Origin: Dehalococcoidia bacterium
GTDB taxonomy: Bacteria; Chloroflexota; Dehalococcoidia; Lucifugimonadales; UBA3495
Length of the DNA stretch: 64,000 nt
Assembly (NCBI GenBank): GCA_965217175.1
Contig: OZ244251.1
Span: forward strand, 3,346,686-3,410,685
Direction of reading: 5' to 3'
Part shown: one piece after another, positions 1 through 64,000 of the stretch
Layout of the letters: each line of letters begins with the position of its first letter
How positions within the stretch are numbered: the first letter of the stretch is position 1
Program-made: the position numbers and the translations under genes
The notes under the pieces: model-generated
What the model was told of the DNA's origin: nothing
Seen by the model: only the letters and a program-made list of their open reading frames with translations
Databases searched by the model: none

Positions 1-284
1 AGGTCCTGATGCTCCGCGATAATCTTTTCGCCGTCGTATACCAGCACTTCGTGCACCTTGGCGTGAGAGCGCGCACGGAATGCCACCGACACCGATTCTG
101 CCTTGGTGTGGTTGCCGTCATGGACGGTGGGCGTGGGTATGGCGAAATGCAGCCAGGTATTCTGGCCTTCGTTGCCCTCAATTCGCACGAACGGCCCGCA
201 GTGGCGCACCGACGTAATGCGGTTCAAGTATTCTCCGGTCATGGCGGAGCCGTGTACCCAGGAAGTGAATTTTTGACCTGCCAT
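1..284 (-). CDS. hypothetical protein (N-terminal part only; the gene runs off the left edge)
   Basis: Minus-strand ATG at 284-282 with GGAGG (297-293) 8 nt upstream. The frame is open to position 1 (MAGQKFTSWVHGSAMTGEYLNRITSVRHCGPFVRIEGNEG...) with GC-rich third positions. The opposing + ORF 9..290 looks like antisense noise. No family recognised. Confidence 0.5.
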   Translation of the reverse strand, partial: MAGQKFTSWVHGSAMTGEYLNRITSVRHCGPFVRIEGNEGQNTWLHFAIPTPTVHDGNHTKAESVSVAFRARSHAKVHEVLVYDGEKIIAEHQD

Positions 285-349
285 CGTTAGAACCTCCGGC
301 CGAGAGAGCGATTGTCTGAATTTCTGGTCATTATAGCGTTGTTGACGAT

Positions 350-889
350 TCAATGGGTTCTGGCCGGATCGCGTTCCATTTCCAGCAATCTGGTCTTGAC
401 ATCGAGGCCACCGGCGCCGTAGCCGTGCAGGTTGCCACCACTGCCGATCACTCGGTGACAGGGAACAACCAGAACCAGGCGGTTTTTGGCCATGGCCTGC
501 CCAGCTGCCCGGGCTGCCCTGGGACTGCCGGCGGCATTGGCCAGCCATTTATACGAGCGCGTCTCTCCCGGTGGAATGGTTCGGCATGCTTCCCATGCTG
601 CCCCGTAAAACGCCGAAACTTCTTCCATATCCAGAGTAATTCGAGCCAGAGCGGCGTTGTCGCCACCGAAATAGTCGCCAAATGCGGTGAGTGATTCTGC
701 AAACATCGCCGCATTTTCTTCGGCGATTTGCAGCTTGGCTCCCAATCCGTCCAGCGCTTCCCCGGGATCAGGCTGGAGGCTAACGCGCTGCAAGCCCCGC
801 TCAGTGCCCAACAAAGCCAGCCAGCCCACCGGACACTTTTCCAGGTGGTAATAATAACGAGTCTGGGGAATGTCAATTTTGTTGCTCAT
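350..889 (-). CDS. ogt: methylated-DNA--protein-cysteine methyltransferase (Ogt/MGMT family)
   Basis: The C-terminal half has the active-site PCHRV motif (LVLVVPCHRVIGSGGNLHGYGAGG) and the typical upstream RTIPPGETRSY segment. I place the start at MSNKIDIP (ATG 889), downstream of the maximal ORF start at 913. Confidence 0.88.
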   Translation of the reverse strand: MSNKIDIPQTRYYYHLEKCPVGWLALLGTERGLQRVSLQPDPGEALDGLGAKLQIAEENAAMFAESLTAFGDYFGGDNAALARITLDMEEVSAFYGAAWEACRTIPPGETRSYKWLANAAGSPRAARAAGQAMAKNRLVLVVPCHRVIGSGGNLHGYGAGGLDVKTRLLEMERDPARTH

Positions 890-1033
890 TGGTAATGTAC
901 TCCAGTGTCCCACGCCAGCGCTCCGGCTGGTGTCCCGTTTATGCGATCCGGTATCTTACGCCCACCGGCCTCAATCCCGTCAACGGGTCGGTGTCACTGG
1001 CGCGCCGCGAACCAGGGCGACCCCCCAACAACT

Positions 1034-3706
1034 CTAAGTTTCCCGGCGTCTCAGGGTGTGAAGAGCCAAGGGTATGCGCAACCCGCGCCAGGCCCTCACA
1101 ACACTTTCGTCGGGTGAACCCGCAGAGCGTTGGCGGCCCGAGTATGTTTCGCCCACGTACGCATCCACGATTGTCAATATGTCCCGTCGTTGTGCGGGCA
1201 ACGCAGTGGACACCGTGGCAGCCCACTGGTGTGGAGTTTCGTAAGGCCGGGGACCCAAAGAAGCGAACCGGCTCAGGCGACGCAAACGCCGATAGACGCC
1301 AACACTGTTGGACGGAGTGGCCAGCAGCCAGCGCCAGACGATTCCGGCCACGGCTGCCAACAGCGCCGCCGTGGCGGCGATGCCGATGATCCAGGGCAGG
1401 CTATTACTCCATACGGTCCGCCACCGTATCCCGCCGTCGGCAAATAACTCCAGGTCTTCATCACTAAATCCCGACTCTATTTCCTCGCATTCATCTTCAA
1501 ATTCGCACGGTAACTCGCCCGGATCTACGAATTCGTCAAGGGAACTCTGTTCCGGCTGGGCTTGTGGCTCCACCACAATCGGAATGTCTCTCCCCGGAGT
1601 GGGTTCAAACGGGATCCAGCCATACCCCTGGAAATACACTTCGGCCCACCCATGGCTGTGGTGGTCAGAGACAACGTACGTTTGCGAATCCCGGATCCGG
1701 GTACCGATGGAGTAACCCGTGACCATGCGCGCCGGAATTCCCAGGCTGCGCATCAACACGGTCATGGCTGAACCGAAATACTCGCTGTAACCTTGACGGC
1801 TATCGAAAAGGAAGTAATCCACGCCGTCCTCACCGAACGGCGGCGGTTCGATCTCCAGGTTGTAATCCAGCGAATTCTTCAGGTATTGTTCCACAGCCAC
1901 CGCTTTTTCGTGTGGGGTTTCGGCGCCGGCGGTAATCTGGCGGGCCAACTCCGCAACCCGAGGCGGCATGTCGGGCGGCAACTGGGTGTAACGGGTCCAA
2001 ACCCACGGAGCATAGTCATCGTTTGCGGTATTGAGATCTTCTGCCGTTGCCGTCGACACCGCCGACGTAACCTGGTAGGGCACCCCAGAATCGGCGGTGC
2101 TTCCCGCGGCTCGCACTGCCAAAACATCGGGCATATTTGGCACGAACTCCCCAACTATGGCCGTTTGAACCACGCCAATGTCATCGCGCTCCACAGATTC
2201 CAGCAAGAAATTTGAAGGTAGATTGGCAGCTATGATTTCATCCGCCGCCGCCGGGTCTTGAGCCGTTGCGTCCCTCACCGCCCGCACCGCCATGGCCAAT
2301 GTGGACGGTATCCCCTCTGGAAGCGCCCCGGCGTAGGGATCAATCACATACCGTGGTGAGTCGAAAGTCTCCAACCGGACGTCACGGTTGGCGCCGACGG
2401 TAAGGCCACCCGCAAACAGACTGCGGCTCTCATAATTCGGGACTACCTCAAACGTAACGTTGAACCGTTCTTGATCGGGATCCACTCGGCTGTACTCAGG
2501 TTGCCACCCGGGTTCCTTCAGCACCGTGCCCTCCGATAGCCAGCCCTCGTGGGTGTAGGTAGCGTAGGAACGCGCTTTCCAGTACAGGGGAATCGGGGAG
2601 TTGATCTGCAATACAGGGGTATCCGTGGGGTTGATTGTCCCCTGGAATGCCATTGCGTCGCCCCAAATCCGATAGGGCAGCGGCTTACGGGCTGGCAGCC
2701 CGGCGAACAAACGGTTGAAATCCTCTTCCCAACGCACCAGCGGGGATCGGGTATAGTCGTACACCTTGTTGGCCGGGCCCCATTGGCCGCCCACGGGCAA
2801 CAGGAACGCGATAAGCAAAGCCACCAATGCAACCAAAACCGTGTCGCTAACAGTCAGGATTCCCAAATGCCCGTCGTAAACGCGCCCCTGGGAATCCCAC
2901 TGCTGGCGCGCCCTCATTGACTGCAACCAACCAACCAGAAGCAAAGCCGTAAACAGGTAGACTCCCAGATACACGCTGGCCTGGGCTGGCAAAAAAGTCA
3001 GATTGGAGAGCAATCCGACCGCCCCCAACGCAAAAACTGCCCAGAAACTCCGTCGGCGGAAAAATAACCACCCACCCAGGAATCCGATCAGCCAGGCCGC
3101 AGTCATCAACCCCACCCCAAACGGCAGCGGGTCGACGCTGATCCCTTCAGCGCGGGCAGCCGCGACCCAGGCGGCCAGCCTGCCAAAGAGTTCACCGGCA
3201 GATGCCAACCTTAATTCTTCGGGCGACGATGCGGTCATCTGCCAGATAATCACACCACCGCCGATGGCCAGACCGGCGGGTATCAGAACAGCCGCCCAGA
3301 GTTTGATGCGGCTCAGCACCAGGGCCGTCAATATTCCGATGCCCAGCACCAGTACCAGGGGTGGCGTCGGGGCCCAGTCTGCCACTTCCACAGACCACAC
3401 GACGATGGTTAAGTTCAGGGTCAGAAGTCCCGCGGCTGCCCACCCATCCGGCGGCCGAAGGGCCACCAGCGCCGCCAACAGCCGGAACAGGAACGCAGAT
3501 ACAAACGGAGTCCGGCGTTCTGCGGGAGGCCGTTGCGTCAGTCCAGGTGCTGCAGTGGTTAGAGTTGCCATAAAACTACCAGGTGCGGGCCAAGTATAAG
3601 CGAATCTGTTTCGCATACCCGGGTGTTGCCAACGTTGTATACGGCTCTCGTTTGCCTGGATGCCCGGATTGTCATGCGAGCTTTTCCCAGTCGCTGCCAC
3701 GCGCAT
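1034..3706 (-). CDS. transglutaminase-like membrane protein (TgpA-type: N-terminal multi-TM region, transglutaminase core, DUF4129-like tail)
   Basis: Several hydrophobic helices at the N-terminus. Transglutaminase core: GYSEYFGSAMTVLMRSLGIPARMVTGY...HSHGWAEVYFQGYGWIPFEPTPG. One more TM helix and an Arg-rich tail follow. Last gene of the MoxR-DUF58-TGase arrangement. The start is uncertain: maximal ORF 3706, alternative ATG 3571 (MATLTTAAPG). Confidence 0.85.
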   Translation of the reverse strand: MRVAATGKSSHDNPGIQANESRIQRWQHPGMRNRFAYTWPAPGSFMATLTTAAPGLTQRPPAERRTPFVSAFLFRLLAALVALRPPDGWAAAGLLTLNLTIVVWSVEVADWAPTPPLVLVLGIGILTALVLSRIKLWAAVLIPAGLAIGGGVIIWQMTASSPEELRLASAGELFGRLAAWVAAARAEGISVDPLPFGVGLMTAAWLIGFLGGWLFFRRRSFWAVFALGAVGLLSNLTFLPAQASVYLGVYLFTALLLVGWLQSMRARQQWDSQGRVYDGHLGILTVSDTVLVALVALLIAFLLPVGGQWGPANKVYDYTRSPLVRWEEDFNRLFAGLPARKPLPYRIWGDAMAFQGTINPTDTPVLQINSPIPLYWKARSYATYTHEGWLSEGTVLKEPGWQPEYSRVDPDQERFNVTFEVVPNYESRSLFAGGLTVGANRDVRLETFDSPRYVIDPYAGALPEGIPSTLAMAVRAVRDATAQDPAAADEIIAANLPSNFLLESVERDDIGVVQTAIVGEFVPNMPDVLAVRAAGSTADSGVPYQVTSAVSTATAEDLNTANDDYAPWVWTRYTQLPPDMPPRVAELARQITAGAETPHEKAVAVEQYLKNSLDYNLEIEPPPFGEDGVDYFLFDSRQGYSEYFGSAMTVLMRSLGIPARMVTGYSIGTRIRDSQTYVVSDHHSHGWAEVYFQGYGWIPFEPTPGRDIPIVVEPQAQPEQSSLDEFVDPGELPCEFEDECEEIESGFSDEDLELFADGGIRWRTVWSNSLPWIIGIAATAALLAAVAGIVWRWLLATPSNSVGVYRRLRRLSRFASLGPRPYETPHQWAATVSTALPAQRRDILTIVDAYVGETYSGRQRSAGSPDESVVRAWRGLRIPLALHTLRRRET

Positions 3707-3741
3707 CGATCAACAGCCGAGTCCATCCAATCAACGTCATA

Positions 3742-5067
3742 TCAATCCGCAGTGACCGGGGAGGTTGATGCGACCGAATGGGATTCCGTGTTGGCGGCTT
3801 CCCGCCGACGCTCCGCCGCTCGCTGTATGCCCGTTACCAATGGCGCCGAAAGCGCACGATTCAGATCTTCTCCCTGACGCACCAGGTAAAGGGGAATGTC
3901 GTGTTGCGCCAGGAATTCGGCGGTCACCTGCCCGGTTGCACCCGGCGCTGCCCTGCTGTCCAGCGGTACGAAGGACGTAGAATCTATGTAGCAAACCGCC
4001 ACGTTAACGCCCTGTCGACGCAATCCAACCAGAACCGGCGCCCATTCCATCCTGCGCGACGGTGTAACCACCATCAGCGTGTTGAACCCGGATAAGTGCG
4101 GGCGCAGGTCGAAAATGAACCGTTCCAGCGGCGACGACCCATCAGCCTGCACCGCTGCCAACGTTTCCATCAACATGCCCAATTGGGCCGGTCTACGATC
4201 GGGTTTCAACATCCAGTGGGCGGACGCGTTCGCCGCCAACCCCACCGGCACAGCACTTTGCTCGAGTCGGCGAATCAACGATGCAGCAACAGTAACCGAT
4301 AATTCTTCAGTGTTGTCGGGCGGGGCGCCCACGTGGGATCGTCGTTCCATGTCCAACAGCACCCACGCCTGCGCCGACACACCTATATCAAACTCTTTGA
4401 CCATCAATTTGTTCATGCGGGCAGTGTAAGGCCAATGAATCCGTCGCCACCCATCTCCGGGGTTGTACTCCCGCACCCCGGATGATTCAGGTGTGATTGA
4501 CATGGCCCGGCGAGACAGCCCGGTGTCGCTGGGCAGGCTGGCAAACCGGTGATCCAGGTTGGGCAGGGGAACCGTTAAAGGCAGCACGGTGTATTGTTGT
4601 TCATCGAGGAAAGTACGGCTCAGGCGGAACATACCAAATGGGTCTCGCGCGGTAACGCGGATTCTGCCGGTTCGATACACTCCTCGCCGCGCCAGGTAAG
4701 TGGCAATCCTGAACGCGCGTTGTTGGCCCCGCACCAGCGCGATGGTGCGTCCGCCGGCATTGGGTAAATCGGTTTCTTCCACCACCTCCAGCCACGACTT
4801 CGGCATTCTCGTCCGGTTGACCATTTGAACCAGGCCTTCCAGGTATCCCCCCACCTGACCGCGCGTATCCAACCGCGTTAATCGCACGCTTATTCCACGC
4901 AGATTGAGCCACGCCCATGCGTAGCCAACCAGGGTCAGCAGCACCAACACGAACCACAACCGGTAGAAGAATGCGAATCCGGTGCCCATGGCGTACAGCA
5001 GTACAACCAACATCAGCAGAGAGTACTGTAACTTACGTCGGTGTCGCCTTAGCGTTTGCCTGATCAT
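3742..5067 (-). CDS. DUF58 domain-containing protein (vWA-like, MoxR-associated)
   Basis: Two N-terminal TM helices, then the characteristic REYNPGDGWRRIHWPYTARMNKLMVKEFD motif of DUF58 proteins. Sits between a MoxR ATPase and a transglutaminase-like gene. Confidence 0.85.
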   Translation of the reverse strand: MIRQTLRRHRRKLQYSLLMLVVLLYAMGTGFAFFYRLWFVLVLLTLVGYAWAWLNLRGISVRLTRLDTRGQVGGYLEGLVQMVNRTRMPKSWLEVVEETDLPNAGGRTIALVRGQQRAFRIATYLARRGVYRTGRIRVTARDPFGMFRLSRTFLDEQQYTVLPLTVPLPNLDHRFASLPSDTGLSRRAMSITPESSGVREYNPGDGWRRIHWPYTARMNKLMVKEFDIGVSAQAWVLLDMERRSHVGAPPDNTEELSVTVAASLIRRLEQSAVPVGLAANASAHWMLKPDRRPAQLGMLMETLAAVQADGSSPLERFIFDLRPHLSGFNTLMVVTPSRRMEWAPVLVGLRRQGVNVAVCYIDSTSFVPLDSRAAPGATGQVTAEFLAQHDIPLYLVRQGEDLNRALSAPLVTGIQRAAERRREAANTESHSVASTSPVTAD

Positions 5068-5394
5068 CGTTTGTTAGTGGCTCCTGACTGTCGGAAACGC
5101 GGTTGTCTCCACCCCGTTGATCGCCATCATGACCCAACATGCCCGCACTTTACCGGCGAATTCCTCCAGATCGTGCAGCGAAATGCGACTAAAAAATATC
5201 GCCTCCAAGCTGTGCCCCACTAGTCGACGGGTGCCCATTAACCTTCCGGATGACCCGTTCCCATGAACAAACCCTTTGCGCGCGTTTTTCAGGTGCCTTA
5301 TGACTCCCGAGCCGCGCAGTTCAAATAGGAGTAGAACCGGGTTGTGATCCCCTATTCTCAGTTCCCAGGCTCAGGGTTAAGGCCGTGGCCCCAA

Positions 5395-6381
5395 TTATCG
5401 AGCGCCGGGCACCGGCACGGTATTGAGCAGTTCGGCCACGAGTTGCTCCGTGCGCACGCCTCGCATCCGCGACGCTGGCGTCAACACAATTCGGTGGGAG
5501 AGAACAGAGGGAGCCAACTCTTTCACATCATCCGGCAGCACGTAATCGCGTCCCCGCAACAGCGCCATTGCACGGGAGGCGCGGAAAAGTCCCAGGGAAG
5601 CCCGCGGCGACGCGCCCAGTGTGGTATCAACATGTTCCCGGGTCGCTTCCGCCAGCGCAACTATGTACTCCCGAACCAGCCCGTCAACGTATATCTCCTG
5701 CGCGACCGTCTGCATTGACAGCACCTGTTCCGGATTCGCCACCGCCTGCAGATCCGTAATTGGATGCGTATGTTCCTGTTGCGCGATGATCGTCATTTCC
5801 TCGGCAAACTTGGGATATCCCACGCTCATGCGTATCAAAAACCGGTCCAGCTGCGCTTCAGGCAACGGGAAGGTACCTTCATATTCGATAGAGTTCTGGG
5901 TTGCTATCACCAGGAAAGGTGGCGGCAGCGGATGAGTAATGCCGTCAACCGTTATCTGACGCTCTTCCATTGCTTCCAGAAGCGCAGATTGCGTCTTGGG
6001 CGTAGCTCGGTTGATTTCGTCGGCTAGGACCAATTGCGCGGCGATTGGCCCGGACCGGAAGCTGAATTCCTCGGTGGACTGGTTGTATACCGACACTCCT
6101 GTAACGTCACTGGGTAGCAAGTCCGGTGTGAACTGAATGCGGGAGAACGTACCACCGATCGATATTGCAAGCGCTCGGGCCAGCATCGTTTTGCCAACGC
6201 CTGGCACATCTTCCACCAGAATATGCCCTTCCGCGATGAGTGCAGCCAGCGCCTGTTCAATTACTTCGTCTTTCCCAACTATCACCGTGGCAATGTTTTG
6301 GGCAATACGTCGCCCTACTTCTGTAGCTTCGATGATAGTGGCCGGCAGACCGGCAGGAGCTGAAACAGCGATGTTTTGCAC
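5395..6381 (-). CDS. MoxR-family AAA+ ATPase
   Basis: [39 protein letters not shown] (Walker A), [21 protein letters not shown] (Walker B / sensor) and the C-terminal AAA-lid. I chose the GTG start at 6381 (VQNIAVSAP), preceded by GACGGAG, giving 328 aa. The 480-aa maximal ORF has an N-terminal extension that does not look protein-like. Confidence 0.88.
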
Positions 6382-6562
6382 GGCAATACTCCGTCGCTGG
6401 GTTAAATGAACCTGACGCCAGTGTAGCATAGGAATGTGGCTGGCATTTCTAATCCCAACGGATCGGGCCCGATTCGTCGGGATGGGACCAGGGTGGGCCC
6501 GATAACAGGCCACATCGCCGTTGGGACGGCGAAATCCCGGCGGCTCGCCTCGCTTTCCTTTC

Positions 6563-6590
6563 TTCACAAAACCGCTCCTGTCTTTATAAT
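6563..6590 (+). promoter_or_regulatory. candidate sigma70-type promoter for the thioredoxin-fold lipoprotein operon
   Basis: TTCACA (6563-6568), 16-nt spacer, perfect TATAAT (6585-6590), about 140 nt upstream of ATG 6731. A 7-bp inverted repeat TGCGGAT-N10-ATCCGCA (6625-6648) lies in the predicted leader. Pattern match only. Confidence 0.3.
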
Positions 6591-6730
6591 GCCGTTCCTG
6601 GAATGCCACCACTGACCTTCGCACTGCGGATCGTTCCAGCAATCCGCAATCAGGATGCGGGCGTATACTTATTACGAAACACGGGCACGAACCGGTGTTG
6701 TACATATAGCGATTCGCGTGAGGAGTTTTC

Positions 6731-8050
6731 ATGCCGTCGACATTCAGTTCGCCTCGTGGCGTCCTTGTTGCGCTGATAATCGTCCTGGTGACGGCAGCGC
6801 TGGCGTGCGGGGCATCCACAGCGCCGGACGGTACCACTGGTCCGGTGGAATCCGAAACCCAAGCTCCGCAGGCGGCAGACGGGCAAACGGTCGAACCCGC
6901 ATCAGATGCTGCTCAGGGGGAGTCCACTCCCCAGACACCTCCGACGGTTTCGGCAGCGCGCCAATCAATAATCGCGGACATCCCTGAAATCTCCGGCATC
7001 AGCGCCTGGCTGAACACAGACGCCGAACTGTCTATCGCTGAATTAACTGCCGAGGGCAAGGTGGTGCTGGTAGATTTTTGGACGTACACCTGCGTCAACT
7101 GTATCCGAACGCTCCCTTACCTGCGTGATTGGTGGGCACAGTATGAGGACGATGGCCTGGTCATCCTGGGTATCCACGCTCCTGAGTTCGAATTCGAAAA
7201 AGACTACGACAACGTGGTTGACGCGGTGGCCTCCTACGAGATCGGCTGGCCGGTGGCGCAGGACAACGACATGGAAACATGGCGTAACTTCGAAAACCGG
7301 TTCTGGCCCGCCAAGTACCTGTTCAGCAGTCGAGGTGAACAGATTTACCGCCATTTCGGCGAGGGTTCTTACGGCGAAACTGAGCAACGTATTCGCGAGG
7401 CTCTGGTAGAAGCTGGCGCCGATTTGTCAGACGACCCGCTGAATCTGCCCCAGGATCAGGTGCGAGACTCAGCTTTTCAGCAAGCCGGATCTTCTGGCTC
7501 CGCGCCAATAACCCCGGAACTATACGCCGGGTGGCATCGCAATTTCCTCACGCTCCAGGCCGGGCGGGCTCCGTATGTAGCACAGGTGGAGTTCTTCGAA
7601 TCGATCACTGACCCTACTGACAACGAAAGCACTGGCGTCATTGACGTTACTGTCCCGCAGGACATCAGGCAACATTCCCTATACTTCAACGGGCAATGGT
7701 CGGTGGAACCCGAACGCATCCGGCACGCTAGGCAAACCGAAAGCCTGGAAGACTACCTGGCCCTGAACTACGCGGCCAGGAGTGTGAACGTGGTGCTCAC
7801 CTCCGAATCCGGCGAACCCTACCAGGTATTTATCACCGTAGATGGGTCCATGCTGACGCCCGAAAATGCCGGTTCCGATATCCAGTTCGACGAGAGCGGG
7901 CGTTCATACCTGTTGGTGGACGAACCACGTCTATATGCCATGGTCGACAATCCCGAATACCGTCAGGAATCCGTCCTGACTATGCGGTCTAATTCCGACG
8001 ATTTCGGTATTTTCGCGTTTACGTTCGGCGTTTACTCTGAGGGTCCATGA
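6731..8050 (+). CDS. thioredoxin-fold lipoprotein resembling the soluble C-terminal part of DipZ (thioredoxin domain + beta-sandwich domain)
   Basis: GAGGAG RBS. Signal peptide ending in a lipobox-like ALAC, then a low-complexity tether. Thioredoxin domain [25 protein letters not shown]...[12 protein letters not shown]...WPVAQDND...WPAKYLF carries a CVNC redox motif. A roughly 200-aa C-terminal domain follows. Confidence 0.8.
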
Positions 8051-9027
8051 TGCCCCGTTTTCTCGCGCCATCAGTGGTAGTGAGCAGGTTCCTGTTCGGT
8101 TTGATCTCGTTGGGAATCGTAGTTGCGTTGGTGGGTTGTGGCGGTTCCGCCGTCCCGGAGGCTGTCACGCCGGACAACACTGCCACACAGAATGAGGCCA
8201 ACTTGATTCAGATACCCACCGTCGATGCCTCGCGAGAATTCATACGGGCCCATTTGGCCACGACCGTGCTCGATGTAGGCCAAAACCGGATCGCATTCCT
8301 CCTTGAGACGCATAAGGGTTTGATCAAGGCCCCCACAGCAGATATATCGATTGCCCACTCGGATGACACGGCGCCGGCGGCTCGGGCGACCGCGAATTTC
8401 AATCCCTGGCCGTACGGTGTTCGAGGATCATACGCCACCGCTGTCGATTTCCCGGCTCCGGGGCGTTACGTGCTGACTGCAACGGTCAGTGAAAACGACG
8501 TGCAGAGAGCGGTAGCGATTCCGGTTGACGTGTTGGCCGAGACTCCGATCCCATCGTTGGGTGATCCTGCGCCGCCCAGCGCTACCAAAGTATTGGGTGA
8601 CGGACTGGAACTGCCCCAACTGACCACCGCGTATTCTCCAGACGCCGAGCTGTACCGGCTGTCGGTATCCGACGTGGTTGCCGACGACGTACCGGCTGTC
8701 ATCGTATTCGCTACGCCCGCCTTTTGTACCAGCCCGACGTGCGGTCCCCAGGTCGACACCGTTTCAGAATTGCGCGCCGCTCACCCCGATACTGCCAACT
8801 ATGTCCACGTTGAGCTTTACGACAATCCGGCAGAGATTCAGGGCGATCTGAGTAAAAGCCGTTTGGTTCCCGCCGCCGATGAATGGGGATTCACAAGGTT
8901 GGAAGACTGGGTAAATGAATCCTGGGTATTTGTGCTCGACGCCGACGGTATCGTTCGGCACCGGTTCGAAGGATTCGCCACGCTCAATGAATTGGAAGCA
9001 GCGCTCGCCGATGTGGAAGCCTTTTAA
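8047..9027 (+). CDS. thioredoxin-fold lipoprotein (uncharacterised; C-terminal FCTSPTCGP motif)
   Basis: ATGA overlap with the upstream gene. Canonical lipobox LVGC. The C-terminal segment VIVFATPAFCTSPTCGPQVDTVSELR resembles actinobacterial/Chloroflexi TlpA-like redox lipoproteins as I remember them. The N-terminal domain is unassigned. Confidence 0.65.
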   Translation: MMPRFLAPSVVVSRFLFGLISLGIVVALVGCGGSAVPEAVTPDNTATQNEANLIQIPTVDASREFIRAHLATTVLDVGQNRIAFLLETHKGLIKAPTADISIAHSDDTAPAARATANFNPWPYGVRGSYATAVDFPAPGRYVLTATVSENDVQRAVAIPVDVLAETPIPSLGDPAPPSATKVLGDGLELPQLTTAYSPDAELYRLSVSDVVADDVPAVIVFATPAFCTSPTCGPQVDTVSELRAAHPDTANYVHVELYDNPAEIQGDLSKSRLVPAADEWGFTRLEDWVNESWVFVLDADGIVRHRFEGFATLNELEAALADVEAF

Positions 9028-9061
9028 TCAGGATCAACCTCTGTTTCACTCATCGAACACA

Positions 9062-9095
9062 CAAAACGCCAGGGAAGTACTTCCCTGGCGTTTTG
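9062..9095. terminator. bidirectional hairpin terminator between convergent genes
   Basis: Perfect 16-bp inverted repeat CAAAACGCCAGGGAAG-TA-CTTCCCTGGCGTTTTG. A-rich and T-rich flanks allow it to work on both strands. Confidence 0.7.
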
Positions 9096-9147
9096 TCATG
9101 GAGACGGAAACGGCGTGATGGCCGGCGTACCGACGCCGGTTTTCCGT

Positions 9148-10140
9148 TTAGAGTATGTGGTAAAGCAAATGATGGTCGCGCAAAACATCCTGGGCGAAGT
9201 CATTTTCCACATCACGCCACACAGAGTGAATGTGATTGGCGCCGTTTTGGATGTTGTCGAATTCCACGATGAACTGCCCACCATGAATGCGGTAGTAGTG
9301 GTCACGGCTACGGTCCAACGCACCGGCCCATACCAATCGGTAGTCATCCAAGCCGGTGTCGCGAATCCTGGCCATTCGGTCGGCGGCCACCGGCTCCGGC
9401 ACACCACCGACATACTCGGAGATAAGGGTCATCAGCATCTCTTTCTGCGTACCGTTCAGGTCACGCGCCGCCAGACCTTCATCGTTGTGTATGGCCTGCT
9501 TACTGCTGTTGTAGCCCAAAATGTCCCACGGCGCATTGTCATGGATAATTGCCTTGCCCCGTTGGCCGGCGTCCAACGATGCCATCAATTCAATGGCCAG
9601 GTCTTCGCGCTGGCCCAGAATCCGCTGACCCAGTTTCGGCCCTTTCCGCACTTCGGCGGGGTTCGCGCCCAGGAAAAACGGCGTGACGGCCAGTATCTGG
9701 TCGCCCCAAACGCTGTAATGTACGGAAAGATGGTGGCCTTCGGCGCGCCAACCCCAGGGGTCTGAACCGGTGGGATCGCCGAAAACCGTCCAGTAGTAAA
9801 GCTCTGGGTCCCTGGGCCACGTAACATGGCCCGATTCCGCTTCCAGAGGACCAAGCACCTCTTCATGCTCGATGATCAGGTTGGCCTGCCGGTTAGTTTC
9901 ATCGGTCAGACCGGTGGCCAGTAAACTCAGTGCCAGGTTGCGTTGATTCCCATCCATGTCCCGGAGTGGCAATCCGTGTCGGTTCAATGGCGGGTAGTAC
10001 CAGAAAATCCTTTCGCCATCCATGTAGTGGAACGTTGCCTTGCTGCGTTGCTCGCTGTCGAGGCTATCCATCCAGGCGCTGGCCGCATCGGACATGCTGC
10101 TGGCGACCGAAGCGTGGGGGTGCGTGTGCTGAGCCGTCAT
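9148..10140 (-). CDS. DUF3500 domain-containing protein
   Basis: The sequence pattern ...FHYMDGERIFWYYPPLNRHGLPLRDM...WGWRAEGHHLSVHYSV...YRIHGGQFIVEFDN.QNGANHIHSVWRD matches my memory of the DUF3500 family. Confidence 0.75.
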   Translation of the reverse strand: MTAQHTHPHASVASSMSDAASAWMDSLDSEQRSKATFHYMDGERIFWYYPPLNRHGLPLRDMDGNQRNLALSLLATGLTDETNRQANLIIEHEEVLGPLEAESGHVTWPRDPELYYWTVFGDPTGSDPWGWRAEGHHLSVHYSVWGDQILAVTPFFLGANPAEVRKGPKLGQRILGQREDLAIELMASLDAGQRGKAIIHDNAPWDILGYNSSKQAIHNDEGLAARDLNGTQKEMLMTLISEYVGGVPEPVAADRMARIRDTGLDDYRLVWAGALDRSRDHYYRIHGGQFIVEFDNIQNGANHIHSVWRDVENDFAQDVLRDHHLLYHIL

Positions 10141-10226
10141 CGCTGATGACCTCCTGTTGCAGACTGAATATTGAGTGTGCCGCAGTGTATGAGCCTTGCG
10201 TCTGGCATGTCAAGAACACCCAGCCA

Positions 10227-10265
10227 CTCACGCGTAACCGCTTTAATCTGTCATTGCGAGGAGCA
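10227..10265. repeat. solo left-end copy of the 47.5-kb MITE-like element
   Basis: CTCACGCGTAACCGCTTTAATCTGTCATTGCGAGGAGCA is 37/39 identical to 47544-47582. The downstream roughly 70 nt are only loosely related and I found no matching right end. Confidence 0.6.
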
Positions 10266-10344
10266 CGGGGCCAACGAGCATACAAGAGCAATGCGCTGAT
10301 GCCTACGGACGCTGTCGGCGGCCGCTGAACCCTCGATCAGAATT

Positions 10345-11181
10345 CTAACTGCCGCTTTGGAAACCGCCGATTTGTTCGTCGATCCGTCTGGTTTGCTCTG
10401 CGTTTCCAGAGGAAAGGCTGTAACAGCGCTCCAGGTATAGCTGGGCCAGTCGAGCGCCTTCCGCGCTGGTGTCGAACGCGGCAGCAACCAACGCGTCGAT
10501 GTAAAACTCTTGGGGAAGGAGGCGACCCAGGGCTGCCATTTCCGCGGTAACGTCCGCAATGGTGGCGATATCGTTACCCTCCTGGGCGAAACGCAGGCGA
10601 CCTAAAAGGCGACTCAACTCGGCGAGACGGTCCCCTTCGCTCATGAACGACCACAGAACCTCATTAACACCCATGCCGTCCGATTCAGCGGCGTCATCCC
10701 CCATTACCGGCGCCAACTCGGGTTGAGAGGCGCCCAACGGTATCGACGCGCCGCCCGGCGTCGCATCAGCGGCAGCGCCGATGGACCCTGGCGATACCCG
10801 CGCCCAGGCAGATGAATAAGCTTGGACCGCCTCCGACACCGACTCCATCATGCGCGCCAGGTCGTAAGAAAACATGCTGCCGCCGAATACCAGGTCATCC
10901 TGACGCAAATTAGCCAGCCGAACCAACTGGTCATAACCACCCTGGACGAGTTCGCCCATCGGCGGCATTGCGAACGATGAAAAATTGGCCAATGGCCCAG
11001 CGGCGCCGGTGCCCAAGTGCGACGCCAGGAACGGCGGGACATACTTGGTAAGATCGGCCGTGATGGGCAGCGTGACGATATAGGTACCGTATACCTGGTC
11101 GGGCTCGGTTTCGACCCTGAAATATAATAGAGCATGGCCCCGCGGACGTTGAGGGTCGCCGATTTCAAATTGGAGGTCCAT
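10345..11181 (-). CDS. hypothetical protein (two folded-looking halves joined by an Ala/Gly/Pro-rich linker)
   Basis: 278-aa ORF with coding-like composition. The opposing frames are poor. No motif I recognise. Confidence 0.6.
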   Translation of the reverse strand: MDLQFEIGDPQRPRGHALLYFRVETEPDQVYGTYIVTLPITADLTKYVPPFLASHLGTGAAGPLANFSSFAMPPMGELVQGGYDQLVRLANLRQDDLVFGGSMFSYDLARMMESVSEAVQAYSSAWARVSPGSIGAAADATPGGASIPLGASQPELAPVMGDDAAESDGMGVNEVLWSFMSEGDRLAELSRLLGRLRFAQEGNDIATIADVTAEMAALGRLLPQEFYIDALVAAAFDTSAEGARLAQLYLERCYSLSSGNAEQTRRIDEQIGGFQSGS

Positions 11182-11404
11182 TAGAGTTGTTTCCCAAAGC
11201 GCCGTTGTAGAAGGCTCGGTTGCTTCAAGTATAGATTAGGCCGGCAGGCTTGGCAAAGATAGGGCGTCATTCGGTTGTTGCGATGAAAATTTGGTGACAG
11301 TTTGCCAGTTGCGTACTAATGTTCTCAATTGATACCGTGTTGACGTTCCACCACGGGAACATCGCTAACGCCATAACGTTCGACACCAGAACAGGAGCAT
11401 CGGC

Positions 11405-12937
11405 ATGCTGGCAACCGCTCAAACCTGCGCCGTCATCGGTCTGGACGGCCAATTGATCCAGGCCGAAACCGACATATCGCCCGGTCTTCCAGCCTTCCAC
11501 ATCGTGGGGCTGCCCGATACGGCGGTTCAGGAAGCTAAAGAACGGGTTCGCGCTGCCGTCCGAAATAGCGGTTGCGAATTCCCAATGCGACGTATCACGG
11601 TCAATCTCGCCCCGGCTGATCTCAAAAAGGCTGGCCCTGCTTACGACTTGCCCATCGCTGTGGGAATCCTGTACAGCACTGGTCAAGCTGCTACCACGCT
11701 GGAGCCGGCGATATTTCTGGGTGAGCTTTCACTGGATGGCGGCCTGCGGCACACCGCCGGCATTTTGCCTATGGTTTGGGTCGCCCGCGAACATGGAATC
11801 AGATCGGTCTACGTGCCGGCGGTGGACGCAGCTGAAGCGGCGTTGGTTGAAGGCATCAAGGTTTACCCGATTGGAACGTTGGCGCAACTGGTAGCTCACC
11901 TGGAAGGCCATGCCCCAATCGAACCGTTCCCCAGCAGCGGCGTGCATCTGAACGGCAATCGCGAACCTTCCGACAGCACCGACCTTGCCCATGTAAGGGG
12001 GCAGGATCACGCGAAACGGGCGCTGGAAGTGGCGGCTGCCGGGTTCCACAATATCCTGCTGAGCGGTCCGCCCGGATCGGGCAAGACCCTGCTGGCACGG
12101 GCGTTGCCGGGCATCCTCCCCTACCTAACCCCCGAAGAAGCGCTGGAAGTAACCAAGATATACAGCGTCAGCGGGAACCTTCCGCCCGACAGCCCGCTGA
12201 TTGCCCGCCGACCATTTCGCGCTCCCCACTACACTATTTCCAACGCCGGCCTCGTAGGCGGTGGACGCATGATACGGCCCGGTGAGATCACCCTCAGCCA
12301 TCGCGGTGTCCTGTTCCTCGACGAGCTGCCGGAATTCGGGCACGCCAGCCTGGAGTCTTTGCGGCAACCACTTGAGGACAAAACCGTCACTATCACCCGG
12401 GTTAGCGGCACGGTAACCTACCCGGCCAGTTTCATGTTGGTAGCGGCCATGAATCCATGCCCCTGCGGGTACGCGAGCCACCCCCGCAAAGAATGTGTGT
12501 GCAGCCCATCCGCCGTCGCTCGCTATCAGCGGCGCATCAGCGGCCCGATGCTGGAGCGGATTGACATCTTCGTGGAAGTTCCTCCCGTCGAATTCGAGAG
12601 TCTCCTGGGCGAATCTGTTGCCGAATCTTCCGAGCAAGTGCGCGAACGAGTGATCGCGGCCCGCCACATCCAGGAGGACCGATTCGCGTCTACCCAAAAC
12701 AGGCCCGCGATTTTCAATGCTGAAATGTCCGGCGCCCGCGTTTGGGAATTTTGCAACCTGGCCGATGATGCTAACGATCTGTTGCGACGCGCGTCGCAAC
12801 AATTGGATATGTCTGCCAGAGCGCTGCATCGGGTACTGAAAGTCGCCCGTACCGTGGCCGACCTGGCTGGTTCTCAAGCGATTGAACCCGCTCATCTCGC
12901 AGAGGCTTTGCAATACCGATCCAGGGGACTGGGATAG
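11405..12937 (+). CDS. comM: YifB/ComM-family Mg-chelatase-like ATPase
   Basis: N-terminal Lon-protease-like domain (GLPAFHIVGLPDTAVQEAKERVRAAVRNSG...DLKKAGPAYDLPIAVGIL). Walker A: LSGPPGSGKTLLAR. Walker B: VLFLDELPEF. Cys cluster: NPCPCGY...C.C. Confidence 0.92.
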   Translation: MLATAQTCAVIGLDGQLIQAETDISPGLPAFHIVGLPDTAVQEAKERVRAAVRNSGCEFPMRRITVNLAPADLKKAGPAYDLPIAVGILYSTGQAATTLEPAIFLGELSLDGGLRHTAGILPMVWVAREHGIRSVYVPAVDAAEAALVEGIKVYPIGTLAQLVAHLEGHAPIEPFPSSGVHLNGNREPSDSTDLAHVRGQDHAKRALEVAAAGFHNILLSGPPGSGKTLLARALPGILPYLTPEEALEVTKIYSVSGNLPPDSPLIARRPFRAPHYTISNAGLVGGGRMIRPGEITLSHRGVLFLDELPEFGHASLESLRQPLEDKTVTITRVSGTVTYPASFMLVAAMNPCPCGYASHPRKECVCSPSAVARYQRRISGPMLERIDIFVEVPPVEFESLLGESVAESSEQVRERVIAARHIQEDRFASTQNRPAIFNAEMSGARVWEFCNLADDANDLLRRASQQLDMSARALHRVLKVARTVADLAGSQAIEPAHLAEALQYRSRGLG

Positions 12938-13081
12938 TCACGGCTCGCCCGCAGCTGCGCGACTCAACCCGGCTGTTCGCACAGGCAATTCATCTGCATC
13001 CCGTTGCCCGATCTGCCTGGCGCCGTTTGCAATTCGTCGCCATGTCCCGGTATCACCGCCGGTTTAGGGAGGCCCCGGCTC

Positions 13082-13110
13082 TTGCCAGCGCTGGGCCTGC
13101 CGACTATCAT
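13082..13110 (+). promoter_or_regulatory. candidate promoter giving a leaderless mRNA for the DUF3090 gene
   Basis: TTGCCA (13082-13087), 17-nt spacer, TATCAT (13105-13110), then only 6 nt before ATG 13117. There is no Shine-Dalgarno, whereas most genes in this window have GGAG-type RBSs. Confidence 0.35.
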
Positions 13111-13116
13111 TACGGC

Positions 13117-13650
13117 ATGGCAGATCGAGAAGTCCGTTACAATTTGGGCGCCGCCCAGTCTATTGCCGCCGAAACGTTTGGCCTCCCGGGACAGCGTACC
13201 TTTCGGATATCGGCAGCAACTGGCCGTGCCCAGTCCTTCATCTGGCTGGAAAAAGAACAGCTATTCCAGCTGGCGATATATCTGCAGCAGGCACTGGAAC
13301 AGGTCGGTGAAGATACCCAATCCAGGGCCAGTAACCCCGGAGAGGAATCCTGGACGGGCGATCCTCTGGAACAGGATTTTCGAGCCCGCCAGATGCAATT
13401 GCAGTACGACAAGGATGCCAACTGTTTCCAACTACAAGCCTTTGAAGGCGACGAAGACGATCCGGATGCCGGCTCGCAAACCTCCGTCAGTTTTTGGTTT
13501 ACCGTTTCCCAGTCGTCGGCATTGGCCGAAGAAGCTCTGCGAATATGCGCCGCAGGTCGTCCCCCCTGCTTCTTGTGTGGAATGCCCATAGATCCAGAAG
13601 GCCATCGATGCGCGCGGGCCAATGGCCATGCCGTTTTCGAGACCGGCTAG
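13117..13650 (+). CDS. DUF3090 domain-containing protein
   Basis: ETFGLPGQRTFRISA...WLEKEQLFQLAIYL at the N-terminus and the C-terminal Zn-ribbon-like AAGRPPCFLCGMPIDPEGHRCARANGH are the family hallmarks. The start is taken at MADREVRY rather than the longer TTG ORF at 13027. Confidence 0.8.
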   Translation: MADREVRYNLGAAQSIAAETFGLPGQRTFRISAATGRAQSFIWLEKEQLFQLAIYLQQALEQVGEDTQSRASNPGEESWTGDPLEQDFRARQMQLQYDKDANCFQLQAFEGDEDDPDAGSQTSVSFWFTVSQSSALAEEALRICAAGRPPCFLCGMPIDPEGHRCARANGHAVFETG

Positions 13651-13716
13651 TGTATCGGCGGGTTCAAGTCATACGTTAGGTTCGTTGTGTGAACCTGGTA
13701 GAAGTCAGTTTCCAGC

Positions 13717-14451
13717 GTGGTCATTTCAGAACCCAACGACCTGGCTCTACTCCGTGATGGGGAGATTGTCAGTTGCGAACTCACACCAGCCGGTTCCAAC
13801 TACACATTCCTTGCGGAACTATCCCTCAATGGGAAACATGGCAGCGCGATTTATAAACCCCTGAGGGGCGAAATTCCGCTTTGGGATTTCCCCACTGGAA
13901 CTCTGTACAAACGCGAATGCGCCGCTTTCCTGCTCAGCAGGGCCTTGGGTTGGGATTTTATCCCGTTGACGATCATTCGGGACGGCCCTTACGGAATCGG
14001 GTCGGCCCAGCTCTTTGTGGACCACGACCCCAAAGAGAACTACTACACTATTTCCCACGACAGCCTGGATGAATCGGACGCCGACCAGTTACGAACAATA
14101 TGTTGTTTCGATCTGGTGGCCAACAATACCGACCGCAAGGCCAACCACATATTGCGCGATCCGTCGGGCAAATTATGGGGGATCGATCAGGCCCTTACGT
14201 TCCATGCCGACACCAAAATCCGAACCGTCATTTGGGATTTCGGCGATGAACCCATCCCCGAGCATTTGCTGGAACCCCTCCGCGACCTTTGCGGTCAACT
14301 GATGGCCCCAACCGGCGACCTCGCCGAGGTCGTATCCCTGATCGACACGGGCGAAGTTCGGGCGCTGTCGGAGCGTCTGCTATGGGTGTTGCGGGAAGGC
14401 GTATTCCCTGGCATTCCCGGGTTGCGCCGCCGGCGACGTGGACGTGAATAG
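13717..14451 (+). CDS. SCO1664-family protein (PI3/PI4-kinase-like fold)
   Basis: AIYKPLRGEIPLWDFPTGTLYKRECAAFLLSRALGWDFIPLT... and the catalytic-loop-like FDLVANNTDRKANHIL...GIDQALTF. Usual neighbour of DUF3090. GTG start. Confidence 0.8.
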   Translation: MVISEPNDLALLRDGEIVSCELTPAGSNYTFLAELSLNGKHGSAIYKPLRGEIPLWDFPTGTLYKRECAAFLLSRALGWDFIPLTIIRDGPYGIGSAQLFVDHDPKENYYTISHDSLDESDADQLRTICCFDLVANNTDRKANHILRDPSGKLWGIDQALTFHADTKIRTVIWDFGDEPIPEHLLEPLRDLCGQLMAPTGDLAEVVSLIDTGEVRALSERLLWVLREGVFPGIPGLRRRRRGRE

Positions 14452-14467
14452 GCTCGTTCCCTGAGAG

Positions 14468-15127
14468 TTACCCTTCCACCAGCAACGTGTAATCGAATTC
14501 GTTCAGGTTTTCGATGATTGCGTGCGCCGCCGACAAGTCCAGGTGCCGCGTAGAATCGGTAAGGGTGCACACCGTGTACGCACCCGACGCGGAAGCCGCC
14601 GCCAACCCAATTGGGGAATCTTCGATCGCAATGCAGTCGCCGGCCGCCAGACCAATCAATCGCGCCGCCTTGATGTAAATGTCGGGAGCCGGTTTGCCAT
14701 TGTCTATGTCGTCGCCGCCCAGTGTAACGTCGAAGGCATCCGTCAGCCCGATCACGTCCAGCTTCAGATTAACCCACTCCCTGAGCGATGATGACGCAAC
14801 GGCGATGGGTATTCTTCGGCGCTGGGCTTCTGCGATCAGCTCGCGAACACCCGGCCGCGGGGTCAAATCGGTGCGTAACACTTCTTTCACCACCTCGTTG
14901 TAACCGGCCAGGAGCTCCCGCGGGGATTGAGGGATGCTCCGCAATTCTTTGACGCGTACCCACGTCTCCTCAACGGTGGAGCCCAACAGATACCGATTGT
15001 TCTCTTCTTCCGTTATGGGAGCCGCCCCGCAGCGCTCCACCATCATGTTCACTGCCTTGTGAAATAGCGGCTCGCTGTCGACCAGCACGCCGTCCATGTC
15101 GAACAAAATCCCCTTGTAACCCGGCAT
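14468..15127 (-). CDS. HAD-superfamily hydrolase (beta-phosphoglucomutase/phosphatase subfamily IA)
   Basis: Motif I: ILFDMDGVLVDSE. Motif II: AVASSS. Motifs III/IV: GKPAPDIY...IAIEDSPIG. Start at MPGYKG (ATG 15127); the maximal ORF extension looks non-coding. Confidence 0.88.
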   Translation of the reverse strand: MPGYKGILFDMDGVLVDSEPLFHKAVNMMVERCGAAPITEEENNRYLLGSTVEETWVRVKELRSIPQSPRELLAGYNEVVKEVLRTDLTPRPGVRELIAEAQRRRIPIAVASSSLREWVNLKLDVIGLTDAFDVTLGGDDIDNGKPAPDIYIKAARLIGLAAGDCIAIEDSPIGLAAASASGAYTVCTLTDSTRHLDLSAAHAIIENLNEFDYTLLVEG

Positions 15128-15183
15128 ATCAGGTTGCTCCTCGTGGCTGTCAGTTGGATAATTCCGTGGCTCTCTCTCGCCAA

Positions 15184-16338
15184 TTATACTGGTGACGTCG
15201 ATGCGTCCGAACCGGTCGAACTGCTCAACAAGAAACAGGAAGACGCCTTGAAGATCGCCCACAGCGCCATTCCTGCCTGTATGTTCATCGCTTCCAGTGA
15301 AGCGCCGGTAATGTGGCAACGCAGCTGGATTCCTTCGCACTCCAGCGTTACCTGATACCCGGGCGGGCGCATCTGCACATCGGTTACGACTCCGGACCAG
15401 GTGTTGCGTGCCGATGATTGGGGCAACGGCCCGGACGCCAGGATGATGTCCGATGCCCGAATTCCAACCGTTACTGCATCGCCGACCGCCAACCCATCTG
15501 CCAACGGTGTTTCCAGAGATCCGCCGCCTGCGGCGCAAACCATCGTTCCGTCCTGCGGCAAACGCTCCACAACCTCCATTTCCAAAAGATTTTCCACCCC
15601 CACCAAACGGGCGACCCGCCCCTGTCCCGGCTGTTCCAACATCGAAAGCGGTTGGCCCACAGCGACCGTTTTCCCGTCGTCGATGATCTGGACGGTATCC
15701 CCAAGGCCCAGCGCTTCTTCCCGGCTGTGTGTAACCAGGATGGCAGGAACGCTCAACCTGCGGATGGTGTTTCGTAACTCGGCGCCTAACTCGCGGCGCA
15801 GCTCCATGTCCAGAGACGCGAACGGCTCGTCCAGCAGCAGTAACGCCGGCTCCGGAGCCAGGGCCCGAGCCAACGCCGTTCGTTGCTGCTGGCCGCCGGA
15901 CAATTGCCAGGCGCGTCGTTCCGCCAGGCCATCCAGATGTAGCGCATCAATCAACGCGCCCACCCGATGACGCGCGGCGGAGCTTTTCCGGTCTTTCAGC
16001 CCGTAGCCGATATTTTGGCTGACCGTGAGGTGGGGAAATACATGGTTTTCCTGCGTAACGTAGCCCAACGACCGGCGGTGCGGAGGCACCCAGATCGACT
16101 GCCCTCCAGGTCCGCTCCCGTCGCTGTAAACAGTGTGGCCGGCAATCGTGATCCACCCTGCTTCCGGGCGCACCAGCCCGGCCATGGTGCGGAGCGCGGT
16201 GGACTTACCGGCTCCTGATGGCCCAAAAAGCACCAGAATGCGTCCCGAATCAACCTCCAGAGCGAGTTGCAGGCTAAAATCTCCGATCTTGACCTCGAAC
16301 TGCCCGGACGCAGCGGCATTCTCCATGGACACCGCCAT
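15184..16338 (-). CDS. modC: molybdate ABC transporter ATP-binding protein with C-terminal TOBE/Mop domain
   Basis: Walker A GPSGAGKST, signature LSGGQQQRTALARAL, Walker B LLLDEPFASLD and a C-terminal TOBE-like domain. The start codon overlaps the modB stop (TGATG at 16336-16340). Confidence 0.88.
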   Translation of the reverse strand: MAVSMENAAASGQFEVKIGDFSLQLALEVDSGRILVLFGPSGAGKSTALRTMAGLVRPEAGWITIAGHTVYSDGSGPGGQSIWVPPHRRSLGYVTQENHVFPHLTVSQNIGYGLKDRKSSAARHRVGALIDALHLDGLAERRAWQLSGGQQQRTALARALAPEPALLLLDEPFASLDMELRRELGAELRNTIRRLSVPAILVTHSREEALGLGDTVQIIDDGKTVAVGQPLSMLEQPGQGRVARLVGVENLLEMEVVERLPQDGTMVCAAGGGSLETPLADGLAVGDAVTVGIRASDIILASGPLPQSSARNTWSGVVTDVQMRPPGYQVTLECEGIQLRCHITGASLEAMNIQAGMALWAIFKASSCFLLSSSTGSDASTSPV

Positions 16339-17168
16339 CACCTGACCCCGTTGCTGCGGCGCAACAATAACGCGAGCAGCGCCAATGCCAGCACAGACAT
16401 CGCCAATAACAACACCGCCAGCGCCAGGGCAGCTCCAAGGCTGGATTCCATCGCCGTCATTATCGCCAGTGGCATGGTTTGGGTGCGCCCGGTCAGGTTG
16501 CCGGCGAACATGATGGTCGCCCCGAATTCGGACATCGCCCGCGCCCAGGCCAACGCCAACCCGGTGACCAGCGACGGCCATGCCATGGGCACGGTCAGCC
16601 TCCAGAACGTAGACCATGGGCTCACGCCCAGCGTTTGCGAAACGTCTTCGAAGGTTACGTCAACTCCCGAAAACCCTATTCGCGCCGCCCTCACGTAGAA
16701 GGGCGCCGCCACAAAAACCTGCGCAAAGATCACCGCCCCGGTGGTGAACGGCAGCGTGATTCCCACCGCGGATAACCCCGGGCCCAGGATCCCGTTACGC
16801 CCAAACGCCATCAACATGGCTACCCCGGCAACCACGGGCGGCAACACGATAGGCAACTCTACGAAAGAATCGATCACCCGCAACAATGGGGAATTTCGCC
16901 GGGCCAGCAACAACGCGAACGGTGTGCCAACAACAACGACCACCGCCATACTGATTGTGCTGGTGATCAGCGACAGTTGCAACGCCTGGACAACCAGCGA
17001 ACCACCCAGCCCGGCCAGGAATCCGTCCTGCTGGAAAGCGCGGATCAACAATGCCAGAATGGGCAACCCGATGAACAGGACGTATACGGCCGTTGCGGCA
17101 ACACCGGCGGGCGCCAACACGCCCAGGGTTGTAGCCTGTCGCCGGCCCGAAGACCATCGTCCCATCAT
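16338..17168 (-). CDS. modB: molybdate ABC transporter permease
   Basis: Six-TM permease with an EAA-like loop (AWARAMSEFGATIMFAGNL), located between modA and modC. Confidence 0.88.
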   Translation of the reverse strand: MMGRWSSGRRQATTLGVLAPAGVAATAVYVLFIGLPILALLIRAFQQDGFLAGLGGSLVVQALQLSLITSTISMAVVVVVGTPFALLLARRNSPLLRVIDSFVELPIVLPPVVAGVAMLMAFGRNGILGPGLSAVGITLPFTTGAVIFAQVFVAAPFYVRAARIGFSGVDVTFEDVSQTLGVSPWSTFWRLTVPMAWPSLVTGLALAWARAMSEFGATIMFAGNLTGRTQTMPLAIMTAMESSLGAALALAVLLLAMSVLALALLALLLRRSNGVR

Positions 17169-17198
17169 CTGCCTAACCCGTCCGTACGAATCCTCGCA

Positions 17199-18104
17199 TC
17201 ACCGAATCACCGAAACCAATGATTCCATTACCGCCGAAACAGAGTCAGTGCACGGACACTCTGCGGTGGATGGAGCGCCAAAACCGTGCTTCAGCAATAT
17301 CGCCCGCCCTTCGGCGCCCAGTACAAATTCCACGAAGTCAGCTGCGATTCTCCGTTGGGGTCCCGCTGCCACGGTAGCAATGGGATATTCAACTACCACG
17401 TTAAGATGACCGGGGATGTCGACAATACGAAACATCGTCGAATATTGCCCGGCTGACGCGTCGGTTTGATAAACGAAACCGGCGTCCACCTCGCCCAAGG
17501 CTACCTTTTGCGCCACGGCGCGCACGCTGGTTTCATTGGTTACAACGTTGGCGAGCACTGAATCAGCGAAACCACTGGGAAAATCCGCATCATCTGCCAT
17601 CAATGCCAGGGACTGCCTTGCGTACACACCGGCGGGTACCTGTTCCGTGCCGATCGCCACGGTTACGTCGCGTTTCGCCAAATCCGTCAACGATACAACA
17701 GCCTGTGAATCTATCGGAGCCACTACAACCATTTGGTTGGCGGCGAAATATACGGGCTCGCCGTTCAATAATCCGGCATTGCCGGCAATCGCCATCTGCC
17801 GGGCATCCGCCGCCGCGAACACATCCGCCGCCGCTCCGTGCGTCAACTGCGTGCTCAACGTTTGGCTGCCGGCGAAATGATACTCAACCTGTACCTGTGG
17901 GTGTTGATCCTGGAACGCCTCGGCCAATTCGCGAAACGAGTCCACCAGCGAGGCCGCCGCAAACACCGTGATGGCGCCTGCAATTGTGCCGCTGCGATCC
18001 GTCGTCCCGCCGCAACCGCCGACCAGTGTCGCCAGCGTCGAGAAGGCGACGGCAATCAAGATACCGCGGACAGGCAATTCTACGGGAAAAATTCGGGTGA
18101 GCAT
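17199..18104 (-). CDS. modA: molybdate ABC transporter substrate-binding lipoprotein
   Basis: Lipobox VGGC, then ITVFAAASLVDSFRELAEAFQ...HFAGSQTLSTQLTHGAAADVFAAAD, typical of ModA. Confidence 0.88.
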   Translation of the reverse strand: MLTRIFPVELPVRGILIAVAFSTLATLVGGCGGTTDRSGTIAGAITVFAAASLVDSFRELAEAFQDQHPQVQVEYHFAGSQTLSTQLTHGAAADVFAAADARQMAIAGNAGLLNGEPVYFAANQMVVVAPIDSQAVVSLTDLAKRDVTVAIGTEQVPAGVYARQSLALMADDADFPSGFADSVLANVVTNETSVRAVAQKVALGEVDAGFVYQTDASAGQYSTMFRIVDIPGHLNVVVEYPIATVAAGPQRRIAADFVEFVLGAEGRAILLKHGFGAPSTAECPCTDSVSAVMESLVSVIR

Positions 18105-18344
18105 TTTGCCGCCGTATTATAGCGGAAACCATGATCGACGCTCCCTGCTCATTACTGCATTACCAATATCAGGCAGTTCGAATTGCCAGGGCTGTTGGGA
18201 CTTCCCTTCGACGGCGCCTGCCAAACTCGCTTGACTTGCCGGCGTCGCTGCCGTTAAATGAATTCGATTACCTGATTCTCCGGTGTTGCGACGATGCAAC
18301 ACGAATTCGACATGCCGGCCACAGACCGGACAGGAAGGTGCACA

Positions 18345-18689
18345 ATGGCTTTGGTTCGCTGCGTTACCGAAATGGGTATGGGTGTAGACGTACATGGTCT
18401 GGACTACACTTTGGCCGCCAAACGCGCCGTTTTTGATGCCATACACCACAGCAGCCTCGGCTTCTCCCGACTGGTTGGAGCCACCGCCGATGACATGACG
18501 GTGAACGTTACAATCGGTGCGCCGCATCCCGAAAAGGTGAATGCTGACGAGGTAGCCGACTCGCTTCCTCACGGCCGGGCCAACGTCGATGTCGTGGTGG
18601 GCGGCCTGCAGTTGCTGAACGACGACGGCACCGATGGCACTCTGATCGCCAATGCCATAATCACCGTCAGTATCGAAGACGGCAAGTAG
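18345..18689 (+). CDS. Lin0512-family conserved hypothetical protein
   Basis: MALVRCVTEMGMGVDVHGLDYTLAAKRAVFDAIHHSSL... matches my memory of the roughly 115-aa Lin0512 family. Start at the internal ATG 18345. Confidence 0.65.
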   Translation: MALVRCVTEMGMGVDVHGLDYTLAAKRAVFDAIHHSSLGFSRLVGATADDMTVNVTIGAPHPEKVNADEVADSLPHGRANVDVVVGGLQLLNDDGTDGTLIANAIITVSIEDGK

Positions 18690-18779
18690 CGCAGATACCC
18701 CAATTCCTGGGCGGCAACGCGACCCACCGGTGTCAAGGATCGTCGATGCTGTATTTGACTGTCGTATGAGTGGACTCTG

Positions 18780-19835
18780 ATGCGATTCGGACATTTCTTC
18801 TACCCCATGAAATTCGACGACTCGCACGACGACGAGGCGATTCACGATTGCCTGGAAGAAGCCGTACTCGTTGAGGATCTCGGTTTCGATGCCATCTGGA
18901 TCGCGGAGCATTACTTCACCGGCGAATGTGTATACGGCGACCCTTTGGTATTTGCCAGCGCGCTTGCGGTGAAAACCCGACGCGTGATGCTTGGGTTTGG
19001 CATTCTGGAATTGCCGCTGCACAATCCGGTACGGGTTGCAATGCAAACGGCCCTGTTGGATAACCTCTGCCGGGGCCGTCTGGTGGTGGGCACCGCCAGG
19101 GGCTCGAACTACAACGCATTTGAATACCTCGGTTTTGGCAGCGACCCCATCCTGGGCGCTGAACAAATGGAAGAGGCCGAGGAGCTGTTGGTAACCGCGT
19201 GGACCACCGACAACGTTGATTTTCGGGGAAAACACTGGCAAGTATCCTTCCCTTCCGTCAGACCCAGGCCGTACCAGAAACCTCACCCACCTTTGGCCCG
19301 GGCCTGTATCAACCAGGAGTCCATCGTGGAGATGGCGCGCATTGGCCGACCTATTCTCCTCCGTGGGCGCTCGGTTAACAGCGTTGCCGCCAACATCGCC
19401 CTGTATCGTGACACCATGGCGGCCTCCGGGTTCGACGAGGAATCCGTCCAACACAACCTGGACCAGATTTGGGTCTGGCGAGAATTGCACTTGGCCGAAA
19501 CTGACGGCCAGGCGATGGACGAATTCCTCCCCGCCAATTACGACGCCTATGCGATCATGCAGGATTTCCGGCAACGCCTGAATCCCCAGGAGTTTCCAAT
19601 GTCCCAACAGGCGCCTCCAATACAGCGGGACGGCTACGCTCCGGACCCTGATCCGGATGCCGCTGAAAACCTGGTGGGCAGCCCGAAGCGGGTCGCGGAG
19701 CAACTCGACCAGATGCGACAAGCCGGCATCCGCAACCTGATGCTTACCAACCGGGGCCTCGTTTCCTCAGACGTGACTGCCCGTTCGCTCAATCTCTTTG
19801 CCGAACGCGTAATGCCCCGATTCCGCAACGCCTGA
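18780..19835 (+). CDS. LLM-class (luciferase-like) flavin-dependent oxidoreductase
   Basis: MRFGHFFYP...LGFDAIWIAEHYFTGECVYGDPLVFASALAVKTRRVMLGFGILELPLHNPVRVAMQTALLDNLCRGRLVVGTARG. Confidence 0.9.
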   Translation: MRFGHFFYPMKFDDSHDDEAIHDCLEEAVLVEDLGFDAIWIAEHYFTGECVYGDPLVFASALAVKTRRVMLGFGILELPLHNPVRVAMQTALLDNLCRGRLVVGTARGSNYNAFEYLGFGSDPILGAEQMEEAEELLVTAWTTDNVDFRGKHWQVSFPSVRPRPYQKPHPPLARACINQESIVEMARIGRPILLRGRSVNSVAANIALYRDTMAASGFDEESVQHNLDQIWVWRELHLAETDGQAMDEFLPANYDAYAIMQDFRQRLNPQEFPMSQQAPPIQRDGYAPDPDPDAAENLVGSPKRVAEQLDQMRQAGIRNLMLTNRGLVSSDVTARSLNLFAERVMPRFRNA

Positions 19836-20043
19836 TTGCTGAAAGGCGCCGTTATCCACTCAAGCCCCGGGGTCACATGGACTGCGCCGGGCACCAGCCT
19901 TAGGGATGGGAACCCGGTGGCGAAATGTATAATGCTCCCAACCGGCTCGCCAGGGGACGCCACGCTCTACAGACTAACCCCAAACATTCCAGGTACTGCA
20001 CGACGGGTCCCACAGGTCACAAGCCGGCCCGCACAGGAGTTAC

Positions 20044-21201
20044 ATGATGGAAGTAATGCCATTTGAGATCGCCATCGACCAATCCGTTCTCGATGATTTG
20101 CAGGTGCGTCTGAATCAAACGCGATGGCCCGACGAGGTTACCGGTTCAGCGTGGGGCTACGGCAGCAATCTCGACTACATGAAAGAACTGGTGGAATACT
20201 GGCGCACCAATTTCGACTGGCGCGCACAGGAGGAGAAACTCAACGCCTTCCACCACTTCAAAAGCAAGGTCGACGGTCTGGACATCCATTTCATTCACGA
20301 ACGCGGCGTCGGACCCAGTCCGATGCCTCTGGTTATAACCCACGGTTGGCCCAGCTGTTTCTTCGAGATGACCAAAATAATACCGCTGCTGGCCGACCCG
20401 GCCAGCCACGGCGGTGACGCGGCAGACGCCTTCGACGTGGTCGCCCCGTCCCTGCCAGGCTTCGGTTTCTCCCAGGCGTCCAACGACCCCGGTATGCAGG
20501 TTCAGAAGGTCGCCGACATGTGGGCGACACTGATGACCGAAAACCTGGGTTATCCTAAATTCTCGGCGCAGGGTGGCGACATAGGCTCTGGAGTGACCTC
20601 GCGCCTCGGATATTCGCACCATGAGAAAATGTATGGCGTCCACCTTACGTCCGTTACCCGGCCCACTCCGTATCTGGGACCTGGTTCCCGACCGCTCACC
20701 GAGGCTGAAGACGCCCTCGTAACGCAACGGGACAGATGGTTCCTTGACGAGGGCGGTTACAACCACATCCAGGGCACAAAACCTCAAACCTTGTCCTACG
20801 GCCTCAATGATTCGCCCGCCGGTCTGGCCGCCTGGATCATCGAGAAATATCGCACCTGGAGCGACTGCCACGGCGACATTGAAAGCCGCTACACCAAGGA
20901 CGAGCTACTCACCATAGTTACGATTTACTGGGTAACCAACTCCATCGGATCATCGGTGCGCATGTACAAGGAAAACCAGAGTTCGCTGTGGACGATGGCC
21001 GAAAATGAAAAGGTGCCGGCTCCCGCTGGAATGGCCATGTTCCCCCAGGAAATCTCCAGGCCACCACGAGAATGGGCTGAGCGTTCCTACGACGTACGTC
21101 GCTGGCAGGAGATGCCTCGGGGCGGCCACTTTGCGGCTCTGGAGGAACCCCAACTGTTGGCCCACGAGGTTCGCGAGTTTTTCCGTCCACTTCGCGATTG
21201 A
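20044..21201 (+). CDS. epoxide hydrolase (N-terminal EHN domain + alpha/beta hydrolase fold)
   Basis: FEIAIDQSVLDDLQVRLNQTRWPDE...YWRTNFDWRAQEEKLNAFHHFKSKVDGLDIHFIHERG...ITHGWPSCFFEM. AGGAG RBS. Confidence 0.9.
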   Translation: MMEVMPFEIAIDQSVLDDLQVRLNQTRWPDEVTGSAWGYGSNLDYMKELVEYWRTNFDWRAQEEKLNAFHHFKSKVDGLDIHFIHERGVGPSPMPLVITHGWPSCFFEMTKIIPLLADPASHGGDAADAFDVVAPSLPGFGFSQASNDPGMQVQKVADMWATLMTENLGYPKFSAQGGDIGSGVTSRLGYSHHEKMYGVHLTSVTRPTPYLGPGSRPLTEAEDALVTQRDRWFLDEGGYNHIQGTKPQTLSYGLNDSPAGLAAWIIEKYRTWSDCHGDIESRYTKDELLTIVTIYWVTNSIGSSVRMYKENQSSLWTMAENEKVPAPAGMAMFPQEISRPPREWAERSYDVRRWQEMPRGGHFAALEEPQLLAHEVREFFRPLRD

Positions 21202-21285
21202 TGCTGGCGCAAACGCCGCCGCCGGTACGATCGCCTCGTTGATGCCGGTTGGCCTCACCTTGTAATTCCTGGACCGACAACGACT

Positions 21286-21705
21286 GTGAATGACCAGTTT
21301 TTCACAGCAGTCAAACGCAGCGGGCCATCCGGCGTGGCAGCGTGGGTATCCCATGTTCTGGCCTGGGTCGCTGGAATTTTCCTCCTGATCTTGCCGGTGA
21401 ACATACAAGGATTGGTTCCGATCCAGGTCATCCAACGATTAGTGCCGGTCCAGGCAAACGGCCCTTGGGATCTCCTGTTCTTTCCCATTCCAGTCATTTT
21501 GACCGGCGCCGTCCTGGTCGCCATATTCTGCGTGGAAACCGGGAATCCCATTCGCTCATTGTTGTTCTTGCCATCGTTATCGTTCATCTTAATGATCGCC
21601 CTGGTGTCGATCCCGACCATTGGCCCTCTTTATGTTCCGACCGCCGTCACCATGCTGGCCGCGGCTATCCTGGACCAGGATGTCTCGAGCCGTATCGGTG
21701 GTTGA
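21286..21705 (+). CDS. hypothetical integral membrane protein (about 4 TM helices)
   Basis: GTG-initiated 139-aa ORF with four hydrophobic stretches. No family recognised. Start uncertain. Confidence 0.45.
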   Translation: MNDQFFTAVKRSGPSGVAAWVSHVLAWVAGIFLLILPVNIQGLVPIQVIQRLVPVQANGPWDLLFFPIPVILTGAVLVAIFCVETGNPIRSLLFLPSLSFILMIALVSIPTIGPLYVPTAVTMLAAAILDQDVSSRIGG

Positions 21706-21763
21706 CGCACCTGCCCTCCTCTGCACCAACGCCTGCACCAACCCCAGGCCCCGGGAATTGAGC

Positions 21764-22786
21764 CTACACGGGTGCAGCCACCCCGGAGCCGGCAAACAGG
21801 GTGCGCGCCACCCGGTCCACAAAATTCTGCCCCATCACTTTGTACCCCTCACCATCCGGGTGCAGGTCGTCCGGGAGCAGGTGTACCAGGTCTGAACCGA
21901 ATAGTTCCTGACCGTCTACGTAGTGGAGGTTTTTGTCGCCCAGGCTCTTCATGGCTTCCACCGCTTCGGCAACCTCGGCGCGCATCGCCGCAAGAGTGAA
22001 ACCAGCCGGGTTCTCCGTCGTTTCGCGAGGCGGGGAGAAGATTGGAGAGATGACCGCGATGGGTGTGTCGGGGTGTTTTTCCCGTACGATATGTACGAAC
22101 CCAATAACCGCCGGCATGAAGGTTCTGGAATTCATGCTGCCTGCGTTATAGACGTTTATCCCCAGCTTCATAGAGATGTAGTCGGCAGGCAACTCCCGGA
22201 TCATGCGCGCGATCATCGGCTCCAGGTGGCAGCCGCCTCCGTAGCCCAGGCAGGTCAGATTCAGGCCGTGCTGCCGGGCGGCAATCGCAGGCCAGGTCTG
22301 GCTCGGGCTCTCCGCCGTCCGGCAATGCGTTATGGAACTCCCGTAGGTTATCCAGCGCGGACGATCGTCCTCAAAATTTTCCAGCGTTGCGCCGTCGGAT
22401 AATTCCAGGCCACGCAGTCTGAACTCACCGTGCTGCGGTAGCCACAGCTCGATCAGTTTTCTGCTGCCAGGCAGACCGACAAAACGAAAATTGGCCTTGC
22501 CTTCCAGCCACGCCGAGCCGAAGAATCGACCATCGCAATAGAGATCTATCGGGCTCGATTCCTCAGCCGGCTCAACTGAACCTCCCAGAACCTCGGTGTC
22601 GCTGTAGAACGAGATGCGAATTCCAGCCGGCATCGCCGTCCGTTCTCGCAATGCGTCGGGCGGGAACAGAGACCGCTCGTCGTAAGGGATGCGCCACGGC
22701 ATTACCCATTGGTCGTTGCGGTCAAAAGAAATAGCTCCCTGCCAGGTCAAACCCGGATGGTCGCCCTGAATCAGTTGAGGCATCAT
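21764..22786 (-). CDS. SGNH/GDSL-family hydrolase with an N-terminal beta-sandwich-like domain
   Basis: Block I: ITYGSSITH (nucleophile Ser). Block III: GINVYN. Block V: DDLHPDGEGY (Asp/His). Start at ATGATG 22786 with AGGAGC RBS. Confidence 0.8.
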   Translation of the reverse strand: MMPQLIQGDHPGLTWQGAISFDRNDQWVMPWRIPYDERSLFPPDALRERTAMPAGIRISFYSDTEVLGGSVEPAEESSPIDLYCDGRFFGSAWLEGKANFRFVGLPGSRKLIELWLPQHGEFRLRGLELSDGATLENFEDDRPRWITYGSSITHCRTAESPSQTWPAIAARQHGLNLTCLGYGGGCHLEPMIARMIRELPADYISMKLGINVYNAGSMNSRTFMPAVIGFVHIVREKHPDTPIAVISPIFSPPRETTENPAGFTLAAMRAEVAEAVEAMKSLGDKNLHYVDGQELFGSDLVHLLPDDLHPDGEGYKVMGQNFVDRVARTLFAGSGVAAPV

Positions 22787-23074
22787 TGTGCTCCTGTTGG
22801 GTTGGTTTCGCGTCGGTGGGTTGGTTCGCATCCTCGCAGGATGTGTTCGCCAGTGTTACGCCATAACCGAGTCCAGGGCGCGGCCCGGTACCCGCTCCAC
22901 CGGCATCAGGATATCATCGCTGGAATTGTTCTATTCCTTGGCGTATCATTGCGAAAATCTGGCTGAAAAAGGTCGCGACGCGCTGGTACGCGCCATTGTG
23001 ACGCCCGCCATGCGACCGTGCAACTGCGATGCCGCCGACTTAAAAGTGGGCATCCTGGATCAAGAGGGAATGTT

Positions 23075-24622
23075 GTGAAGTACGATGTAATCGTGATCGG
23101 GGCCGGGTCTGCCGGTTCTATCGTCGCCACCAGAATGAGCGAGGACCCCAACCGCTCGGTGCTCCTGTTAGAGGCCGGCCCAGACTACCCTAACTTCGAC
23201 CATCTGCCCGATGAGGTCAAGTTTGGGTACGCCACCACCACGGACGTAATGACCAGCGACCACAACTGGCAGTTCACCGGTCGCGGCACCGACCAGAACC
23301 CGGAGATTATGGTGCCGCGGGGACGGGTGACCGGCGGGTCAAGCGCCATCAACGGCCAGATGTTCCTGCGCGGTGTGCCCGAGGACTACGATACCTGGGC
23401 CGCCATGGGCAACGACCAATGGAGTTTTCAAAACCTGCTGGGTTCATTCAGGAGGCTGGAAACTGATACCGACTTCAGTGATGATTTCCATGGGAACGAC
23501 GGCCCAATAATCGCCCGCCGCTTCAAGCCGGAAGACTGGCTGCCCGCCCAATCGGCGTTTTATAGCGCCTGCAAAGCCTACGGCTTCCCCGACAGCCCAG
23601 ACCACAACAGCCCCGATGCCTCGGGCATAGGCCCCACGCCGTTCAACAATCCCAACGGCATCCGATGGAGCACCGCGTTGGGGTATCTGGACCCGGCCCG
23701 GCACCGCCTGAATCTCACGATTCGGCCCAACTGCACCGTTCACCGCATAATGATTGAAGGCAACCGGGCGATCGGGGCGGTGGTGGAAAGCGGGGGCGAT
23801 ATTTTCACCGTCGAAGGCGACCAGATTATTCTCAGCGGAGGAGCCATCGCGTCCCCGCAACTGCTCATGCTTTCGGGAGTAGGTCCGGCTGATCACCTCC
23901 GCAGCCACGGTATCCCGGTGGTGAACGATCTTCCCGGCGTGGGACAGAACCTGCGCGACCATCCCATCGTACCGGTAACCTGGCGAACTAAACCTGGATT
24001 CAACCTGGACGGCCTCTCTCCCCGCAGCCAGCTGTGTTTGCGTTACACCGCGGAAGGTTCTCACCTCCGCAACGACATGATCATGATCTTCTCCTCCTAC
24101 GCCACTGCACAGGTGATGCGCGGCGGTAATCGCATGGAACCCCTGGGCATTAGAGCTTCGGTTTCCATCTACCTGGCTGTCGGCGCCGGCCAACTGCGTC
24201 TGAACTCCACCGACCCCAACCAGCAGCCTTTCCTGGACTACAACTACCTGCAGGAAGAATTCGATCGGAAACGATTGCGTGACGGTGTCAGAATAGCCGC
24301 ACAGCTGGGCGAGCATGGAGATTTCAGCGACATAATCGAAGAACGCACCGAACCCCTCGATTCCGACCTGGCCACCGACGACGCCCTCGATGACTGGTTG
24401 ATGCGTGTGGTGTCCACGGCGCAGCACATTTCCTGCACCTGCAAAATGGGTCCATCGTCCGATCCCATGGCGGTGGTTGACCAGTTTGGCAAGGTCCACG
24501 GACTGGACGGTATCCGCGTCGTCGATGCATCCATCATGCCCGACTGCATCCGGGCCAACACCAACGTCACCACCATGATGATCGGCGAACGGGTCTCCGA
24601 ATTCATGCTGCAAGGCAGCTAG
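23075..24622 (+). CDS. GMC-family FAD-dependent oxidoreductase (choline dehydrogenase-like), paralogue 1
   Basis: KYDVIVIGAGSAGSIVATRMSEDPNRSVLLLEAGP (Rossmann), GGSSAINGQMF, GAIASPQLLMLSGVGP, and C-terminal HISCTCKMG...VVDASIMP. GTG start at 23075 behind AGAGGGA, giving a length matching paralogue 2. Confidence 0.9.
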   Translation: MKYDVIVIGAGSAGSIVATRMSEDPNRSVLLLEAGPDYPNFDHLPDEVKFGYATTTDVMTSDHNWQFTGRGTDQNPEIMVPRGRVTGGSSAINGQMFLRGVPEDYDTWAAMGNDQWSFQNLLGSFRRLETDTDFSDDFHGNDGPIIARRFKPEDWLPAQSAFYSACKAYGFPDSPDHNSPDASGIGPTPFNNPNGIRWSTALGYLDPARHRLNLTIRPNCTVHRIMIEGNRAIGAVVESGGDIFTVEGDQIILSGGAIASPQLLMLSGVGPADHLRSHGIPVVNDLPGVGQNLRDHPIVPVTWRTKPGFNLDGLSPRSQLCLRYTAEGSHLRNDMIMIFSSYATAQVMRGGNRMEPLGIRASVSIYLAVGAGQLRLNSTDPNQQPFLDYNYLQEEFDRKRLRDGVRIAAQLGEHGDFSDIIEERTEPLDSDLATDDALDDWLMRVVSTAQHISCTCKMGPSSDPMAVVDQFGKVHGLDGIRVVDASIMPDCIRANTNVTTMMIGERVSEFMLQGS

Positions 24623-24819
24623 CGCTCCCCATCACATCGCGGCCACCGGTCACGCGCCGGCGTTAACAAGGCCAATCCCGGCCCCGGTGGCCCGCCTGTG
24701 CATCGGCCAGCTCTTTTCGTTTACTGGTCGGAACTACTTGAGGCCGCCTTTACCGGACGCCAACCGGAAATCCCCTAAACAGCTGGTTCGGGGGTACCTT
24801 GCGCGGCGAATCAGAGCCG

Positions 24820-26526
24820 TTACTGACCAATCACGTTGAGCAATGCCTGTCGGTTGTCGTTGCGCACCGCCCGGAGTCCCCGCTGCAGTGCCGCCGGAAC
24901 GTCGGCCGGATCGTCCACCCGCTCCCCATACCCACCGGCAGCCTGGCATATAAGCTCGTACCGGAATGATTGGGAAAGGGTGGTGACGGCAAAGTTGTTG
25001 GTTTGCACCGCAACCCCGTCGCTATAGTTCACTTTGGTGGCATTCTGCACGGCGTTCCAGATACCGTTGTTCCACACGATGGTCAGAACCGGCAGATTCT
25101 GAGCTTCGGCCACGATATGTCCAGCAGTGCCCGATCCGAATATATAGGAACCATCTCCAACGCAACAGATAACGGTTTTGGAAGGATCGGCAAGTTTGGC
25201 TCCCAACGATGCGCCCACACCCCAACCCAGCGCGCCAGACGGAGGAGTGCCAAAGAACCCGCCCGGTTGCCTGATTTCCAGTTGCGCCACATCAATACCC
25301 AGTTCGTTGATCAGGATGGAGTCGTCGTCCAGCACATCATTCAGGCATTTGGTGAACCAGGCTTTGCTGATGGGATGCTCGTCCTTGCTGGACAGGGCAC
25401 GTTGCCGCAAAGTTTCACGGCGCTGGATACCGGCATCAGTCCAGTATGCCGTGCGCGAATCAACCGCCCGCGAGTCGACGCCCGCCTTTCTGACCGCGGC
25501 CGACAGTGATTGCAATATCAACCAGGGACTTCCCGCGAGGTTCACGTCCACCGGGAATCCGCGGATCGGATAGTTGGAAAATAGAGGATCGGCGCCGATG
25601 GCGATCACCCGGGCATCGGTCAGTTTCCCGGCGCGCCGGGGGATCCACGGCACGTCCGCTTCCACCACCACAACCACGTCGGCATCGGCCAGCGCTGGCC
25701 CAATCTCTCCTCCGGCATACAGGGGGTGGCCCATGGGAAAGTTGGCATAAAGCGCCCCCGAATCGAACACCGGTATCCCTAGCAGCTCAGCAAGTTCCAC
25801 CAGATGAGACACCGTCCGGGGGTCTTTGCCGGCTCCCCTGGTTGCCAGGATCGGGGCGCGGGCGCTCGCCATAATACCTGCCGCTTCTGCGATAGCCTCC
25901 GGTGTGGGCAAGCGGTTGCGGGTGGGCTGTTGCCGGGAAGTATCGTTATAGGAAATGCCCTCCAACGTCTCCGCCAAAACCTCGCGGGGCAACGTCAGAT
26001 ACACCGGGCCGGCGGGCTCCGACTCCGAGATGGCCAACGCTCGATCCACCACCCCTTCCACGTCTGCGCCATGCCGGAGTTCGTAGTCCCATTTAACCCA
26101 CTCCCGAACCATGGACGCCTGATCAAAGGATTCCTGGGCCCAATGAATACTGCCGTCCCGAGACCCCGGAGCGTCCCCTTCTGCGATCGGCGTCCTACCG
26201 GCGCTGAACAGCATCGGTATGTTGGACCGGAAAGCGTTCACGACCCCACCAATTGCGTTAGCAGTTCCCGGAACAGTGTGTACCATGACCACCTGCGGCC
26301 GTCCGGTGACCATGGTGTAGCCGTGAGCCATGCCCACGGCTGTAACTTCATGGGGTACGGTTATGGGCCTGGGCAGCGGCTGTTCCTGGGACATCCGTTT
26401 AGCGTACGCCTCGATGATGGGGGCAAAATCGGTGCCGCCGTTGCCAAAGAAATATTCAATGCCACGGGCGGCCAGCAATTCAAGATAGGCTTCCGCCACG
26501 CTGCTTACACTAGCGCTGATTGTCAT
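24820..26526 (-). CDS. thiamine-pyrophosphate-binding enzyme (acetolactate synthase large-subunit superfamily; substrate unknown)
   Basis: N-terminal TPP-pyrimidine domain (GIEYFFGNGGTDFAPIIEAY...GTANAIGGVVNAFRSNIPML), central domain, and C-terminal TPP-diphosphate motif (VGDGSYIFG...NNGIWNAV). Confidence 0.85.
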   Translation of the reverse strand: MTISASVSSVAEAYLELLAARGIEYFFGNGGTDFAPIIEAYAKRMSQEQPLPRPITVPHEVTAVGMAHGYTMVTGRPQVVMVHTVPGTANAIGGVVNAFRSNIPMLFSAGRTPIAEGDAPGSRDGSIHWAQESFDQASMVREWVKWDYELRHGADVEGVVDRALAISESEPAGPVYLTLPREVLAETLEGISYNDTSRQQPTRNRLPTPEAIAEAAGIMASARAPILATRGAGKDPRTVSHLVELAELLGIPVFDSGALYANFPMGHPLYAGGEIGPALADADVVVVVEADVPWIPRRAGKLTDARVIAIGADPLFSNYPIRGFPVDVNLAGSPWLILQSLSAAVRKAGVDSRAVDSRTAYWTDAGIQRRETLRQRALSSKDEHPISKAWFTKCLNDVLDDDSILINELGIDVAQLEIRQPGGFFGTPPSGALGWGVGASLGAKLADPSKTVICCVGDGSYIFGSGTAGHIVAEAQNLPVLTIVWNNGIWNAVQNATKVNYSDGVAVQTNNFAVTTLSQSFRYELICQAAGGYGERVDDPADVPAALQRGLRAVRNDNRQALLNVIGQ

Positions 26527-26628
26527 ATTTTCTCCCGACCCCCTGCATATCTTCCAAGTCCATCCCTGGCGGCTTGCTGTTGATTCCGAAGAGTACGCAA
26601 CGCGTGTTGCAACGCTGTAGCGGAGCCG

Positions 26629-27672
26629 TCATACGAAATTCGGAATCACACGTTCGTTGATGAGGCGCAGGCATTTCAGCTGCAGTTCCTCAGGTATTCG
26701 GCGACCGAAGTTAATCTCATATACGATTTGGGACAGATGCAAATCCTCAATCAGTTCTTGCAGCCGGTCGGTTACGGCTTCCGGAGTGCCGTAAACCACC
26801 TTATCCCTAAGCCAGTCATCGTAGGTCATGCCCCCGATGCGGTCGGCTTCAGCACGCCAATCGCCGGTCGTACCCGCTCGGTCTGCGCTGCCGGCGACCC
26901 TGGTGCTCAACCCCTGCATCGAGGCCACGGTGCTATCCATGGGGTCTTCATAGGCTTCCCGTGCGGTTTCAGCCACGTACAACGGTACCCGTAGACCCAC
27001 CTGCCCTTCGCCCTCGTGGCCGGCGTCCTTCCACGCCGTTCGGTAGCTTTCGATGTTCGGCGCCAACTCCGCCAGGGCGAACACTCGGGACGGATTGATG
27101 AAAATCGGGAATCCCATACGCCCTACAATGGGAAACGTTTCCGCCGACGTAATTCCCACTCGAATGGGTGGATGCGGCGACTGGAACGGCTTCGGCTTGA
27201 TGTTCAATTCGTGGCATTGATAGTGCTCTCCATCAAAGGAAACCTTCTCGTCCGTCCATGCTTTCAGGATGATTTCCAGATACTCTTCAAACCTGCCCCG
27301 ACTCTCGGGATACGGTGAGATGAAAGCATCGTGATGATCGGGAAACGTGCCACGGCCAATCCCAAAATCAATCCTGCCCTGGCTGATGTGATCGAGCGTT
27401 GCAACCTCTTCGGCCACTCGCACCGGATTACTCAGTGGCAACAGCAGCACGCCAAATCCGATCCTCATCTTGCTGGTGCGGGCCGCCACCGCCGTGGCCA
27501 CCGTAATGGGCGCAGACAGGACGCTGAACGGCGAGAAGTGATACTCGGCCAACCAGACTGAATCCACCCCCATGCTTTCGGCTTCGTCCACCAGGGCGAA
27601 ACCTTGAGAAAAGGTATCGCGGTCGGTGGTGCCTTCGGGGGCGGCGAATTCGACGAACAATCCAAAATCCAT
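26629..27672 (-). CDS. LLM-class flavin-dependent oxidoreductase
   Basis: MDFGLFVEF...MGVDSVWLAEYHFSPFSVLSAPITVATAVAARTSKMRIGFGVLLLPLSNPVRVAEEVATLDHISQGRIDFGIGRG. Confidence 0.9.
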   Translation of the reverse strand: MDFGLFVEFAAPEGTTDRDTFSQGFALVDEAESMGVDSVWLAEYHFSPFSVLSAPITVATAVAARTSKMRIGFGVLLLPLSNPVRVAEEVATLDHISQGRIDFGIGRGTFPDHHDAFISPYPESRGRFEEYLEIILKAWTDEKVSFDGEHYQCHELNIKPKPFQSPHPPIRVGITSAETFPIVGRMGFPIFINPSRVFALAELAPNIESYRTAWKDAGHEGEGQVGLRVPLYVAETAREAYEDPMDSTVASMQGLSTRVAGSADRAGTTGDWRAEADRIGGMTYDDWLRDKVVYGTPEAVTDRLQELIEDLHLSQIVYEINFGRRIPEELQLKCLRLINERVIPNFV

Positions 27673-27678
27673 GATGCC

Positions 27679-28791
27679 TTACCCTCCCCATACCTCGCGG
27701 CTGATGCTGGCCACCAGTTCCAGCTTGCGCCATTGTTCCTCTTCAGTCAGCAGATTGCCGGCGACGGTGGACGCGAAACCGCATTGTGGACTGAGCGCCA
27801 ATCTTTCCAGCGGGACATACGCAGTTGATTCCTCGATCCGTTCCAGGACGTAATCCCGAGATTCCAGGGTTGAATCTTTGCTGCTGATCAGTCCAAGAAC
27901 CACCATTTTGTCCTCGGGGACGTGCCGCAGTGGTTCAAAGGTACCGGCGCGTTCGGTGTCATATTCCAGGAGAAACCTGTCGACGGGCAACGTCCCGAAC
28001 AACTTTGCGGCAATGGCCTCGTAGCCGCCTTCCGCGTACCATTTGCTCTGGTTGTTTCCCCGGCAAATGTGCAGCGCCACCGTGGCGCCGGGCCGTTGCG
28101 CTCCCTCCAGGCAGTAGGTGTCCGCCGCCACTGCTTCCTCGAACATCTGGTCCGGGTCTTCCCCCAGTTCCCGCAAATGCTCCCGCCATTTTGCGTCCAC
28201 GTAATAGCTGTAGCGGGGTGCGTCGATCTGGACGTATGGCACGCCCGATTCCAGCAGAGCCGATATCTCGGCTTTGATGATCTCAGCGATGTCCCAGAGC
28301 AGGTCCGACCGCGTTGGATAGTATCGATCGGTCAGGCCCGGCTGGAAGCTGATGGCCGGATACTGGCTGGGGCTGGGCACGGTTATCTTGAATGGCCCCG
28401 GCGCGTAGGCGTTCATGAACGTTGCCTGGTACTGGGTCAACCTGCGCAGTTGTCGCAGCTTTCCACCCACCACCTGCCGCGTGCCCTGTTCGTGCGGTTC
28501 ACCTCCCGGGCCCTGCCACACGCGAACCACCGCGGGATCGTTGGTCTCAACGTAGCCTTCCACCGCCTCAATCAGGTCGTTTTGAAACCCGGAGCGCCGA
28601 AATTCACCGTCGGTGTAGATCTCCACTCCGGCTGCCTGCTGACGTTCCAGGACGTGCAGGATCGCCGCGTCTTCGATAGCCCGCAGCTGGTGCAGTTCGA
28701 GCATACCTTCGCGGCAGTTCGCCCTGGCCTGGTGCAAATCGGCGGGACGCAACAAACTCCCTACGTGATCGGCGCGGTAAACTTCCGGCAT
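27679..28791 (-). CDS. cobalamin-independent methionine synthase (MetE C-terminal domain)-like protein
   Basis: RADHVGSLLRP..L...R....G.....L..IED.AI..V...Q...G....TDGEFRR pattern and the C-terminal LSPQCGFAS Zn-ligand region. 6-nt gap to the downstream LLM gene. Confidence 0.8.
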   Translation of the reverse strand: MPEVYRADHVGSLLRPADLHQARANCREGMLELHQLRAIEDAAILHVLERQQAAGVEIYTDGEFRRSGFQNDLIEAVEGYVETNDPAVVRVWQGPGGEPHEQGTRQVVGGKLRQLRRLTQYQATFMNAYAPGPFKITVPSPSQYPAISFQPGLTDRYYPTRSDLLWDIAEIIKAEISALLESGVPYVQIDAPRYSYYVDAKWREHLRELGEDPDQMFEEAVAADTYCLEGAQRPGATVALHICRGNNQSKWYAEGGYEAIAAKLFGTLPVDRFLLEYDTERAGTFEPLRHVPEDKMVVLGLISSKDSTLESRDYVLERIEESTAYVPLERLALSPQCGFASTVAGNLLTEEEQWRKLELVASISREVWGG

Positions 28792-28872
28792 GATTCTGCT
28801 TCCCTCCGACTGTTGGCGCTACCCCGGACGCTCTTTCAACTGCCATACCGTTACGGCCCGGCAGCCGAACGG

Positions 28873-29517
28873 CTAATCGAGAGATGGATACGAATCTCCC
28901 CATTTGTCCAGATAGACGAAGTCGCCAAGAGCTCCCCGCCGTACCGGTCCGAAATTACCCATGGGATACCCAATCGGGAGGATCGCATAGGAGTGTACGC
29001 CCGGCGGCAGCCCCAGAATTGCCTCCACTTCCTTTTCGTGGATCAGGTGCCGCGACGTCAGTGTGGAGCCCAACCCCAATGCGCGCGCCGCCAGCAGCAT
29101 GTTTTGCACCGCTGGATAGATCGAGGCCCCCGCCGACCGGTTGGGGGTACCGCTGCCGTGGTCCTGGCAAGCCACGATCCATACCGGCGCCTCGTGGTAG
29201 TGGTCGGTCAGATATTCCACCGCATCGTGCTGGCGGCGGTAACGGCTGGGACTGGAACCCGGTGGCGGATCGCTGCCGCGGTAGCGCGGCCCCACGACTT
29301 CGTCAAAAGCTTTTTTGTACCATTGCTGGACCTGTGCCTTGATGTTTTTATCCTTGATCACCAGGAACCGCCACGGCTGATTGTTGCCTCCGTTAGCGGC
29401 GCACACGCCCGCCTCCAGAATCTGCCGGATCAATTCGTCAGGCACCGGGTCGGGCTTGAGCCTTCGCATCGCCCGCGTAGTGCGCATGATATGGAATAAT
29501 TCCGTGCTTTCGGTCAT
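28873..29517 (-). CDS. nitroreductase-family (FMN) protein
   Basis: RTTRAMRRLKPDPVPDELIRQILEAGVCAANGGNNQPWRFLVIKD is the classical nitroreductase N-terminal signature. Confidence 0.85.
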   Translation of the reverse strand: MTESTELFHIMRTTRAMRRLKPDPVPDELIRQILEAGVCAANGGNNQPWRFLVIKDKNIKAQVQQWYKKAFDEVVGPRYRGSDPPPGSSPSRYRRQHDAVEYLTDHYHEAPVWIVACQDHGSGTPNRSAGASIYPAVQNMLLAARALGLGSTLTSRHLIHEKEVEAILGLPPGVHSYAILPIGYPMGNFGPVRRGALGDFVYLDKWGDSYPSLD

Positions 29518-29639
29518 CGTTTCCTCCCAATCTGATGATTTTATGCCGTGTCGGGCACGTCACGCCTGTCATTCTGGCTGGCGGCGGGGTCCCGTCGCCG
29601 ATGCACAAGTAAGTTCAGGATTGCTGCCAGGCATCGGAC

Positions 29640-30419
29640 TTACAACCTTGGGGCCCGTTTCTCCAGAAATGCGGTCATTGCCTCGTTAGGATGCGGGGTA
29701 GCAAAGCACAAGGCAAAGGCCTTGATGCTGTACTGCGCCGCTTCTTCCTCGCCCAGCTCCAACCATCTGGAAACAACCTCTTTTTGTGTCGCCAGAATGT
29801 AACGGCTCATTCCCAAAAACTCCCGAGCCGCGTCCAGCGCGCTTTGCCCCAACTGATCCCCGCGTACGATCCGGTCTATCAGACCAATCCGCAGGGCTTC
29901 CTGCGCGTTAACTGTCTCACCCGTGAGCAACAATCTGCGCGCTCTGCCCAGTCCCACGGTGCGCGGCAACAACGACGCCTCGATAACGGATGGCAGTCCC
30001 ACCTTCACTTCGGGCAGGCCAAAAATAGCGTCATCGGTGGCGATGCGCGTGTCGCAAGCCAGAGCCACTTCCAGCGCTCCGCCCAGGCATGGCCCCCGTA
30101 TCGCGGCCACCACCGGCAACGGGGCGTGGAGCAGACACCGCGCTGCAGCGTGCAGTGTGCGAATGAATGCTTCGGCCTGCAATGGATTGAGGTCTTTCAT
30201 CTCGTGCAGGTCCACACCCGCAGAGAACGCCCGGTCGCCGGCGCCCCGGAGCACGATAGCCCGCAAATCCTGGTCGTCGCAACACTGGCTGACCCTCTGG
30301 TTCAGCGCCTGAAACACAGCACGACCCAGCAAATTCAGATGCGTTCGGCCCTCGATGGATAGCGTGGCGATGCCGTCCGATTCGTCCAGATGCACTCCGG
30401 TGTGGTTGTCAGTCGCCAT
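29640..30419 (-). CDS. enoyl-CoA hydratase/isomerase (crotonase) family protein
   Basis: IATLSIEG...RAIVLRGAGDRAFSAGVDLHEM...PVVAAIRGPCLGGALEVALACDTRIA...FGLPEVKVGL. Start at MATDNHTG (ATG 30419), an 11-nt overlap with the upstream hydrolase. Confidence 0.85.
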   Translation of the reverse strand: MATDNHTGVHLDESDGIATLSIEGRTHLNLLGRAVFQALNQRVSQCCDDQDLRAIVLRGAGDRAFSAGVDLHEMKDLNPLQAEAFIRTLHAAARCLLHAPLPVVAAIRGPCLGGALEVALACDTRIATDDAIFGLPEVKVGLPSVIEASLLPRTVGLGRARRLLLTGETVNAQEALRIGLIDRIVRGDQLGQSALDAAREFLGMSRYILATQKEVVSRWLELGEEEAAQYSIKAFALCFATPHPNEAMTAFLEKRAPRL

Positions 30420-31224
30420 CCGCGACTCCGGCGCTGGCCGCTGCCCGAGCCGGCAATGGCGCGGCGTTTTCGATGAACCGGAACACCTCGAAATTAAAGA
30501 TGTCGGGTTTTTCGAAGTACACCGAGTGACCCGCCTCCGGTACCCGCAGCAACTGGGCGCCCGGTATCGACCGCGCCCCCGCTTCAATTACTGCCGGAGG
30601 CGAAATAGCGTCATCCTCCCCGACGAAGAAGAGCACCGGCATGGACAAGCCGCCGACTGCCGCTGCGCCGGGCCCGATCGGCTGGCCTCCCGGAGGATCC
30701 TGCCGGGGTGGGTTGGTGCGCGATATCTGCAGGTACAGGTTGGCTAGGTTGGGTTCCCTCTGGACAAACAGAGGAGAAACGGCCCGGTATCCTATCTCGC
30801 CGCTTGCCGTGTGGCTCTCCCTCCAAATGCGCTGCTGTTCCAGCACTTCGGGCACCTCCATCCCTCCAACGGTGTCTGCCATCACCAGGCTCCGGACGCG
30901 ATGCGGATACTCGACCGCGAAACCCAGCATTGATCGCCCACCCATCGATTGGGCCACCAGGTGGGCAGTCTCGATCCCCAAATGATCCAGCAACCCCCGC
31001 ACATCGTCTACAAAGGCGTTGGGGCCGGGCCCTCCCGGCGCGTCGTAAGAATGCCCGAAACCTCGCTGGTCAAACGTGACGCAACGGTAACGCTGGGAGA
31101 AGAATGGTATCTGTTGCCACCAGCTCAGCAGGTTTCCGCCGGCGCCGTGGGCGAACACGATAGCCTCCCCTTCGCCGTAGCTCTGGTAGTGTAGGTCGAT
31201 TCCGTTGATTTTTGCGCTGCTCAT
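30409..31224 (-). CDS. alpha/beta-fold hydrolase
   Basis: INGIDLHYQSYGEGEAIVFAHGAGGN...FDQRGFGHS, nucleophile elbow VAQSMGG, and C-terminal GHSVYFEKP. Start at MSSAKING (ATG 31224). Confidence 0.85.
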   Translation of the reverse strand: MSSAKINGIDLHYQSYGEGEAIVFAHGAGGNLLSWWQQIPFFSQRYRCVTFDQRGFGHSYDAPGGPGPNAFVDDVRGLLDHLGIETAHLVAQSMGGRSMLGFAVEYPHRVRSLVMADTVGGMEVPEVLEQQRIWRESHTASGEIGYRAVSPLFVQREPNLANLYLQISRTNPPRQDPPGGQPIGPGAAAVGGLSMPVLFFVGEDDAISPPAVIEAGARSIPGAQLLRVPEAGHSVYFEKPDIFNFEVFRFIENAAPLPARAAASAGVADGD

Positions 31225-31688
31225 GGTGCACCTCACGGCTGCAGATTTGGAGCCCCAGTGTTTCGAACGATGATACCAGCCATTTTGCACATTGGATGAC
31301 GCTATCGTCATAGCGTGTTGCGGGAAGTTGATCCAATCGGAGCCCTCAAAACCGGGGATACGCAGCCAGTCCGCGAAGTGAGCGCTTCGACGGCCAAAGG
31401 CGCATTTTGGTTAATGACAAACGCCGTCTAAAAACGCCAGGCGCGACCCGTTCCACGCGCCTTGCGTCCATATATCGGTCGACTCAGCGGCTATTTGGAA
31501 AAACCGGCGTGGAGGGAGCAGACCAGCCTTCTCGTTGGTTCGCCCGCGCCATCGGCAGTTTGCGAGTGTGAGATTTAGCCACCACGGGACCCGAACGGTG
31601 TTAGACTGGCGAGATGCAGTTCCCGTCCGCTCCCCGGCTAAACTGGGCCGGCGGCTTGTATGCTAACCAGACACCCAGGGAGGAAATC

Positions 31689-32246
31689 ATGGCCAGAACC
31701 CCCAACGTAACCCGACAGTCCGTCCCGGAACATGAACGCGGGGCATTCGACACCTTTGTCGCCGATCGCGGTGAAGTGCCCACCACGGGTCCGGGTTCTG
31801 TAATGCTGAACGCTCCCGAAGTGGCGCAGCGTGCTCTCGGCCTCGCACTTTATTTGCGTACCGACACGTCGCTGGAACCGCGCATTAGAGAGTTGGCTAT
31901 GTTGCTGACGGCCCGCGAAAATGACTGTCAGTTCATCTGGAACGCCCATGCGCCGCCGGCTCGCCGTGCTGGCTTGCGCGACGAAATCGTCGATGCCCTC
32001 CGCGAACGGCGGGAGTTGCCCAATCCGTCCGCAGACGAAATCGCCGTGGTGAACTACGGGCGGGAATTCTTCCGGACCAGAAAGGTAAGCCAAACCGCCT
32101 TCGACGCCGCGGTCGCCCATTTTGGTATCCCGGGAGTAACCGAATTAACCACCCTCATGGGCTGCTACACAATGCTCGCATTCAACGTCAACGCCTTTGG
32201 TGTCGAGCTTCCGGATGAACTCGTCGAGGTCCCATTGCCCATCTAA
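31689..32246 (+). CDS. carboxymuconolactone decarboxylase (AhpD-like) family protein
   Basis: RELAMLLTARENDCQFIWNAHAPPARRAG has the CMD-family core: Cys ... His present, second Cys replaced. GGGAGGA RBS before ATG 31689. Confidence 0.75.
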   Translation: MARTPNVTRQSVPEHERGAFDTFVADRGEVPTTGPGSVMLNAPEVAQRALGLALYLRTDTSLEPRIRELAMLLTARENDCQFIWNAHAPPARRAGLRDEIVDALRERRELPNPSADEIAVVNYGREFFRTRKVSQTAFDAAVAHFGIPGVTELTTLMGCYTMLAFNVNAFGVELPDELVEVPLPI

Positions 32247-32299
32247 CCCGTCGGCGCGGCGCATCATCACTGCGCCGAAACTATTTCTGTTTTGGAGGA

Positions 32300-33307
32300 A
32301 TGGACATGTCCACTCAGCGCGATGTATGGCTCGCCCAAACCGTCGAAGACGCCATGGAACCCGGCCTGCCCATTTGCGACCCACACCATCATTTCTGGGA
32401 TCGTGATGGCGACCGCTACATGCTGGAACAGCTCACGGAGGACGTGAGCGGTGGACACAACATTGCCCAGACCGTTTTCATAGAATGCCACTCCATGTAC
32501 CGGGCTCACGGGCCCGACGAGATGCGTTCCGTCGGTGAGATCGAATTCGTCCAGGGGATTGCCGCCCAGAGCGCCAGCGGCCAATACGGCCCCACCGAGG
32601 TTGCAGCCGGAATCGTAGGTAACGCCAATCTCATGCTGGGATCTGCCGTGCAGCCGGCGCTGGAAGCCCTTATTGCGGCCAGCAGCAACCGGTTCCGGGG
32701 CATCCGTTTCTCCTGCGGCTGGGATGCCAGCCCCCAGGTCTCTCCGGGGAGTCCCAACACGCCCGGGATGCTCATGGATTCGCGCCTCAGGGAGGGGTTC
32801 AACTGTCTGCGTAATCTGGGCCTGAGCTTCGATGCCCTGGTGTACCACACCCAGTTGGCCGACCTGGCCGACCTGGCGGGTGCGTTTCCCGACGCAACGA
32901 TCATACTGAATCACATTGGCCGACCCCTGGGCGTCGGTCCCTATGCCGGCAAGCGGGATGAGGTCTTTGCCGACTGGCAGAAGGGAATCGCTGCCGTGGC
33001 CGAACACGAAAACGTGGTGGTAAAACTGGGTGGGTTCGGCAACGTTATCAGCGGTTACGACTGGCACCAGCGCCCCATCCCTCCGACGTCGACGGAACTG
33101 GCCGACACCATCGCTCCGTGGATTATGTACTGTATCGAACAGTTTGGGCCCGAACGCTGCATGTTCGAAAGCAACTTCCCCGTAGATAAAAATTCGTACG
33201 CTTACACCAACGGTTGGAACGCGTTCAAGCGTGTCACTGCCGGGTTTTCGGATCCGGAAAAAGCCGCCATGTTTCAGGGAACCGCTGTGAAAGCCTATCG
33301 ACTCTAA
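32300..33307 (+). CDS. amidohydrolase-2 (ACMSD/metal-dependent hydrolase) family protein
   Basis: ICDPHHHFWD metal-binding start, ...IILNHIGRP..., ...MFESNFPVDK. GGAGGA RBS. Confidence 0.85.
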   Translation: MDMSTQRDVWLAQTVEDAMEPGLPICDPHHHFWDRDGDRYMLEQLTEDVSGGHNIAQTVFIECHSMYRAHGPDEMRSVGEIEFVQGIAAQSASGQYGPTEVAAGIVGNANLMLGSAVQPALEALIAASSNRFRGIRFSCGWDASPQVSPGSPNTPGMLMDSRLREGFNCLRNLGLSFDALVYHTQLADLADLAGAFPDATIILNHIGRPLGVGPYAGKRDEVFADWQKGIAAVAEHENVVVKLGGFGNVISGYDWHQRPIPPTSTELADTIAPWIMYCIEQFGPERCMFESNFPVDKNSYAYTNGWNAFKRVTAGFSDPEKAAMFQGTAVKAYRL

Positions 33308-33362
33308 CCGGTTATCGAATCGCCGATTCCCAAACCGAAACGACACGACACTGGAGGACAGC

Positions 33363-34280
33363 ATGGCACTGCAATGGGAGCACGTCGCGGGACCATTCAG
33401 CCGTTTGACCGAGGGGCCGGCTTGGGATGGCGCCCGGATGCTTTTCACCTACATCCCAGCCAGCCGGATCATGGCCTACAATCCCGAATCCGGCGAATGC
33501 AGCATTTATCGGGAGAATACCAACCATACCAACGGCCTGGCGTTCGACGCCGAAGGCCGCCTGTACGGTTGCTGCTCGGGCGGACGCTCCATCGTTCGCT
33601 TCGAATCCGATGGCAGCACTACCACCATTGTTGATCGCCTGGACGGACAGCGCCTCAACACGCCCAACGACCTCGCCATCGACCGGCAGGGGCGCATCTG
33701 GTTCAGTAACCCCTGGAACGCTGGCAACACCGACCCCAGCGAACAGCAGGAGATCGCGAACCGCGACATCCTGCGCGCCGACCCCCAACCCGATGGCAGC
33801 TACACGTGCCAGCGCATGACCTTCGACACCACCGGAACCAACGGCCTTCTCGTCTCCCCCGATGAGCGTAGCTTGTACATCATCCAGACCGACGCCGATC
33901 CCGGTGGAGTGAGAGAACTGCGTTCTTACCCAATCAATGATGACGGGACGCTGGGCCAGTACATCGTGCTGCATCAATTCGGCGACGACCATCGCGGCCC
34001 ACAACGCGGCATCGACGGCATGTGTCTAGATTCGGAAGGAAACATCGTGGGGAGCGCCGGCAACTATGCGAGCGGCCCGGGGCCAATGATTTACGTCTGG
34101 ACTCCTCAAGGTCGCGTCCTGGAAACGTATCCCATGCCGGTGGGAGTCGATATGCCAACCAACTGTGCGTATGGCGACGCCGACCAGAGCAGCCTGTATG
34201 TAACGACTCTCGGCGGGCGCCTCCTGCGTTTGCGAAACACCGGCCGCCGCGGATGGATAATGTGGCCGCCGGTTCGCTAG
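33363..34280 (+). CDS. SMP-30/gluconolactonase/LRE-family protein
   Basis: LTEGPAWDG..., TNGLAFDAEGRLY, LNTPNDLAIDRQGRIWFSNP, GIDGMCLDSEGNI, TNCAYGD...LYVT: six-bladed propeller lactonase motifs. Confidence 0.88.
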   Translation: MALQWEHVAGPFSRLTEGPAWDGARMLFTYIPASRIMAYNPESGECSIYRENTNHTNGLAFDAEGRLYGCCSGGRSIVRFESDGSTTTIVDRLDGQRLNTPNDLAIDRQGRIWFSNPWNAGNTDPSEQQEIANRDILRADPQPDGSYTCQRMTFDTTGTNGLLVSPDERSLYIIQTDADPGGVRELRSYPINDDGTLGQYIVLHQFGDDHRGPQRGIDGMCLDSEGNIVGSAGNYASGPGPMIYVWTPQGRVLETYPMPVGVDMPTNCAYGDADQSSLYVTTLGGRLLRLRNTGRRGWIMWPPVR

Positions 34281-34352
34281 CGCATCTCGCGTAATTGCGG
34301 CGCGCGGCGACCAAACCGGAACGGCGATAACCTTGCAATTGAGGAAAGAATC

Positions 34353-35891
34353 ATGAAATACGACGTCATTGTAATCGGCGCCGGTTCGGCGGGTTGCGTT
34401 GTTGCCGCTCGTTTGTCAGAAGACCCAAACCGCTCGGTGCTACTGCTGGAAGCAGGGCCCGACTATCCCGACTTCGAGCATTACCCCGAAGATTTGAAGT
34501 TCGGTTACAACGCCACCGCATCTCAACCGGGAGCACCCCACAACTGGTCATTCCAGGCCCGGGGTCGTCCCGAGCAAACCGAGCCCATGCCGGTTCCCCG
34601 GGGCAAAGTAGTCGGCGGCACCAGCGCGATTAACGGCCAGGTGTTGCTGCGCGGCGTTCCCGAAGATTACGACTCCTGGGCTGCCATGGGTAACGATGAG
34701 TGGGCATACGTGAACGTGTTGCCCTATTTCAGAAAGTTGGAAACCGATACCGACATTCGCGATGATTTTCACGGCACGGACGGTCCTATCCCGGTGCGCC
34801 GTTTCCAGAAACCCGACTGGTTGCCATTCCAGCAAGCCTTTTTCCAGGCCGCCGTTGACGCCGGATACCCTGAAGATGCCGACATGAACCATCCGGAATC
34901 CGGCGGAGTCGGCCCCATTCCCATGAACAACCCCAACGGCATACGAATGAGCACGGGTCTCACCTACATAAACCCAAACCGCCATCGGCTCAACCTGACC
35001 GTTCGTGGCAATGTTATGGTCCGGCGAATTTTGTTCGCCCGCAACACCGTGTGGGGCGTTGAAGTCGAGAGTGGCGGGGATATCTTTCAGTTGGAAGCGA
35101 ACGAAATAGTGCTCAGCGCCGGCGCCATCGCATCACCGCAAATCCTCATGCTGTCCGGTGTGGGTCCGGCAGACCACCTGCGCAGCCTGGGGATTCCAGT
35201 CGTGCATGACTCGCCCGGCGTCGGCAAGAATTTCAGAGACCACCCCATGGCGCCCGTCCGTCTCCGCGTCAAGGACGATTTTCCCCAGGACCCTGATGCT
35301 CCCAGAATCCAGGCCGCCCTTCGTTACACCTCCAGCGCGAACAATCTACGCAACGACATCCAGATCATGCCTTCTTCCTTCTCCTTCCCGTTGGGCGGCG
35401 ACCCCCTGGAAGGTGAGGGCGTACGTTTCTCCTGCATCCTGGAACTGGCGGCTGGCAAGGGCGAAATCACTCTCGCCTCCGCTGATCCCGGCGACCAACC
35501 GAACCTTTACTACGGTTTCCTGGAAGAACCTTCCGACCGCGAGCGGTTGCGGGAGGCCGTGAGAATCTGCTTCGGCTTGCTGGAGCATCCGGCATTCAAT
35601 GATATTGTCGACGGACCCTTGACACCCACGGAGGAAGAACTGGCTTCCGACGAGGCGTTGGACGACTGGCTCAATAAAAATGTTACTACGTCCCAACATC
35701 TGGCCGGCACGTGCAAGATGGGTCCCGACTCAGACCCGATGGCCGTTGTCGACCAGTTCTGCAGGGTGCGCGGCGTGCATGGATTACGTGTGGCCGACAC
35801 GTCCGTAATGCCGGACGTCGTCCGCGCCAACACCAACACCACCGCCATGACCATCGGCGAGCGCGTTGCCGATTGGGTGAAGAGCCAATAG
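34353..35891 (+). CDS. GMC-family FAD-dependent oxidoreductase, paralogue 2
   Basis: MKYDVIVIGAGSAGCVVAARLSEDPNRSVLLLEAGPDYP... It is collinear with 23075-24622 along the whole length, roughly 55-65% identical by eye. Confidence 0.9.
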   Translation: MKYDVIVIGAGSAGCVVAARLSEDPNRSVLLLEAGPDYPDFEHYPEDLKFGYNATASQPGAPHNWSFQARGRPEQTEPMPVPRGKVVGGTSAINGQVLLRGVPEDYDSWAAMGNDEWAYVNVLPYFRKLETDTDIRDDFHGTDGPIPVRRFQKPDWLPFQQAFFQAAVDAGYPEDADMNHPESGGVGPIPMNNPNGIRMSTGLTYINPNRHRLNLTVRGNVMVRRILFARNTVWGVEVESGGDIFQLEANEIVLSAGAIASPQILMLSGVGPADHLRSLGIPVVHDSPGVGKNFRDHPMAPVRLRVKDDFPQDPDAPRIQAALRYTSSANNLRNDIQIMPSSFSFPLGGDPLEGEGVRFSCILELAAGKGEITLASADPGDQPNLYYGFLEEPSDRERLREAVRICFGLLEHPAFNDIVDGPLTPTEEELASDEALDDWLNKNVTTSQHLAGTCKMGPDSDPMAVVDQFCRVRGVHGLRVADTSVMPDVVRANTNTTAMTIGERVADWVKSQ

Positions 35892-35984
35892 CGTCCAACC
35901 GCGATCAACAGCCACGACCGCTGCGCCTACGACAAATCTGGCGGCCCCGCCGGTACATTTGACCCATCGGTGGGGTTTTGCCAG

Positions 35985-36040
35985 TGGCTTTCTCGCTCTG
36001 CCATTGCGAGGAACGCCGCGACACCGCAATCTCGCTGGTA
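35985..36040. repeat. diverged copy of the CATTGCGAGG...GCGAC...GCAA.CTCG repeat core
   Basis: GGCTTTCTCGCTCTGCCATTGCGAGGAACGCCGCGACACCGCAATCTCGCTGG aligns with 47557-47606 (CTTTAATCTGTCATTGCGAGGAGCATAGCGACGTGGCAACCTCGATGAG). ATTGCG/CGCAAT can form a hairpin. Confidence 0.45.
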
Positions 36041-36205
36041 TTAGGCGGTGACGACCTGTGCCCGTTGTGATTTCCTGGAAGCATGATGCCCTGAAATCCA
36101 TTGCCCGTTCGTGGACACTGCCCGGCACCCCTTGATATGATTGGACATCCCGTCATCTGCTCGCATCTTCCACATTCATCTGAGTGAAGAATTACTTTCC
36201 GCGCC

Positions 36206-36233
36206 GAATAATTCCATGCAGAATAATTCCATG
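36206..36233 (+). repeat. 13-nt perfect tandem direct repeat (15-nt period) spanning the start codon region
   Basis: GAATAATTCCATG at 36206-36218 and again at 36221-36233. This creates two in-frame ATGs (36216 and 36231). Confidence 0.8.
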
Positions 36234-36953
36234 ACCCGAAATCTGCCACTCATCCCCGTCGTCCTCTTGGCAATCACGTTGGTCGCAATAATTACGGGTT
36301 GTTCTACGCTCAGAGAACCACCGGCCACTGACGCCAATCAGTCCTTGCCCACCTCGCTCGCAGCCATTGAGGAGTTGGTTGAAACCGTTACAACCGAACC
36401 AGAACCGGTCGGGCCGAAGGTAACAGTGGACGCATCCGCGCTCGATGCGCCTGCCAACACTCCACTACCAACACACACTCCAAGGCCAACGTACACGCCA
36501 CGGCCCAAACCCGCTTCCCCAGGAGAAGGCGAACGCCGTCCCGGCCCGCGATTCGAGGCCGCTCTACTCGATGGCAGTTTGTTTGAATTCGCGGAGACCT
36601 TGGGGACTCCAACGTTGTTAGTTTTCTGGGCTCCCTGGTGACCTTATTGCCAGCGGGAGTTACCCGCTGTACAAGCCCTCTACGCCGAAGAACTCGAAGC
36701 TGCCAGCATCAACGTAGTGGGCGTGTCTCAATTCAACACCACCGAAGCGGCAACCAACGAATTCGTCGATCGGACCGGTTTGTCCTTCCCGAATCTCTTT
36801 GACGAGTCGGCACAACTGGCCGATGCGTATGGAGTTGGTGGCGTGCCCTCTTACGTATTTTTGGACAAAGAAGGACTGGTCGCTTACACCAGTTCCGGCG
36901 CCCGCGGAACCGACCTGATTCGCGCTCTCCTGACCGAACTCAACCGGGAATGA
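36231..36953 (+). CDS. TlpA/ResA-family thiol:disulfide oxidoreductase lipoprotein with an in-frame TGA (36639-36641) at the first Cys of the CxxC motif: candidate selenoprotein (U-P-Y-C), or alternatively a nonsense pseudogene
   Basis: Signal peptide with lipobox ITGC and a Pro/Thr-rich tether. Then ...TLLVFWAPW-TGA-PYCQRELPAVQALY...VGVSQ...FPNLFDE...AYGVGGVPSYVFLDKEG, collinear with ResA/TlpA. The two ORF-track pieces (36141-36641 and 36717-36953) share one frame with no other stop between them. Confidence 0.6.
36647..36674 (+). promoter_or_regulatory. SECIS-like stem-loop immediately 3' of the in-frame UGA
   Basis: UUGC-CAGCGGG-AGUUA-CCCGCUG-UA-CAA. A perfect 7-bp upper stem (36651-36657 / 36663-36669) closes a 5-nt loop containing GU. 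A 3-bp lower extension is possible. The stem starts 9 nt after the UGA. Confidence 0.45.
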
Positions 36954-37138
36954 GCTCTATTTCCGACGACCCCGCTACACTCGTGACCCCGGTGGCTCTT
37001 TCAGCTAGCATTGAGCGCCGCCCAGAACGGTTCGGCATGACAGTAGCCCGTTGCATTCCGGTTGTATGATACGTACAATTGTTCTATAAATCGCGCCTCG
37101 GGCTGTAAGATTACAACCGATGTGATCGGAACGGTGAT

Positions 37139-37393
37139 ATGTTAACCAACCAATTGCCCTCGCCACTATCCGCCACCAAGCCGGCATCCACGCACCGCAG
37201 TAGTCTGCCTGCCGACGCCCACCGCATGATCGCTCGCTGGGAAACCTTGGGACGCCCGTGCATAGATCTGCAACCGGGCATCAGTATCAGCAACCTGGAA
37301 CGGTGGCTGCATAAGTCCCTCCCGGTACCGCGCTCCCACCTGGGCATAGTTCGCGAATACCTTTTTATAGACAGCGCCGACCTGCCATTCTGA
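37139..37393 (+). CDS. hypothetical small protein (84 aa), weakly supported
   Basis: The ORF ends 6-12 nt before the methyltransferase start, which would allow co-transcription. Third-position GC is moderately coding-like. No family recognised, and it overlaps an equally long antisense ORF. Confidence 0.25.
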   Translation: MLTNQLPSPLSATKPASTHRSSLPADAHRMIARWETLGRPCIDLQPGISISNLERWLHKSLPVPRSHLGIVREYLFIDSADLPF

Positions 37394-37399
37394 CGCAGC

Positions 37400-38152
37400 G
37401 TGTCGATGCGGCTCTATAACGATTTGGCTCATCTTTGGCCGATCGTAAGTCCTCCCGAGGAATACGACGTAGAGGCCGCTCTGTGGCTGGACATCATCCG
37501 CCAGCATCATTTCGAACCGGGTGGTCGACCTGGGCGCAAACCCAGGCTGCTCGAATTAGGTTGCGGCGGCGGACACCTGTTGTCCCATCTGACTCAGCAC
37601 GTCGATACCGAAGCAGTTGACATTGCTCCAAAAATGCTGGAGACGTCCCGGCGACTCAACCCACAAACGCGGCACCACCTCGGCGACATGCGAACCGTCA
37701 GGCTCGACAAGTCCTTCGACATCGTTGCCATCCACGACGCAGTGAACTACATGCTCACCGAGGATGACCTCACGGCCGCGATCACGACGGCTGCTCTGCA
37801 CCTGGTTCCCGGCGGCCTGTTGATAATGGCGCCGGACTGCCTCCGGGAGACCTTTCGCGGCCCCCGCGTAATTGACTGGACACGGGGGAACAGCAGCCAA
37901 GACGTCACGTTCATTGAATACATGGCAGACCCCGACCCCAACGACACCGTGATCGAATCGGTGTTCATATTCATTATCGACCGCGACGGGAAGATCACGG
38001 TGGAGCAGGACCGTCATATCAGCGGGTTGTTCTACAAACAAACCTGGCTCGACCTGCTGGACGAGTCCGGGTTTGACGCCGAGTACCGGGAGACCGAAGC
38101 CTACGAGGGCGGGATCGGCGGCCACCTGTTCGTGGGCATCCTCCGCCCCTGA
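37400..38152 (+). CDS. class I SAM-dependent methyltransferase
   Basis: LYNDLAHLWPIVSPPEEYDVEAA..., SAM motif I LLELGCGGGHL, and motif post-I/II ...FDIVAIHDAVNYM. The start is GTG 37400 or, more likely, ATG 37406. Confidence 0.85.
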   Translation: MSMRLYNDLAHLWPIVSPPEEYDVEAALWLDIIRQHHFEPGGRPGRKPRLLELGCGGGHLLSHLTQHVDTEAVDIAPKMLETSRRLNPQTRHHLGDMRTVRLDKSFDIVAIHDAVNYMLTEDDLTAAITTAALHLVPGGLLIMAPDCLRETFRGPRVIDWTRGNSSQDVTFIEYMADPDPNDTVIESVFIFIIDRDGKITVEQDRHISGLFYKQTWLDLLDESGFDAEYRETEAYEGGIGGHLFVGILRP

Positions 38153-38180
38153 ACCCCTGCCCCAGACTCAGCGTAAAATA

Positions 38181-39431
38181 TTATTCTTCGTCCAGGCCGG
38201 GGACGGGGAAGCGGTTGCCCAGGTGCCTGACCTCTTCCCCAATTGCAGACAGGGCGGCCTCGTCGCCTATGTTCGCCAGCGTACGCACGATCAACCTGGC
38301 AACCTGCCGGGTGTCATCTTCGCCCATGCCCCGGCTGGTGATGGCAGGGGTACCCAGGCGCAAGCCGGACGCAGTTCGTGGAGGCAACTGGTCGTATGGT
38401 ATCGCGTTCTTGTTGGCCACGATGTTTACCGATTCCAGGGCCCGTTCCGCCTGTCTGCCGGTAATGTCCAGCGGCGTGAGATCCACCAGCATCAGGTGAT
38501 TATCGGTCCCGCCGGCAACCAGCCGTACGCCAGACTCAGACAACTCCTGCGCCAATGCCTGGGCATTGGCCACCACCTGGTGGGCGTAACGTGAGAAATC
38601 GGGCTGGAGGGCCTCGCCGAAGCAAACCGCTTTCGCGGCAATAACGTGCATGAACGGCCCGCCCTGCATATACGGGAAAACTGCGAAATCTATTTTTCGG
38701 GCCAGGTCGGCATCGGCGAGAATCATTCCGCCGCGGGGGCCCCGCAGCGTTTTCTGCGTCGTGGAGGTAACGATCTGCGCGTGCGGGAATGGCGACGGAT
38801 GCGCCCCACCGGCAATCAGCCCCGAGATATGGGCCATGTCGACCATCAACTGGGCGCCCACCGAATCGGCGATTGCTCTGAACCTTGGGAAATCCAGGAT
38901 ACGCGAGTAGCTGCTGCAACCCGCAACGATCAGTTTGGGATTGTGCTCCCGCGCCAGTTGTTCAACCTGGTCGTAGTCGATGGTCTCCGTGTCCCGATCC
39001 ACGCCGTACGGCACGAAGTTGTACAGGTTACCGGAAAAGTTCACTCCAGCACCGTGGGTCAGGTGTCCCCCCATGTCCAACTGCATACCGAGAACGGTGT
39101 CGCCCGTCTCCAATACCGCGAAATACGCCGCCATGTTGGCCTGGGCGCCGCTGTGGGCCTGCACGTTGGCGTGTTGGGCCCCAAACAGTTCCTTGACCCG
39201 ATCAATAGCCAGCGTTTCAACCACATCCACGTTTTCGCAACCACCGTAGTATCGACGGCCCGGGTATCCCTCGGCGTATTTGTTGTTCATCAACTGGGCC
39301 TGGGCTTCGAGCACTGCCTTGCTGGCATAATTCTCCGAGGCGATGAGCACGATGGAATCCCGCTGTCGCCGGTTTTCGTTGGCAATCGCCTGGGCAACGG
39401 CAGGATCGATGCGTTCAAGAACTGTGGTCAT
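38181..39431 (-). CDS. glyA: serine hydroxymethyltransferase
   Basis: [41 protein letters not shown]..., and the PLP-lysine region [15 protein letters not shown] (family consensus [10 protein letters not shown]). Start at [10 protein letters not shown] (ATG 39431) with GAGGAG RBS. Confidence 0.95.
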
Positions 39432-39776
39432 GGTCAATCGTCTCCTCGGGGATATCAATCATCAGGGTGCGCCAGGTGGCGAAACTGTTTTTTCATCATA
39501 ACAAATCGAAAGCGGTGGCGGTGGTGCTACGCTCCCGGCCCGGTTTAGACACTGGTGTGGCGAGTTGGCCGGAGCCCACAGACACGAGATGACTTCCGAC
39601 GCGGCAGCCTTCGAGCGTGGCGCATCTATTCGACGGGACTCATGGATATCACTGCCAGAATTTGTGGTTCAGAGACAGTCAGGACGTCGCTGCGACTGCG
39701 GCGAACGACGGAAATATCAGCAGTGGAGGACACTCGATCCATCGATACACGGGATCTTCCGCGCCAGGATCGGCCG

Positions 39777-40238
39777 CTACGCTTCCCGCTCTATTGCTGT
39801 TCTCACCGATGCCAATATGCGACCGTAGGCGTTGCAGCGGCACAGGTTGCCCGACAGCGCTTCTAGGACTTCATCATCGGTTGGCGTGGGGTTGGTGTTT
39901 AGCAACGCCCTGGTGGCCATCACGAATCCCGGCGTGCAAAAACCACATTGACCCCCGTCTTCGTCGAGGTACGACTGCTGCAGCTCGGACAATATTCCGC
40001 CGGAAGCCAGACCCTCTATGGTCGCAACATTGGTACCGTCGACGCGAGAGGCCAGAACCTGGCAGGCGTTTACAGGTTTGCCATCCAGCAACACGGTGCA
40101 CGACCCGCACTCGCCCCGGTCGCAACCTCGCTTGGCGCCTGTCAATCCGAGCGAATCCCGCAGCACGTCGAGCAACGACCAATACTGGTGCAGCTGAATC
40201 GCCACCGAGTTTCCGTTGACCGTGATATTGATTTCCAT
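39777..40238 (-). CDS. (2Fe-2S)-binding small subunit of an XDH/CoxS-family molybdoenzyme
   Basis: MEINITVNG...GAKRGCDRGECGSCTVLLDGKPVNAC...GGQCGFCTPGFVMA...SGNLCRCNAY: both [2Fe-2S] Cys clusters are present. Start at ATG 40238; the rest of the 384-aa ORF is a non-coding-like extension. Confidence 0.9.
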   Translation of the reverse strand: MEINITVNGNSVAIQLHQYWSLLDVLRDSLGLTGAKRGCDRGECGSCTVLLDGKPVNACQVLASRVDGTNVATIEGLASGGILSELQQSYLDEDGGQCGFCTPGFVMATRALLNTNPTPTDDEVLEALSGNLCRCNAYGRILASVRTAIEREA

Positions 40239-40419
40239 CAGATTACCGTGGTCTGGGCTTGAATCTTGAGCAACCATAAGCTCCATCATCCTACGCCCGC
40301 GGTCGCCCCTCGGCAAGTGCATGGCGCTACCGTCGTTGACGTCTGACCGGGCCATTGATACCATCAGGCGCAACCCGCCGAAACCCAACGACCCGTCCAA
40401 CACCGTGGGGCGACCTGAT

Positions 40420-42708
40420 ATGACAACCACACCGCCACCGCCACTCACCACCGTGGGCCACAGCGTGCCACGGCGAGAGTTGGCAGACAAACTCACCGGC
40501 GCTGCCCAGTATTCGGCGGACATATCATTGCCAGGGATGCTGCACGGGGTAATTGTCCGCAGCCCGCATCCCCATGCCGACGTAATCTCGGTCGATGTTA
40601 GTGGCGCCCTGGCCCTGGAAGGTGTCCGTGCTGCTGTTACGCCAGACGATGCTCCGGTCGCCCGTTTGGCCCCCGATTTATTGGTGCTGGACACGCGCGT
40701 CAGGTTCGTTGGCGACGAAGTAGCCGCGGTGGCCGCCATTGATCTGGACACTGCTCGTCGCGCTGCTGCAACGGTAAAGGTCGAATATCGGCCCTTGCCT
40801 TTTGTTACGGACCCGGTTGCTGCCCTGGAACCCGGCGCACCGGCCATCCACCCCAACGGCAATCTGGCCATCCCTGAACCGTTGGCCCTCCAACGAGGCG
40901 ACATCGATGCCGGATTTGCAGCCGCCGACATAATTCTCGAAGAGACCTATACTCTGCCGACGCATTCGGCCACACCCCTCGAACCTCGGGCTGCTCTGGC
41001 TGCCTGGGAAAATGGTCACCTGACGGTATGGAAGTCCACTCGCGGAGTCCACGTAGACCGGGCGGCGCTGGCCCATGTCCTGGGAGTCCCCGCCGAGCAG
41101 GTGCGCGTAATCGGCCCCACCATGGGCGGCGGATACGGCAACAAGGACGAGTCGCGTATGGCGGCGCTCGCTGCATTGTTGGCTCAACGCGCTGGCCAAC
41201 CCGTCCGCGTCGAGTACAGCCGCGAGGAAGAGTTCGTCGCGGGTCGGACTCGCCACGGAGGCCGGATCAACCTGAGGATCGGCGTGAAAAACAACGGCGA
41301 TATCACGGCCATCCACGGTGACGCCATCATGGATTCCGGTGCGTATCAATCCTCGGCCCCGGGCGTGGCTCGCCGTGCCGGCCAGGGGATACTTTACCTG
41401 TACCGCTGCCCCAACGTTCGGTTCGATGCCCGTCCAGCCACCACCAACAAACCCGTTTCAGGCAGCTATCGCGCTTTGGGAGCTCCCCAGGGACACTTCG
41501 CGCTCGAAACGCTGATCGACCGGGCCGCTGACGCCGTCGGCATGGATCCGCTGGCGTTTCGTCTTCGCAATCGTGTACCACTGGAAGGACAGGCTGGACC
41601 ACGCCTGTCGCCCGCCGACGAGATCGTGGACGGGCAACCTCTTGAAGGCGGCATTCCGTTCTCCAGCAACGGTTTGGAAGAATGTCTCCGCCGCGGTGCA
41701 GCCCAGTTCGGGTGGGGAGAACAGTTCGAACGAACCGATGCTTCCGACCCCTTTGTTCGTCGTGGTCGCGGCATGAGCATGATGATCTATCGCGGCGGGG
41801 TGGGCTCCGAATCGGCCGCCGGCCTGACCATTGGAACGGATGGCAAAGTACAACTGATCAGCGGATTGATCGACGTAGGCGAAGGGGCCGTTACGGTGCT
41901 GGCGCAGCTGGCAGCCGAAGCTCTTTCCATTGGCTACGAAGATATTCAACCGCTGTTCGCCGACACGGCGGCAACGCCCAATGCCCCCATAACGGCCGGG
42001 TCCACGGCCACATTCTCCACCGGAACCGCGGTTCTGCAGGCTGCCGAGAAATTACGCGACCGCGTTTTTGCGGTGGCTGCGCGTCAATTGCAGGTACGAC
42101 GCGATGACCTGTCCATGGCCGACGGTGCGGTGTTCGTCGCCACCGAATCCGCGAACCGAGTGACGTTCGCCCAACTGGCTCAATCAGTGGCCCCCGAATC
42201 TTTGAGCGCCGAAGCGACGATCACGCCGGGCAGTCCGGATTACATCGTCAATTCGTTCGGGGCGCATTTCTGCGAGATCGAAGTCGACACTGCCACCGGC
42301 CGCGTGCGCGTATCACGGTATGTCGCGGCCCAGGATTCGGGTCGAATTATCAACCCTCGCACCGCATTGAATCAGGTTGAAGGAGCTATTTCCCAGATGC
42401 TCGGTTTCGCCCTCAGTGAAGAACTTGTTACCGATGTTCCCACCGGCGTTACGCTCAACGGCAGTTATCTGGAGCATAAAAGCCCAACGATTCGCGACTA
42501 CCCTGGCGTTGAAACAATCTATGCCAACGTGGTGGACCCCATCGGCCCAATGGGAGCAAAAGCGCTGGGAGAAGTGCCGTCGGTCGGCGTGGCTCCCGCA
42601 ATAGTAAACGCTTTGTACGATGCCATTGGCGTGCGCTTCGTTGAATTGCCGGTGACCCCCGACAAGATTTTGATTGCCCTGCAAAACCAGCAATCGGGCT
42701 CCGAGTAA
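40420..42708 (+). CDS. xanthine dehydrogenase-family molybdopterin-binding large subunit (aldehyde oxidase/CoxL-like; not a form-I/II CODH signature)
   Basis: GHSVPRRELADKLTGAAQYSADI..., ...GGGYGNK..., ...SGSYRALGAPQGHFALE..., ...GEGAVTVLAQ..., C-terminal ...GPMGAKALGEVP. The AYxCSFR/AYRGAGR CODH motifs are absent. Start taken at ATG 40420 (maximal ORF 40321). Confidence 0.9.
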   Translation: MTTTPPPPLTTVGHSVPRRELADKLTGAAQYSADISLPGMLHGVIVRSPHPHADVISVDVSGALALEGVRAAVTPDDAPVARLAPDLLVLDTRVRFVGDEVAAVAAIDLDTARRAAATVKVEYRPLPFVTDPVAALEPGAPAIHPNGNLAIPEPLALQRGDIDAGFAAADIILEETYTLPTHSATPLEPRAALAAWENGHLTVWKSTRGVHVDRAALAHVLGVPAEQVRVIGPTMGGGYGNKDESRMAALAALLAQRAGQPVRVEYSREEEFVAGRTRHGGRINLRIGVKNNGDITAIHGDAIMDSGAYQSSAPGVARRAGQGILYLYRCPNVRFDARPATTNKPVSGSYRALGAPQGHFALETLIDRAADAVGMDPLAFRLRNRVPLEGQAGPRLSPADEIVDGQPLEGGIPFSSNGLEECLRRGAAQFGWGEQFERTDASDPFVRRGRGMSMMIYRGGVGSESAAGLTIGTDGKVQLISGLIDVGEGAVTVLAQLAAEALSIGYEDIQPLFADTAATPNAPITAGSTATFSTGTAVLQAAEKLRDRVFAVAARQLQVRRDDLSMADGAVFVATESANRVTFAQLAQSVAPESLSAEATITPGSPDYIVNSFGAHFCEIEVDTATGRVRVSRYVAAQDSGRIINPRTALNQVEGAISQMLGFALSEELVTDVPTGVTLNGSYLEHKSPTIRDYPGVETIYANVVDPIGPMGAKALGEVPSVGVAPAIVNALYDAIGVRFVELPVTPDKILIALQNQQSGSE

Positions 42709-42714
42709 ATCGCT

Positions 42715-43707
42715 ATGCCGTTCCGTCTGAGCCAACCGGCAACACTGAATGAGGCCTGCGCCATCCTGGCCGCCGAACCCAACGGCGCCGCCATGATTGC
42801 AGGCGGCACCGATCTGTTGTCTGAAATTCGAAATGGCACCACGAACCCAACCACGCTGGTGGCGCTGGATAACGTGAACGACTCCAACTTGCGCGAAATC
42901 GCCGCAACTGCCAGTGGGGAGCTGCGAATAGGCGCCCTGGTCATCATCGCGGACATCGCTTCCCACGCTGAAATCCGTAACAACCATACGGCGCTCGCCG
43001 AAGCCGCGACTGGTCTCGCCACTCCACAGGTCCGCAACCTGGGGACATTGGGTGGAAACCTCACCCAGCGTCCACGCTGCTGGTACTATCGCCATCCCCT
43101 GACGGTGTGTTTGAAGCGTGGGGGCGACCACTGTTTTGCAGTCCAGGGCATGGGCAAGTATCTCTGCGTCACCGGAGGCGATCGGTGTTTCATCGTGCAC
43201 CCGTCCGATACCGCAGTGGCGCTGACAGCGCTGGGAGCCTCGGTCAGCATAACCGGCCTCCAGGGGGAATGGAATTTGCCCATCGACCAATTCTTCATCG
43301 GCCCCGACGTAGATCTGATGAGGGAGAACATCCTGGCGCCAGGAGAGATACTTACGGGCATCACAGTGCCACCGCCATCCCCAACGCAGCGCAGCATTTA
43401 CCTGAAAGCAGGGGAACGGGAATCTGGAGATTTCGCCCTGGTAAGTGTGGCAGCAGTTATTGATGTGGTGGATGGCACAATCAGTCGGGCATCGATAGTC
43501 CTGGGGGGAGTGGCGCCCACCCCATATCGCGCCGCTGCCACCGAGGAATACTTGCGATCCCAACCAACTACCTCGGTATCAATGGCGGAAGCGGGATCGC
43601 TGGCGATCGCAGATCGCAGGCCGCTGCCCGACAACGCCTACAAAATTCCCATGGCTGCCAACCTGGTAAACCGGGCCATAACCAGACTTCTGCAACGCGA
43701 CGGATAG
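42715..43707 (+). CDS. FAD-binding (CoxM/XdhB-like) medium subunit of the molybdoenzyme
   Basis: MIAGGTDLLSEIRNG..., GTLGGNL..., C-terminal CO-dehydrogenase flavoprotein-like domain. 6-nt gap after the large subunit. Confidence 0.88.
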   Translation: MPFRLSQPATLNEACAILAAEPNGAAMIAGGTDLLSEIRNGTTNPTTLVALDNVNDSNLREIAATASGELRIGALVIIADIASHAEIRNNHTALAEAATGLATPQVRNLGTLGGNLTQRPRCWYYRHPLTVCLKRGGDHCFAVQGMGKYLCVTGGDRCFIVHPSDTAVALTALGASVSITGLQGEWNLPIDQFFIGPDVDLMRENILAPGEILTGITVPPPSPTQRSIYLKAGERESGDFALVSVAAVIDVVDGTISRASIVLGGVAPTPYRAAATEEYLRSQPTTSVSMAEAGSLAIADRRPLPDNAYKIPMAANLVNRAITRLLQRDG

Positions 43708-43769
43708 ATTCGCCGGGGCTACGATTTGCGTTACGCACGGGCGGATTCGTGCCACGACAGGCGTCCGTC

Positions 43770-43798
43770 TTGACATCCGAGTACCCCTGTTACAGAAT
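43770..43798 (+). promoter_or_regulatory. candidate sigma70-type promoter
   Basis: TTGACA (43770-43775), 17-nt spacer, CAGAAT (43793-43798), 33 nt upstream of ATG 43831. Pattern match only. Confidence 0.3.
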
Positions 43799-43830
43799 AG
43801 CGGCAACTCAAAATTGGCAGGAACGAGAGT

Positions 43831-44624
43831 ATGACAACAGTACAGAGCGGTTCCCGAACCTCCGTAAATGTTAATGGTACCGCCGTGGAGATGTTCTCCG
43901 GCGGCAGCGGCCCACCACTGGTCTTTTTCCACGGCGCCGGCGGATCGTCCGGATGGCAGGCCTACCACGAAGACCTGGCGGCCAACTACACGGTATACGT
44001 TCCCAGCCAACCCGGCTTCAATGGGACCGAAGGCCCCAGTTGGGCAAAGACCATTGGGGACGTGGCGTTTTTCAACCACATGTTCATTGACGCCCTGGGC
44101 TTGCAGGATATTGTTCTCATGGGCTCATCAATGGGTGGCTGGGTTTCAGCCGAGATGGCAGCCATGGATGACCACAACATTGACGCCCTGATCCTGGTGG
44201 ACGCCGCCGGCATCAAACCGATTCAAGGCGAGATCGCAGAGATATTTATGGTTTCCGCCGACACCAGGCTACAGCAGCGCTTCTATGATCCCAGCCAAGT
44301 GGAAAACTACGAAATCATCACCCGCGAGTTAACTCCCGAAGAACAGCTGGTAGTCCACTCCAACGCCATCACCGCCTCTCAACTCTGCTGGCGCCCATAC
44401 CTGAACAACCCGAGCCTTCCCCATACGCTGGCTCGCGTCGACACGCCAACACTCATCGTCTGGGGCCGGAAGATGCCATCATTCCCGTTGAATGTGGGCA
44501 CATGTTCCAGCAGGCGATCAATGGCAGTCAGCTTTGCATCATCGACAATTGTGGCCATTCGCCGGCCATTGAAAAGCGCAGCGAATTTGTTTCTGCAGTC
44601 AACAGCTTCCTGAACAGCCTTTAG
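43831..44624 (+). pseudogene. alpha/beta-fold hydrolase (MhpC/BphD-like) disrupted by a 1-nt frameshift near 44467-44470
   Basis: Frame 1 gives ...LVFFHGAGGS..., nucleophile elbow LMGSSMGGW, ...TPTLIVWGR, then junk to the stop at 44613. Shifting back 1 nt so that a new codon starts at 44469 (a base seems missing from the G run in CCGGAAG) gives EDAIIPVECGHMFQQAINGSQLCIIDNCGHSPAIEKRSEFVSAVNSFLNSL*, ending at 44624. That segment restores the catalytic Asp and His regions. Confidence 0.75.
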
Positions 44625-44720
44625 CCGGCAGGAGCCCAACCGTTCCCCAATTACCGGAACCAACCCCGCTGCCACACTCGACCCATTCTGCCGCGCAACA
44701 CCGAGAAGGAGCAAACCAAC

Positions 44721-45872
44721 ATGGCTCACCAGCTTGAAGTGTTCTGGTTCTCAGAACAACCTTACGGCCACGTCACGGAAGACGATCTGGCGCCCTTTGA
44801 ATCGGGAAGAATGCACTTCCCCAATACCTTTTTCGATCCCGAAAAGGCGCACGTTCTGTACTCCAACTACCACGACCAGTATCAACTGGCCGACGAGGTG
44901 GGCTTCGACGGCATCATGTCCAACGAGCACCACAGTTCGTACTGGTGCATGAAGCCGTCGGTCAACGTTGACGCCGCCGTTATTACCCAGCGTACCAAAA
45001 GAGCAAAAATTGCGATGCTGGGCAACGTAATCGCAGTCAATGACCCCGTCAAGATGGCCGAAGAGATCGCCATGCTGGACTGCATCAGCGGCGGCCGTAT
45101 CATCTCTGGATTCGTTCGGGGCACCGCCGTCGAGACGTTGCATGCCGGATATTCGCCCACGGAAAACCGCCCGCGATTCGAAGAGGCCCACGACCTTATC
45201 GTGAAGTGCTGGACGCAACCCGGCCCGTTCCGCTGGGACGGCGAATATTGGCCGCACCGCATGGTCAACCCCTGGGTGGTGCCAATCCAGAAGCCGCACC
45301 CTCCGGTCTGGTTCCCCGGCACCGGCTCCCCTGAGTCCGTAATCTGGGCCGCCAAGCACCGGTATCCCTACATGAACCTGGGTTCGCTGCTTGATCTTAC
45401 GAAGCAGTTGAAGGGTATTTACCACGAAACCGCCGCCGAGGAAGGTTACGAAGCGGGGCCCGAGCACTTCGGTTACCTGATCCGCTGCCTGGTTGCCGAC
45501 ACAGATGAAAAGGCCCAGGAGATTGGCCGAACCTTCCTGTGGACGGAGAACCACCGCAACCGTGGGCCGATGGAATTCAACGACCCGCCCGGTTACCAGT
45601 CTCGCGAAGCCCTGCGCATCAAGATGTCGCGCCCCCTGATCGGTACCGGCACCATGGGCCAGCGCATGAGCTATGAGCAGCTGCAGGACGCGTACAATAT
45701 CATCGTGGGTAGCCCTGAAACCGTAATCGAGAAATTGCGGCACATCCGCGAGGACCTCGAACCCGGTTACATCCTCATCTACGGCAACGAAGGCCACATG
45801 CCCCACGAGGACGTGATGCGTTCTGTCGAGTTGCTGGGTACCAGGGTCATCCCCGCTTTGAAAGAGGGCTAG
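44721..45872 (+). CDS. LLM-class flavin-dependent oxidoreductase
   Basis: LEVFWFSEQPY...VGFDGIMSNEHHSSYWCMKPSVNVDAAVITQRTKRAKIAMLGNVIAVNDPVKMAEEIAMLDCISGGRIISGFVRG. AAGGAG RBS. Confidence 0.88.
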   Translation: MAHQLEVFWFSEQPYGHVTEDDLAPFESGRMHFPNTFFDPEKAHVLYSNYHDQYQLADEVGFDGIMSNEHHSSYWCMKPSVNVDAAVITQRTKRAKIAMLGNVIAVNDPVKMAEEIAMLDCISGGRIISGFVRGTAVETLHAGYSPTENRPRFEEAHDLIVKCWTQPGPFRWDGEYWPHRMVNPWVVPIQKPHPPVWFPGTGSPESVIWAAKHRYPYMNLGSLLDLTKQLKGIYHETAAEEGYEAGPEHFGYLIRCLVADTDEKAQEIGRTFLWTENHRNRGPMEFNDPPGYQSREALRIKMSRPLIGTGTMGQRMSYEQLQDAYNIIVGSPETVIEKLRHIREDLEPGYILIYGNEGHMPHEDVMRSVELLGTRVIPALKEG

Positions 45873-45906
45873 ACAGTAAATTCCAGCAACATATCCGCGT
45901 ACAAAA

Positions 45907-45936
45907 AGCGTCCCGGAGTGTATCCTCCGGGACGCT
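45907..45936. terminator. bidirectional hairpin terminator between convergent genes
   Basis: Perfect 12-bp stem AGCGTCCCGGAG-TGTATC-CTCCGGGACGCT, flanked by an A-run upstream (CAAAAA) and TATTTGTT downstream. Confidence 0.75.
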
Positions 45937-45969
45937 TATTTGTTAGGGAATGCCCTGAAAGCTGAAGCG

Positions 45970-47277
45970 CTAGCTGGCCCCGTTACGTTGTTGGGAGCCG
46001 TCAGGGTACAAATCGTCCCACAGCGCGTCCCGCCAATCCACGTCCACGGGCAAAACCGCCTGTGCTGGTCGCAGCATGTAGTAATTGCCGGCAACGCCCG
46101 GTGGCGTTTCCCCTTCGGCAACAGTGCGCGTAGCCTGCAGCAACATGCGGCGAGCATAAATGATGGCCATGTCGGTGCGGGACAGGTTCTCCCTGGTGCG
46201 GTCTACCACATAACCCATGCTTTCCTGCACAGCAACATCCTGAGCGTTAACACCGTCGATACCGCTGAAGGTTTCCGTTTTCTGAACATCGCGGTTAACC
46301 ATCCAGTTGTTGTCCCGGTTAACCCTGGTTCGGAAGTTGCCCAGCATGTGCTCGGGACCCCGGCCATAGCTGCGGTCCATCTCCACACGCTCATCATCCC
46401 CGATCGGATCATCGTACGACAGGTCCCAGTTCCACACCATGACCGAGTTGTCGTCCATGGGCACCCACATGTGTCCGGAAGCGAGGAAACCCGCTGGCCC
46501 GGGCCGGCCCCGGTATCCGCGTTGACTGGCGCGGATCTGGTGGAACGGCATGATGAAGTGATAAGCCCTGATGTGGTTGCCCTCGTCTCCCAGCGAGCGA
46601 ATTCCGGCGTAACGATAACCGTAGTCGGTTATATCCACCTCCAGTTCCGGCGGCCGACCCTGCACATGTGGCGAGTCAATCCGCAGGCCGGCGTGGGTGG
46701 TGTCAGCCCTGAGCGTCCGGTGCAGGATCGTGGCGTGGGCAGAGTCGATCCCCCCTTCCAGCGCCTGCAGCCAGTTGCACTCCTGCATGTTCTTGGTAAC
46801 GTGACGGTGCGTTGCCGGCACAGAAGCCCACTCAAAGTTTGGCGGAGCAGGAACATGCTCTTTCGGCCCCATGTAGGCCCAAATCACCCCGCCCATCTCA
46901 ATTGCGGGGTAAGACACCGTCGTCATTTTCGACGGAAAATCACTGTCCGCGGGCTCGTTCATCATGTCGACGCACTGGCCATTGACGTCAAATTTCCAGC
47001 CGTGATAAACGCAACGTAACCCGCATTCTTCGTTGCGGCCCAGCCACAACGAAACCAGGCGGTGCGGACATAATTCTTCCAGCAGGCCGATGCGACCCTC
47101 GGTGTCGCGAAACGCAACCAGCTCCTCACCCAGCAGTTTCAGGCGGACCGGTTCACCATCTGGTTCGGCCAGCTCCCACGAAAGCAGTGCCGGCATCCAA
47201 TAGCGGCGCATCAAGTCACCCATCGGTGTGCCGGGTCCGACCTGGGTGAGGGTAATGTTATCGGCCTGTGAAATCAT
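45970..47277 (-). CDS. Rieske [2Fe-2S] aromatic-ring-hydroxylating oxygenase, alpha subunit (phthalate-family type, no beta subunit)
   Basis: Rieske motif CPHRLVSLWLGRNEECGLRCVYHGWKF. Downstream mononuclear-iron region ...DSAHATILH... N-terminal MGDLMRRYWMPAL is typical of the phthalate/vanillate-type family. Confidence 0.88.
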   Translation of the reverse strand: MISQADNITLTQVGPGTPMGDLMRRYWMPALLSWELAEPDGEPVRLKLLGEELVAFRDTEGRIGLLEELCPHRLVSLWLGRNEECGLRCVYHGWKFDVNGQCVDMMNEPADSDFPSKMTTVSYPAIEMGGVIWAYMGPKEHVPAPPNFEWASVPATHRHVTKNMQECNWLQALEGGIDSAHATILHRTLRADTTHAGLRIDSPHVQGRPPELEVDITDYGYRYAGIRSLGDEGNHIRAYHFIMPFHQIRASQRGYRGRPGPAGFLASGHMWVPMDDNSVMVWNWDLSYDDPIGDDERVEMDRSYGRGPEHMLGNFRTRVNRDNNWMVNRDVQKTETFSGIDGVNAQDVAVQESMGYVVDRTRENLSRTDMAIIYARRMLLQATRTVAEGETPPGVAGNYYMLRPAQAVLPVDVDWRDALWDDLYPDGSQQRNGAS

Positions 47278-47543
47278 GGCGCTGTTGCTCCTTTTTCCGC
47301 CTCAATTGTGCAGCGGTTACTTACGGGTTACAAACCGCATACGCCGCCGAATCCCGGCTACCGAGCGATAACCGGCGATTCTCCTGCAGTCATTTTTGTC
47401 CCGTCGATCGAATAGAAGTATCCGGCGGTTGTACGCAGGCCCAAAGGCGAACGCCGCTACGACCGTATATCTTTTCGCTGAATGTACCAATAATCTCCCG
47501 CATTATCACGGATTCCCTATCACAGGTCAATTTGCTTAATGCC

Positions 47544-47705
47544 CTCACGCGTACCCACTTTAATCTGTCATTGCGAGGAGCATAGCGACGTGGCAACCTC
47601 GATGAGGTTGAACATACGTCGGCGAACCGCCGTTGCTACGGCGACGAGATTGCCAACCCCCGCACCGAGTACGGGGTCACAATGACAAAGTGGGAAGGCA
47701 TGAGA
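47544..47705. mobile_element. MITE-like non-autonomous element (162 bp) with terminal inverted repeats and a 9-bp target-site duplication
   Basis: Left TIR CTCACGCGTACCCACTTT (47544-47561) matches the reverse complement of 47687-47704 (CTCATGCCTTCCCACTTT) at 15/18. The match continues inward (GTCATTG) after a 5-nt indel. The element is flanked by perfect direct repeats CTTAATGCC (47535-47543 and 47706-47714). Internal hairpin CAACCTC-GAT-GAGGTTG (47594-47610). No ORF. Confidence 0.6.
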
Positions 47706-47792
47706 CTTAATGCCGAGTCTTTTTTATGCGATGCTATATTGGACCCGTTGGAAGTGGTCGCCATTTAGCCCGCATCAGGTTGGAGATTTACG

Positions 47793-48575
47793 ATGATTGT
47801 CGATACACATGTTCACATCGGACGCAACCAATACGAACCGGTGGAAATGTTGCTGGCCCAAATGGAGCTGAACGGCGTGTCGAAAACGGTGTTAGTGCAA
47901 TCCACCGCCACCCTGGACAATTCGTATGTACTGGAATGCAAGCGTCGCTTCCCCGGACGGTTTTCGGTCGTATGCCGCGTTGACGTCGATAATCCTGCTG
48001 CCGGCGATACGTTGGAGAGTCTACACGCAGCTGGGGCAGAGACCCTGCGTATTCGCAATTTTCACCGCTCACCGGGAAATTACCCGCTTGCGATATGGCG
48101 GCGAGTTGCCGATTTGGGAATGTCCGTAAGCGTCGGGGGCTCGGCGGAGGGCTTCGCTTCCCCCGAGTTTGCCGAGTTGGTAGGGTCATTGCCAAACCTG
48201 ACCGTAATCATCGAACACCTGGCCGGTATGGGCATCTACGCCATTGGAGCCGATTCGATGCCCTCCGACGACGTGTTCCGCACGTCGTTGACGTTGTCCC
48301 GCTTCGACAATACCGCGATCAAGATTCACGGCATGGGTGAGATCAGCGACCCGCCGTTCCCCTATACTAATACGCCTCCGTACGTGCGCATGGCCTACGA
48401 TGCTTTCGGTCCGGACCGGATGGTTTGGGGCTCCGACTGGCCGCGCGTCACCAATCGGGAGGGCTACCGCAATTCTCTGGCCCACACGATGGAACAGGTG
48501 GGTTCCTGGTGCCCGGCCCAGGACATAACGAAAATCTTCGGTGAATCTGCCTTGCGATACTGGGAGTTCGAATAG
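47793..48575 (+). CDS. amidohydrolase-2 family protein
   Basis: MIVDTHVHIG metal-binding start, ...VIIEHLAGMG..., ...MVWGSDWPRV. GGAG RBS. Confidence 0.85.
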   Translation: MIVDTHVHIGRNQYEPVEMLLAQMELNGVSKTVLVQSTATLDNSYVLECKRRFPGRFSVVCRVDVDNPAAGDTLESLHAAGAETLRIRNFHRSPGNYPLAIWRRVADLGMSVSVGGSAEGFASPEFAELVGSLPNLTVIIEHLAGMGIYAIGADSMPSDDVFRTSLTLSRFDNTAIKIHGMGEISDPPFPYTNTPPYVRMAYDAFGPDRMVWGSDWPRVTNREGYRNSLAHTMEQVGSWCPAQDITKIFGESALRYWEFE

Positions 48576-48722
48576 GCACGACGAACATGGTTCCCGATTA
48601 TCGGGAAACCTGGCTTGAACAATGGAGCCACGATATTGCAATATGCGATAACGTCTGCAACACTTACTGCGTCCGGAAATAGGAAAATAAATTCCCAGTC
48701 CATTACAGGAGATTATGATCCA

Positions 48723-49967
48723 ATGAATCGCTATTTGAAATACGTCGCTGGCGCCGCAATTTTGTTGGTCGTGCTCGCCGCTCTGGCATGCACCCCGGAA
48801 GATGCCGCCATAACCGACCCTTCCGGTTCCACCGAACCCACGGTCGCCGTTACTGAAGCCGCCCAAATAGTAGAAGCAACGGCCACTGGCGCTTCCGGTG
48901 GCACCGAACCATCCGGCGCCGCCACCGGAGCAACCCAGGCGGGAGAAGCAACGGCCATTCCTGGCGGCAGCGAGGCCACCTCAGCCACCAACCAGGGCGA
49001 AAGCAGGCTTGCCATCGTTCAGGATCGTGGCACCGTGATTTGCGCCAGCAACAACGGGCTGGCGGGTTTCGGCTTTATTGATGGCGACGGCAACACCGTG
49101 GGCTTTGACATTGACCTGTGCCGTGCCGTGGCCGCCGCTGTTCTGGGCGACGCCAGCGCCGTAGAGTTCCGGCCCACCACCGCCTCCGAGCGGGGGCCGA
49201 CTATGCAGTCCGGAGAAGTGGATTTGATGTCCCGCAATACCACCTGGACCAGTTCACGCAACGCGCAGTGGGGCAACTTCGCGCCGACCATGTTTTACGA
49301 CGGTCAGGGCTTCATGGTTCCCAAGAGCCTGGGCCTCTCCGGAATGATGGAGCTGGGCGGCTCCAAGGTGTGCGTCCAACAAGGCACCACAACTGAACTG
49401 AACCTGCAGGACTTTATCGATCAGAACAGCCTGGATATCGATGTGGTGGTCTTCCCCGACAACGTCACCACCAGCGCCGCCTACATCGCAGGCCAATGCG
49501 ATGCCCTCACTACCGACCGTTCCGGACTGGTGAGCACGCGCGCCGGATTCGACAACCCCGACGACCACACCATCCTGGCCGGCACCATCTCCGAGGAGCC
49601 GCTGGGCCCAGTAGTGCCTCACGGCGATGAGCAGTGGTACGACCTGGTGAGCGCCGTAATGACCATCCTGATCTACGCCGAGGCTTACGGGATTACCGCC
49701 GACAGTGTGCCGACCGATGCTACCGGCAACTCCGCCGTTGACCGGCTGTTGGGACTGGCCGGTTCCTATGGCCAGGAGACAATGGGTCTCAGCGAGACTG
49801 CGGCGCAGGATGTCATCCGGGCCGTCGGCAACTATGGCGAGATCTACGACCGACATTTGACCCCATTGGGGTTGGAGCGGGAAGGCGGCCGCAACGCGCT
49901 GTGGGTCAGTGCCCCCTGCACGGATTGCCCCAAGGGCGGACAGGTGTACGCCGCGCCGCTGCGATAA
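48723..49967 (+). CDS. aapJ: amino-acid ABC transporter substrate-binding lipoprotein (general L-amino-acid AapJ/BztA-like)
   Basis: Signal peptide with lipobox-like ALAC and a long Thr/Ala/Gly/Glu tether. Then ...IVQDRGTVICASNNGLAGFGFIDGDGNTVGFDIDLCRAVAAAVLGD...MQSGEVDLMSRNTTWT. Start at MNRYLKYV (ATG 48723) with GGAGA RBS. Confidence 0.85.
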   Translation: MNRYLKYVAGAAILLVVLAALACTPEDAAITDPSGSTEPTVAVTEAAQIVEATATGASGGTEPSGAATGATQAGEATAIPGGSEATSATNQGESRLAIVQDRGTVICASNNGLAGFGFIDGDGNTVGFDIDLCRAVAAAVLGDASAVEFRPTTASERGPTMQSGEVDLMSRNTTWTSSRNAQWGNFAPTMFYDGQGFMVPKSLGLSGMMELGGSKVCVQQGTTTELNLQDFIDQNSLDIDVVVFPDNVTTSAAYIAGQCDALTTDRSGLVSTRAGFDNPDDHTILAGTISEEPLGPVVPHGDEQWYDLVSAVMTILIYAEAYGITADSVPTDATGNSAVDRLLGLAGSYGQETMGLSETAAQDVIRAVGNYGEIYDRHLTPLGLEREGGRNALWVSAPCTDCPKGGQVYAAPLR

Positions 49968-50004
49968 GTACGCGCACTTAGCCGGTATTCCCCTCAGTGG
50001 GCTA

Positions 50005-50033
50005 GTAGGGGCGGGTGTAACACCCGCCCCTAC
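50005..50033 (+). terminator. strong intercistronic stem-loop between the binding-protein and permease genes (attenuator or mRNA-stabilising hairpin)
   Basis: Perfect 13-bp GC-rich stem GTAGGGGCGGGTG-TAA-CACCCGCCCCTAC. No T-tract follows, so it is probably not a full terminator. Confidence 0.5.
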
Positions 50034-50175
50034 GACTGTTAATCAGCTGGCGAGCTTGACCAATTGGGGACATTCCCGGTTCAGATTCCGTTGCCGGCAA
50101 GCAAACGTCGTAGCGATGCGATAAAATCGCCGTGTCATTACCCCGATATACCCGACCGGTCTACTCGACATCGCT

Positions 50176-51375
50176 ATGAGCCAGCCACCGCGAGTTTTAA
50201 CCTACCAGGGCATTCCCTTCTGGCGCCACGCCCAAATCATTCGATGGGTAGCGCAGATGGTGTCCGGCATCGTAGTTCTTGGCCTGGTCGTCTGGTTCCT
50301 GGTCAACATAGGCAACGCCGTTCAGGAACGGGATATTCCCTCCGGTTTCAGCTTTCTGTCCCGGGAGTATCAAACCCCCATCGGGGATACCTTTATCCCC
50401 TACGAATCGTCCGATACCTTCCTCTACGCCTTTGGCGTTGCCGCCGTCAACACCGTGGTTGTCGCGGTGGCGGGCGTCATTCTGGCCACGCTGCTCGGCA
50501 TCGTCATTGGCGTCGCCCGATTGTCCGGCAACTGGATTGTCTCTCGGTTGGCGCTCATCTATGTAGAGTTTTTCCGCAATGTTCCACTGCTGGTGCAGCT
50601 GCTTTTCTGGCTCTTTTTTGTGCTGGCGTTACCGGTGGAACGCGAAAGTTACGTTATCGCTGGGAGGCTTTACATCAACAATGCCGGCATCTCCATACCC
50701 TGGCCGACGGCAACTGCGTTTTGGCCGGCGCTAGTTTGGTTGATGCTGACAGCAGCGGCCGTCATCGCCGGGGCATCAGCGTACCGACGCCTGACCCGTC
50801 GTGAAGTCGAAACGGGCCGGCCGTCATATCCCGTGTTGAGCGGCTGTGCGGTGGTGGCGCTGGTCGGCGTCGTAGCCTGGCTGGTTGTCGGCGTCGCATC
50901 CGGGGACGCGCCTTTCGTCATTTCGATGCCAGAGCCGCAGGGCCGGTTCGCCCGCGTTAGCGGGGGATTCACCGCCCGGGCTGGGTTCCTGGTGCTGCTG
51001 ATAGCTCTGGTGATGTATACCGCATCATTCATTGCCGAAATCGTGCGGGCCGGCATACAGTCGGTGGGGCGTGGTCAGGCGGAGGCGGCCCGCGCACTGG
51101 GTCTGCCGCCCATGGTTGCCCTGCGACAGGTCATTTTCCCGCAAGCCTTGCGCGTCATTATTCCGCCGTGGATTAGCCAGTGCCTCAACCTTACCAAAAA
51201 CAGCAGCCTGGGGTTGGCGGTGGGCTTTACCGAACTCACCAGCGTTGCCCAGACCATGACCCAGACTGCACCGGCAATCTCCATCTTTATGGTACTGATG
51301 GTGGCCTATCTGGCAATGAGCCTGACCTGGTCGCTGATCGGAAACCTGTATAACCGGCGCATCCGGTTCTCGTGA
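50176..51375 (+). CDS. aapQ: amino-acid ABC transporter permease (AapQ/BztB-like)
   Basis: 399-aa multi-TM permease with an EAA loop (GQAEAARALGLPPMVALRQVIFPQALRVIIPP). Large N-terminal extension typical of the AapQ type. Confidence 0.85.
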   Translation: MSQPPRVLTYQGIPFWRHAQIIRWVAQMVSGIVVLGLVVWFLVNIGNAVQERDIPSGFSFLSREYQTPIGDTFIPYESSDTFLYAFGVAAVNTVVVAVAGVILATLLGIVIGVARLSGNWIVSRLALIYVEFFRNVPLLVQLLFWLFFVLALPVERESYVIAGRLYINNAGISIPWPTATAFWPALVWLMLTAAAVIAGASAYRRLTRREVETGRPSYPVLSGCAVVALVGVVAWLVVGVASGDAPFVISMPEPQGRFARVSGGFTARAGFLVLLIALVMYTASFIAEIVRAGIQSVGRGQAEAARALGLPPMVALRQVIFPQALRVIIPPWISQCLNLTKNSSLGLAVGFTELTSVAQTMTQTAPAISIFMVLMVAYLAMSLTWSLIGNLYNRRIRFS

Positions 51376-51399
51376 GGACCGGTCATCCGAGGTTAGAAC

Positions 51400-52668
51400 G
51401 TGGCTGCCGAACCCAACGCCGCACCCCCATCTCCCGCGCCATCGGCGCTCGCATTGCCGCCGCCACGGATGAGCGTGGGCGCAGCCGGCTGGATTCGCGC
51501 CAATCTGTTCGGCAACTGGTTCGATAGCCTGCTCACTGTCGTATTCGGTGCGGCCCTGGCATTGGGCGCTTGGTACGGGTTGGGCTGGGTCTTCCTGGAT
51601 GCCGACTGGACGGTGGTGACCGAATTGGGCGGTCGGTTTGTCATCGGCCAGTACAATACCACCGAGGCCTGCCCCGGCAACAACTGTTTCTGGAGGCCAC
51701 AGATCGCGCTGATGCTGGTAACGGCGCTGCTGGGAATGGGATGGGTGGTCGCCGGCGGCGGGGTAGCCAAACGCATCGCAATCCTGGCGACGGCCGCGAT
51801 CGCATTGTTGGCATTCCTGCCCTACGGTCTGGACCGGATGGGGTGGGACGTGCGACTGCTGCTATTGGCGAACGTGCCAGCGTTGATAGCGGGATGGGGG
51901 TTGGCCCGCTATACACCGCTGGGCACATCGCGCTGGATCGTAATTCTGTCCGTGGCGTCATTCTTGATAACCCTGGTGCTGCTCCGCGGCCTGCCGGGAG
52001 TACCGGGCTTGCATCCGGTGTTGGTTCGCAACTGGGGCGGCCTGATGCTGAACCTGCTGCTGGCGATAGCCGGCATCGTACTCAGCTTCCCAATTGGCGT
52101 CGCGTTGGCACTGGGTCGGCGTAGCCACCTGCCGGTAGTGCAGGTACTGTGTGTAATTTTTATCGAAGTTTTCCGCGGCGTGCCGTTGATAACACTGCTG
52201 TTTATGTCGCAGACTCTGGTACCGTTGGCATTCCCGGAGGACTTCCCTCAAAATTCGCTGTTTCGCGCCGCGGTGGTCATCACATTGTTCAGCGCGGCTT
52301 ATATGGCGGAAAACATCCGCGGGGGCCTGCAAGCGATACACCCGGGCCAGGCAGAAGCGGCACGGGCGCTGGGACTTCCCAGCTGGCAGACCACAATGCT
52401 AATCTCCCTGCCACAAGCCATCCGCAACGTCATTCCTGCTATCGTGGGGCAGTTCATCGGTCTTTTCAAGGACACCAGCCTGGTCTATATCATCGGAATG
52501 CTGGACATTGTTGAAGTTAGCCGCGTGTTCATATCCGGCAACACCAAATACCTGAGCAACGCAGCGGAAGTTTTCCTCTTCGTCGCCCTGGTCTTCTGGA
52601 TTTTCACCTACGGGATGTCCTACGTGAGCGGGGCGGTTGAGAAGCATTTGGGCGTGGGTGTACAATGA
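51400..52668 (+). CDS. aapM: amino-acid ABC transporter permease (AapM/BztC-like)
   Basis: WIRANLFGNWFDSLLTV N-terminus and EAA loop GQAEAARALGLPSWQTTMLISLPQAIRNVIPA. GTG start at 51400 behind GAGGT. Confidence 0.85.
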   Translation: MAAEPNAAPPSPAPSALALPPPRMSVGAAGWIRANLFGNWFDSLLTVVFGAALALGAWYGLGWVFLDADWTVVTELGGRFVIGQYNTTEACPGNNCFWRPQIALMLVTALLGMGWVVAGGGVAKRIAILATAAIALLAFLPYGLDRMGWDVRLLLLANVPALIAGWGLARYTPLGTSRWIVILSVASFLITLVLLRGLPGVPGLHPVLVRNWGGLMLNLLLAIAGIVLSFPIGVALALGRRSHLPVVQVLCVIFIEVFRGVPLITLLFMSQTLVPLAFPEDFPQNSLFRAAVVITLFSAAYMAENIRGGLQAIHPGQAEAARALGLPSWQTTMLISLPQAIRNVIPAIVGQFIGLFKDTSLVYIIGMLDIVEVSRVFISGNTKYLSNAAEVFLFVALVFWIFTYGMSYVSGAVEKHLGVGVQ

Positions 52669-52719
52669 CGATGACGGGCATGGCTTCACCCTCCCCAGCG
52701 GTGATCGAGGAAACCTGAA

Positions 52720-53475
52720 ATGGCAGCGGAAATAACGCAACCGACTGACAACATCATCGTTTGCAACGACGTTCATAAGTGGTTTGGCAACTTCCACGCT
52801 TTGCGGGGCATTTCCACCACCGTCAAACGCGGCGAAGTCGTCGTCATCATTGGGCCTTCGGGTTCCGGCAAGTCCACTTTCATTCGCACTCTGAACCGGC
52901 TGGAGCAGCACCAGCGGGGCGAGATATTTGTTGACGGGATTGAGTTGTCCAACGACGTGCGCAACGTCGATGCCATTCGCCGGGACGTGGGGATGGTTTT
53001 CCAGTCCTTCAACCTGTTCCCGCATCTGACCGTGATGCGCAACATCACGCTGGCTCCCATCAAGGTGCGCAAGCTGCCGGCTCGAGAGGCAGAAGCCATC
53101 GCGATGGAATTGCTGGAGCGCGTGGGCATCCCGGAGCAGGCCGACAAATACCCGGCGCAGCTTTCGGGCGGTCAGCAGCAGCGGGTGGCCATCGCCCGGG
53201 CCCTGGCCATGCAACCCAACATCATGCTCTTCGACGAACCAACTTCGGCGCTGGACCCTGAGATGATCAAGGAAGTGCTCGAAGTAATGCACGAGTTGGC
53301 CGCGTCCCACATGACCATATTGGCGGTTACCCACGAACTTGGATTCGCCCGCGAGGTTGCCGACCGCATCGTTATGTTCGACGAGGGCCAGATTGTCGAA
53401 GACCAACCACCCGATGAATTTTTTAACAACCCGCGGCATGAACGGGTTAAGCATTTCCTTTCTCAGATCCTCTAA
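52720..53475 (+). CDS. aapP: amino-acid ABC transporter ATP-binding protein
   Basis: Walker A GPSGSGKST, Q-loop, signature LSGGQQQRVAIARAL, Walker B IMLFDEPTSALD, H-loop VTHE. GAGGAA RBS. Confidence 0.92.
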   Translation: MAAEITQPTDNIIVCNDVHKWFGNFHALRGISTTVKRGEVVVIIGPSGSGKSTFIRTLNRLEQHQRGEIFVDGIELSNDVRNVDAIRRDVGMVFQSFNLFPHLTVMRNITLAPIKVRKLPAREAEAIAMELLERVGIPEQADKYPAQLSGGQQQRVAIARALAMQPNIMLFDEPTSALDPEMIKEVLEVMHELAASHMTILAVTHELGFAREVADRIVMFDEGQIVEDQPPDEFFNNPRHERVKHFLSQIL

Positions 53476-53777
53476 CCTGAACACAATGTATCAGCATAGG
53501 TTGAGCATCAGGGTCACCAAATCCATCGTTTTAGTGAACGGCCATGATCGGAATTAGCCGGATCGGCAAATGGATTTGGGCCAGCGCCGATTCTCGTTCA
53601 GCCAGGGCTCGCGAGCGCAGGTTGCCAGTGTGGGAATATTTGTGGTTCACGCGGGTGTACCGGATCTGCATTGTGTTGGGATGGTGCGCTGTCGTAGCCT
53701 TTTTCCTGATCTGGAATCTGGTTTGGGCCACATCCTGATACCGGCGCGAATTCCGCCGCATCCCAGGCTCCCCTGAA

Positions 53778-53806
53778 TTGCCGCCCCCCTGAGGGCACTG
53801 TACAAT
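53778..53806 (+). promoter_or_regulatory. candidate sigma70-type promoter
   Basis: TTGCCG (53778-53783), 17-nt spacer, TACAAT (53801-53806), about 40 nt upstream of ATG 53848. Pattern match only. Confidence 0.3.
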
Positions 53807-53847
53807 CGCATCCAAATCATTCATCCCCAGGCGCTTGGAGGATTGGT

Positions 53848-54756
53848 ATGCCGGACCAACAAATGCAGATTGGCGTTGTGTTTCCCCAGACTGAGATAGG
53901 AGCCGACCCAATTGCCGTACGGGATTACGTGCAGGCGGCCGAGCAACTTGGATTCGCTCACATCATTGCCTATGACCATGTTCTGGGAGCCGATACCGCT
54001 TACCATCAGCCGTGGGCGGGCAGCTACACGAAAGACAGCATGTTTCACGAAATCTTCGTTGCTTTCGGATACATGGCTGCACTCACCACCAAAGTAGAGC
54101 TCGTTTCGGCGATCCTTATCCTGGGCCAAAGGCAAACCGCTCTCGTCGCCAAGCAGGCTGCCGAGGTCGATATATTGAGCGGAGGGCGATTAAGGTTGGG
54201 CATCGGCGTAGGTTGGAACCACGTTGAGTACGAGGCGTTGGGCGAAGATTTTTCGACGCGAGGACGGAGAGCCGAGGAACAGATTGAATTGCTGCGTCGG
54301 CTCTGGACCGAAGAAGTCGTCGATTATCACGGCAAATACCACAACATTACTAACGCCGGGATCAACCCCCCTCCCGTGCAACGGCCAATCCCAATCTGGA
54401 TGGGAGCTGGCAGCCGTGGGCGCGGACCGATCCCGCCCGACCGTGTGCTCAGCAGAGTGGGACGGTGTGCTGATGGCTGGTTCCCGCAATTTCAGTGCGA
54501 CGACCCCATGGCGGCTGCCACCATCGCGAGAGTCCGCCAGGCTGCGGCGGACGCCGGCCGAGACCCGGACGCCCTGGGCATGGAACCCCGGGTCAACTAC
54601 TCGGACGGTGATCCCGAGTATTGGCAGGCCACCGCTGAAACGTGGCGTGGGCTGGGCGCCACCCACTTCTCGGTGAACACCATGTCGGCCAACTTGAATA
54701 CTCCCGATGCCCACATCAACGCGATCCGAGAGTTCAGGGAAGTCATCAACGGGTAG
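53848..54756 (+). CDS. LLM-class oxidoreductase, probably F420-dependent (Rv2161c-like subfamily)
   Basis: QIGVVFPQTEIGADPIAVRDYVQAAEQLGFAHIIAYDHVLGAD...ILGQRQTALVAKQAAEVDILSGGRLRLGIGVGWN..EYEALGEDFSTRGRR.EEQIELLRRLW resembles the F420-dependent LLM subfamily as I remember it. The subfamily and cofactor assignment are inferred. Confidence 0.8.
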   Translation: MPDQQMQIGVVFPQTEIGADPIAVRDYVQAAEQLGFAHIIAYDHVLGADTAYHQPWAGSYTKDSMFHEIFVAFGYMAALTTKVELVSAILILGQRQTALVAKQAAEVDILSGGRLRLGIGVGWNHVEYEALGEDFSTRGRRAEEQIELLRRLWTEEVVDYHGKYHNITNAGINPPPVQRPIPIWMGAGSRGRGPIPPDRVLSRVGRCADGWFPQFQCDDPMAAATIARVRQAAADAGRDPDALGMEPRVNYSDGDPEYWQATAETWRGLGATHFSVNTMSANLNTPDAHINAIREFREVING

Positions 54757-54857
54757 CGAGTCCTGTTAGCGCCGACACGTCGGACCGACATGTTGGTTGA
54801 TCGGTCGGCGCGTCGCTAACCATCATTTGCAGGAGACGACTACAGGAGGCGACAATC

Positions 54858-55619
54858 ATGGGCAGACTGGATGGCAAGGTGGCTTTGATTAGTGGCGGCG
54901 CGCGGGGCCAGGGAGCGGCCGAAGCCAGGATGTTCGCCTCCGAGGGGGCGTGCGTGGTATTCGGCGATATTCTGGACGATGAAGGGCGCAGAGTAGAGGC
55001 AGAAATACTCGAGTTGGGCGGCCAGGCCACCTACGTCCATCTGGATGTCACCCAGGAGGCAGACTGGGCGGCGGCCGTCAACCGGGCAGTTTCAGAATAC
55101 GGCAAGCTGGATGTTCTGGTGAATAACGCCGGTATAGTTCTGGGTCGCAGCATCGAAGAGATGACGGTCGAAGAGTGGGACCGCTTATTCGACGTCAACG
55201 CAAAAAGCGTATTTCTGGGTACCAGGGCTTCCCTGGGCGCAATGCGCGACGCTGGCGGTGGCAGCATCGTCAATATCTCATCCACCGCCGGTTTGGTCGG
55301 AAACGACTACAACCTGGCCGGATACAGCAGCACCAAGGGCGCGGTACGCCTGTTCACCAAATCCACGGCGATTCAGCACGCCCGGGATGGCATCCGGTGC
55401 AACTCGGTGCACCCGGGCCCGATTGACACTCCTATGCTGGCGGAATCTCGTCGGGGTCGTGGCGCGTTAACCGATGAACAGCAACGCCAACGCACGCCCC
55501 TGGGACGAATTGGTCAACCGGAAGATATCGCCTTTGCGGTCATCTACCTGGCGTCCGACGAATCCTCGTTCGTAACCGGTAGCGAGGTGGTGGTCGACGG
55601 GGGACGCACTGCGATGTGA
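54858..55619 (+). CDS. SDR-family oxidoreductase (3-alpha/20-beta-hydroxysteroid dehydrogenase-like)
   Basis: KVALISGGARGQGAAEA (TGxxxGxG-type), NNAGI, catalytic S...YSSTKGA, PGPIDTPM. AGGAGG RBS. Confidence 0.9.
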   Translation: MGRLDGKVALISGGARGQGAAEARMFASEGACVVFGDILDDEGRRVEAEILELGGQATYVHLDVTQEADWAAAVNRAVSEYGKLDVLVNNAGIVLGRSIEEMTVEEWDRLFDVNAKSVFLGTRASLGAMRDAGGGSIVNISSTAGLVGNDYNLAGYSSTKGAVRLFTKSTAIQHARDGIRCNSVHPGPIDTPMLAESRRGRGALTDEQQRQRTPLGRIGQPEDIAFAVIYLASDESSFVTGSEVVVDGGRTAM

Positions 55620-55684
55620 GATCGAGCAATCCGATATGCCCCGCGACCTGGCCGTCTACACGGGCTGGACCGGTTGAACCGCAA

Positions 55685-55709
55685 AGAGGGACGCTTGGTG
55701 CGTCCCTCT
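55685..55709 (-). terminator. hairpin downstream of tRNA-Pro; may also terminate the convergent SDR gene
   Basis: Perfect 10-bp stem AGAGGGACGC-TTGGT-GCGTCCCTCT. On the minus strand it is followed by TTTGCGG. Confidence 0.5.
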
Positions 55710-55728
55710 CAACTTGGGAAATATGAAA

Positions 55729-55805
55729 TGGTCGGGGCGGCCAGATTCGAACTGGCGACCCCCTGCACCCCATGCAGGTGCGCTACCGGGCTGCGCTACG
55801 CCCCG
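55729..55805 (-). tRNA. tRNA-Pro (anticodon GGG), CCA encoded
   Basis: The minus-strand sequence CGGGGCG-TA-GCGC-AGCCCGGTA-GCGC-A-CCTGC-ATGGGGT-GCAGG-GGGTC-GCCAG-TTCGAAT-CTGGC-CGCCCCG-A-CCA folds by hand into a full 77-nt cloverleaf. U33, GGG at 34-36 and G37 are in place. Confidence 0.92.
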
Positions 55806-56022
55806 TCCCGACTCTTCCAAGATAGCATACGGTATTTTGGGGCGCAACTTACGGCTGCCGTGGTCGTGTAGATAAGCAGCTCTCGTGATATCCTGAGGCG
55901 AGACTAAATTTCCCGAAAGGATAGACCGTCGGTCGCGATTTCCCGTTAAATATATCCGGAAACTCAACCACCAGGCGGGATCGACAGCCCGCTTCGTGCC
56001 CCGCCCGCCCATCTTTCTGACC

Positions 56023-56697
56023 ATGACCCAGGACTGTTACAGCATTCTAGGGATCCAACGCACCGCGACGGTTGACGAGATTCGCCTGGCTTACCGCAGG
56101 CTCGTTCGCCTTTACCACCCAGACCTCAATTCCGGTCCGGAAGCAGAATCGCGAATGCAGCAGATAAACGAAGCTTACAGCACCCTGTCCGACCCGCAGC
56201 GTCGCCGGCAATACGATCTGGGGAGCCTGGGCGTCGGGACGGCGGCGCGGCGCTACTCCCGCGGATCAGTCAATCGGACGCGCCAACGTGCTGCCAGAGG
56301 CGGTGGCGATTCCCCCGATGCTCGAGCCGGTGAAGATTTGAAGGTTTCCGTTTTCATAAATCCCCGGGAAGCACGCCTGGGAACCCGCAAGTCGTTTCGG
56401 ATCGAACGGCTGGAAGTCTGTCCCAGATGTCGGGGAACCGGGACCGAACCCGAAGAAACGCTTACCGCGGGGGCCTGCTGGCGGTGCGCCGGCAAGCAAC
56501 GTCTCCCCAGAGAACTGCGATTGCAGGCGACCATACCGGCAGGCGTTAGCGACGGCGCCCGGTTTAGGCTGCGAGGACAGGGATGCGCTGGAATTAACGG
56601 CGGCCCTCACGGTCATGTGTACATCACGGCCCGCCTGTCGAAATCCTCGAGCATCGTTCAGGCATTCACCTTTCTGATGCGTCACCTGTTTTATTAA
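56023..56697 (+). CDS. J-domain protein (short DnaJ-like: J domain, one CxxCxGxG zinc-finger unit, partial C-terminal domain)
   Basis: CYSILGIQRTATVDEIRLAYRRLVRLYHPDLN (HPD motif), CPRCRGTG...CWRCAG, ...GGPHGHVYITARL. Start at ATG 56023. Confidence 0.8.
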   Translation: MTQDCYSILGIQRTATVDEIRLAYRRLVRLYHPDLNSGPEAESRMQQINEAYSTLSDPQRRRQYDLGSLGVGTAARRYSRGSVNRTRQRAARGGGDSPDARAGEDLKVSVFINPREARLGTRKSFRIERLEVCPRCRGTGTEPEETLTAGACWRCAGKQRLPRELRLQATIPAGVSDGARFRLRGQGCAGINGGPHGHVYITARLSKSSSIVQAFTFLMRHLFY

Positions 56698-56702
56698 ACA
56701 AC

Positions 56703-58403
56703 ATGGTTGATGAAAGGTATTCTGACCTAACGTCGCATCTGAGTCAGTGGCAATCCGCAGTACCCGCTCCGGGACTTGCGCTGGTCATCACTGACCGACG
56801 ACACACCTTGTACACAGCCAGGCTTGGCTACGCCGACGTATCAGCCCGTCAACCAGTGCTCGCCGACACCACTTTTCAGATCGGCAGCATTGGCAAGTCC
56901 ATGACTTCCCTCGCATTGATGCAACACGTTGAATCCGGCCGCCTCGACCTGAACGCGCCGTTGAGTACGCATCTTCCCTGGTTCGCGTTCCCCTCCAACT
57001 TCGGTCCCGTAACACTCCGCCACGTGATGAGTCACACGGCCGGGTTACCCTCAGGGACAGATTTCACCCCAGCGTCCCGCTATGAAGGTTACGCGCTGCG
57101 CTACACGCAGGCCGCATGGGAGCCCGGTGATCGGTTCCATTACTCCAACACTGGCTACAAGCTATTGGGATGGTTGTTGGAGGACTTGGAGAACGCTCCG
57201 TATGCAACCGTCCTGCGCCGCCGTGTGCTGGAACCGGTGGGCATGACCAAAACCGACCCTGTTGCCGCTCATGCCAATCGCCACCGCTTGGCCACCGGGT
57301 ACGTGCCGCTCCATGACGATCGCCCGTATCGCATTGGTGACACACTGATCCCAGCGACATGGATGGAATATAACGCCGGCGACGGCAGTCCGGCAGCCAC
57401 GATTGAAGATATGGCAAGCTATGCCCGGCTTTGGCTTAACGGTGGTCGCGTGGGGCAAAGGGCGCTGGTTTCTGCCACATCATTTCAACAAATGACCTCG
57501 CCTGTTATCGCCATGAATCGGGGCGAGCAATATGAGCACGACTACGGTTACGGGTTCGGAATCATTTCACACCAGGTTGACGGCCACCGATTTATTGGCC
57601 ACGGAGGAAGCACGGTAGGATTTCGGGCCATTATGTTGGTGGACCAAACCGATTCGCTGGCGGTCGCGTTGTTGTGCACCGGCTCGGACGTGGACACATA
57701 TACACCAGCGCACTACGCGCTACAGGTAGCGGCCGCACTTCGCGACGGGTTGCCGATGCCCTCACCGCCCGGCGCTCCCAACCGCGAAGAGGTTCCCAAC
57801 GCTAATCGGTATGCCGGCGATTTCATCAATGAGGTTTCCGGGTCTCGGCTCAGCATCAGGAACGAAGCCAACCGTTTGATACTTGACGCACATTCCCCGG
57901 ATCGGTCCCCGGTACTTGCCGGCGTCCGTTTGCAGCACATCTCAGGCGAGACCATTGTGGTACCCGCTGATTCCTTCGACCCGTTCCCCCTCCGGTTCCG
58001 GTTCCAGGGTTCTGCTGGATCTGCGTCTACGGCCGATGAAGTTCACCATGGTGGAGACGTATACATCAGGGCGGACGCATCCCCAACCGTTGACGTTGTT
58101 CCGTATCCCCGAACCTGGGAGGCCGTGCCTGGCCACTATCGCAGCCACGCTCCGTACGTATCCAATTTCTGGATCTACCTGCGCCGGGGACGGCTGTATC
58201 TGGCGTGGCCGAACGGCGGCGAGGAAACATTGACCGAAGAGACTTTGACCGGAAAAACGTACAGCCAACACGAGACCGGGTGGTTCGGCGTCGGCCCGGC
58301 TGGAGAACCCACGGCAGAACGGATCAAATTCGGACCTGTAGTGGCGGGCAAAGCGCTGCGGGCCAGGTGGACTGGCGGTGGGGATTTCTACCGCGTGAGC
58401 TGA
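56703..58403 (+). CDS. serine hydrolase of the beta-lactamase/penicillin-binding-protein (class C-like) family with a C-terminal extension
   Basis: SxxK motif in TFQIGSIGKSMTSLALM, YSN motif (HYSNTGYKLLG), HGG (GHGGSTVGF). 5-nt gap after the J-domain gene and no own RBS, so translational coupling is likely. Confidence 0.85.
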   Translation: MVDERYSDLTSHLSQWQSAVPAPGLALVITDRRHTLYTARLGYADVSARQPVLADTTFQIGSIGKSMTSLALMQHVESGRLDLNAPLSTHLPWFAFPSNFGPVTLRHVMSHTAGLPSGTDFTPASRYEGYALRYTQAAWEPGDRFHYSNTGYKLLGWLLEDLENAPYATVLRRRVLEPVGMTKTDPVAAHANRHRLATGYVPLHDDRPYRIGDTLIPATWMEYNAGDGSPAATIEDMASYARLWLNGGRVGQRALVSATSFQQMTSPVIAMNRGEQYEHDYGYGFGIISHQVDGHRFIGHGGSTVGFRAIMLVDQTDSLAVALLCTGSDVDTYTPAHYALQVAAALRDGLPMPSPPGAPNREEVPNANRYAGDFINEVSGSRLSIRNEANRLILDAHSPDRSPVLAGVRLQHISGETIVVPADSFDPFPLRFRFQGSAGSASTADEVHHGGDVYIRADASPTVDVVPYPRTWEAVPGHYRSHAPYVSNFWIYLRRGRLYLAWPNGGEETLTEETLTGKTYSQHETGWFGVGPAGEPTAERIKFGPVVAGKALRARWTGGGDFYRVS

Positions 58404-58489
58404 TTCCCTGTCACATCCCGCCGATGGGATTCTTCACGTCCGGCGGTAGTATCAGTCTGGCGATATGGTTTAACCCACGCGTTGGCGAA

Positions 58490-58879
58490 CTAGAGCTGGC
58501 CGATATACTCTTCGTACGCGGCGGCATTCAGCAGCGTATCCAGCTCCGACGCATCGCTGATTTTGACCCTGAGCATCCACCCGTCGCCGAACGGATCATT
58601 ATTGACCAACTCCGGCTCGCGGGCCAACCTGGCATTGACCTCCATCACATCTCCGCTCACGGGCGAAAAGAGGTCGGAAACAGCCTTGACTGATTCAATC
58701 TCACCCATCTTCGCCAGGTGACCTACGCTGGCTCCGATTGCGGGTAATTCCAGATACACAACGTCACCCAACTGGTCCTGGGCGTAGTGGGTTATGCCCA
58801 CCAACGCCAGACCCGCAGAACCGTCCTCCAAAAGGACCCATTCGTGCTCGCGAGTGTATTTTCGGTCTTTGGGATTCAC
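58490..58879 (-). CDS. gcvH: glycine cleavage system H protein
   Basis: NPKDRKYTREHEWVLLEDG...GITHYAQDQLGDVVYLELP..., lipoyl-lysine motif EIESVKAVSDLFSPVSG, ...NNDPFGDGWM. I prefer the GTG start at 58879 (129 aa, GGAGGA 10 nt upstream). The alternative ATG 58927 lies 2 nt after the gcvT stop. Confidence 0.9.
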   Translation of the reverse strand: MNPKDRKYTREHEWVLLEDGSAGLALVGITHYAQDQLGDVVYLELPAIGASVGHLAKMGEIESVKAVSDLFSPVSGDVMEVNARLAREPELVNNDPFGDGWMLRVKISDASELDTLLNAAAYEEYIGQL

Positions 58880-58929
58880 GTTGTTTACATCCTCCAGCGA
58901 TTGAATGAAGCGAGGCGGTCGATCCATCG

Positions 58930-60081
58930 CTACGACGGGCGTTTGTAGAAGGGCAGTTCCGCCGTGGCAGCCGGCGCTGCGCGGCCGCGTATATCCACCG
59001 TGAGTTCTGCATCGACACTGTCCGAGTCGACGAAAGCCATAGCGATGCATTTTTCCAGCGTGGGGGAGTAACTGCCGCTGCTAATAACTCCAACCACGGC
59101 GCCGTTAGCGAATACCTCGTACCCGGCGCGAGGAGCGCTGCGACCGGGCAAAGTCAGGCCGACCAGCTGACGCGGCGTGCCGTACACCCTTTGGTGGTCG
59201 AGGACATCGGCCCCGTTGAATCCGCCATCGCGCCGTACAAAACGGCCCATTCCGGCTTCGATCGGGGAAATGTCGTCCGCCAATTCGTGACCGTGCAATG
59301 GCAACCCCGCCTCCAATCTCAATACGTCGCGGGCTCCCAGGCCACAGGCCACTGCCCCGGCGGCGCAAAGTTGTTCCCAAATAACGGGGGCGTCGCCTGA
59401 ACCCAAAGCAATCTCGAAGCCGTCCTCTCCGGTGTATCCGGTGCGGCCAACGAACACCCTGCGGCCGTCGATGTGGCCGCGACCCCAGGAAAACGGTCGC
59501 AGCGTTGACGGGACCGGCGATCGGCCCGGGTTGTGCGCCACACGGGTGCCCGGCGAAAAATCTTCGCAGATACGGTCGATTATCTCGGCAGCTGATGGGC
59601 CCTGTAAGGCTATCAGCCCCGTGGCAATGGTCCGGTCCGTAATCTGCACTCCCCTGCCGTCGAAATGCTGGGCAAGCTGCCTATCGAACCACAGTGAAAC
59701 CCCCGGCCGATTGCCGGCATTGGGGATGAGCAAAAATTCGTCCTCGGACAACCGGTAGAAGATGGTGTCGTCAATTACGCCGCCGTCTTCTTTGCAGATG
59801 AAACAGTACCGCGCCCGGCCAACCCTGAGACCCGACGCTGATCCCGTCAGAAGAATGTCCAACAGAGCAGCGGCGTTGGGGCCATCCAGGTGTAAGCGAC
59901 CCATGTGAGAGACATCGAACAATCCGGCGCCATTGCGAACGGCAGCAACCTCGTTGATGATGCCCCCATACTGCACGGGCATATCCCATCCGCCGAACGG
60001 CACCATACGGGCCCCCAAGGCTACGTGGGTGTCAAACAACGCCGTGCGCAGGTTCTCTGTATTAGGGGATTCTGCAGTCAT
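58930..60081 (-). CDS. gcvT: glycine cleavage system aminomethyltransferase T
   Basis: LRTALFDTHVALGARMVPFGGWDMPVQYGGIINEVAAVRNGAGLFDVSHMGRL...TGYTGEDGFEI... Confidence 0.95.
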   Translation of the reverse strand: MTAESPNTENLRTALFDTHVALGARMVPFGGWDMPVQYGGIINEVAAVRNGAGLFDVSHMGRLHLDGPNAAALLDILLTGSASGLRVGRARYCFICKEDGGVIDDTIFYRLSEDEFLLIPNAGNRPGVSLWFDRQLAQHFDGRGVQITDRTIATGLIALQGPSAAEIIDRICEDFSPGTRVAHNPGRSPVPSTLRPFSWGRGHIDGRRVFVGRTGYTGEDGFEIALGSGDAPVIWEQLCAAGAVACGLGARDVLRLEAGLPLHGHELADDISPIEAGMGRFVRRDGGFNGADVLDHQRVYGTPRQLVGLTLPGRSAPRAGYEVFANGAVVGVISSGSYSPTLEKCIAMAFVDSDSVDAELTVDIRGRAAPAATAELPFYKRPS

Positions 60082-60261
60082 CGTATCTTCTATGTTATGA
60101 CGGTTGAGTGGTCAGCCTGCGATTCATCATACCGCCCTGATGGGGAGCGTGCAATGATTGTGACCAGGCCGATCTCCGGTTCGATATGTTATCATTACTG
60201 ACCAAATCAAGCCGGGCCCAGGGAAGATTTCTGATCGACCGCCGGAGCGTCTGAGGATAGA

Positions 60262-60684
60262 ATGCCGCGACTTACATCACAGGAGATCGACGCATACCTC
60301 GCCGGCGCTCATGTCGCCCACTTCGCCTCGATCCGTCAGGACGGCACACCACACATATCGCCAGTTTGGTACCGATGGGAAGACGGTAAAGTCACCGTTG
60401 TTTCCGGCGCCTCTGCAGTGAAAACGCGGAATGTGCTCCAAAATCCCAAGGTTGCAATCTCCGTGGCCACCGACGAATGGCCTTACCAGTATGTGATTCT
60501 GGAAGGCGATGCTACCGTGGAGAACTCCGATCTGCGTGATACGGTACGCAGCATCTTTTCCCGCTATGAGGGGACAGAACGCGGCGCACAGGACGCTGAC
60601 GAACTGACCAAAAGCGACCAGCGACTCGTTGCAATTATAGTTGACGTCAATCGTGTTATGTCCTGGAAAGGTGTCGACGAATAA
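60262..60684 (+). CDS. pyridoxamine 5'-phosphate oxidase-family protein (PPOX class, possibly F420-dependent)
   Basis: IDAYLAGAHVAHFASIRQDGTPHISPVWYRWEDGKVTVVSGASAVKTRNVLQNPKVAISVATDEWPYQYVILEGDA: split-barrel PNPOx-like pattern. The cofactor is not determinable from sequence by eye. Confidence 0.75.
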   Translation: MPRLTSQEIDAYLAGAHVAHFASIRQDGTPHISPVWYRWEDGKVTVVSGASAVKTRNVLQNPKVAISVATDEWPYQYVILEGDATVENSDLRDTVRSIFSRYEGTERGAQDADELTKSDQRLVAIIVDVNRVMSWKGVDE

Positions 60685-61861
60685 TCCATTGCCTGGCTCT
60701 GCCGATGTAGTGATCATCGGTGGCGGCGTCATAGGCTGCGCTATCCAGTACCACCTGGCGCAACTGGGTGTCTCCAACACGGTTCTGCTTGAACGCGACG
60801 TGCTGGGTTCCGGCAGCACCGGTCGGTCTCAGGCGATCTGTCGCATGCATTACTCCAACCCGATTACCGCGACCCTGGCGTGGCAGAGTCTTCAGGTTTT
60901 CACCGAGTTCGACGAGATAGTGGGCGGAGAGTCCGGTTTCGTACGTACCGGTTACCTGGTGGTGGTGAAAGATGACGACCGCGCCGGGTTGCAACGCAAC
61001 GTAGCATTGCTGCAGGAATTGGGGATCGACACCTCGGTGGTCACTCAGGATGACGTGAGCCGACTGGCCCCGGCGATTCGATTGTACGACGATGAACACG
61101 CAGCCTGGGAACCCCTTTCCGGGTACGCCAATCCGCATCAGGTTACCGTTTCTTACGCCGCCCGCTCGCGGGAAGCGGGAGCACACATTTCAATGCGCAA
61201 CCCCGCCGCCAGTATCGTGTATGACGGCCGCCGGGTTCAGGCAGTAACCACCCAGAACGGCGAACGCATTGCGACCGAAACCGTGATAATCGCCGCCGGA
61301 CCGTGGTCATCCCGCCTGTTGTCTGCCATCGGCGTAGAAGTCCCGCTGTTGCCGGTGCGCCATCAGGTGGCGACAGTCGCCCGTCCCATCGAACGGGTGC
61401 CCCACCATCCCACGGTTGGCGACATCAGCCAATCGTTTTCCTTCCGGCCAGACGGGTCTGCATTTACCATGATGGGATTCGGCAACGATGAAGAGCAGCC
61501 GAATCCTGATTCCTATCCTGAGGGCATAGACCCGGCCGACGCCGCGTCTGCAATCTCCCGGTTGGGTCGACGCATGCCGGGTATGGAGGATTCCTACTAC
61601 CGGGGAGGTTGGTCGGGATTGTTTACAACCACGCCCGACTGGCACCCGGTACTGGACGCGGTTTCTGGCGTAGATGGTCTTTATTGCGCCGTGGGGTTCA
61701 GTGGCCACGGGTTCAAGCTGTCGCCGGCCATCGGGAAAGCCGTGGCTGAGCTGGTGGTGGAACAACGAGCCAGAGACGTTGACCTCACTCCCCTGCGTCT
61801 GGACCGATTCCGGGACGGCGATTTGCTGGAATCAAGTTATCGTTATAGAGTATTGGCATAG
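60671..61861 (+). CDS. FAD-dependent oxidoreductase (DAO family; sarcosine oxidase beta / glycine-D-amino-acid oxidase-like)
   Basis: ADVVIIGGGVIGCAIQYHLAQLG...LLERDVLGSGSTGRSQAICRMHY, C-terminal ...GFSGHGFKLSPAIGKAVAELV. The start is uncertain: GTG 60671 is chosen, and the maximal TTG ORF starts at 60641 and overlaps the previous gene. Confidence 0.82.
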   Translation: MSTNNPLPGSADVVIIGGGVIGCAIQYHLAQLGVSNTVLLERDVLGSGSTGRSQAICRMHYSNPITATLAWQSLQVFTEFDEIVGGESGFVRTGYLVVVKDDDRAGLQRNVALLQELGIDTSVVTQDDVSRLAPAIRLYDDEHAAWEPLSGYANPHQVTVSYAARSREAGAHISMRNPAASIVYDGRRVQAVTTQNGERIATETVIIAAGPWSSRLLSAIGVEVPLLPVRHQVATVARPIERVPHHPTVGDISQSFSFRPDGSAFTMMGFGNDEEQPNPDSYPEGIDPADAASAISRLGRRMPGMEDSYYRGGWSGLFTTTPDWHPVLDAVSGVDGLYCAVGFSGHGFKLSPAIGKAVAELVVEQRARDVDLTPLRLDRFRDGDLLESSYRYRVLA

Positions 61862-62063
61862 GAAGCCCTGCTCATTGAAGTGCGCAAACGGGGAATGTCT
61901 CCTCGTCCGGTCCCATGGTTGTAACCACCAGAACGGATTGCGCCTGAACCAGAGCCGCCGGTTCCCGGTCCTTTTCCGGAACGGATACGGGCAAAAAAAC
62001 CGGGTCACCATCAACCAGGCGCGCCGCATGGCACGTCGTCTGAAACTAACGGAGCAACCCAAC

Positions 62064-63389
62064 ATGGTTACCGAATTTCAGTCTCATTACATCCCTAACA
62101 CTGTGGCTGAGCAGATGCAACTGCTGGATTCCATTGGTTTGGGAACCATCGATGACCTCTTTCTAGATATTCCCGACGCTTACCGGAATCCTTCTCTGGA
62201 TCTGCCGGGTCCCATGTCCGAGCTTGATATTCAACGAGAACTCGGGGAATTGGCATCCAGAAACCGGCCCCTGGCCAGCGGCCCTTCGTTTCTGGGCGCC
62301 GGGTGTTACCACCATTTCATTCCCGCGATAGTGAAAGCCCTGATGACCCGCGGCGAGTTCCTCACCGCATACACTCCATATCAACCGGAGGTATCTCAAG
62401 GAACTTTGCAGGTCATTTTTGAATTCCAAACCATGATTAGCGCTCTTTACGGGATGGAGGTGGCTAACGCCGGGATGTACGACGGAGCCACCAGCCTCGC
62501 CGAAGCGACACTGATGGCCTGCCGGGTTACCGGGCGAAATCGCCTGGTCGTCTGCGACAGTGTGGCGCCTTCATATCGTCAGGTAATAGCCACCTATTGC
62601 CAGGCTCAGGGTATCACCATCGATGTGGTCACTACCGCCGACGCCGGAGGGGTGGCCAATGAAGCCACCGCTGGGATTGTGGCTCAATATCCCAACTTCT
62701 TCGGGACGCTTGACGACCTGGCCGCGCTCGGAGACGCCATCCATGGCGAGGGCGGTCTCCTGGTAGTGTCGGCCGATCCGCTGGCGATGGGCATGTTGCG
62801 CCCACCGGGTGCATTCGGAGCCGACATCGTCGCCGGTGAGGGTCAACCTTTGGGCATACCGCCATCATTCGGCGGTCCGTATCTGGGTCTGTTCAGTTGC
62901 AAACAGCAATACATTCGCCAAATGCCCAGCCGATTGGTGGGTCGCACCACTGATACCGAAGGCCGCACCGGCTACGTGCTCACGCTGCAAACCCGCGAAC
63001 AGCATATTCGGAGGGAACGCGCAACGTCCAACATCTGTACCAACGAAGCCCTGTACGCGCTGGCGTCGTCGATATACCTGGCAGCCATGGGTCGCCACGG
63101 GCTCCGGCAGGTGGCAGAGCTGTGCTACCACAAATCCCACTACGCCGCCCAGCAAATCAACAACCTGCCGGGTTACTCGTTGCCGGTGGAAGGCGAGTTC
63201 TTTCAGGAGTTTGTGGTGTCCTGCCCAATTGACCCGTCAGCCGTGAACCTTCAGTTGATGGAGCGCAATATTTTAGGCGGGTTGGACGTAAGCGACCGGT
63301 TCAACAACGGAATGTTGCTGTGCGTAACTGAAATGAATACCAAATCGGACATCGACCAATTGGTCGATGTCCTGGCCACAATCGGGTAA
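62064..63389 (+). CDS. gcvPA: glycine dehydrogenase (aminomethyl-transferring) subunit 1
   Basis: HYIPNTVAEQMQLLDSIGLGTIDDLFLDIP..., FLGAGCYHHFIPAIV..., TAYTPYQPEVSQGTLQ..., ...REQHIRRERATSNICTN. ATG 62064 behind GGAG. The ORF-track N-terminal extension from 61674 overlaps the DAO gene. Confidence 0.93.
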   Translation: MVTEFQSHYIPNTVAEQMQLLDSIGLGTIDDLFLDIPDAYRNPSLDLPGPMSELDIQRELGELASRNRPLASGPSFLGAGCYHHFIPAIVKALMTRGEFLTAYTPYQPEVSQGTLQVIFEFQTMISALYGMEVANAGMYDGATSLAEATLMACRVTGRNRLVVCDSVAPSYRQVIATYCQAQGITIDVVTTADAGGVANEATAGIVAQYPNFFGTLDDLAALGDAIHGEGGLLVVSADPLAMGMLRPPGAFGADIVAGEGQPLGIPPSFGGPYLGLFSCKQQYIRQMPSRLVGRTTDTEGRTGYVLTLQTREQHIRRERATSNICTNEALYALASSIYLAAMGRHGLRQVAELCYHKSHYAAQQINNLPGYSLPVEGEFFQEFVVSCPIDPSAVNLQLMERNILGGLDVSDRFNNGMLLCVTEMNTKSDIDQLVDVLATIG

Positions 63390-63452
63390 TGCGATCGGTT
63401 TTGGTTACTCGAGATTCATTGGCACGGAACCTAACGGGAGACATACTGCAAG

Positions 63453-64000
63453 ATGATGAATAAAGGCGGAAATAGAGACACTTCCCGTCTGCTGATGGAT
63501 CGGAGTGTGCCCGGTCGGGTTGGAACGATCGCACCCACATTGGATGTGCCGGCTGCCCCCATGCCGGATCCCGCGTTTCTGCGCGATGATCTGCCGCTGC
63601 CTGAAGTGTCGGAACCCGAAGTGGTGCAGTACTTCACCACGCTGAGTCAACTGAACTTCAGCATCGACACCCATTTCTACCCGCTCGGTTCGTGCACGAT
63701 GAAGTACAACCCGAAGATCAATGACGATATGGCGTTTCTGGCCGGATTTGCCGGCATTCATCCCCTGCAACCTACCGCCCAGGCCCAGGGAGCGTTGGAA
63801 TTGCTCTACCGGCTCCAGGATTGGCTGGCGGAAATAACCGGAATGGCCAACACCAGCCTGGCCACTCTGGCCGGCGCCCACGGCGAATTGGCCGGCGTAT
63901 TGATGATGCGCGCATACCACCTGGCACGCGGCGACGCTGGCCGCACCAAAATGGCCATACCCGACAGCGCCCACGGCACCAACCCGGCATCGGCGGCAAT
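63453..64000 (+). CDS. gcvPB: glycine dehydrogenase (aminomethyl-transferring) subunit 2 (N-terminal part; runs off the right edge)
   Basis: My own translation from ATG 63453: MMNKGGNRDTSRLLMDRSVPGR...LPEVSEPEVVQYFTTLSQLNFSIDTHFYPLGSCTMKYNPKIND...IPDSAHGTNPASAA, with no stop up to 64000. It is not in the ORF track because it is open-ended. Confidence 0.9.
   Translation, partial: MMNKGGNRDTSRLLMDRSVPGRVGTIAPTLDVPAAPMPDPAFLRDDLPLPEVSEPEVVQYFTTLSQLNFSIDTHFYPLGSCTMKYNPKINDDMAFLAGFAGIHPLQPTAQAQGALELLYRLQDWLAEITGMANTSLATLAGAHGELAGVLMMRAYHLARGDAGRTKMAIPDSAHGTNPASAA

Follow-up and report, generated by a model that had tools for sequence, protein, structure and literature searches.

Bacterial selenoproteins are most commonly of the type in which selenocysteine (Sec) replaces cysteine in a thioredoxin-fold protein with a UxxC motif, and the bacterial SECIS hairpin has been defined from Escherichia coli fdhF and by the bSECISearch consensus. 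Among cysteine enzymes of the same fold, M. tuberculosis DsbF (PDB 3ios) and DsbE/MPT53 (1lu4) are TlpA-like proteins, either secreted or lipoproteins, from a bacterium whose envelope is atypical, and have been reported to be oxidases rather than reductases. ResA of Bacillus (PDB 4nmu, 1st9/1su9) and CcmG/DsbE are extracytoplasmic reductases of cytochrome c maturation. A selenoprotein family with a UxxC motif, the 'Thiol-disulfide isomerase-like protein' family (cd02966 TlpA-like / PF13905), was predicted initially in metagenomic data of the Sargasso Sea (PMC1088965), and is also found in reviews (PMC9312934, PMC13188914).

Here we describe a locus in a 64 kb stretch of Dehalococcoidia DNA (the window) that very probably encodes a relative of these proteins with Sec in its redox motif, predicted to be exported and tethered. 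The gene and its parts lie on the + strand.

A single reading frame interrupted by one UGA

Two open reading frames, 36141–36641 and 36717–36953, lie in a common frame, and translation through 36231–36953 meets a single internal stop, the TGA at 36639–36641; on both points the first-pass annotation of this DNA was right. Read-through gives ...TLLVFWAPW*PYCQRELPAVQALY...GVPSYVFLDKEG... and ends at the true termination codon, TGA at 36951–36953, whose equivalent in orthologues may be TGA, TAA or TAG. Judged from the sequence comparisons that follow, positions 36231–36953 very probably form one complete selenoprotein gene rather than two ORFs, with the internal UGA decoded as Sec; the product would have 240 residues, Sec being residue 137 (U137) and the first residue of a U-P-Y-C redox motif. 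The architecture is shared by the orthologues. Public annotation cuts the gene in two, as a 'hypothetical protein' and a 'peroxiredoxin'.

The start codon could be either of two in-frame ATGs, at 36216 and 36231, which arise from a tandem duplication, GAATAATTCCATG-CA-GAATAATTCCATG (36206–36233), within a frame that is open from 36141. Upstream of the gene, a promoter-like site (TGGACA, an 18-nt spacer and TG-TATGAT; 36112–36141) has 10 of 12 matches and is a weak candidate, one such site having been found against 0.8 expected from shuffles.

The UGA and the frame beyond it are conserved

In all 30 orthologous loci, that of the window and 29 more, TGA occupies the same column, and it is never replaced there by TAA, TAG or a Cys codon. 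These 29 loci (L002, L003, L004, L006, L007–L030 and L033) come from Dehalococcoidia, SAR202 and Chloroflexota metagenome-assembled genomes (MAGs) at 59–71% amino acid identity, and across syntenic genes the window is only ∼60% identical to its relatives. The divergence among the 30 lineages is roughly at the family level, and no Cys variant occurs in any of them. The earlier question of whether orthologues carry a Cys codon or TGA is thus answered by TGA in 29/29 other loci, with Cys found only in more distant homologues: TGT at the aligned column in L031 and L032 (40% identity), and TGC or TGT in 49 homologues further removed, from Nitrospira and others. Two proteins, P0004 and P0005, have WCPYC at the aligned site.

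Beyond the TGA, the length of the frame is exactly 103 codons in 28/28 complete orthologues, and the median dN/dS is 0.135 at dS ∼1.2, no different from that of the 29 codons upstream of the TGA (0.146). On this comparative evidence, the region 3' of the TGA is coding and is under purifying selection. TGA is used as an ordinary stop in the window, where 14/45 genes end in it; we therefore reject reassignment of the codon.

A compact hairpin follows the UGA

The hairpin noticed at first pass was confirmed at 36651–36669. CAGCGGG (36651–36657) pairs perfectly with CCCGCUG (36663–36669) to give a 7-bp stem that begins 9 nt past the TGA and closes an AGUUA loop (36658–36662); the conserved core is of 6 bp (36652–36657 with 36663–36668). 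The proposed extension of this stem by UUG/CAA fared less well: it forms in the minimum-energy fold of the window, but is absent from the consensus prediction for the alignment, and is specific to the window.

Taken alone, the hairpin is modest evidence. Its folding energy in a 42-nt segment is −13.0 kcal/mol with z = −2.06, and 9/200 shuffles fold as well; in a 71-nt segment z is −0.49. Its significance comes from the comparative data. TGA carriers keep the hairpin, and two of its pairs covary (GC/AU/CG/UA), as the first-pass annotation proposed to check. At pair 14–30 we count GC 16, AU 5, CG 3, UA 1 and GU 1, with none unpaired, and at pair 15–29 GC 16, AU 5, GU 4 and AC 1. The covariation score, 0.267, was reached by 0/500 shuffles, and slid controls gave 0–0.165. 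The core codons CGG-GAG-UUG-CCC are each represented by a single codon in 27 species, except for one UUA, that of the window, whereas 0/46 of the other codons for invariant residues are monomorphic and synonymous sites elsewhere are saturated. Cys homologues, which lack the hairpin, fold at −4.7 and −2.8 kcal/mol as against −13.0 in the window. Because the hairpin overlaps the codons for the conserved R-E-L-P, part of its conservation is at the protein level.

From these data we infer directly that the hairpin, placed 9–10 nt past the UGA with a 6–7-bp stem and a 5-nt loop, AGUU[G/A], with G at position 2, is a bacterial SECIS. It conforms to the published description of a small apical loop containing G soon after the UGA (PMC1088965). 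With the SECIS of E. coli fdhF and the bSECISearch consensus it shares its location within the coding sequence directly after the UGA, a small G(U) apical loop and a spacer of ∼10–11 nt to the essential upper stem; it differs in being shorter (6–7 bp), in having no bulged U and in its loop, AGUUG. No Rfam family matched the hairpin in a search of 36500–36800 at E ≤ 10, and at gathering thresholds the whole window yielded tRNA-Pro only.

We also scanned the window for TGA-bridged ORF pairs, with Pfam applied to ambiguous regions, and found no second selenoprotein candidate. A CGE*FC context at 692 was rejected as antisense to a real gene. The sequence GGGAGTTGCCC recurs at 32011, where it encodes R-E-L-P by chance in an unrelated gene that has no TGA.

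Sec-decoding genes in relatives

As the first-pass annotation stated, the 64 kb window holds no selA, selB, selD or tRNA-Sec (ARAGORN, Rfam and tblastn). ARAGORN found no tRNA-Sec in the window, the 30 orthologous loci or three SelD loci. A tblastn search of the window and all loci, with the E. coli proteins SelA, SelB and SelD as queries, found SelD alone, in L001/L002; the gene there is 9.5 kb upstream from the orthologue and scores 383 bits against TIGR00476. SelD and the orthologue occur on common chromosome-sized contigs in five genomes, the contigs having been matched by their lengths (3441435, 4368549, 4301394, 4431290 and 4008726). In the three SelD loci inspected, the gene itself reads SHCAG-UGA-AAK, with UGA where E. 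coli has Cys17 and a hairpin of its own thereafter; that hairpin, with an 8-bp stem and a GGY loop 22 nt after the UGA, is distinct from the one described above. No selA or selB adjoining SelD was found in three genomes. A weak SelB-like match in L019 was rejected as a 675-aa EF-G-type GTPase, judged by its size and sequence; in L003 a similarly placed gene, also of 675 aa, has EF-G Pfam domains.

The published COG table for SAR202 bin87 (MPNC), which corresponds to the orthologue-carrying locus L017, gives three COG1921 (SelA), one COG3276 (SelB) and one COG0709 (SelD) (PMC5649159 Table S4), and BSepDB lists Dehalococcoidia MAGs with 46–49 selenoproteins. The organism of the window presumably has Sec machinery, as its relatives appear to, the support for SelA and SelB being the bin87 table.

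A predicted lipobox, a probable tether and a ResA-like domain

The predicted protein begins with a signal peptide with a lipobox (36231–36302; residues 1–24, MTRNLPLIPVVLLAITLVAIITG|C, with ...AIITG|C24), a pattern-based prediction in which C24 (36300–36302) would carry the lipid. By pattern, almost every orthologue has a hydrophobic stretch ending in [G/A]-C, and in the window this end takes the canonical form I-T-G-C, in keeping with the first-pass reading of the protein as a lipoprotein. There follows a Pro/Thr/Ala-rich linker of ∼80 residues with a repeated T(H/Y)TPRP motif (36303–36542), which is probably a flexible tether; every orthologue checked has one or two TYTPRP-type motifs.

The remainder (36543–36950) matches ResA/TlpA/DsbE-like thioredoxin-fold domains. 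The Pfam matches are to AhpC-TSA (E = 9.4e-22; 77.7 bits, cutoff 26), Redoxin (7.5e-19; 68.4 bits), Thioredoxin_2 (44.6 bits) and Thioredoxin_8 (37.3 bits), all above curated thresholds, and the PDB sequence matches are to ResA (4nmu, 7.1e-17), M. tuberculosis DsbF (3ios, 1.9e-16) and DsbE/MPT53 (1lu4, 1.6e-14). The active site W-U-P-Y-C-Q-R-E-L-P and the G-V-P-S loop align with ResA and DsbF, and the TGA falls on the N-terminal Cys of their CxxC, which bears out the earlier placement of the stop at the first-Cys position of a ResA/TlpA-type W-C-x-x-C-x-x-E-x-P site. The resolving Cys of the UxxC motif, C140 (36648–36650), is an invariant column, as is the Pro of the G-V-P-S loop (36846–36848), which aligns with the ...LPT/...VPE loops of ResA-type structures at the cis-proline position of the thioredoxin fold. 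Taken together, the conserved TGA, the covarying hairpin, the Cys homologues and the purifying selection support the proposal that a UGA with a SECIS encodes Sec in a TlpA/ResA-like lipoprotein.

ResA and CcmG/DsbE provide the best structural-sequence matches (7.1e-17), and share with this protein the W-C-x-x-C-x-x-E-x-P site, the cis-Pro loop and a membrane-tethered extracytoplasmic topology, here predicted. They differ in having Cys rather than Sec, and a transmembrane helix as anchor in place of the predicted lipobox and tether. Scores against the NCBIfam models, with cutoffs, are 74.6/170 for ResA, 61.7/210 for StoA, 44.8/123 for DsbE and 33.2/230 for TlpA; as its ResA and DsbE scores are below cutoff, the protein is not an equivalog of either. 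No resB, resC or ccdA gene lies near the locus. The active-site context of the M. tuberculosis DsbF/DsbE entry, WFWAPWCPTCQGEAP, is nearly identical to VFWAPWUPYCQRELP here, although the M. tuberculosis proteins are Cys enzymes; since they are the reported oxidases mentioned above, the direction of electron flow in the present protein is not readable from similarity. The ResA-like WAxxUGC selenoprotein (NF041054) is likewise ResA/TlpA-like, with Sec after W-A-x-x where we find W-A-P-W, but its motif is U-G-C (UxC) and its model has 354 positions. Membership of that family was rejected, the protein scoring 63.2 bits against a cutoff of 300 and having U-P-Y-C (UxxC) as its motif.

Alternative readings of the UGA

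A recent TGC-to-TGA nonsense mutation, or an error of sequencing or assembly in the window, would account for a gene with one lesion only in a window without Sec genes, and the first-pass annotation had kept this alternative in play. The identical TGA in 29 more loci, assembled independently by different projects from different species, together with 103 downstream codons that are free of indels and have a dN/dS of 0.135, effectively refutes it, and we regard the chance of such an accident as vanishingly small. It is also very improbable that the UGA terminates translation, to give a lipoprotein fragment ending in FWAPW and a re-initiated C-terminal 'peroxiredoxin', with the hairpin serving termination/re-initiation or mRNA stability. 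Gene callers do annotate these two products, and there is a GTG at 36717 at which the second could begin. Such a division would, however, sever the thioredoxin fold inside the CxxC with loss of the nucleophile, and the stretch of 25 codons from the TGA to the first possible restart, with those for the resolving Cys and R-E-L-P, is conserved at the protein level. Moreover, TGA is the only codon that occurs as the internal stop, whereas TAA and TAG are also used as the terminal stop, and the annotated C-terminal fragments begin at differing places (97, 86 or 104 aa).

Read-through might also occur without Sec, or not always with it, by insertion of Cys on tRNA(Sec) at low selenium or by hairpin-stimulated decoding by near-cognate Trp or Cys tRNAs. 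The inserted amino acid is not distinguishable from sequence data, and homologues show clearly that the enzyme is viable with Cys; nevertheless, were Cys intended, a change from TGA to TGY would be expected somewhere among the 30 lineages. SelD is retained in the lineage and itself has UGA at its catalytic position, bin87 has published SelA and SelB assignments, and the small G-containing loop is a hallmark of a SECIS that binds SelB. We consider this third possibility very improbable, and Sec at U137 by far the likeliest reading.

Proposed function and relation to known selenoproteins

If Sec is inserted at U137, the hairpin would recruit SelB-GTP-Sec-tRNA(Sec) to the ribosome at the UGA. The N-terminal signal peptide would direct export of the product, which would probably be attached through a lipid on Cys24 to the outer surface of the cytoplasmic membrane, with the Pro/Thr-rich tether carrying the ResA/TlpA-type thioredoxin domain. 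In U137-P-Y-C140, Sec would replace Cys as the nucleophile and attack disulfides (or sulfenic acids) of the substrate, C140 would resolve the selenenylsulfide so formed, and the enzyme would be re-reduced by a membrane electron shuttle of the CcdA/DsbD type. Candidate substrates lie in apocytochrome c, CuA/Sco maturation or the repair of oxidised envelope proteins. This functional part of the explanation is generic. In the window, L002, L003 and L004, the 10 kb on either side contain no CcdA/DsbD, cytochrome-maturation or Sco genes; the neighbouring genes are a GMC oxidoreductase, a methyltransferase, SHMT and a CoxSML-like cluster.

The selenoprotein described here belongs to an already known bacterial kind, as UxxC TlpA-like selenoproteins are catalogued. 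It shares with the Sargasso UxxC family the TlpA-like domain, the UxxC motif, widespread Cys homologues and a small G-loop SECIS just past the UGA, while the Dehalococcoidia/SAR202 clade has in addition a predicted lipobox, a long TYTPRP-containing tether and a Sec that is invariant clade-wide; the comparison with that family (MGB1650493.1 / MAK15852.1) is by its published definition, and subfamily identity is unproven. It is possible, though on balance doubtful, that the clade forms a distinct, uncatalogued subfamily, a lipid-anchored and tethered ResA-like Dehalococcoidia/SAR202 enzyme in which Sec is obligatory and the unusually compact SECIS frozen, and of which public sets hold split fragments only. 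Were that so, the 6-bp hairpin CGGG-AGUUG-CCCG would define Chloroflexota SelB recognition.

The findings do not change existing knowledge in principle, the lineage having already been reported as selenoprotein-rich, and the first-pass emphasis on a selenoprotein of this type in this lineage as worth documenting was overrated, both UxxC TlpA-like selenoproteins and selenoprotein-rich Dehalococcoidia being in the literature. Their use is more practical. In dozens of Dehalococcoidia/SAR202 genomes, automatic annotation breaks this selenoprotein up into a pair of meaningless genes, and correcting it would restore a predicted exported redox enzyme to the known metabolism of a lineage that is abundant, marine and host-associated. 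The short, invariant and covarying hairpin is a usable signature for gene finding, and a candidate minimal SECIS for studies of SelB recognition in Chloroflexota. Several of the carriers are sponge-symbiont MAGs.

A conserved in-frame TGA interrupts a ResA/TlpA-like gene

The first-pass annotation had read gene 36231–36953 (+) as a single frame split between ORFs 36141–36641 and 36717–36953. The two ORFs do lie in one common frame, and the translation, ...TLLVFWAPW*PYCQRELPAVQALY...GVPSYVFLDKEG...NRE*, contains only one internal stop, a TGA at 36639–36641. Right at the gene start, a GAATAATTCCATG-CA-GAATAATTCCATG tandem duplication (36206–36233) creates two in-frame ATGs (36216 and 36231), and with them an optional MQNNS extension.

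When 5.8 billion proteins were searched with the read-through sequence, no full-length close relative was found; the four matches, of 139–161 aa, each terminate at ...F(W/F)APW. On their contigs, TGA occupies the identical column, the frame is open past it, and the C-terminal part is called as a gene of its own (86–97 aa, 'AhpC-TSA/Redoxin'). Public sources annotate the gene halves apart (clusters of the protein match P0003 and of L002:10505–10795, on a homologous locus), and the JGI names for two fragments are 'hypothetical protein' and 'peroxiredoxin'. Scanning species-representative genomes yielded a further 25 loci in Dehalococcoidia/SAR202/Chloroflexota MAGs (59–71% amino acid identity), many of them closed chromosomes, and the column holds TGA in all 25. 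The nearest homologues beyond this clade, in two SAR202 MAGs (40% identity), have TGT, and 49 others, mostly from Nitrospira (∼35% identity), have TGC or TGT.

A stop in place of a Cys codon might represent a nonsense mutation or a base-call error, an alternative that the first-pass annotation had left standing. Exactly 103 codons, with no indel, follow the TGA in 28 of 28 complete orthologues, and median pairwise dN/dS past it is 0.135 (median dS 1.17), indistinguishable from the 0.146 of the 29 codons before it. These indel-free codons under constraint rule out a pseudogene, and the identical TGA across orthologous loci rules out a base-call error; a nonsense mutation is excluded by the conserved TGA together with the low dN/dS. 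The terminal stop varies by species (TGA/TAA/TAG) and the internal stop is TGA in all. A change of code is likewise excluded, because the window uses TGA as a normal stop, at the end of 14 genes (TAA ends 16 and TAG 15). On this comparative evidence, we take gene 36231–36953 to be a genuine selenoprotein gene.

A covarying hairpin follows the TGA

The hairpin described nine nucleotides past the TGA is present: CAGCGGG (36651–36657) pairs fully with CCCGCUG (36663–36669) around an AGUUA loop, and the stem can be extended by UUG/CAA. It is the minimum-energy structure of a 42-nt segment (−13.0 kcal/mol, z = −2.06); 9 of 200 shuffles of this segment fold equally well, z is only −0.49 for a 71-nt segment, and on its own energy the hairpin would not be convincing.

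RNAalifold gives an identical 6-bp core for a 29-sequence alignment of TGA carriers. Counted over the 26 distinct rows, the pair between alignment columns 14 and 30 is GC in 16, AU in five, CG in three, UA in one and GU in one, and is never unpaired; pair 15–29 is GC in 16, AU in five, GU in four and AC in one; the four inner pairs are invariant. The covariation score, 0.267, was reached by none of 500 shuffles, with slid controls at 0–0.165. On one side the covarying bases belong to the codon that follows the resolving Cys, a variable position (Gln/Gly/Ala/Leu codons); on the other, to a codon five positions downstream, in which they are synonymous or Ala/Val-changing. Protein constraint does not predict this link. 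Of 46 codons for invariant residues outside the hairpin, none is monomorphic across 27 species, and on average 3.2 codons are used. The core has CGG, GAG, UUG and CCC as its four codons in all of these species, the sole exception being the window, where a UUA gives the loop AGUUA in place of AGUUG. Homologues with Cys encode K-E-M-P at the hairpin site, where nothing comparable folds (−4.7 and −2.8 kcal/mol). The minimal SECIS of E. coli fdhF has a spacer of 11 nt and a loop with GU. Rfam gave no match for the hairpin, its sole match in the whole window being a tRNA.

Among the 29 sequences, the window alone has a loop ending in A (36662), the others having AGUUG, and it is one of few with a seventh C–G pair and a UUG/CAA extension. 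The hairpin core, GGGAGTTGCCC, recurs exactly at 32011–32021 in gene 31614–32246 (+), which encodes an unrelated 210-aa protein and also reads R-E-L-P. We rejected this copy as a SECIS: there is no TGA within 20 nt upstream, its host gene has no internal stop, and ∼1.4 chance matches are expected over the DNA that was searched.

Domain, active site and family

With Cys put in place of the internal stop for Pfam and NCBIfam profile matching, the protein passed the thresholds of AhpC-TSA (9.4e-22), Redoxin, Thioredoxin_2, Thioredoxin_8 and Thioredoxin. It fell below cutoff in every specific NCBIfam equivalog tried, namely ResA, StoA, DsbE, TlpA and the WAxxUGC selenoprotein family, of which it is not a member. 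The closest solved structures by sequence are ResA (4nmu, 7.1e-17), M. tuberculosis DsbF (3ios, 1.9e-16) and DsbE/MPT53; in these alignments the TGA column is the N-terminal Cys of CxxC, and W-U-P-Y-C-Q-R-E-L-P mirrors the W-C-x-x-C-x-x-E-x-P of ResA/TlpA/CcmG. The protein belongs to the TlpA-like superfamily and is none of its named orthologues.

Of the proposed lipoprotein nature, a pattern match supports compatibility with a lipoprotein signal (MTRNLPLIPVVLLAITLVAIITG followed by C). About 80 Pro/Thr/Ala-rich residues follow the lipobox (36303–36542), with T(H/Y)TPRP occurring there twice; in nearly all orthologues a [G/A]-C closes a hydrophobic stretch and the TYTPRP motif is present. The tether is of low complexity, yet T-Y-T-P-R-P, usually in two copies, is kept clade-wide (homologous loci L002–L033).

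Several thioredoxin-fold UxxC selenoprotein families are already catalogued (PMC9312934, PMC13188914), including 'Thiol:disulfide interchange protein' (PF13098), 'Prx-like thiol:disulfide oxidoreductase' (PF00578) and 'UGC-containing TlpA family'. The window protein fits the 'Thiol-disulfide isomerase-like' UxxC family by definition alone, through its TlpA-like domain and UxxC. Its kind is already known, and it is possibly a new subfamily within the UxxC TlpA-like selenoproteins; the practical value lies in annotation and in a compact, well-supported SECIS.

Selenocysteine machinery in the lineage

As had been cautioned, SelA, SelB and SelD homologues are absent from the 64-kb window, which has one tRNA only (Pro). 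Searches by tblastn with E. coli proteins and for tRNAs found no SelA, SelB or tRNA-Sec in the window, the orthologous loci or three SelD loci of related genomes. Loci L001/L002 carry a match to E. coli SelD (41% identity, 8.7e-27): its gene lies 9.5 kb upstream of the orthologue, and the whole product reaches 383 bits with the TIGR00476 model. Among the 120 closest matches listed, nearly all SelD relatives are called at 306 aa; SelD contigs are equal in nt to five orthologue-carrying chromosomes (3441435, 4368549, 4301394, 4431290 and 4008726).

The 306-aa size is a gene-calling artefact. In three of three inspected loci the SelD frame runs on upstream, as M...PIRLTELSHCAG-TGA-AAKLSLEDL, with the TGA aligned to the catalytic residue of E. 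coli SelD, Cys17 (SHGAGCGCK); downstream of the TGA, an 8-bp hairpin carries a GGY loop (GGU/GGC). In L089 the gene spans 9870–10921, with its TGA (SHCAG-UGA-AAK) at 9923–9925 and at the equal position in L090 and L091. The SelD of these related Dehalococcoidia genomes is predicted to be a selenoprotein itself and, to our knowledge, a Sec-containing SelD works only in a Sec-decoding cell. Sec-decoding organisms without FdhA all have Sec-containing SelD (PMC1794560). One orthologous locus, L017, is MPNC01000001.1 of SAR202 bin87 (Slaby et al., 2017), for which Table S4 gives COG1921 (SelA) = 3, COG3276 (SelB) = 1 and COG0709 (SelD) = 1 (PMC5649159). Selenoprotein-rich Dehalococcoidia are already on record, two MAGs ranking among the richest bacteria at 49 and 46 selenoprotein genes (BSepDB, 2026). 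In L090, ∼3.4 kb (527–4011) have no called gene apart from a tRNA-Met.

Proposed mechanism and gene neighbourhood

The sequences hold a conserved in-frame UGA, constrained coding downstream, a covarying hairpin, Cys in homologues and a predicted Sec-SelD in the lineage. SelB–GTP–Sec-tRNA(Sec) on the hairpin loop would decode the UGA, and the product would be exported, receive a lipid at Cys24 and stay tethered on the outer side of the membrane. U137 would attack substrate disulfides, C140 would resolve the selenenylsulfide, and a CcdA/DsbD-type protein would re-reduce the enzyme. Among the closest structural relatives, ResA is a reductase, and DsbF/DsbE are reported as oxidases.

Synteny is partly kept: a methyltransferase follows the gene, then SHMT and a CoxSML-like cluster, and the syntenic genes of L001, L002, L007 and L008 have ∼60% amino acid identity to those of the window. 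The downstream order shared by 37400–47277 and L001/L002 10858–20486 is SAM methyltransferase, SHMT (−), 2Fe-2S subunit (−), molybdopterin hydroxylase large subunit, FAD subunit, alpha/beta hydrolase, luciferase-like monooxygenase and Rieske oxygenase (−). The upstream order differs, the window carrying a GMC oxidoreductase there. No substrate is hinted at by the GMC oxidoreductase, methyltransferase, SHMT, CoxSML-like, luciferase-like monooxygenase or Rieske oxygenase neighbours.

The 64-kb window yielded no further selenoprotein candidate; a selenoprotein-like CGE*FC context at 692 is antisense to ORF 350–913 (−), and hence spurious. That ORF has a P-C-H-R-V motif, which is typical of O6-alkylguanine-DNA alkyltransferases. 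At 14468–16617 (−), the long ORFs 14468–15538 and 15184–16617 overlap by ∼350 nt in different frames, for which a frameshift, a wrongly chosen start or a spurious ORF could account.
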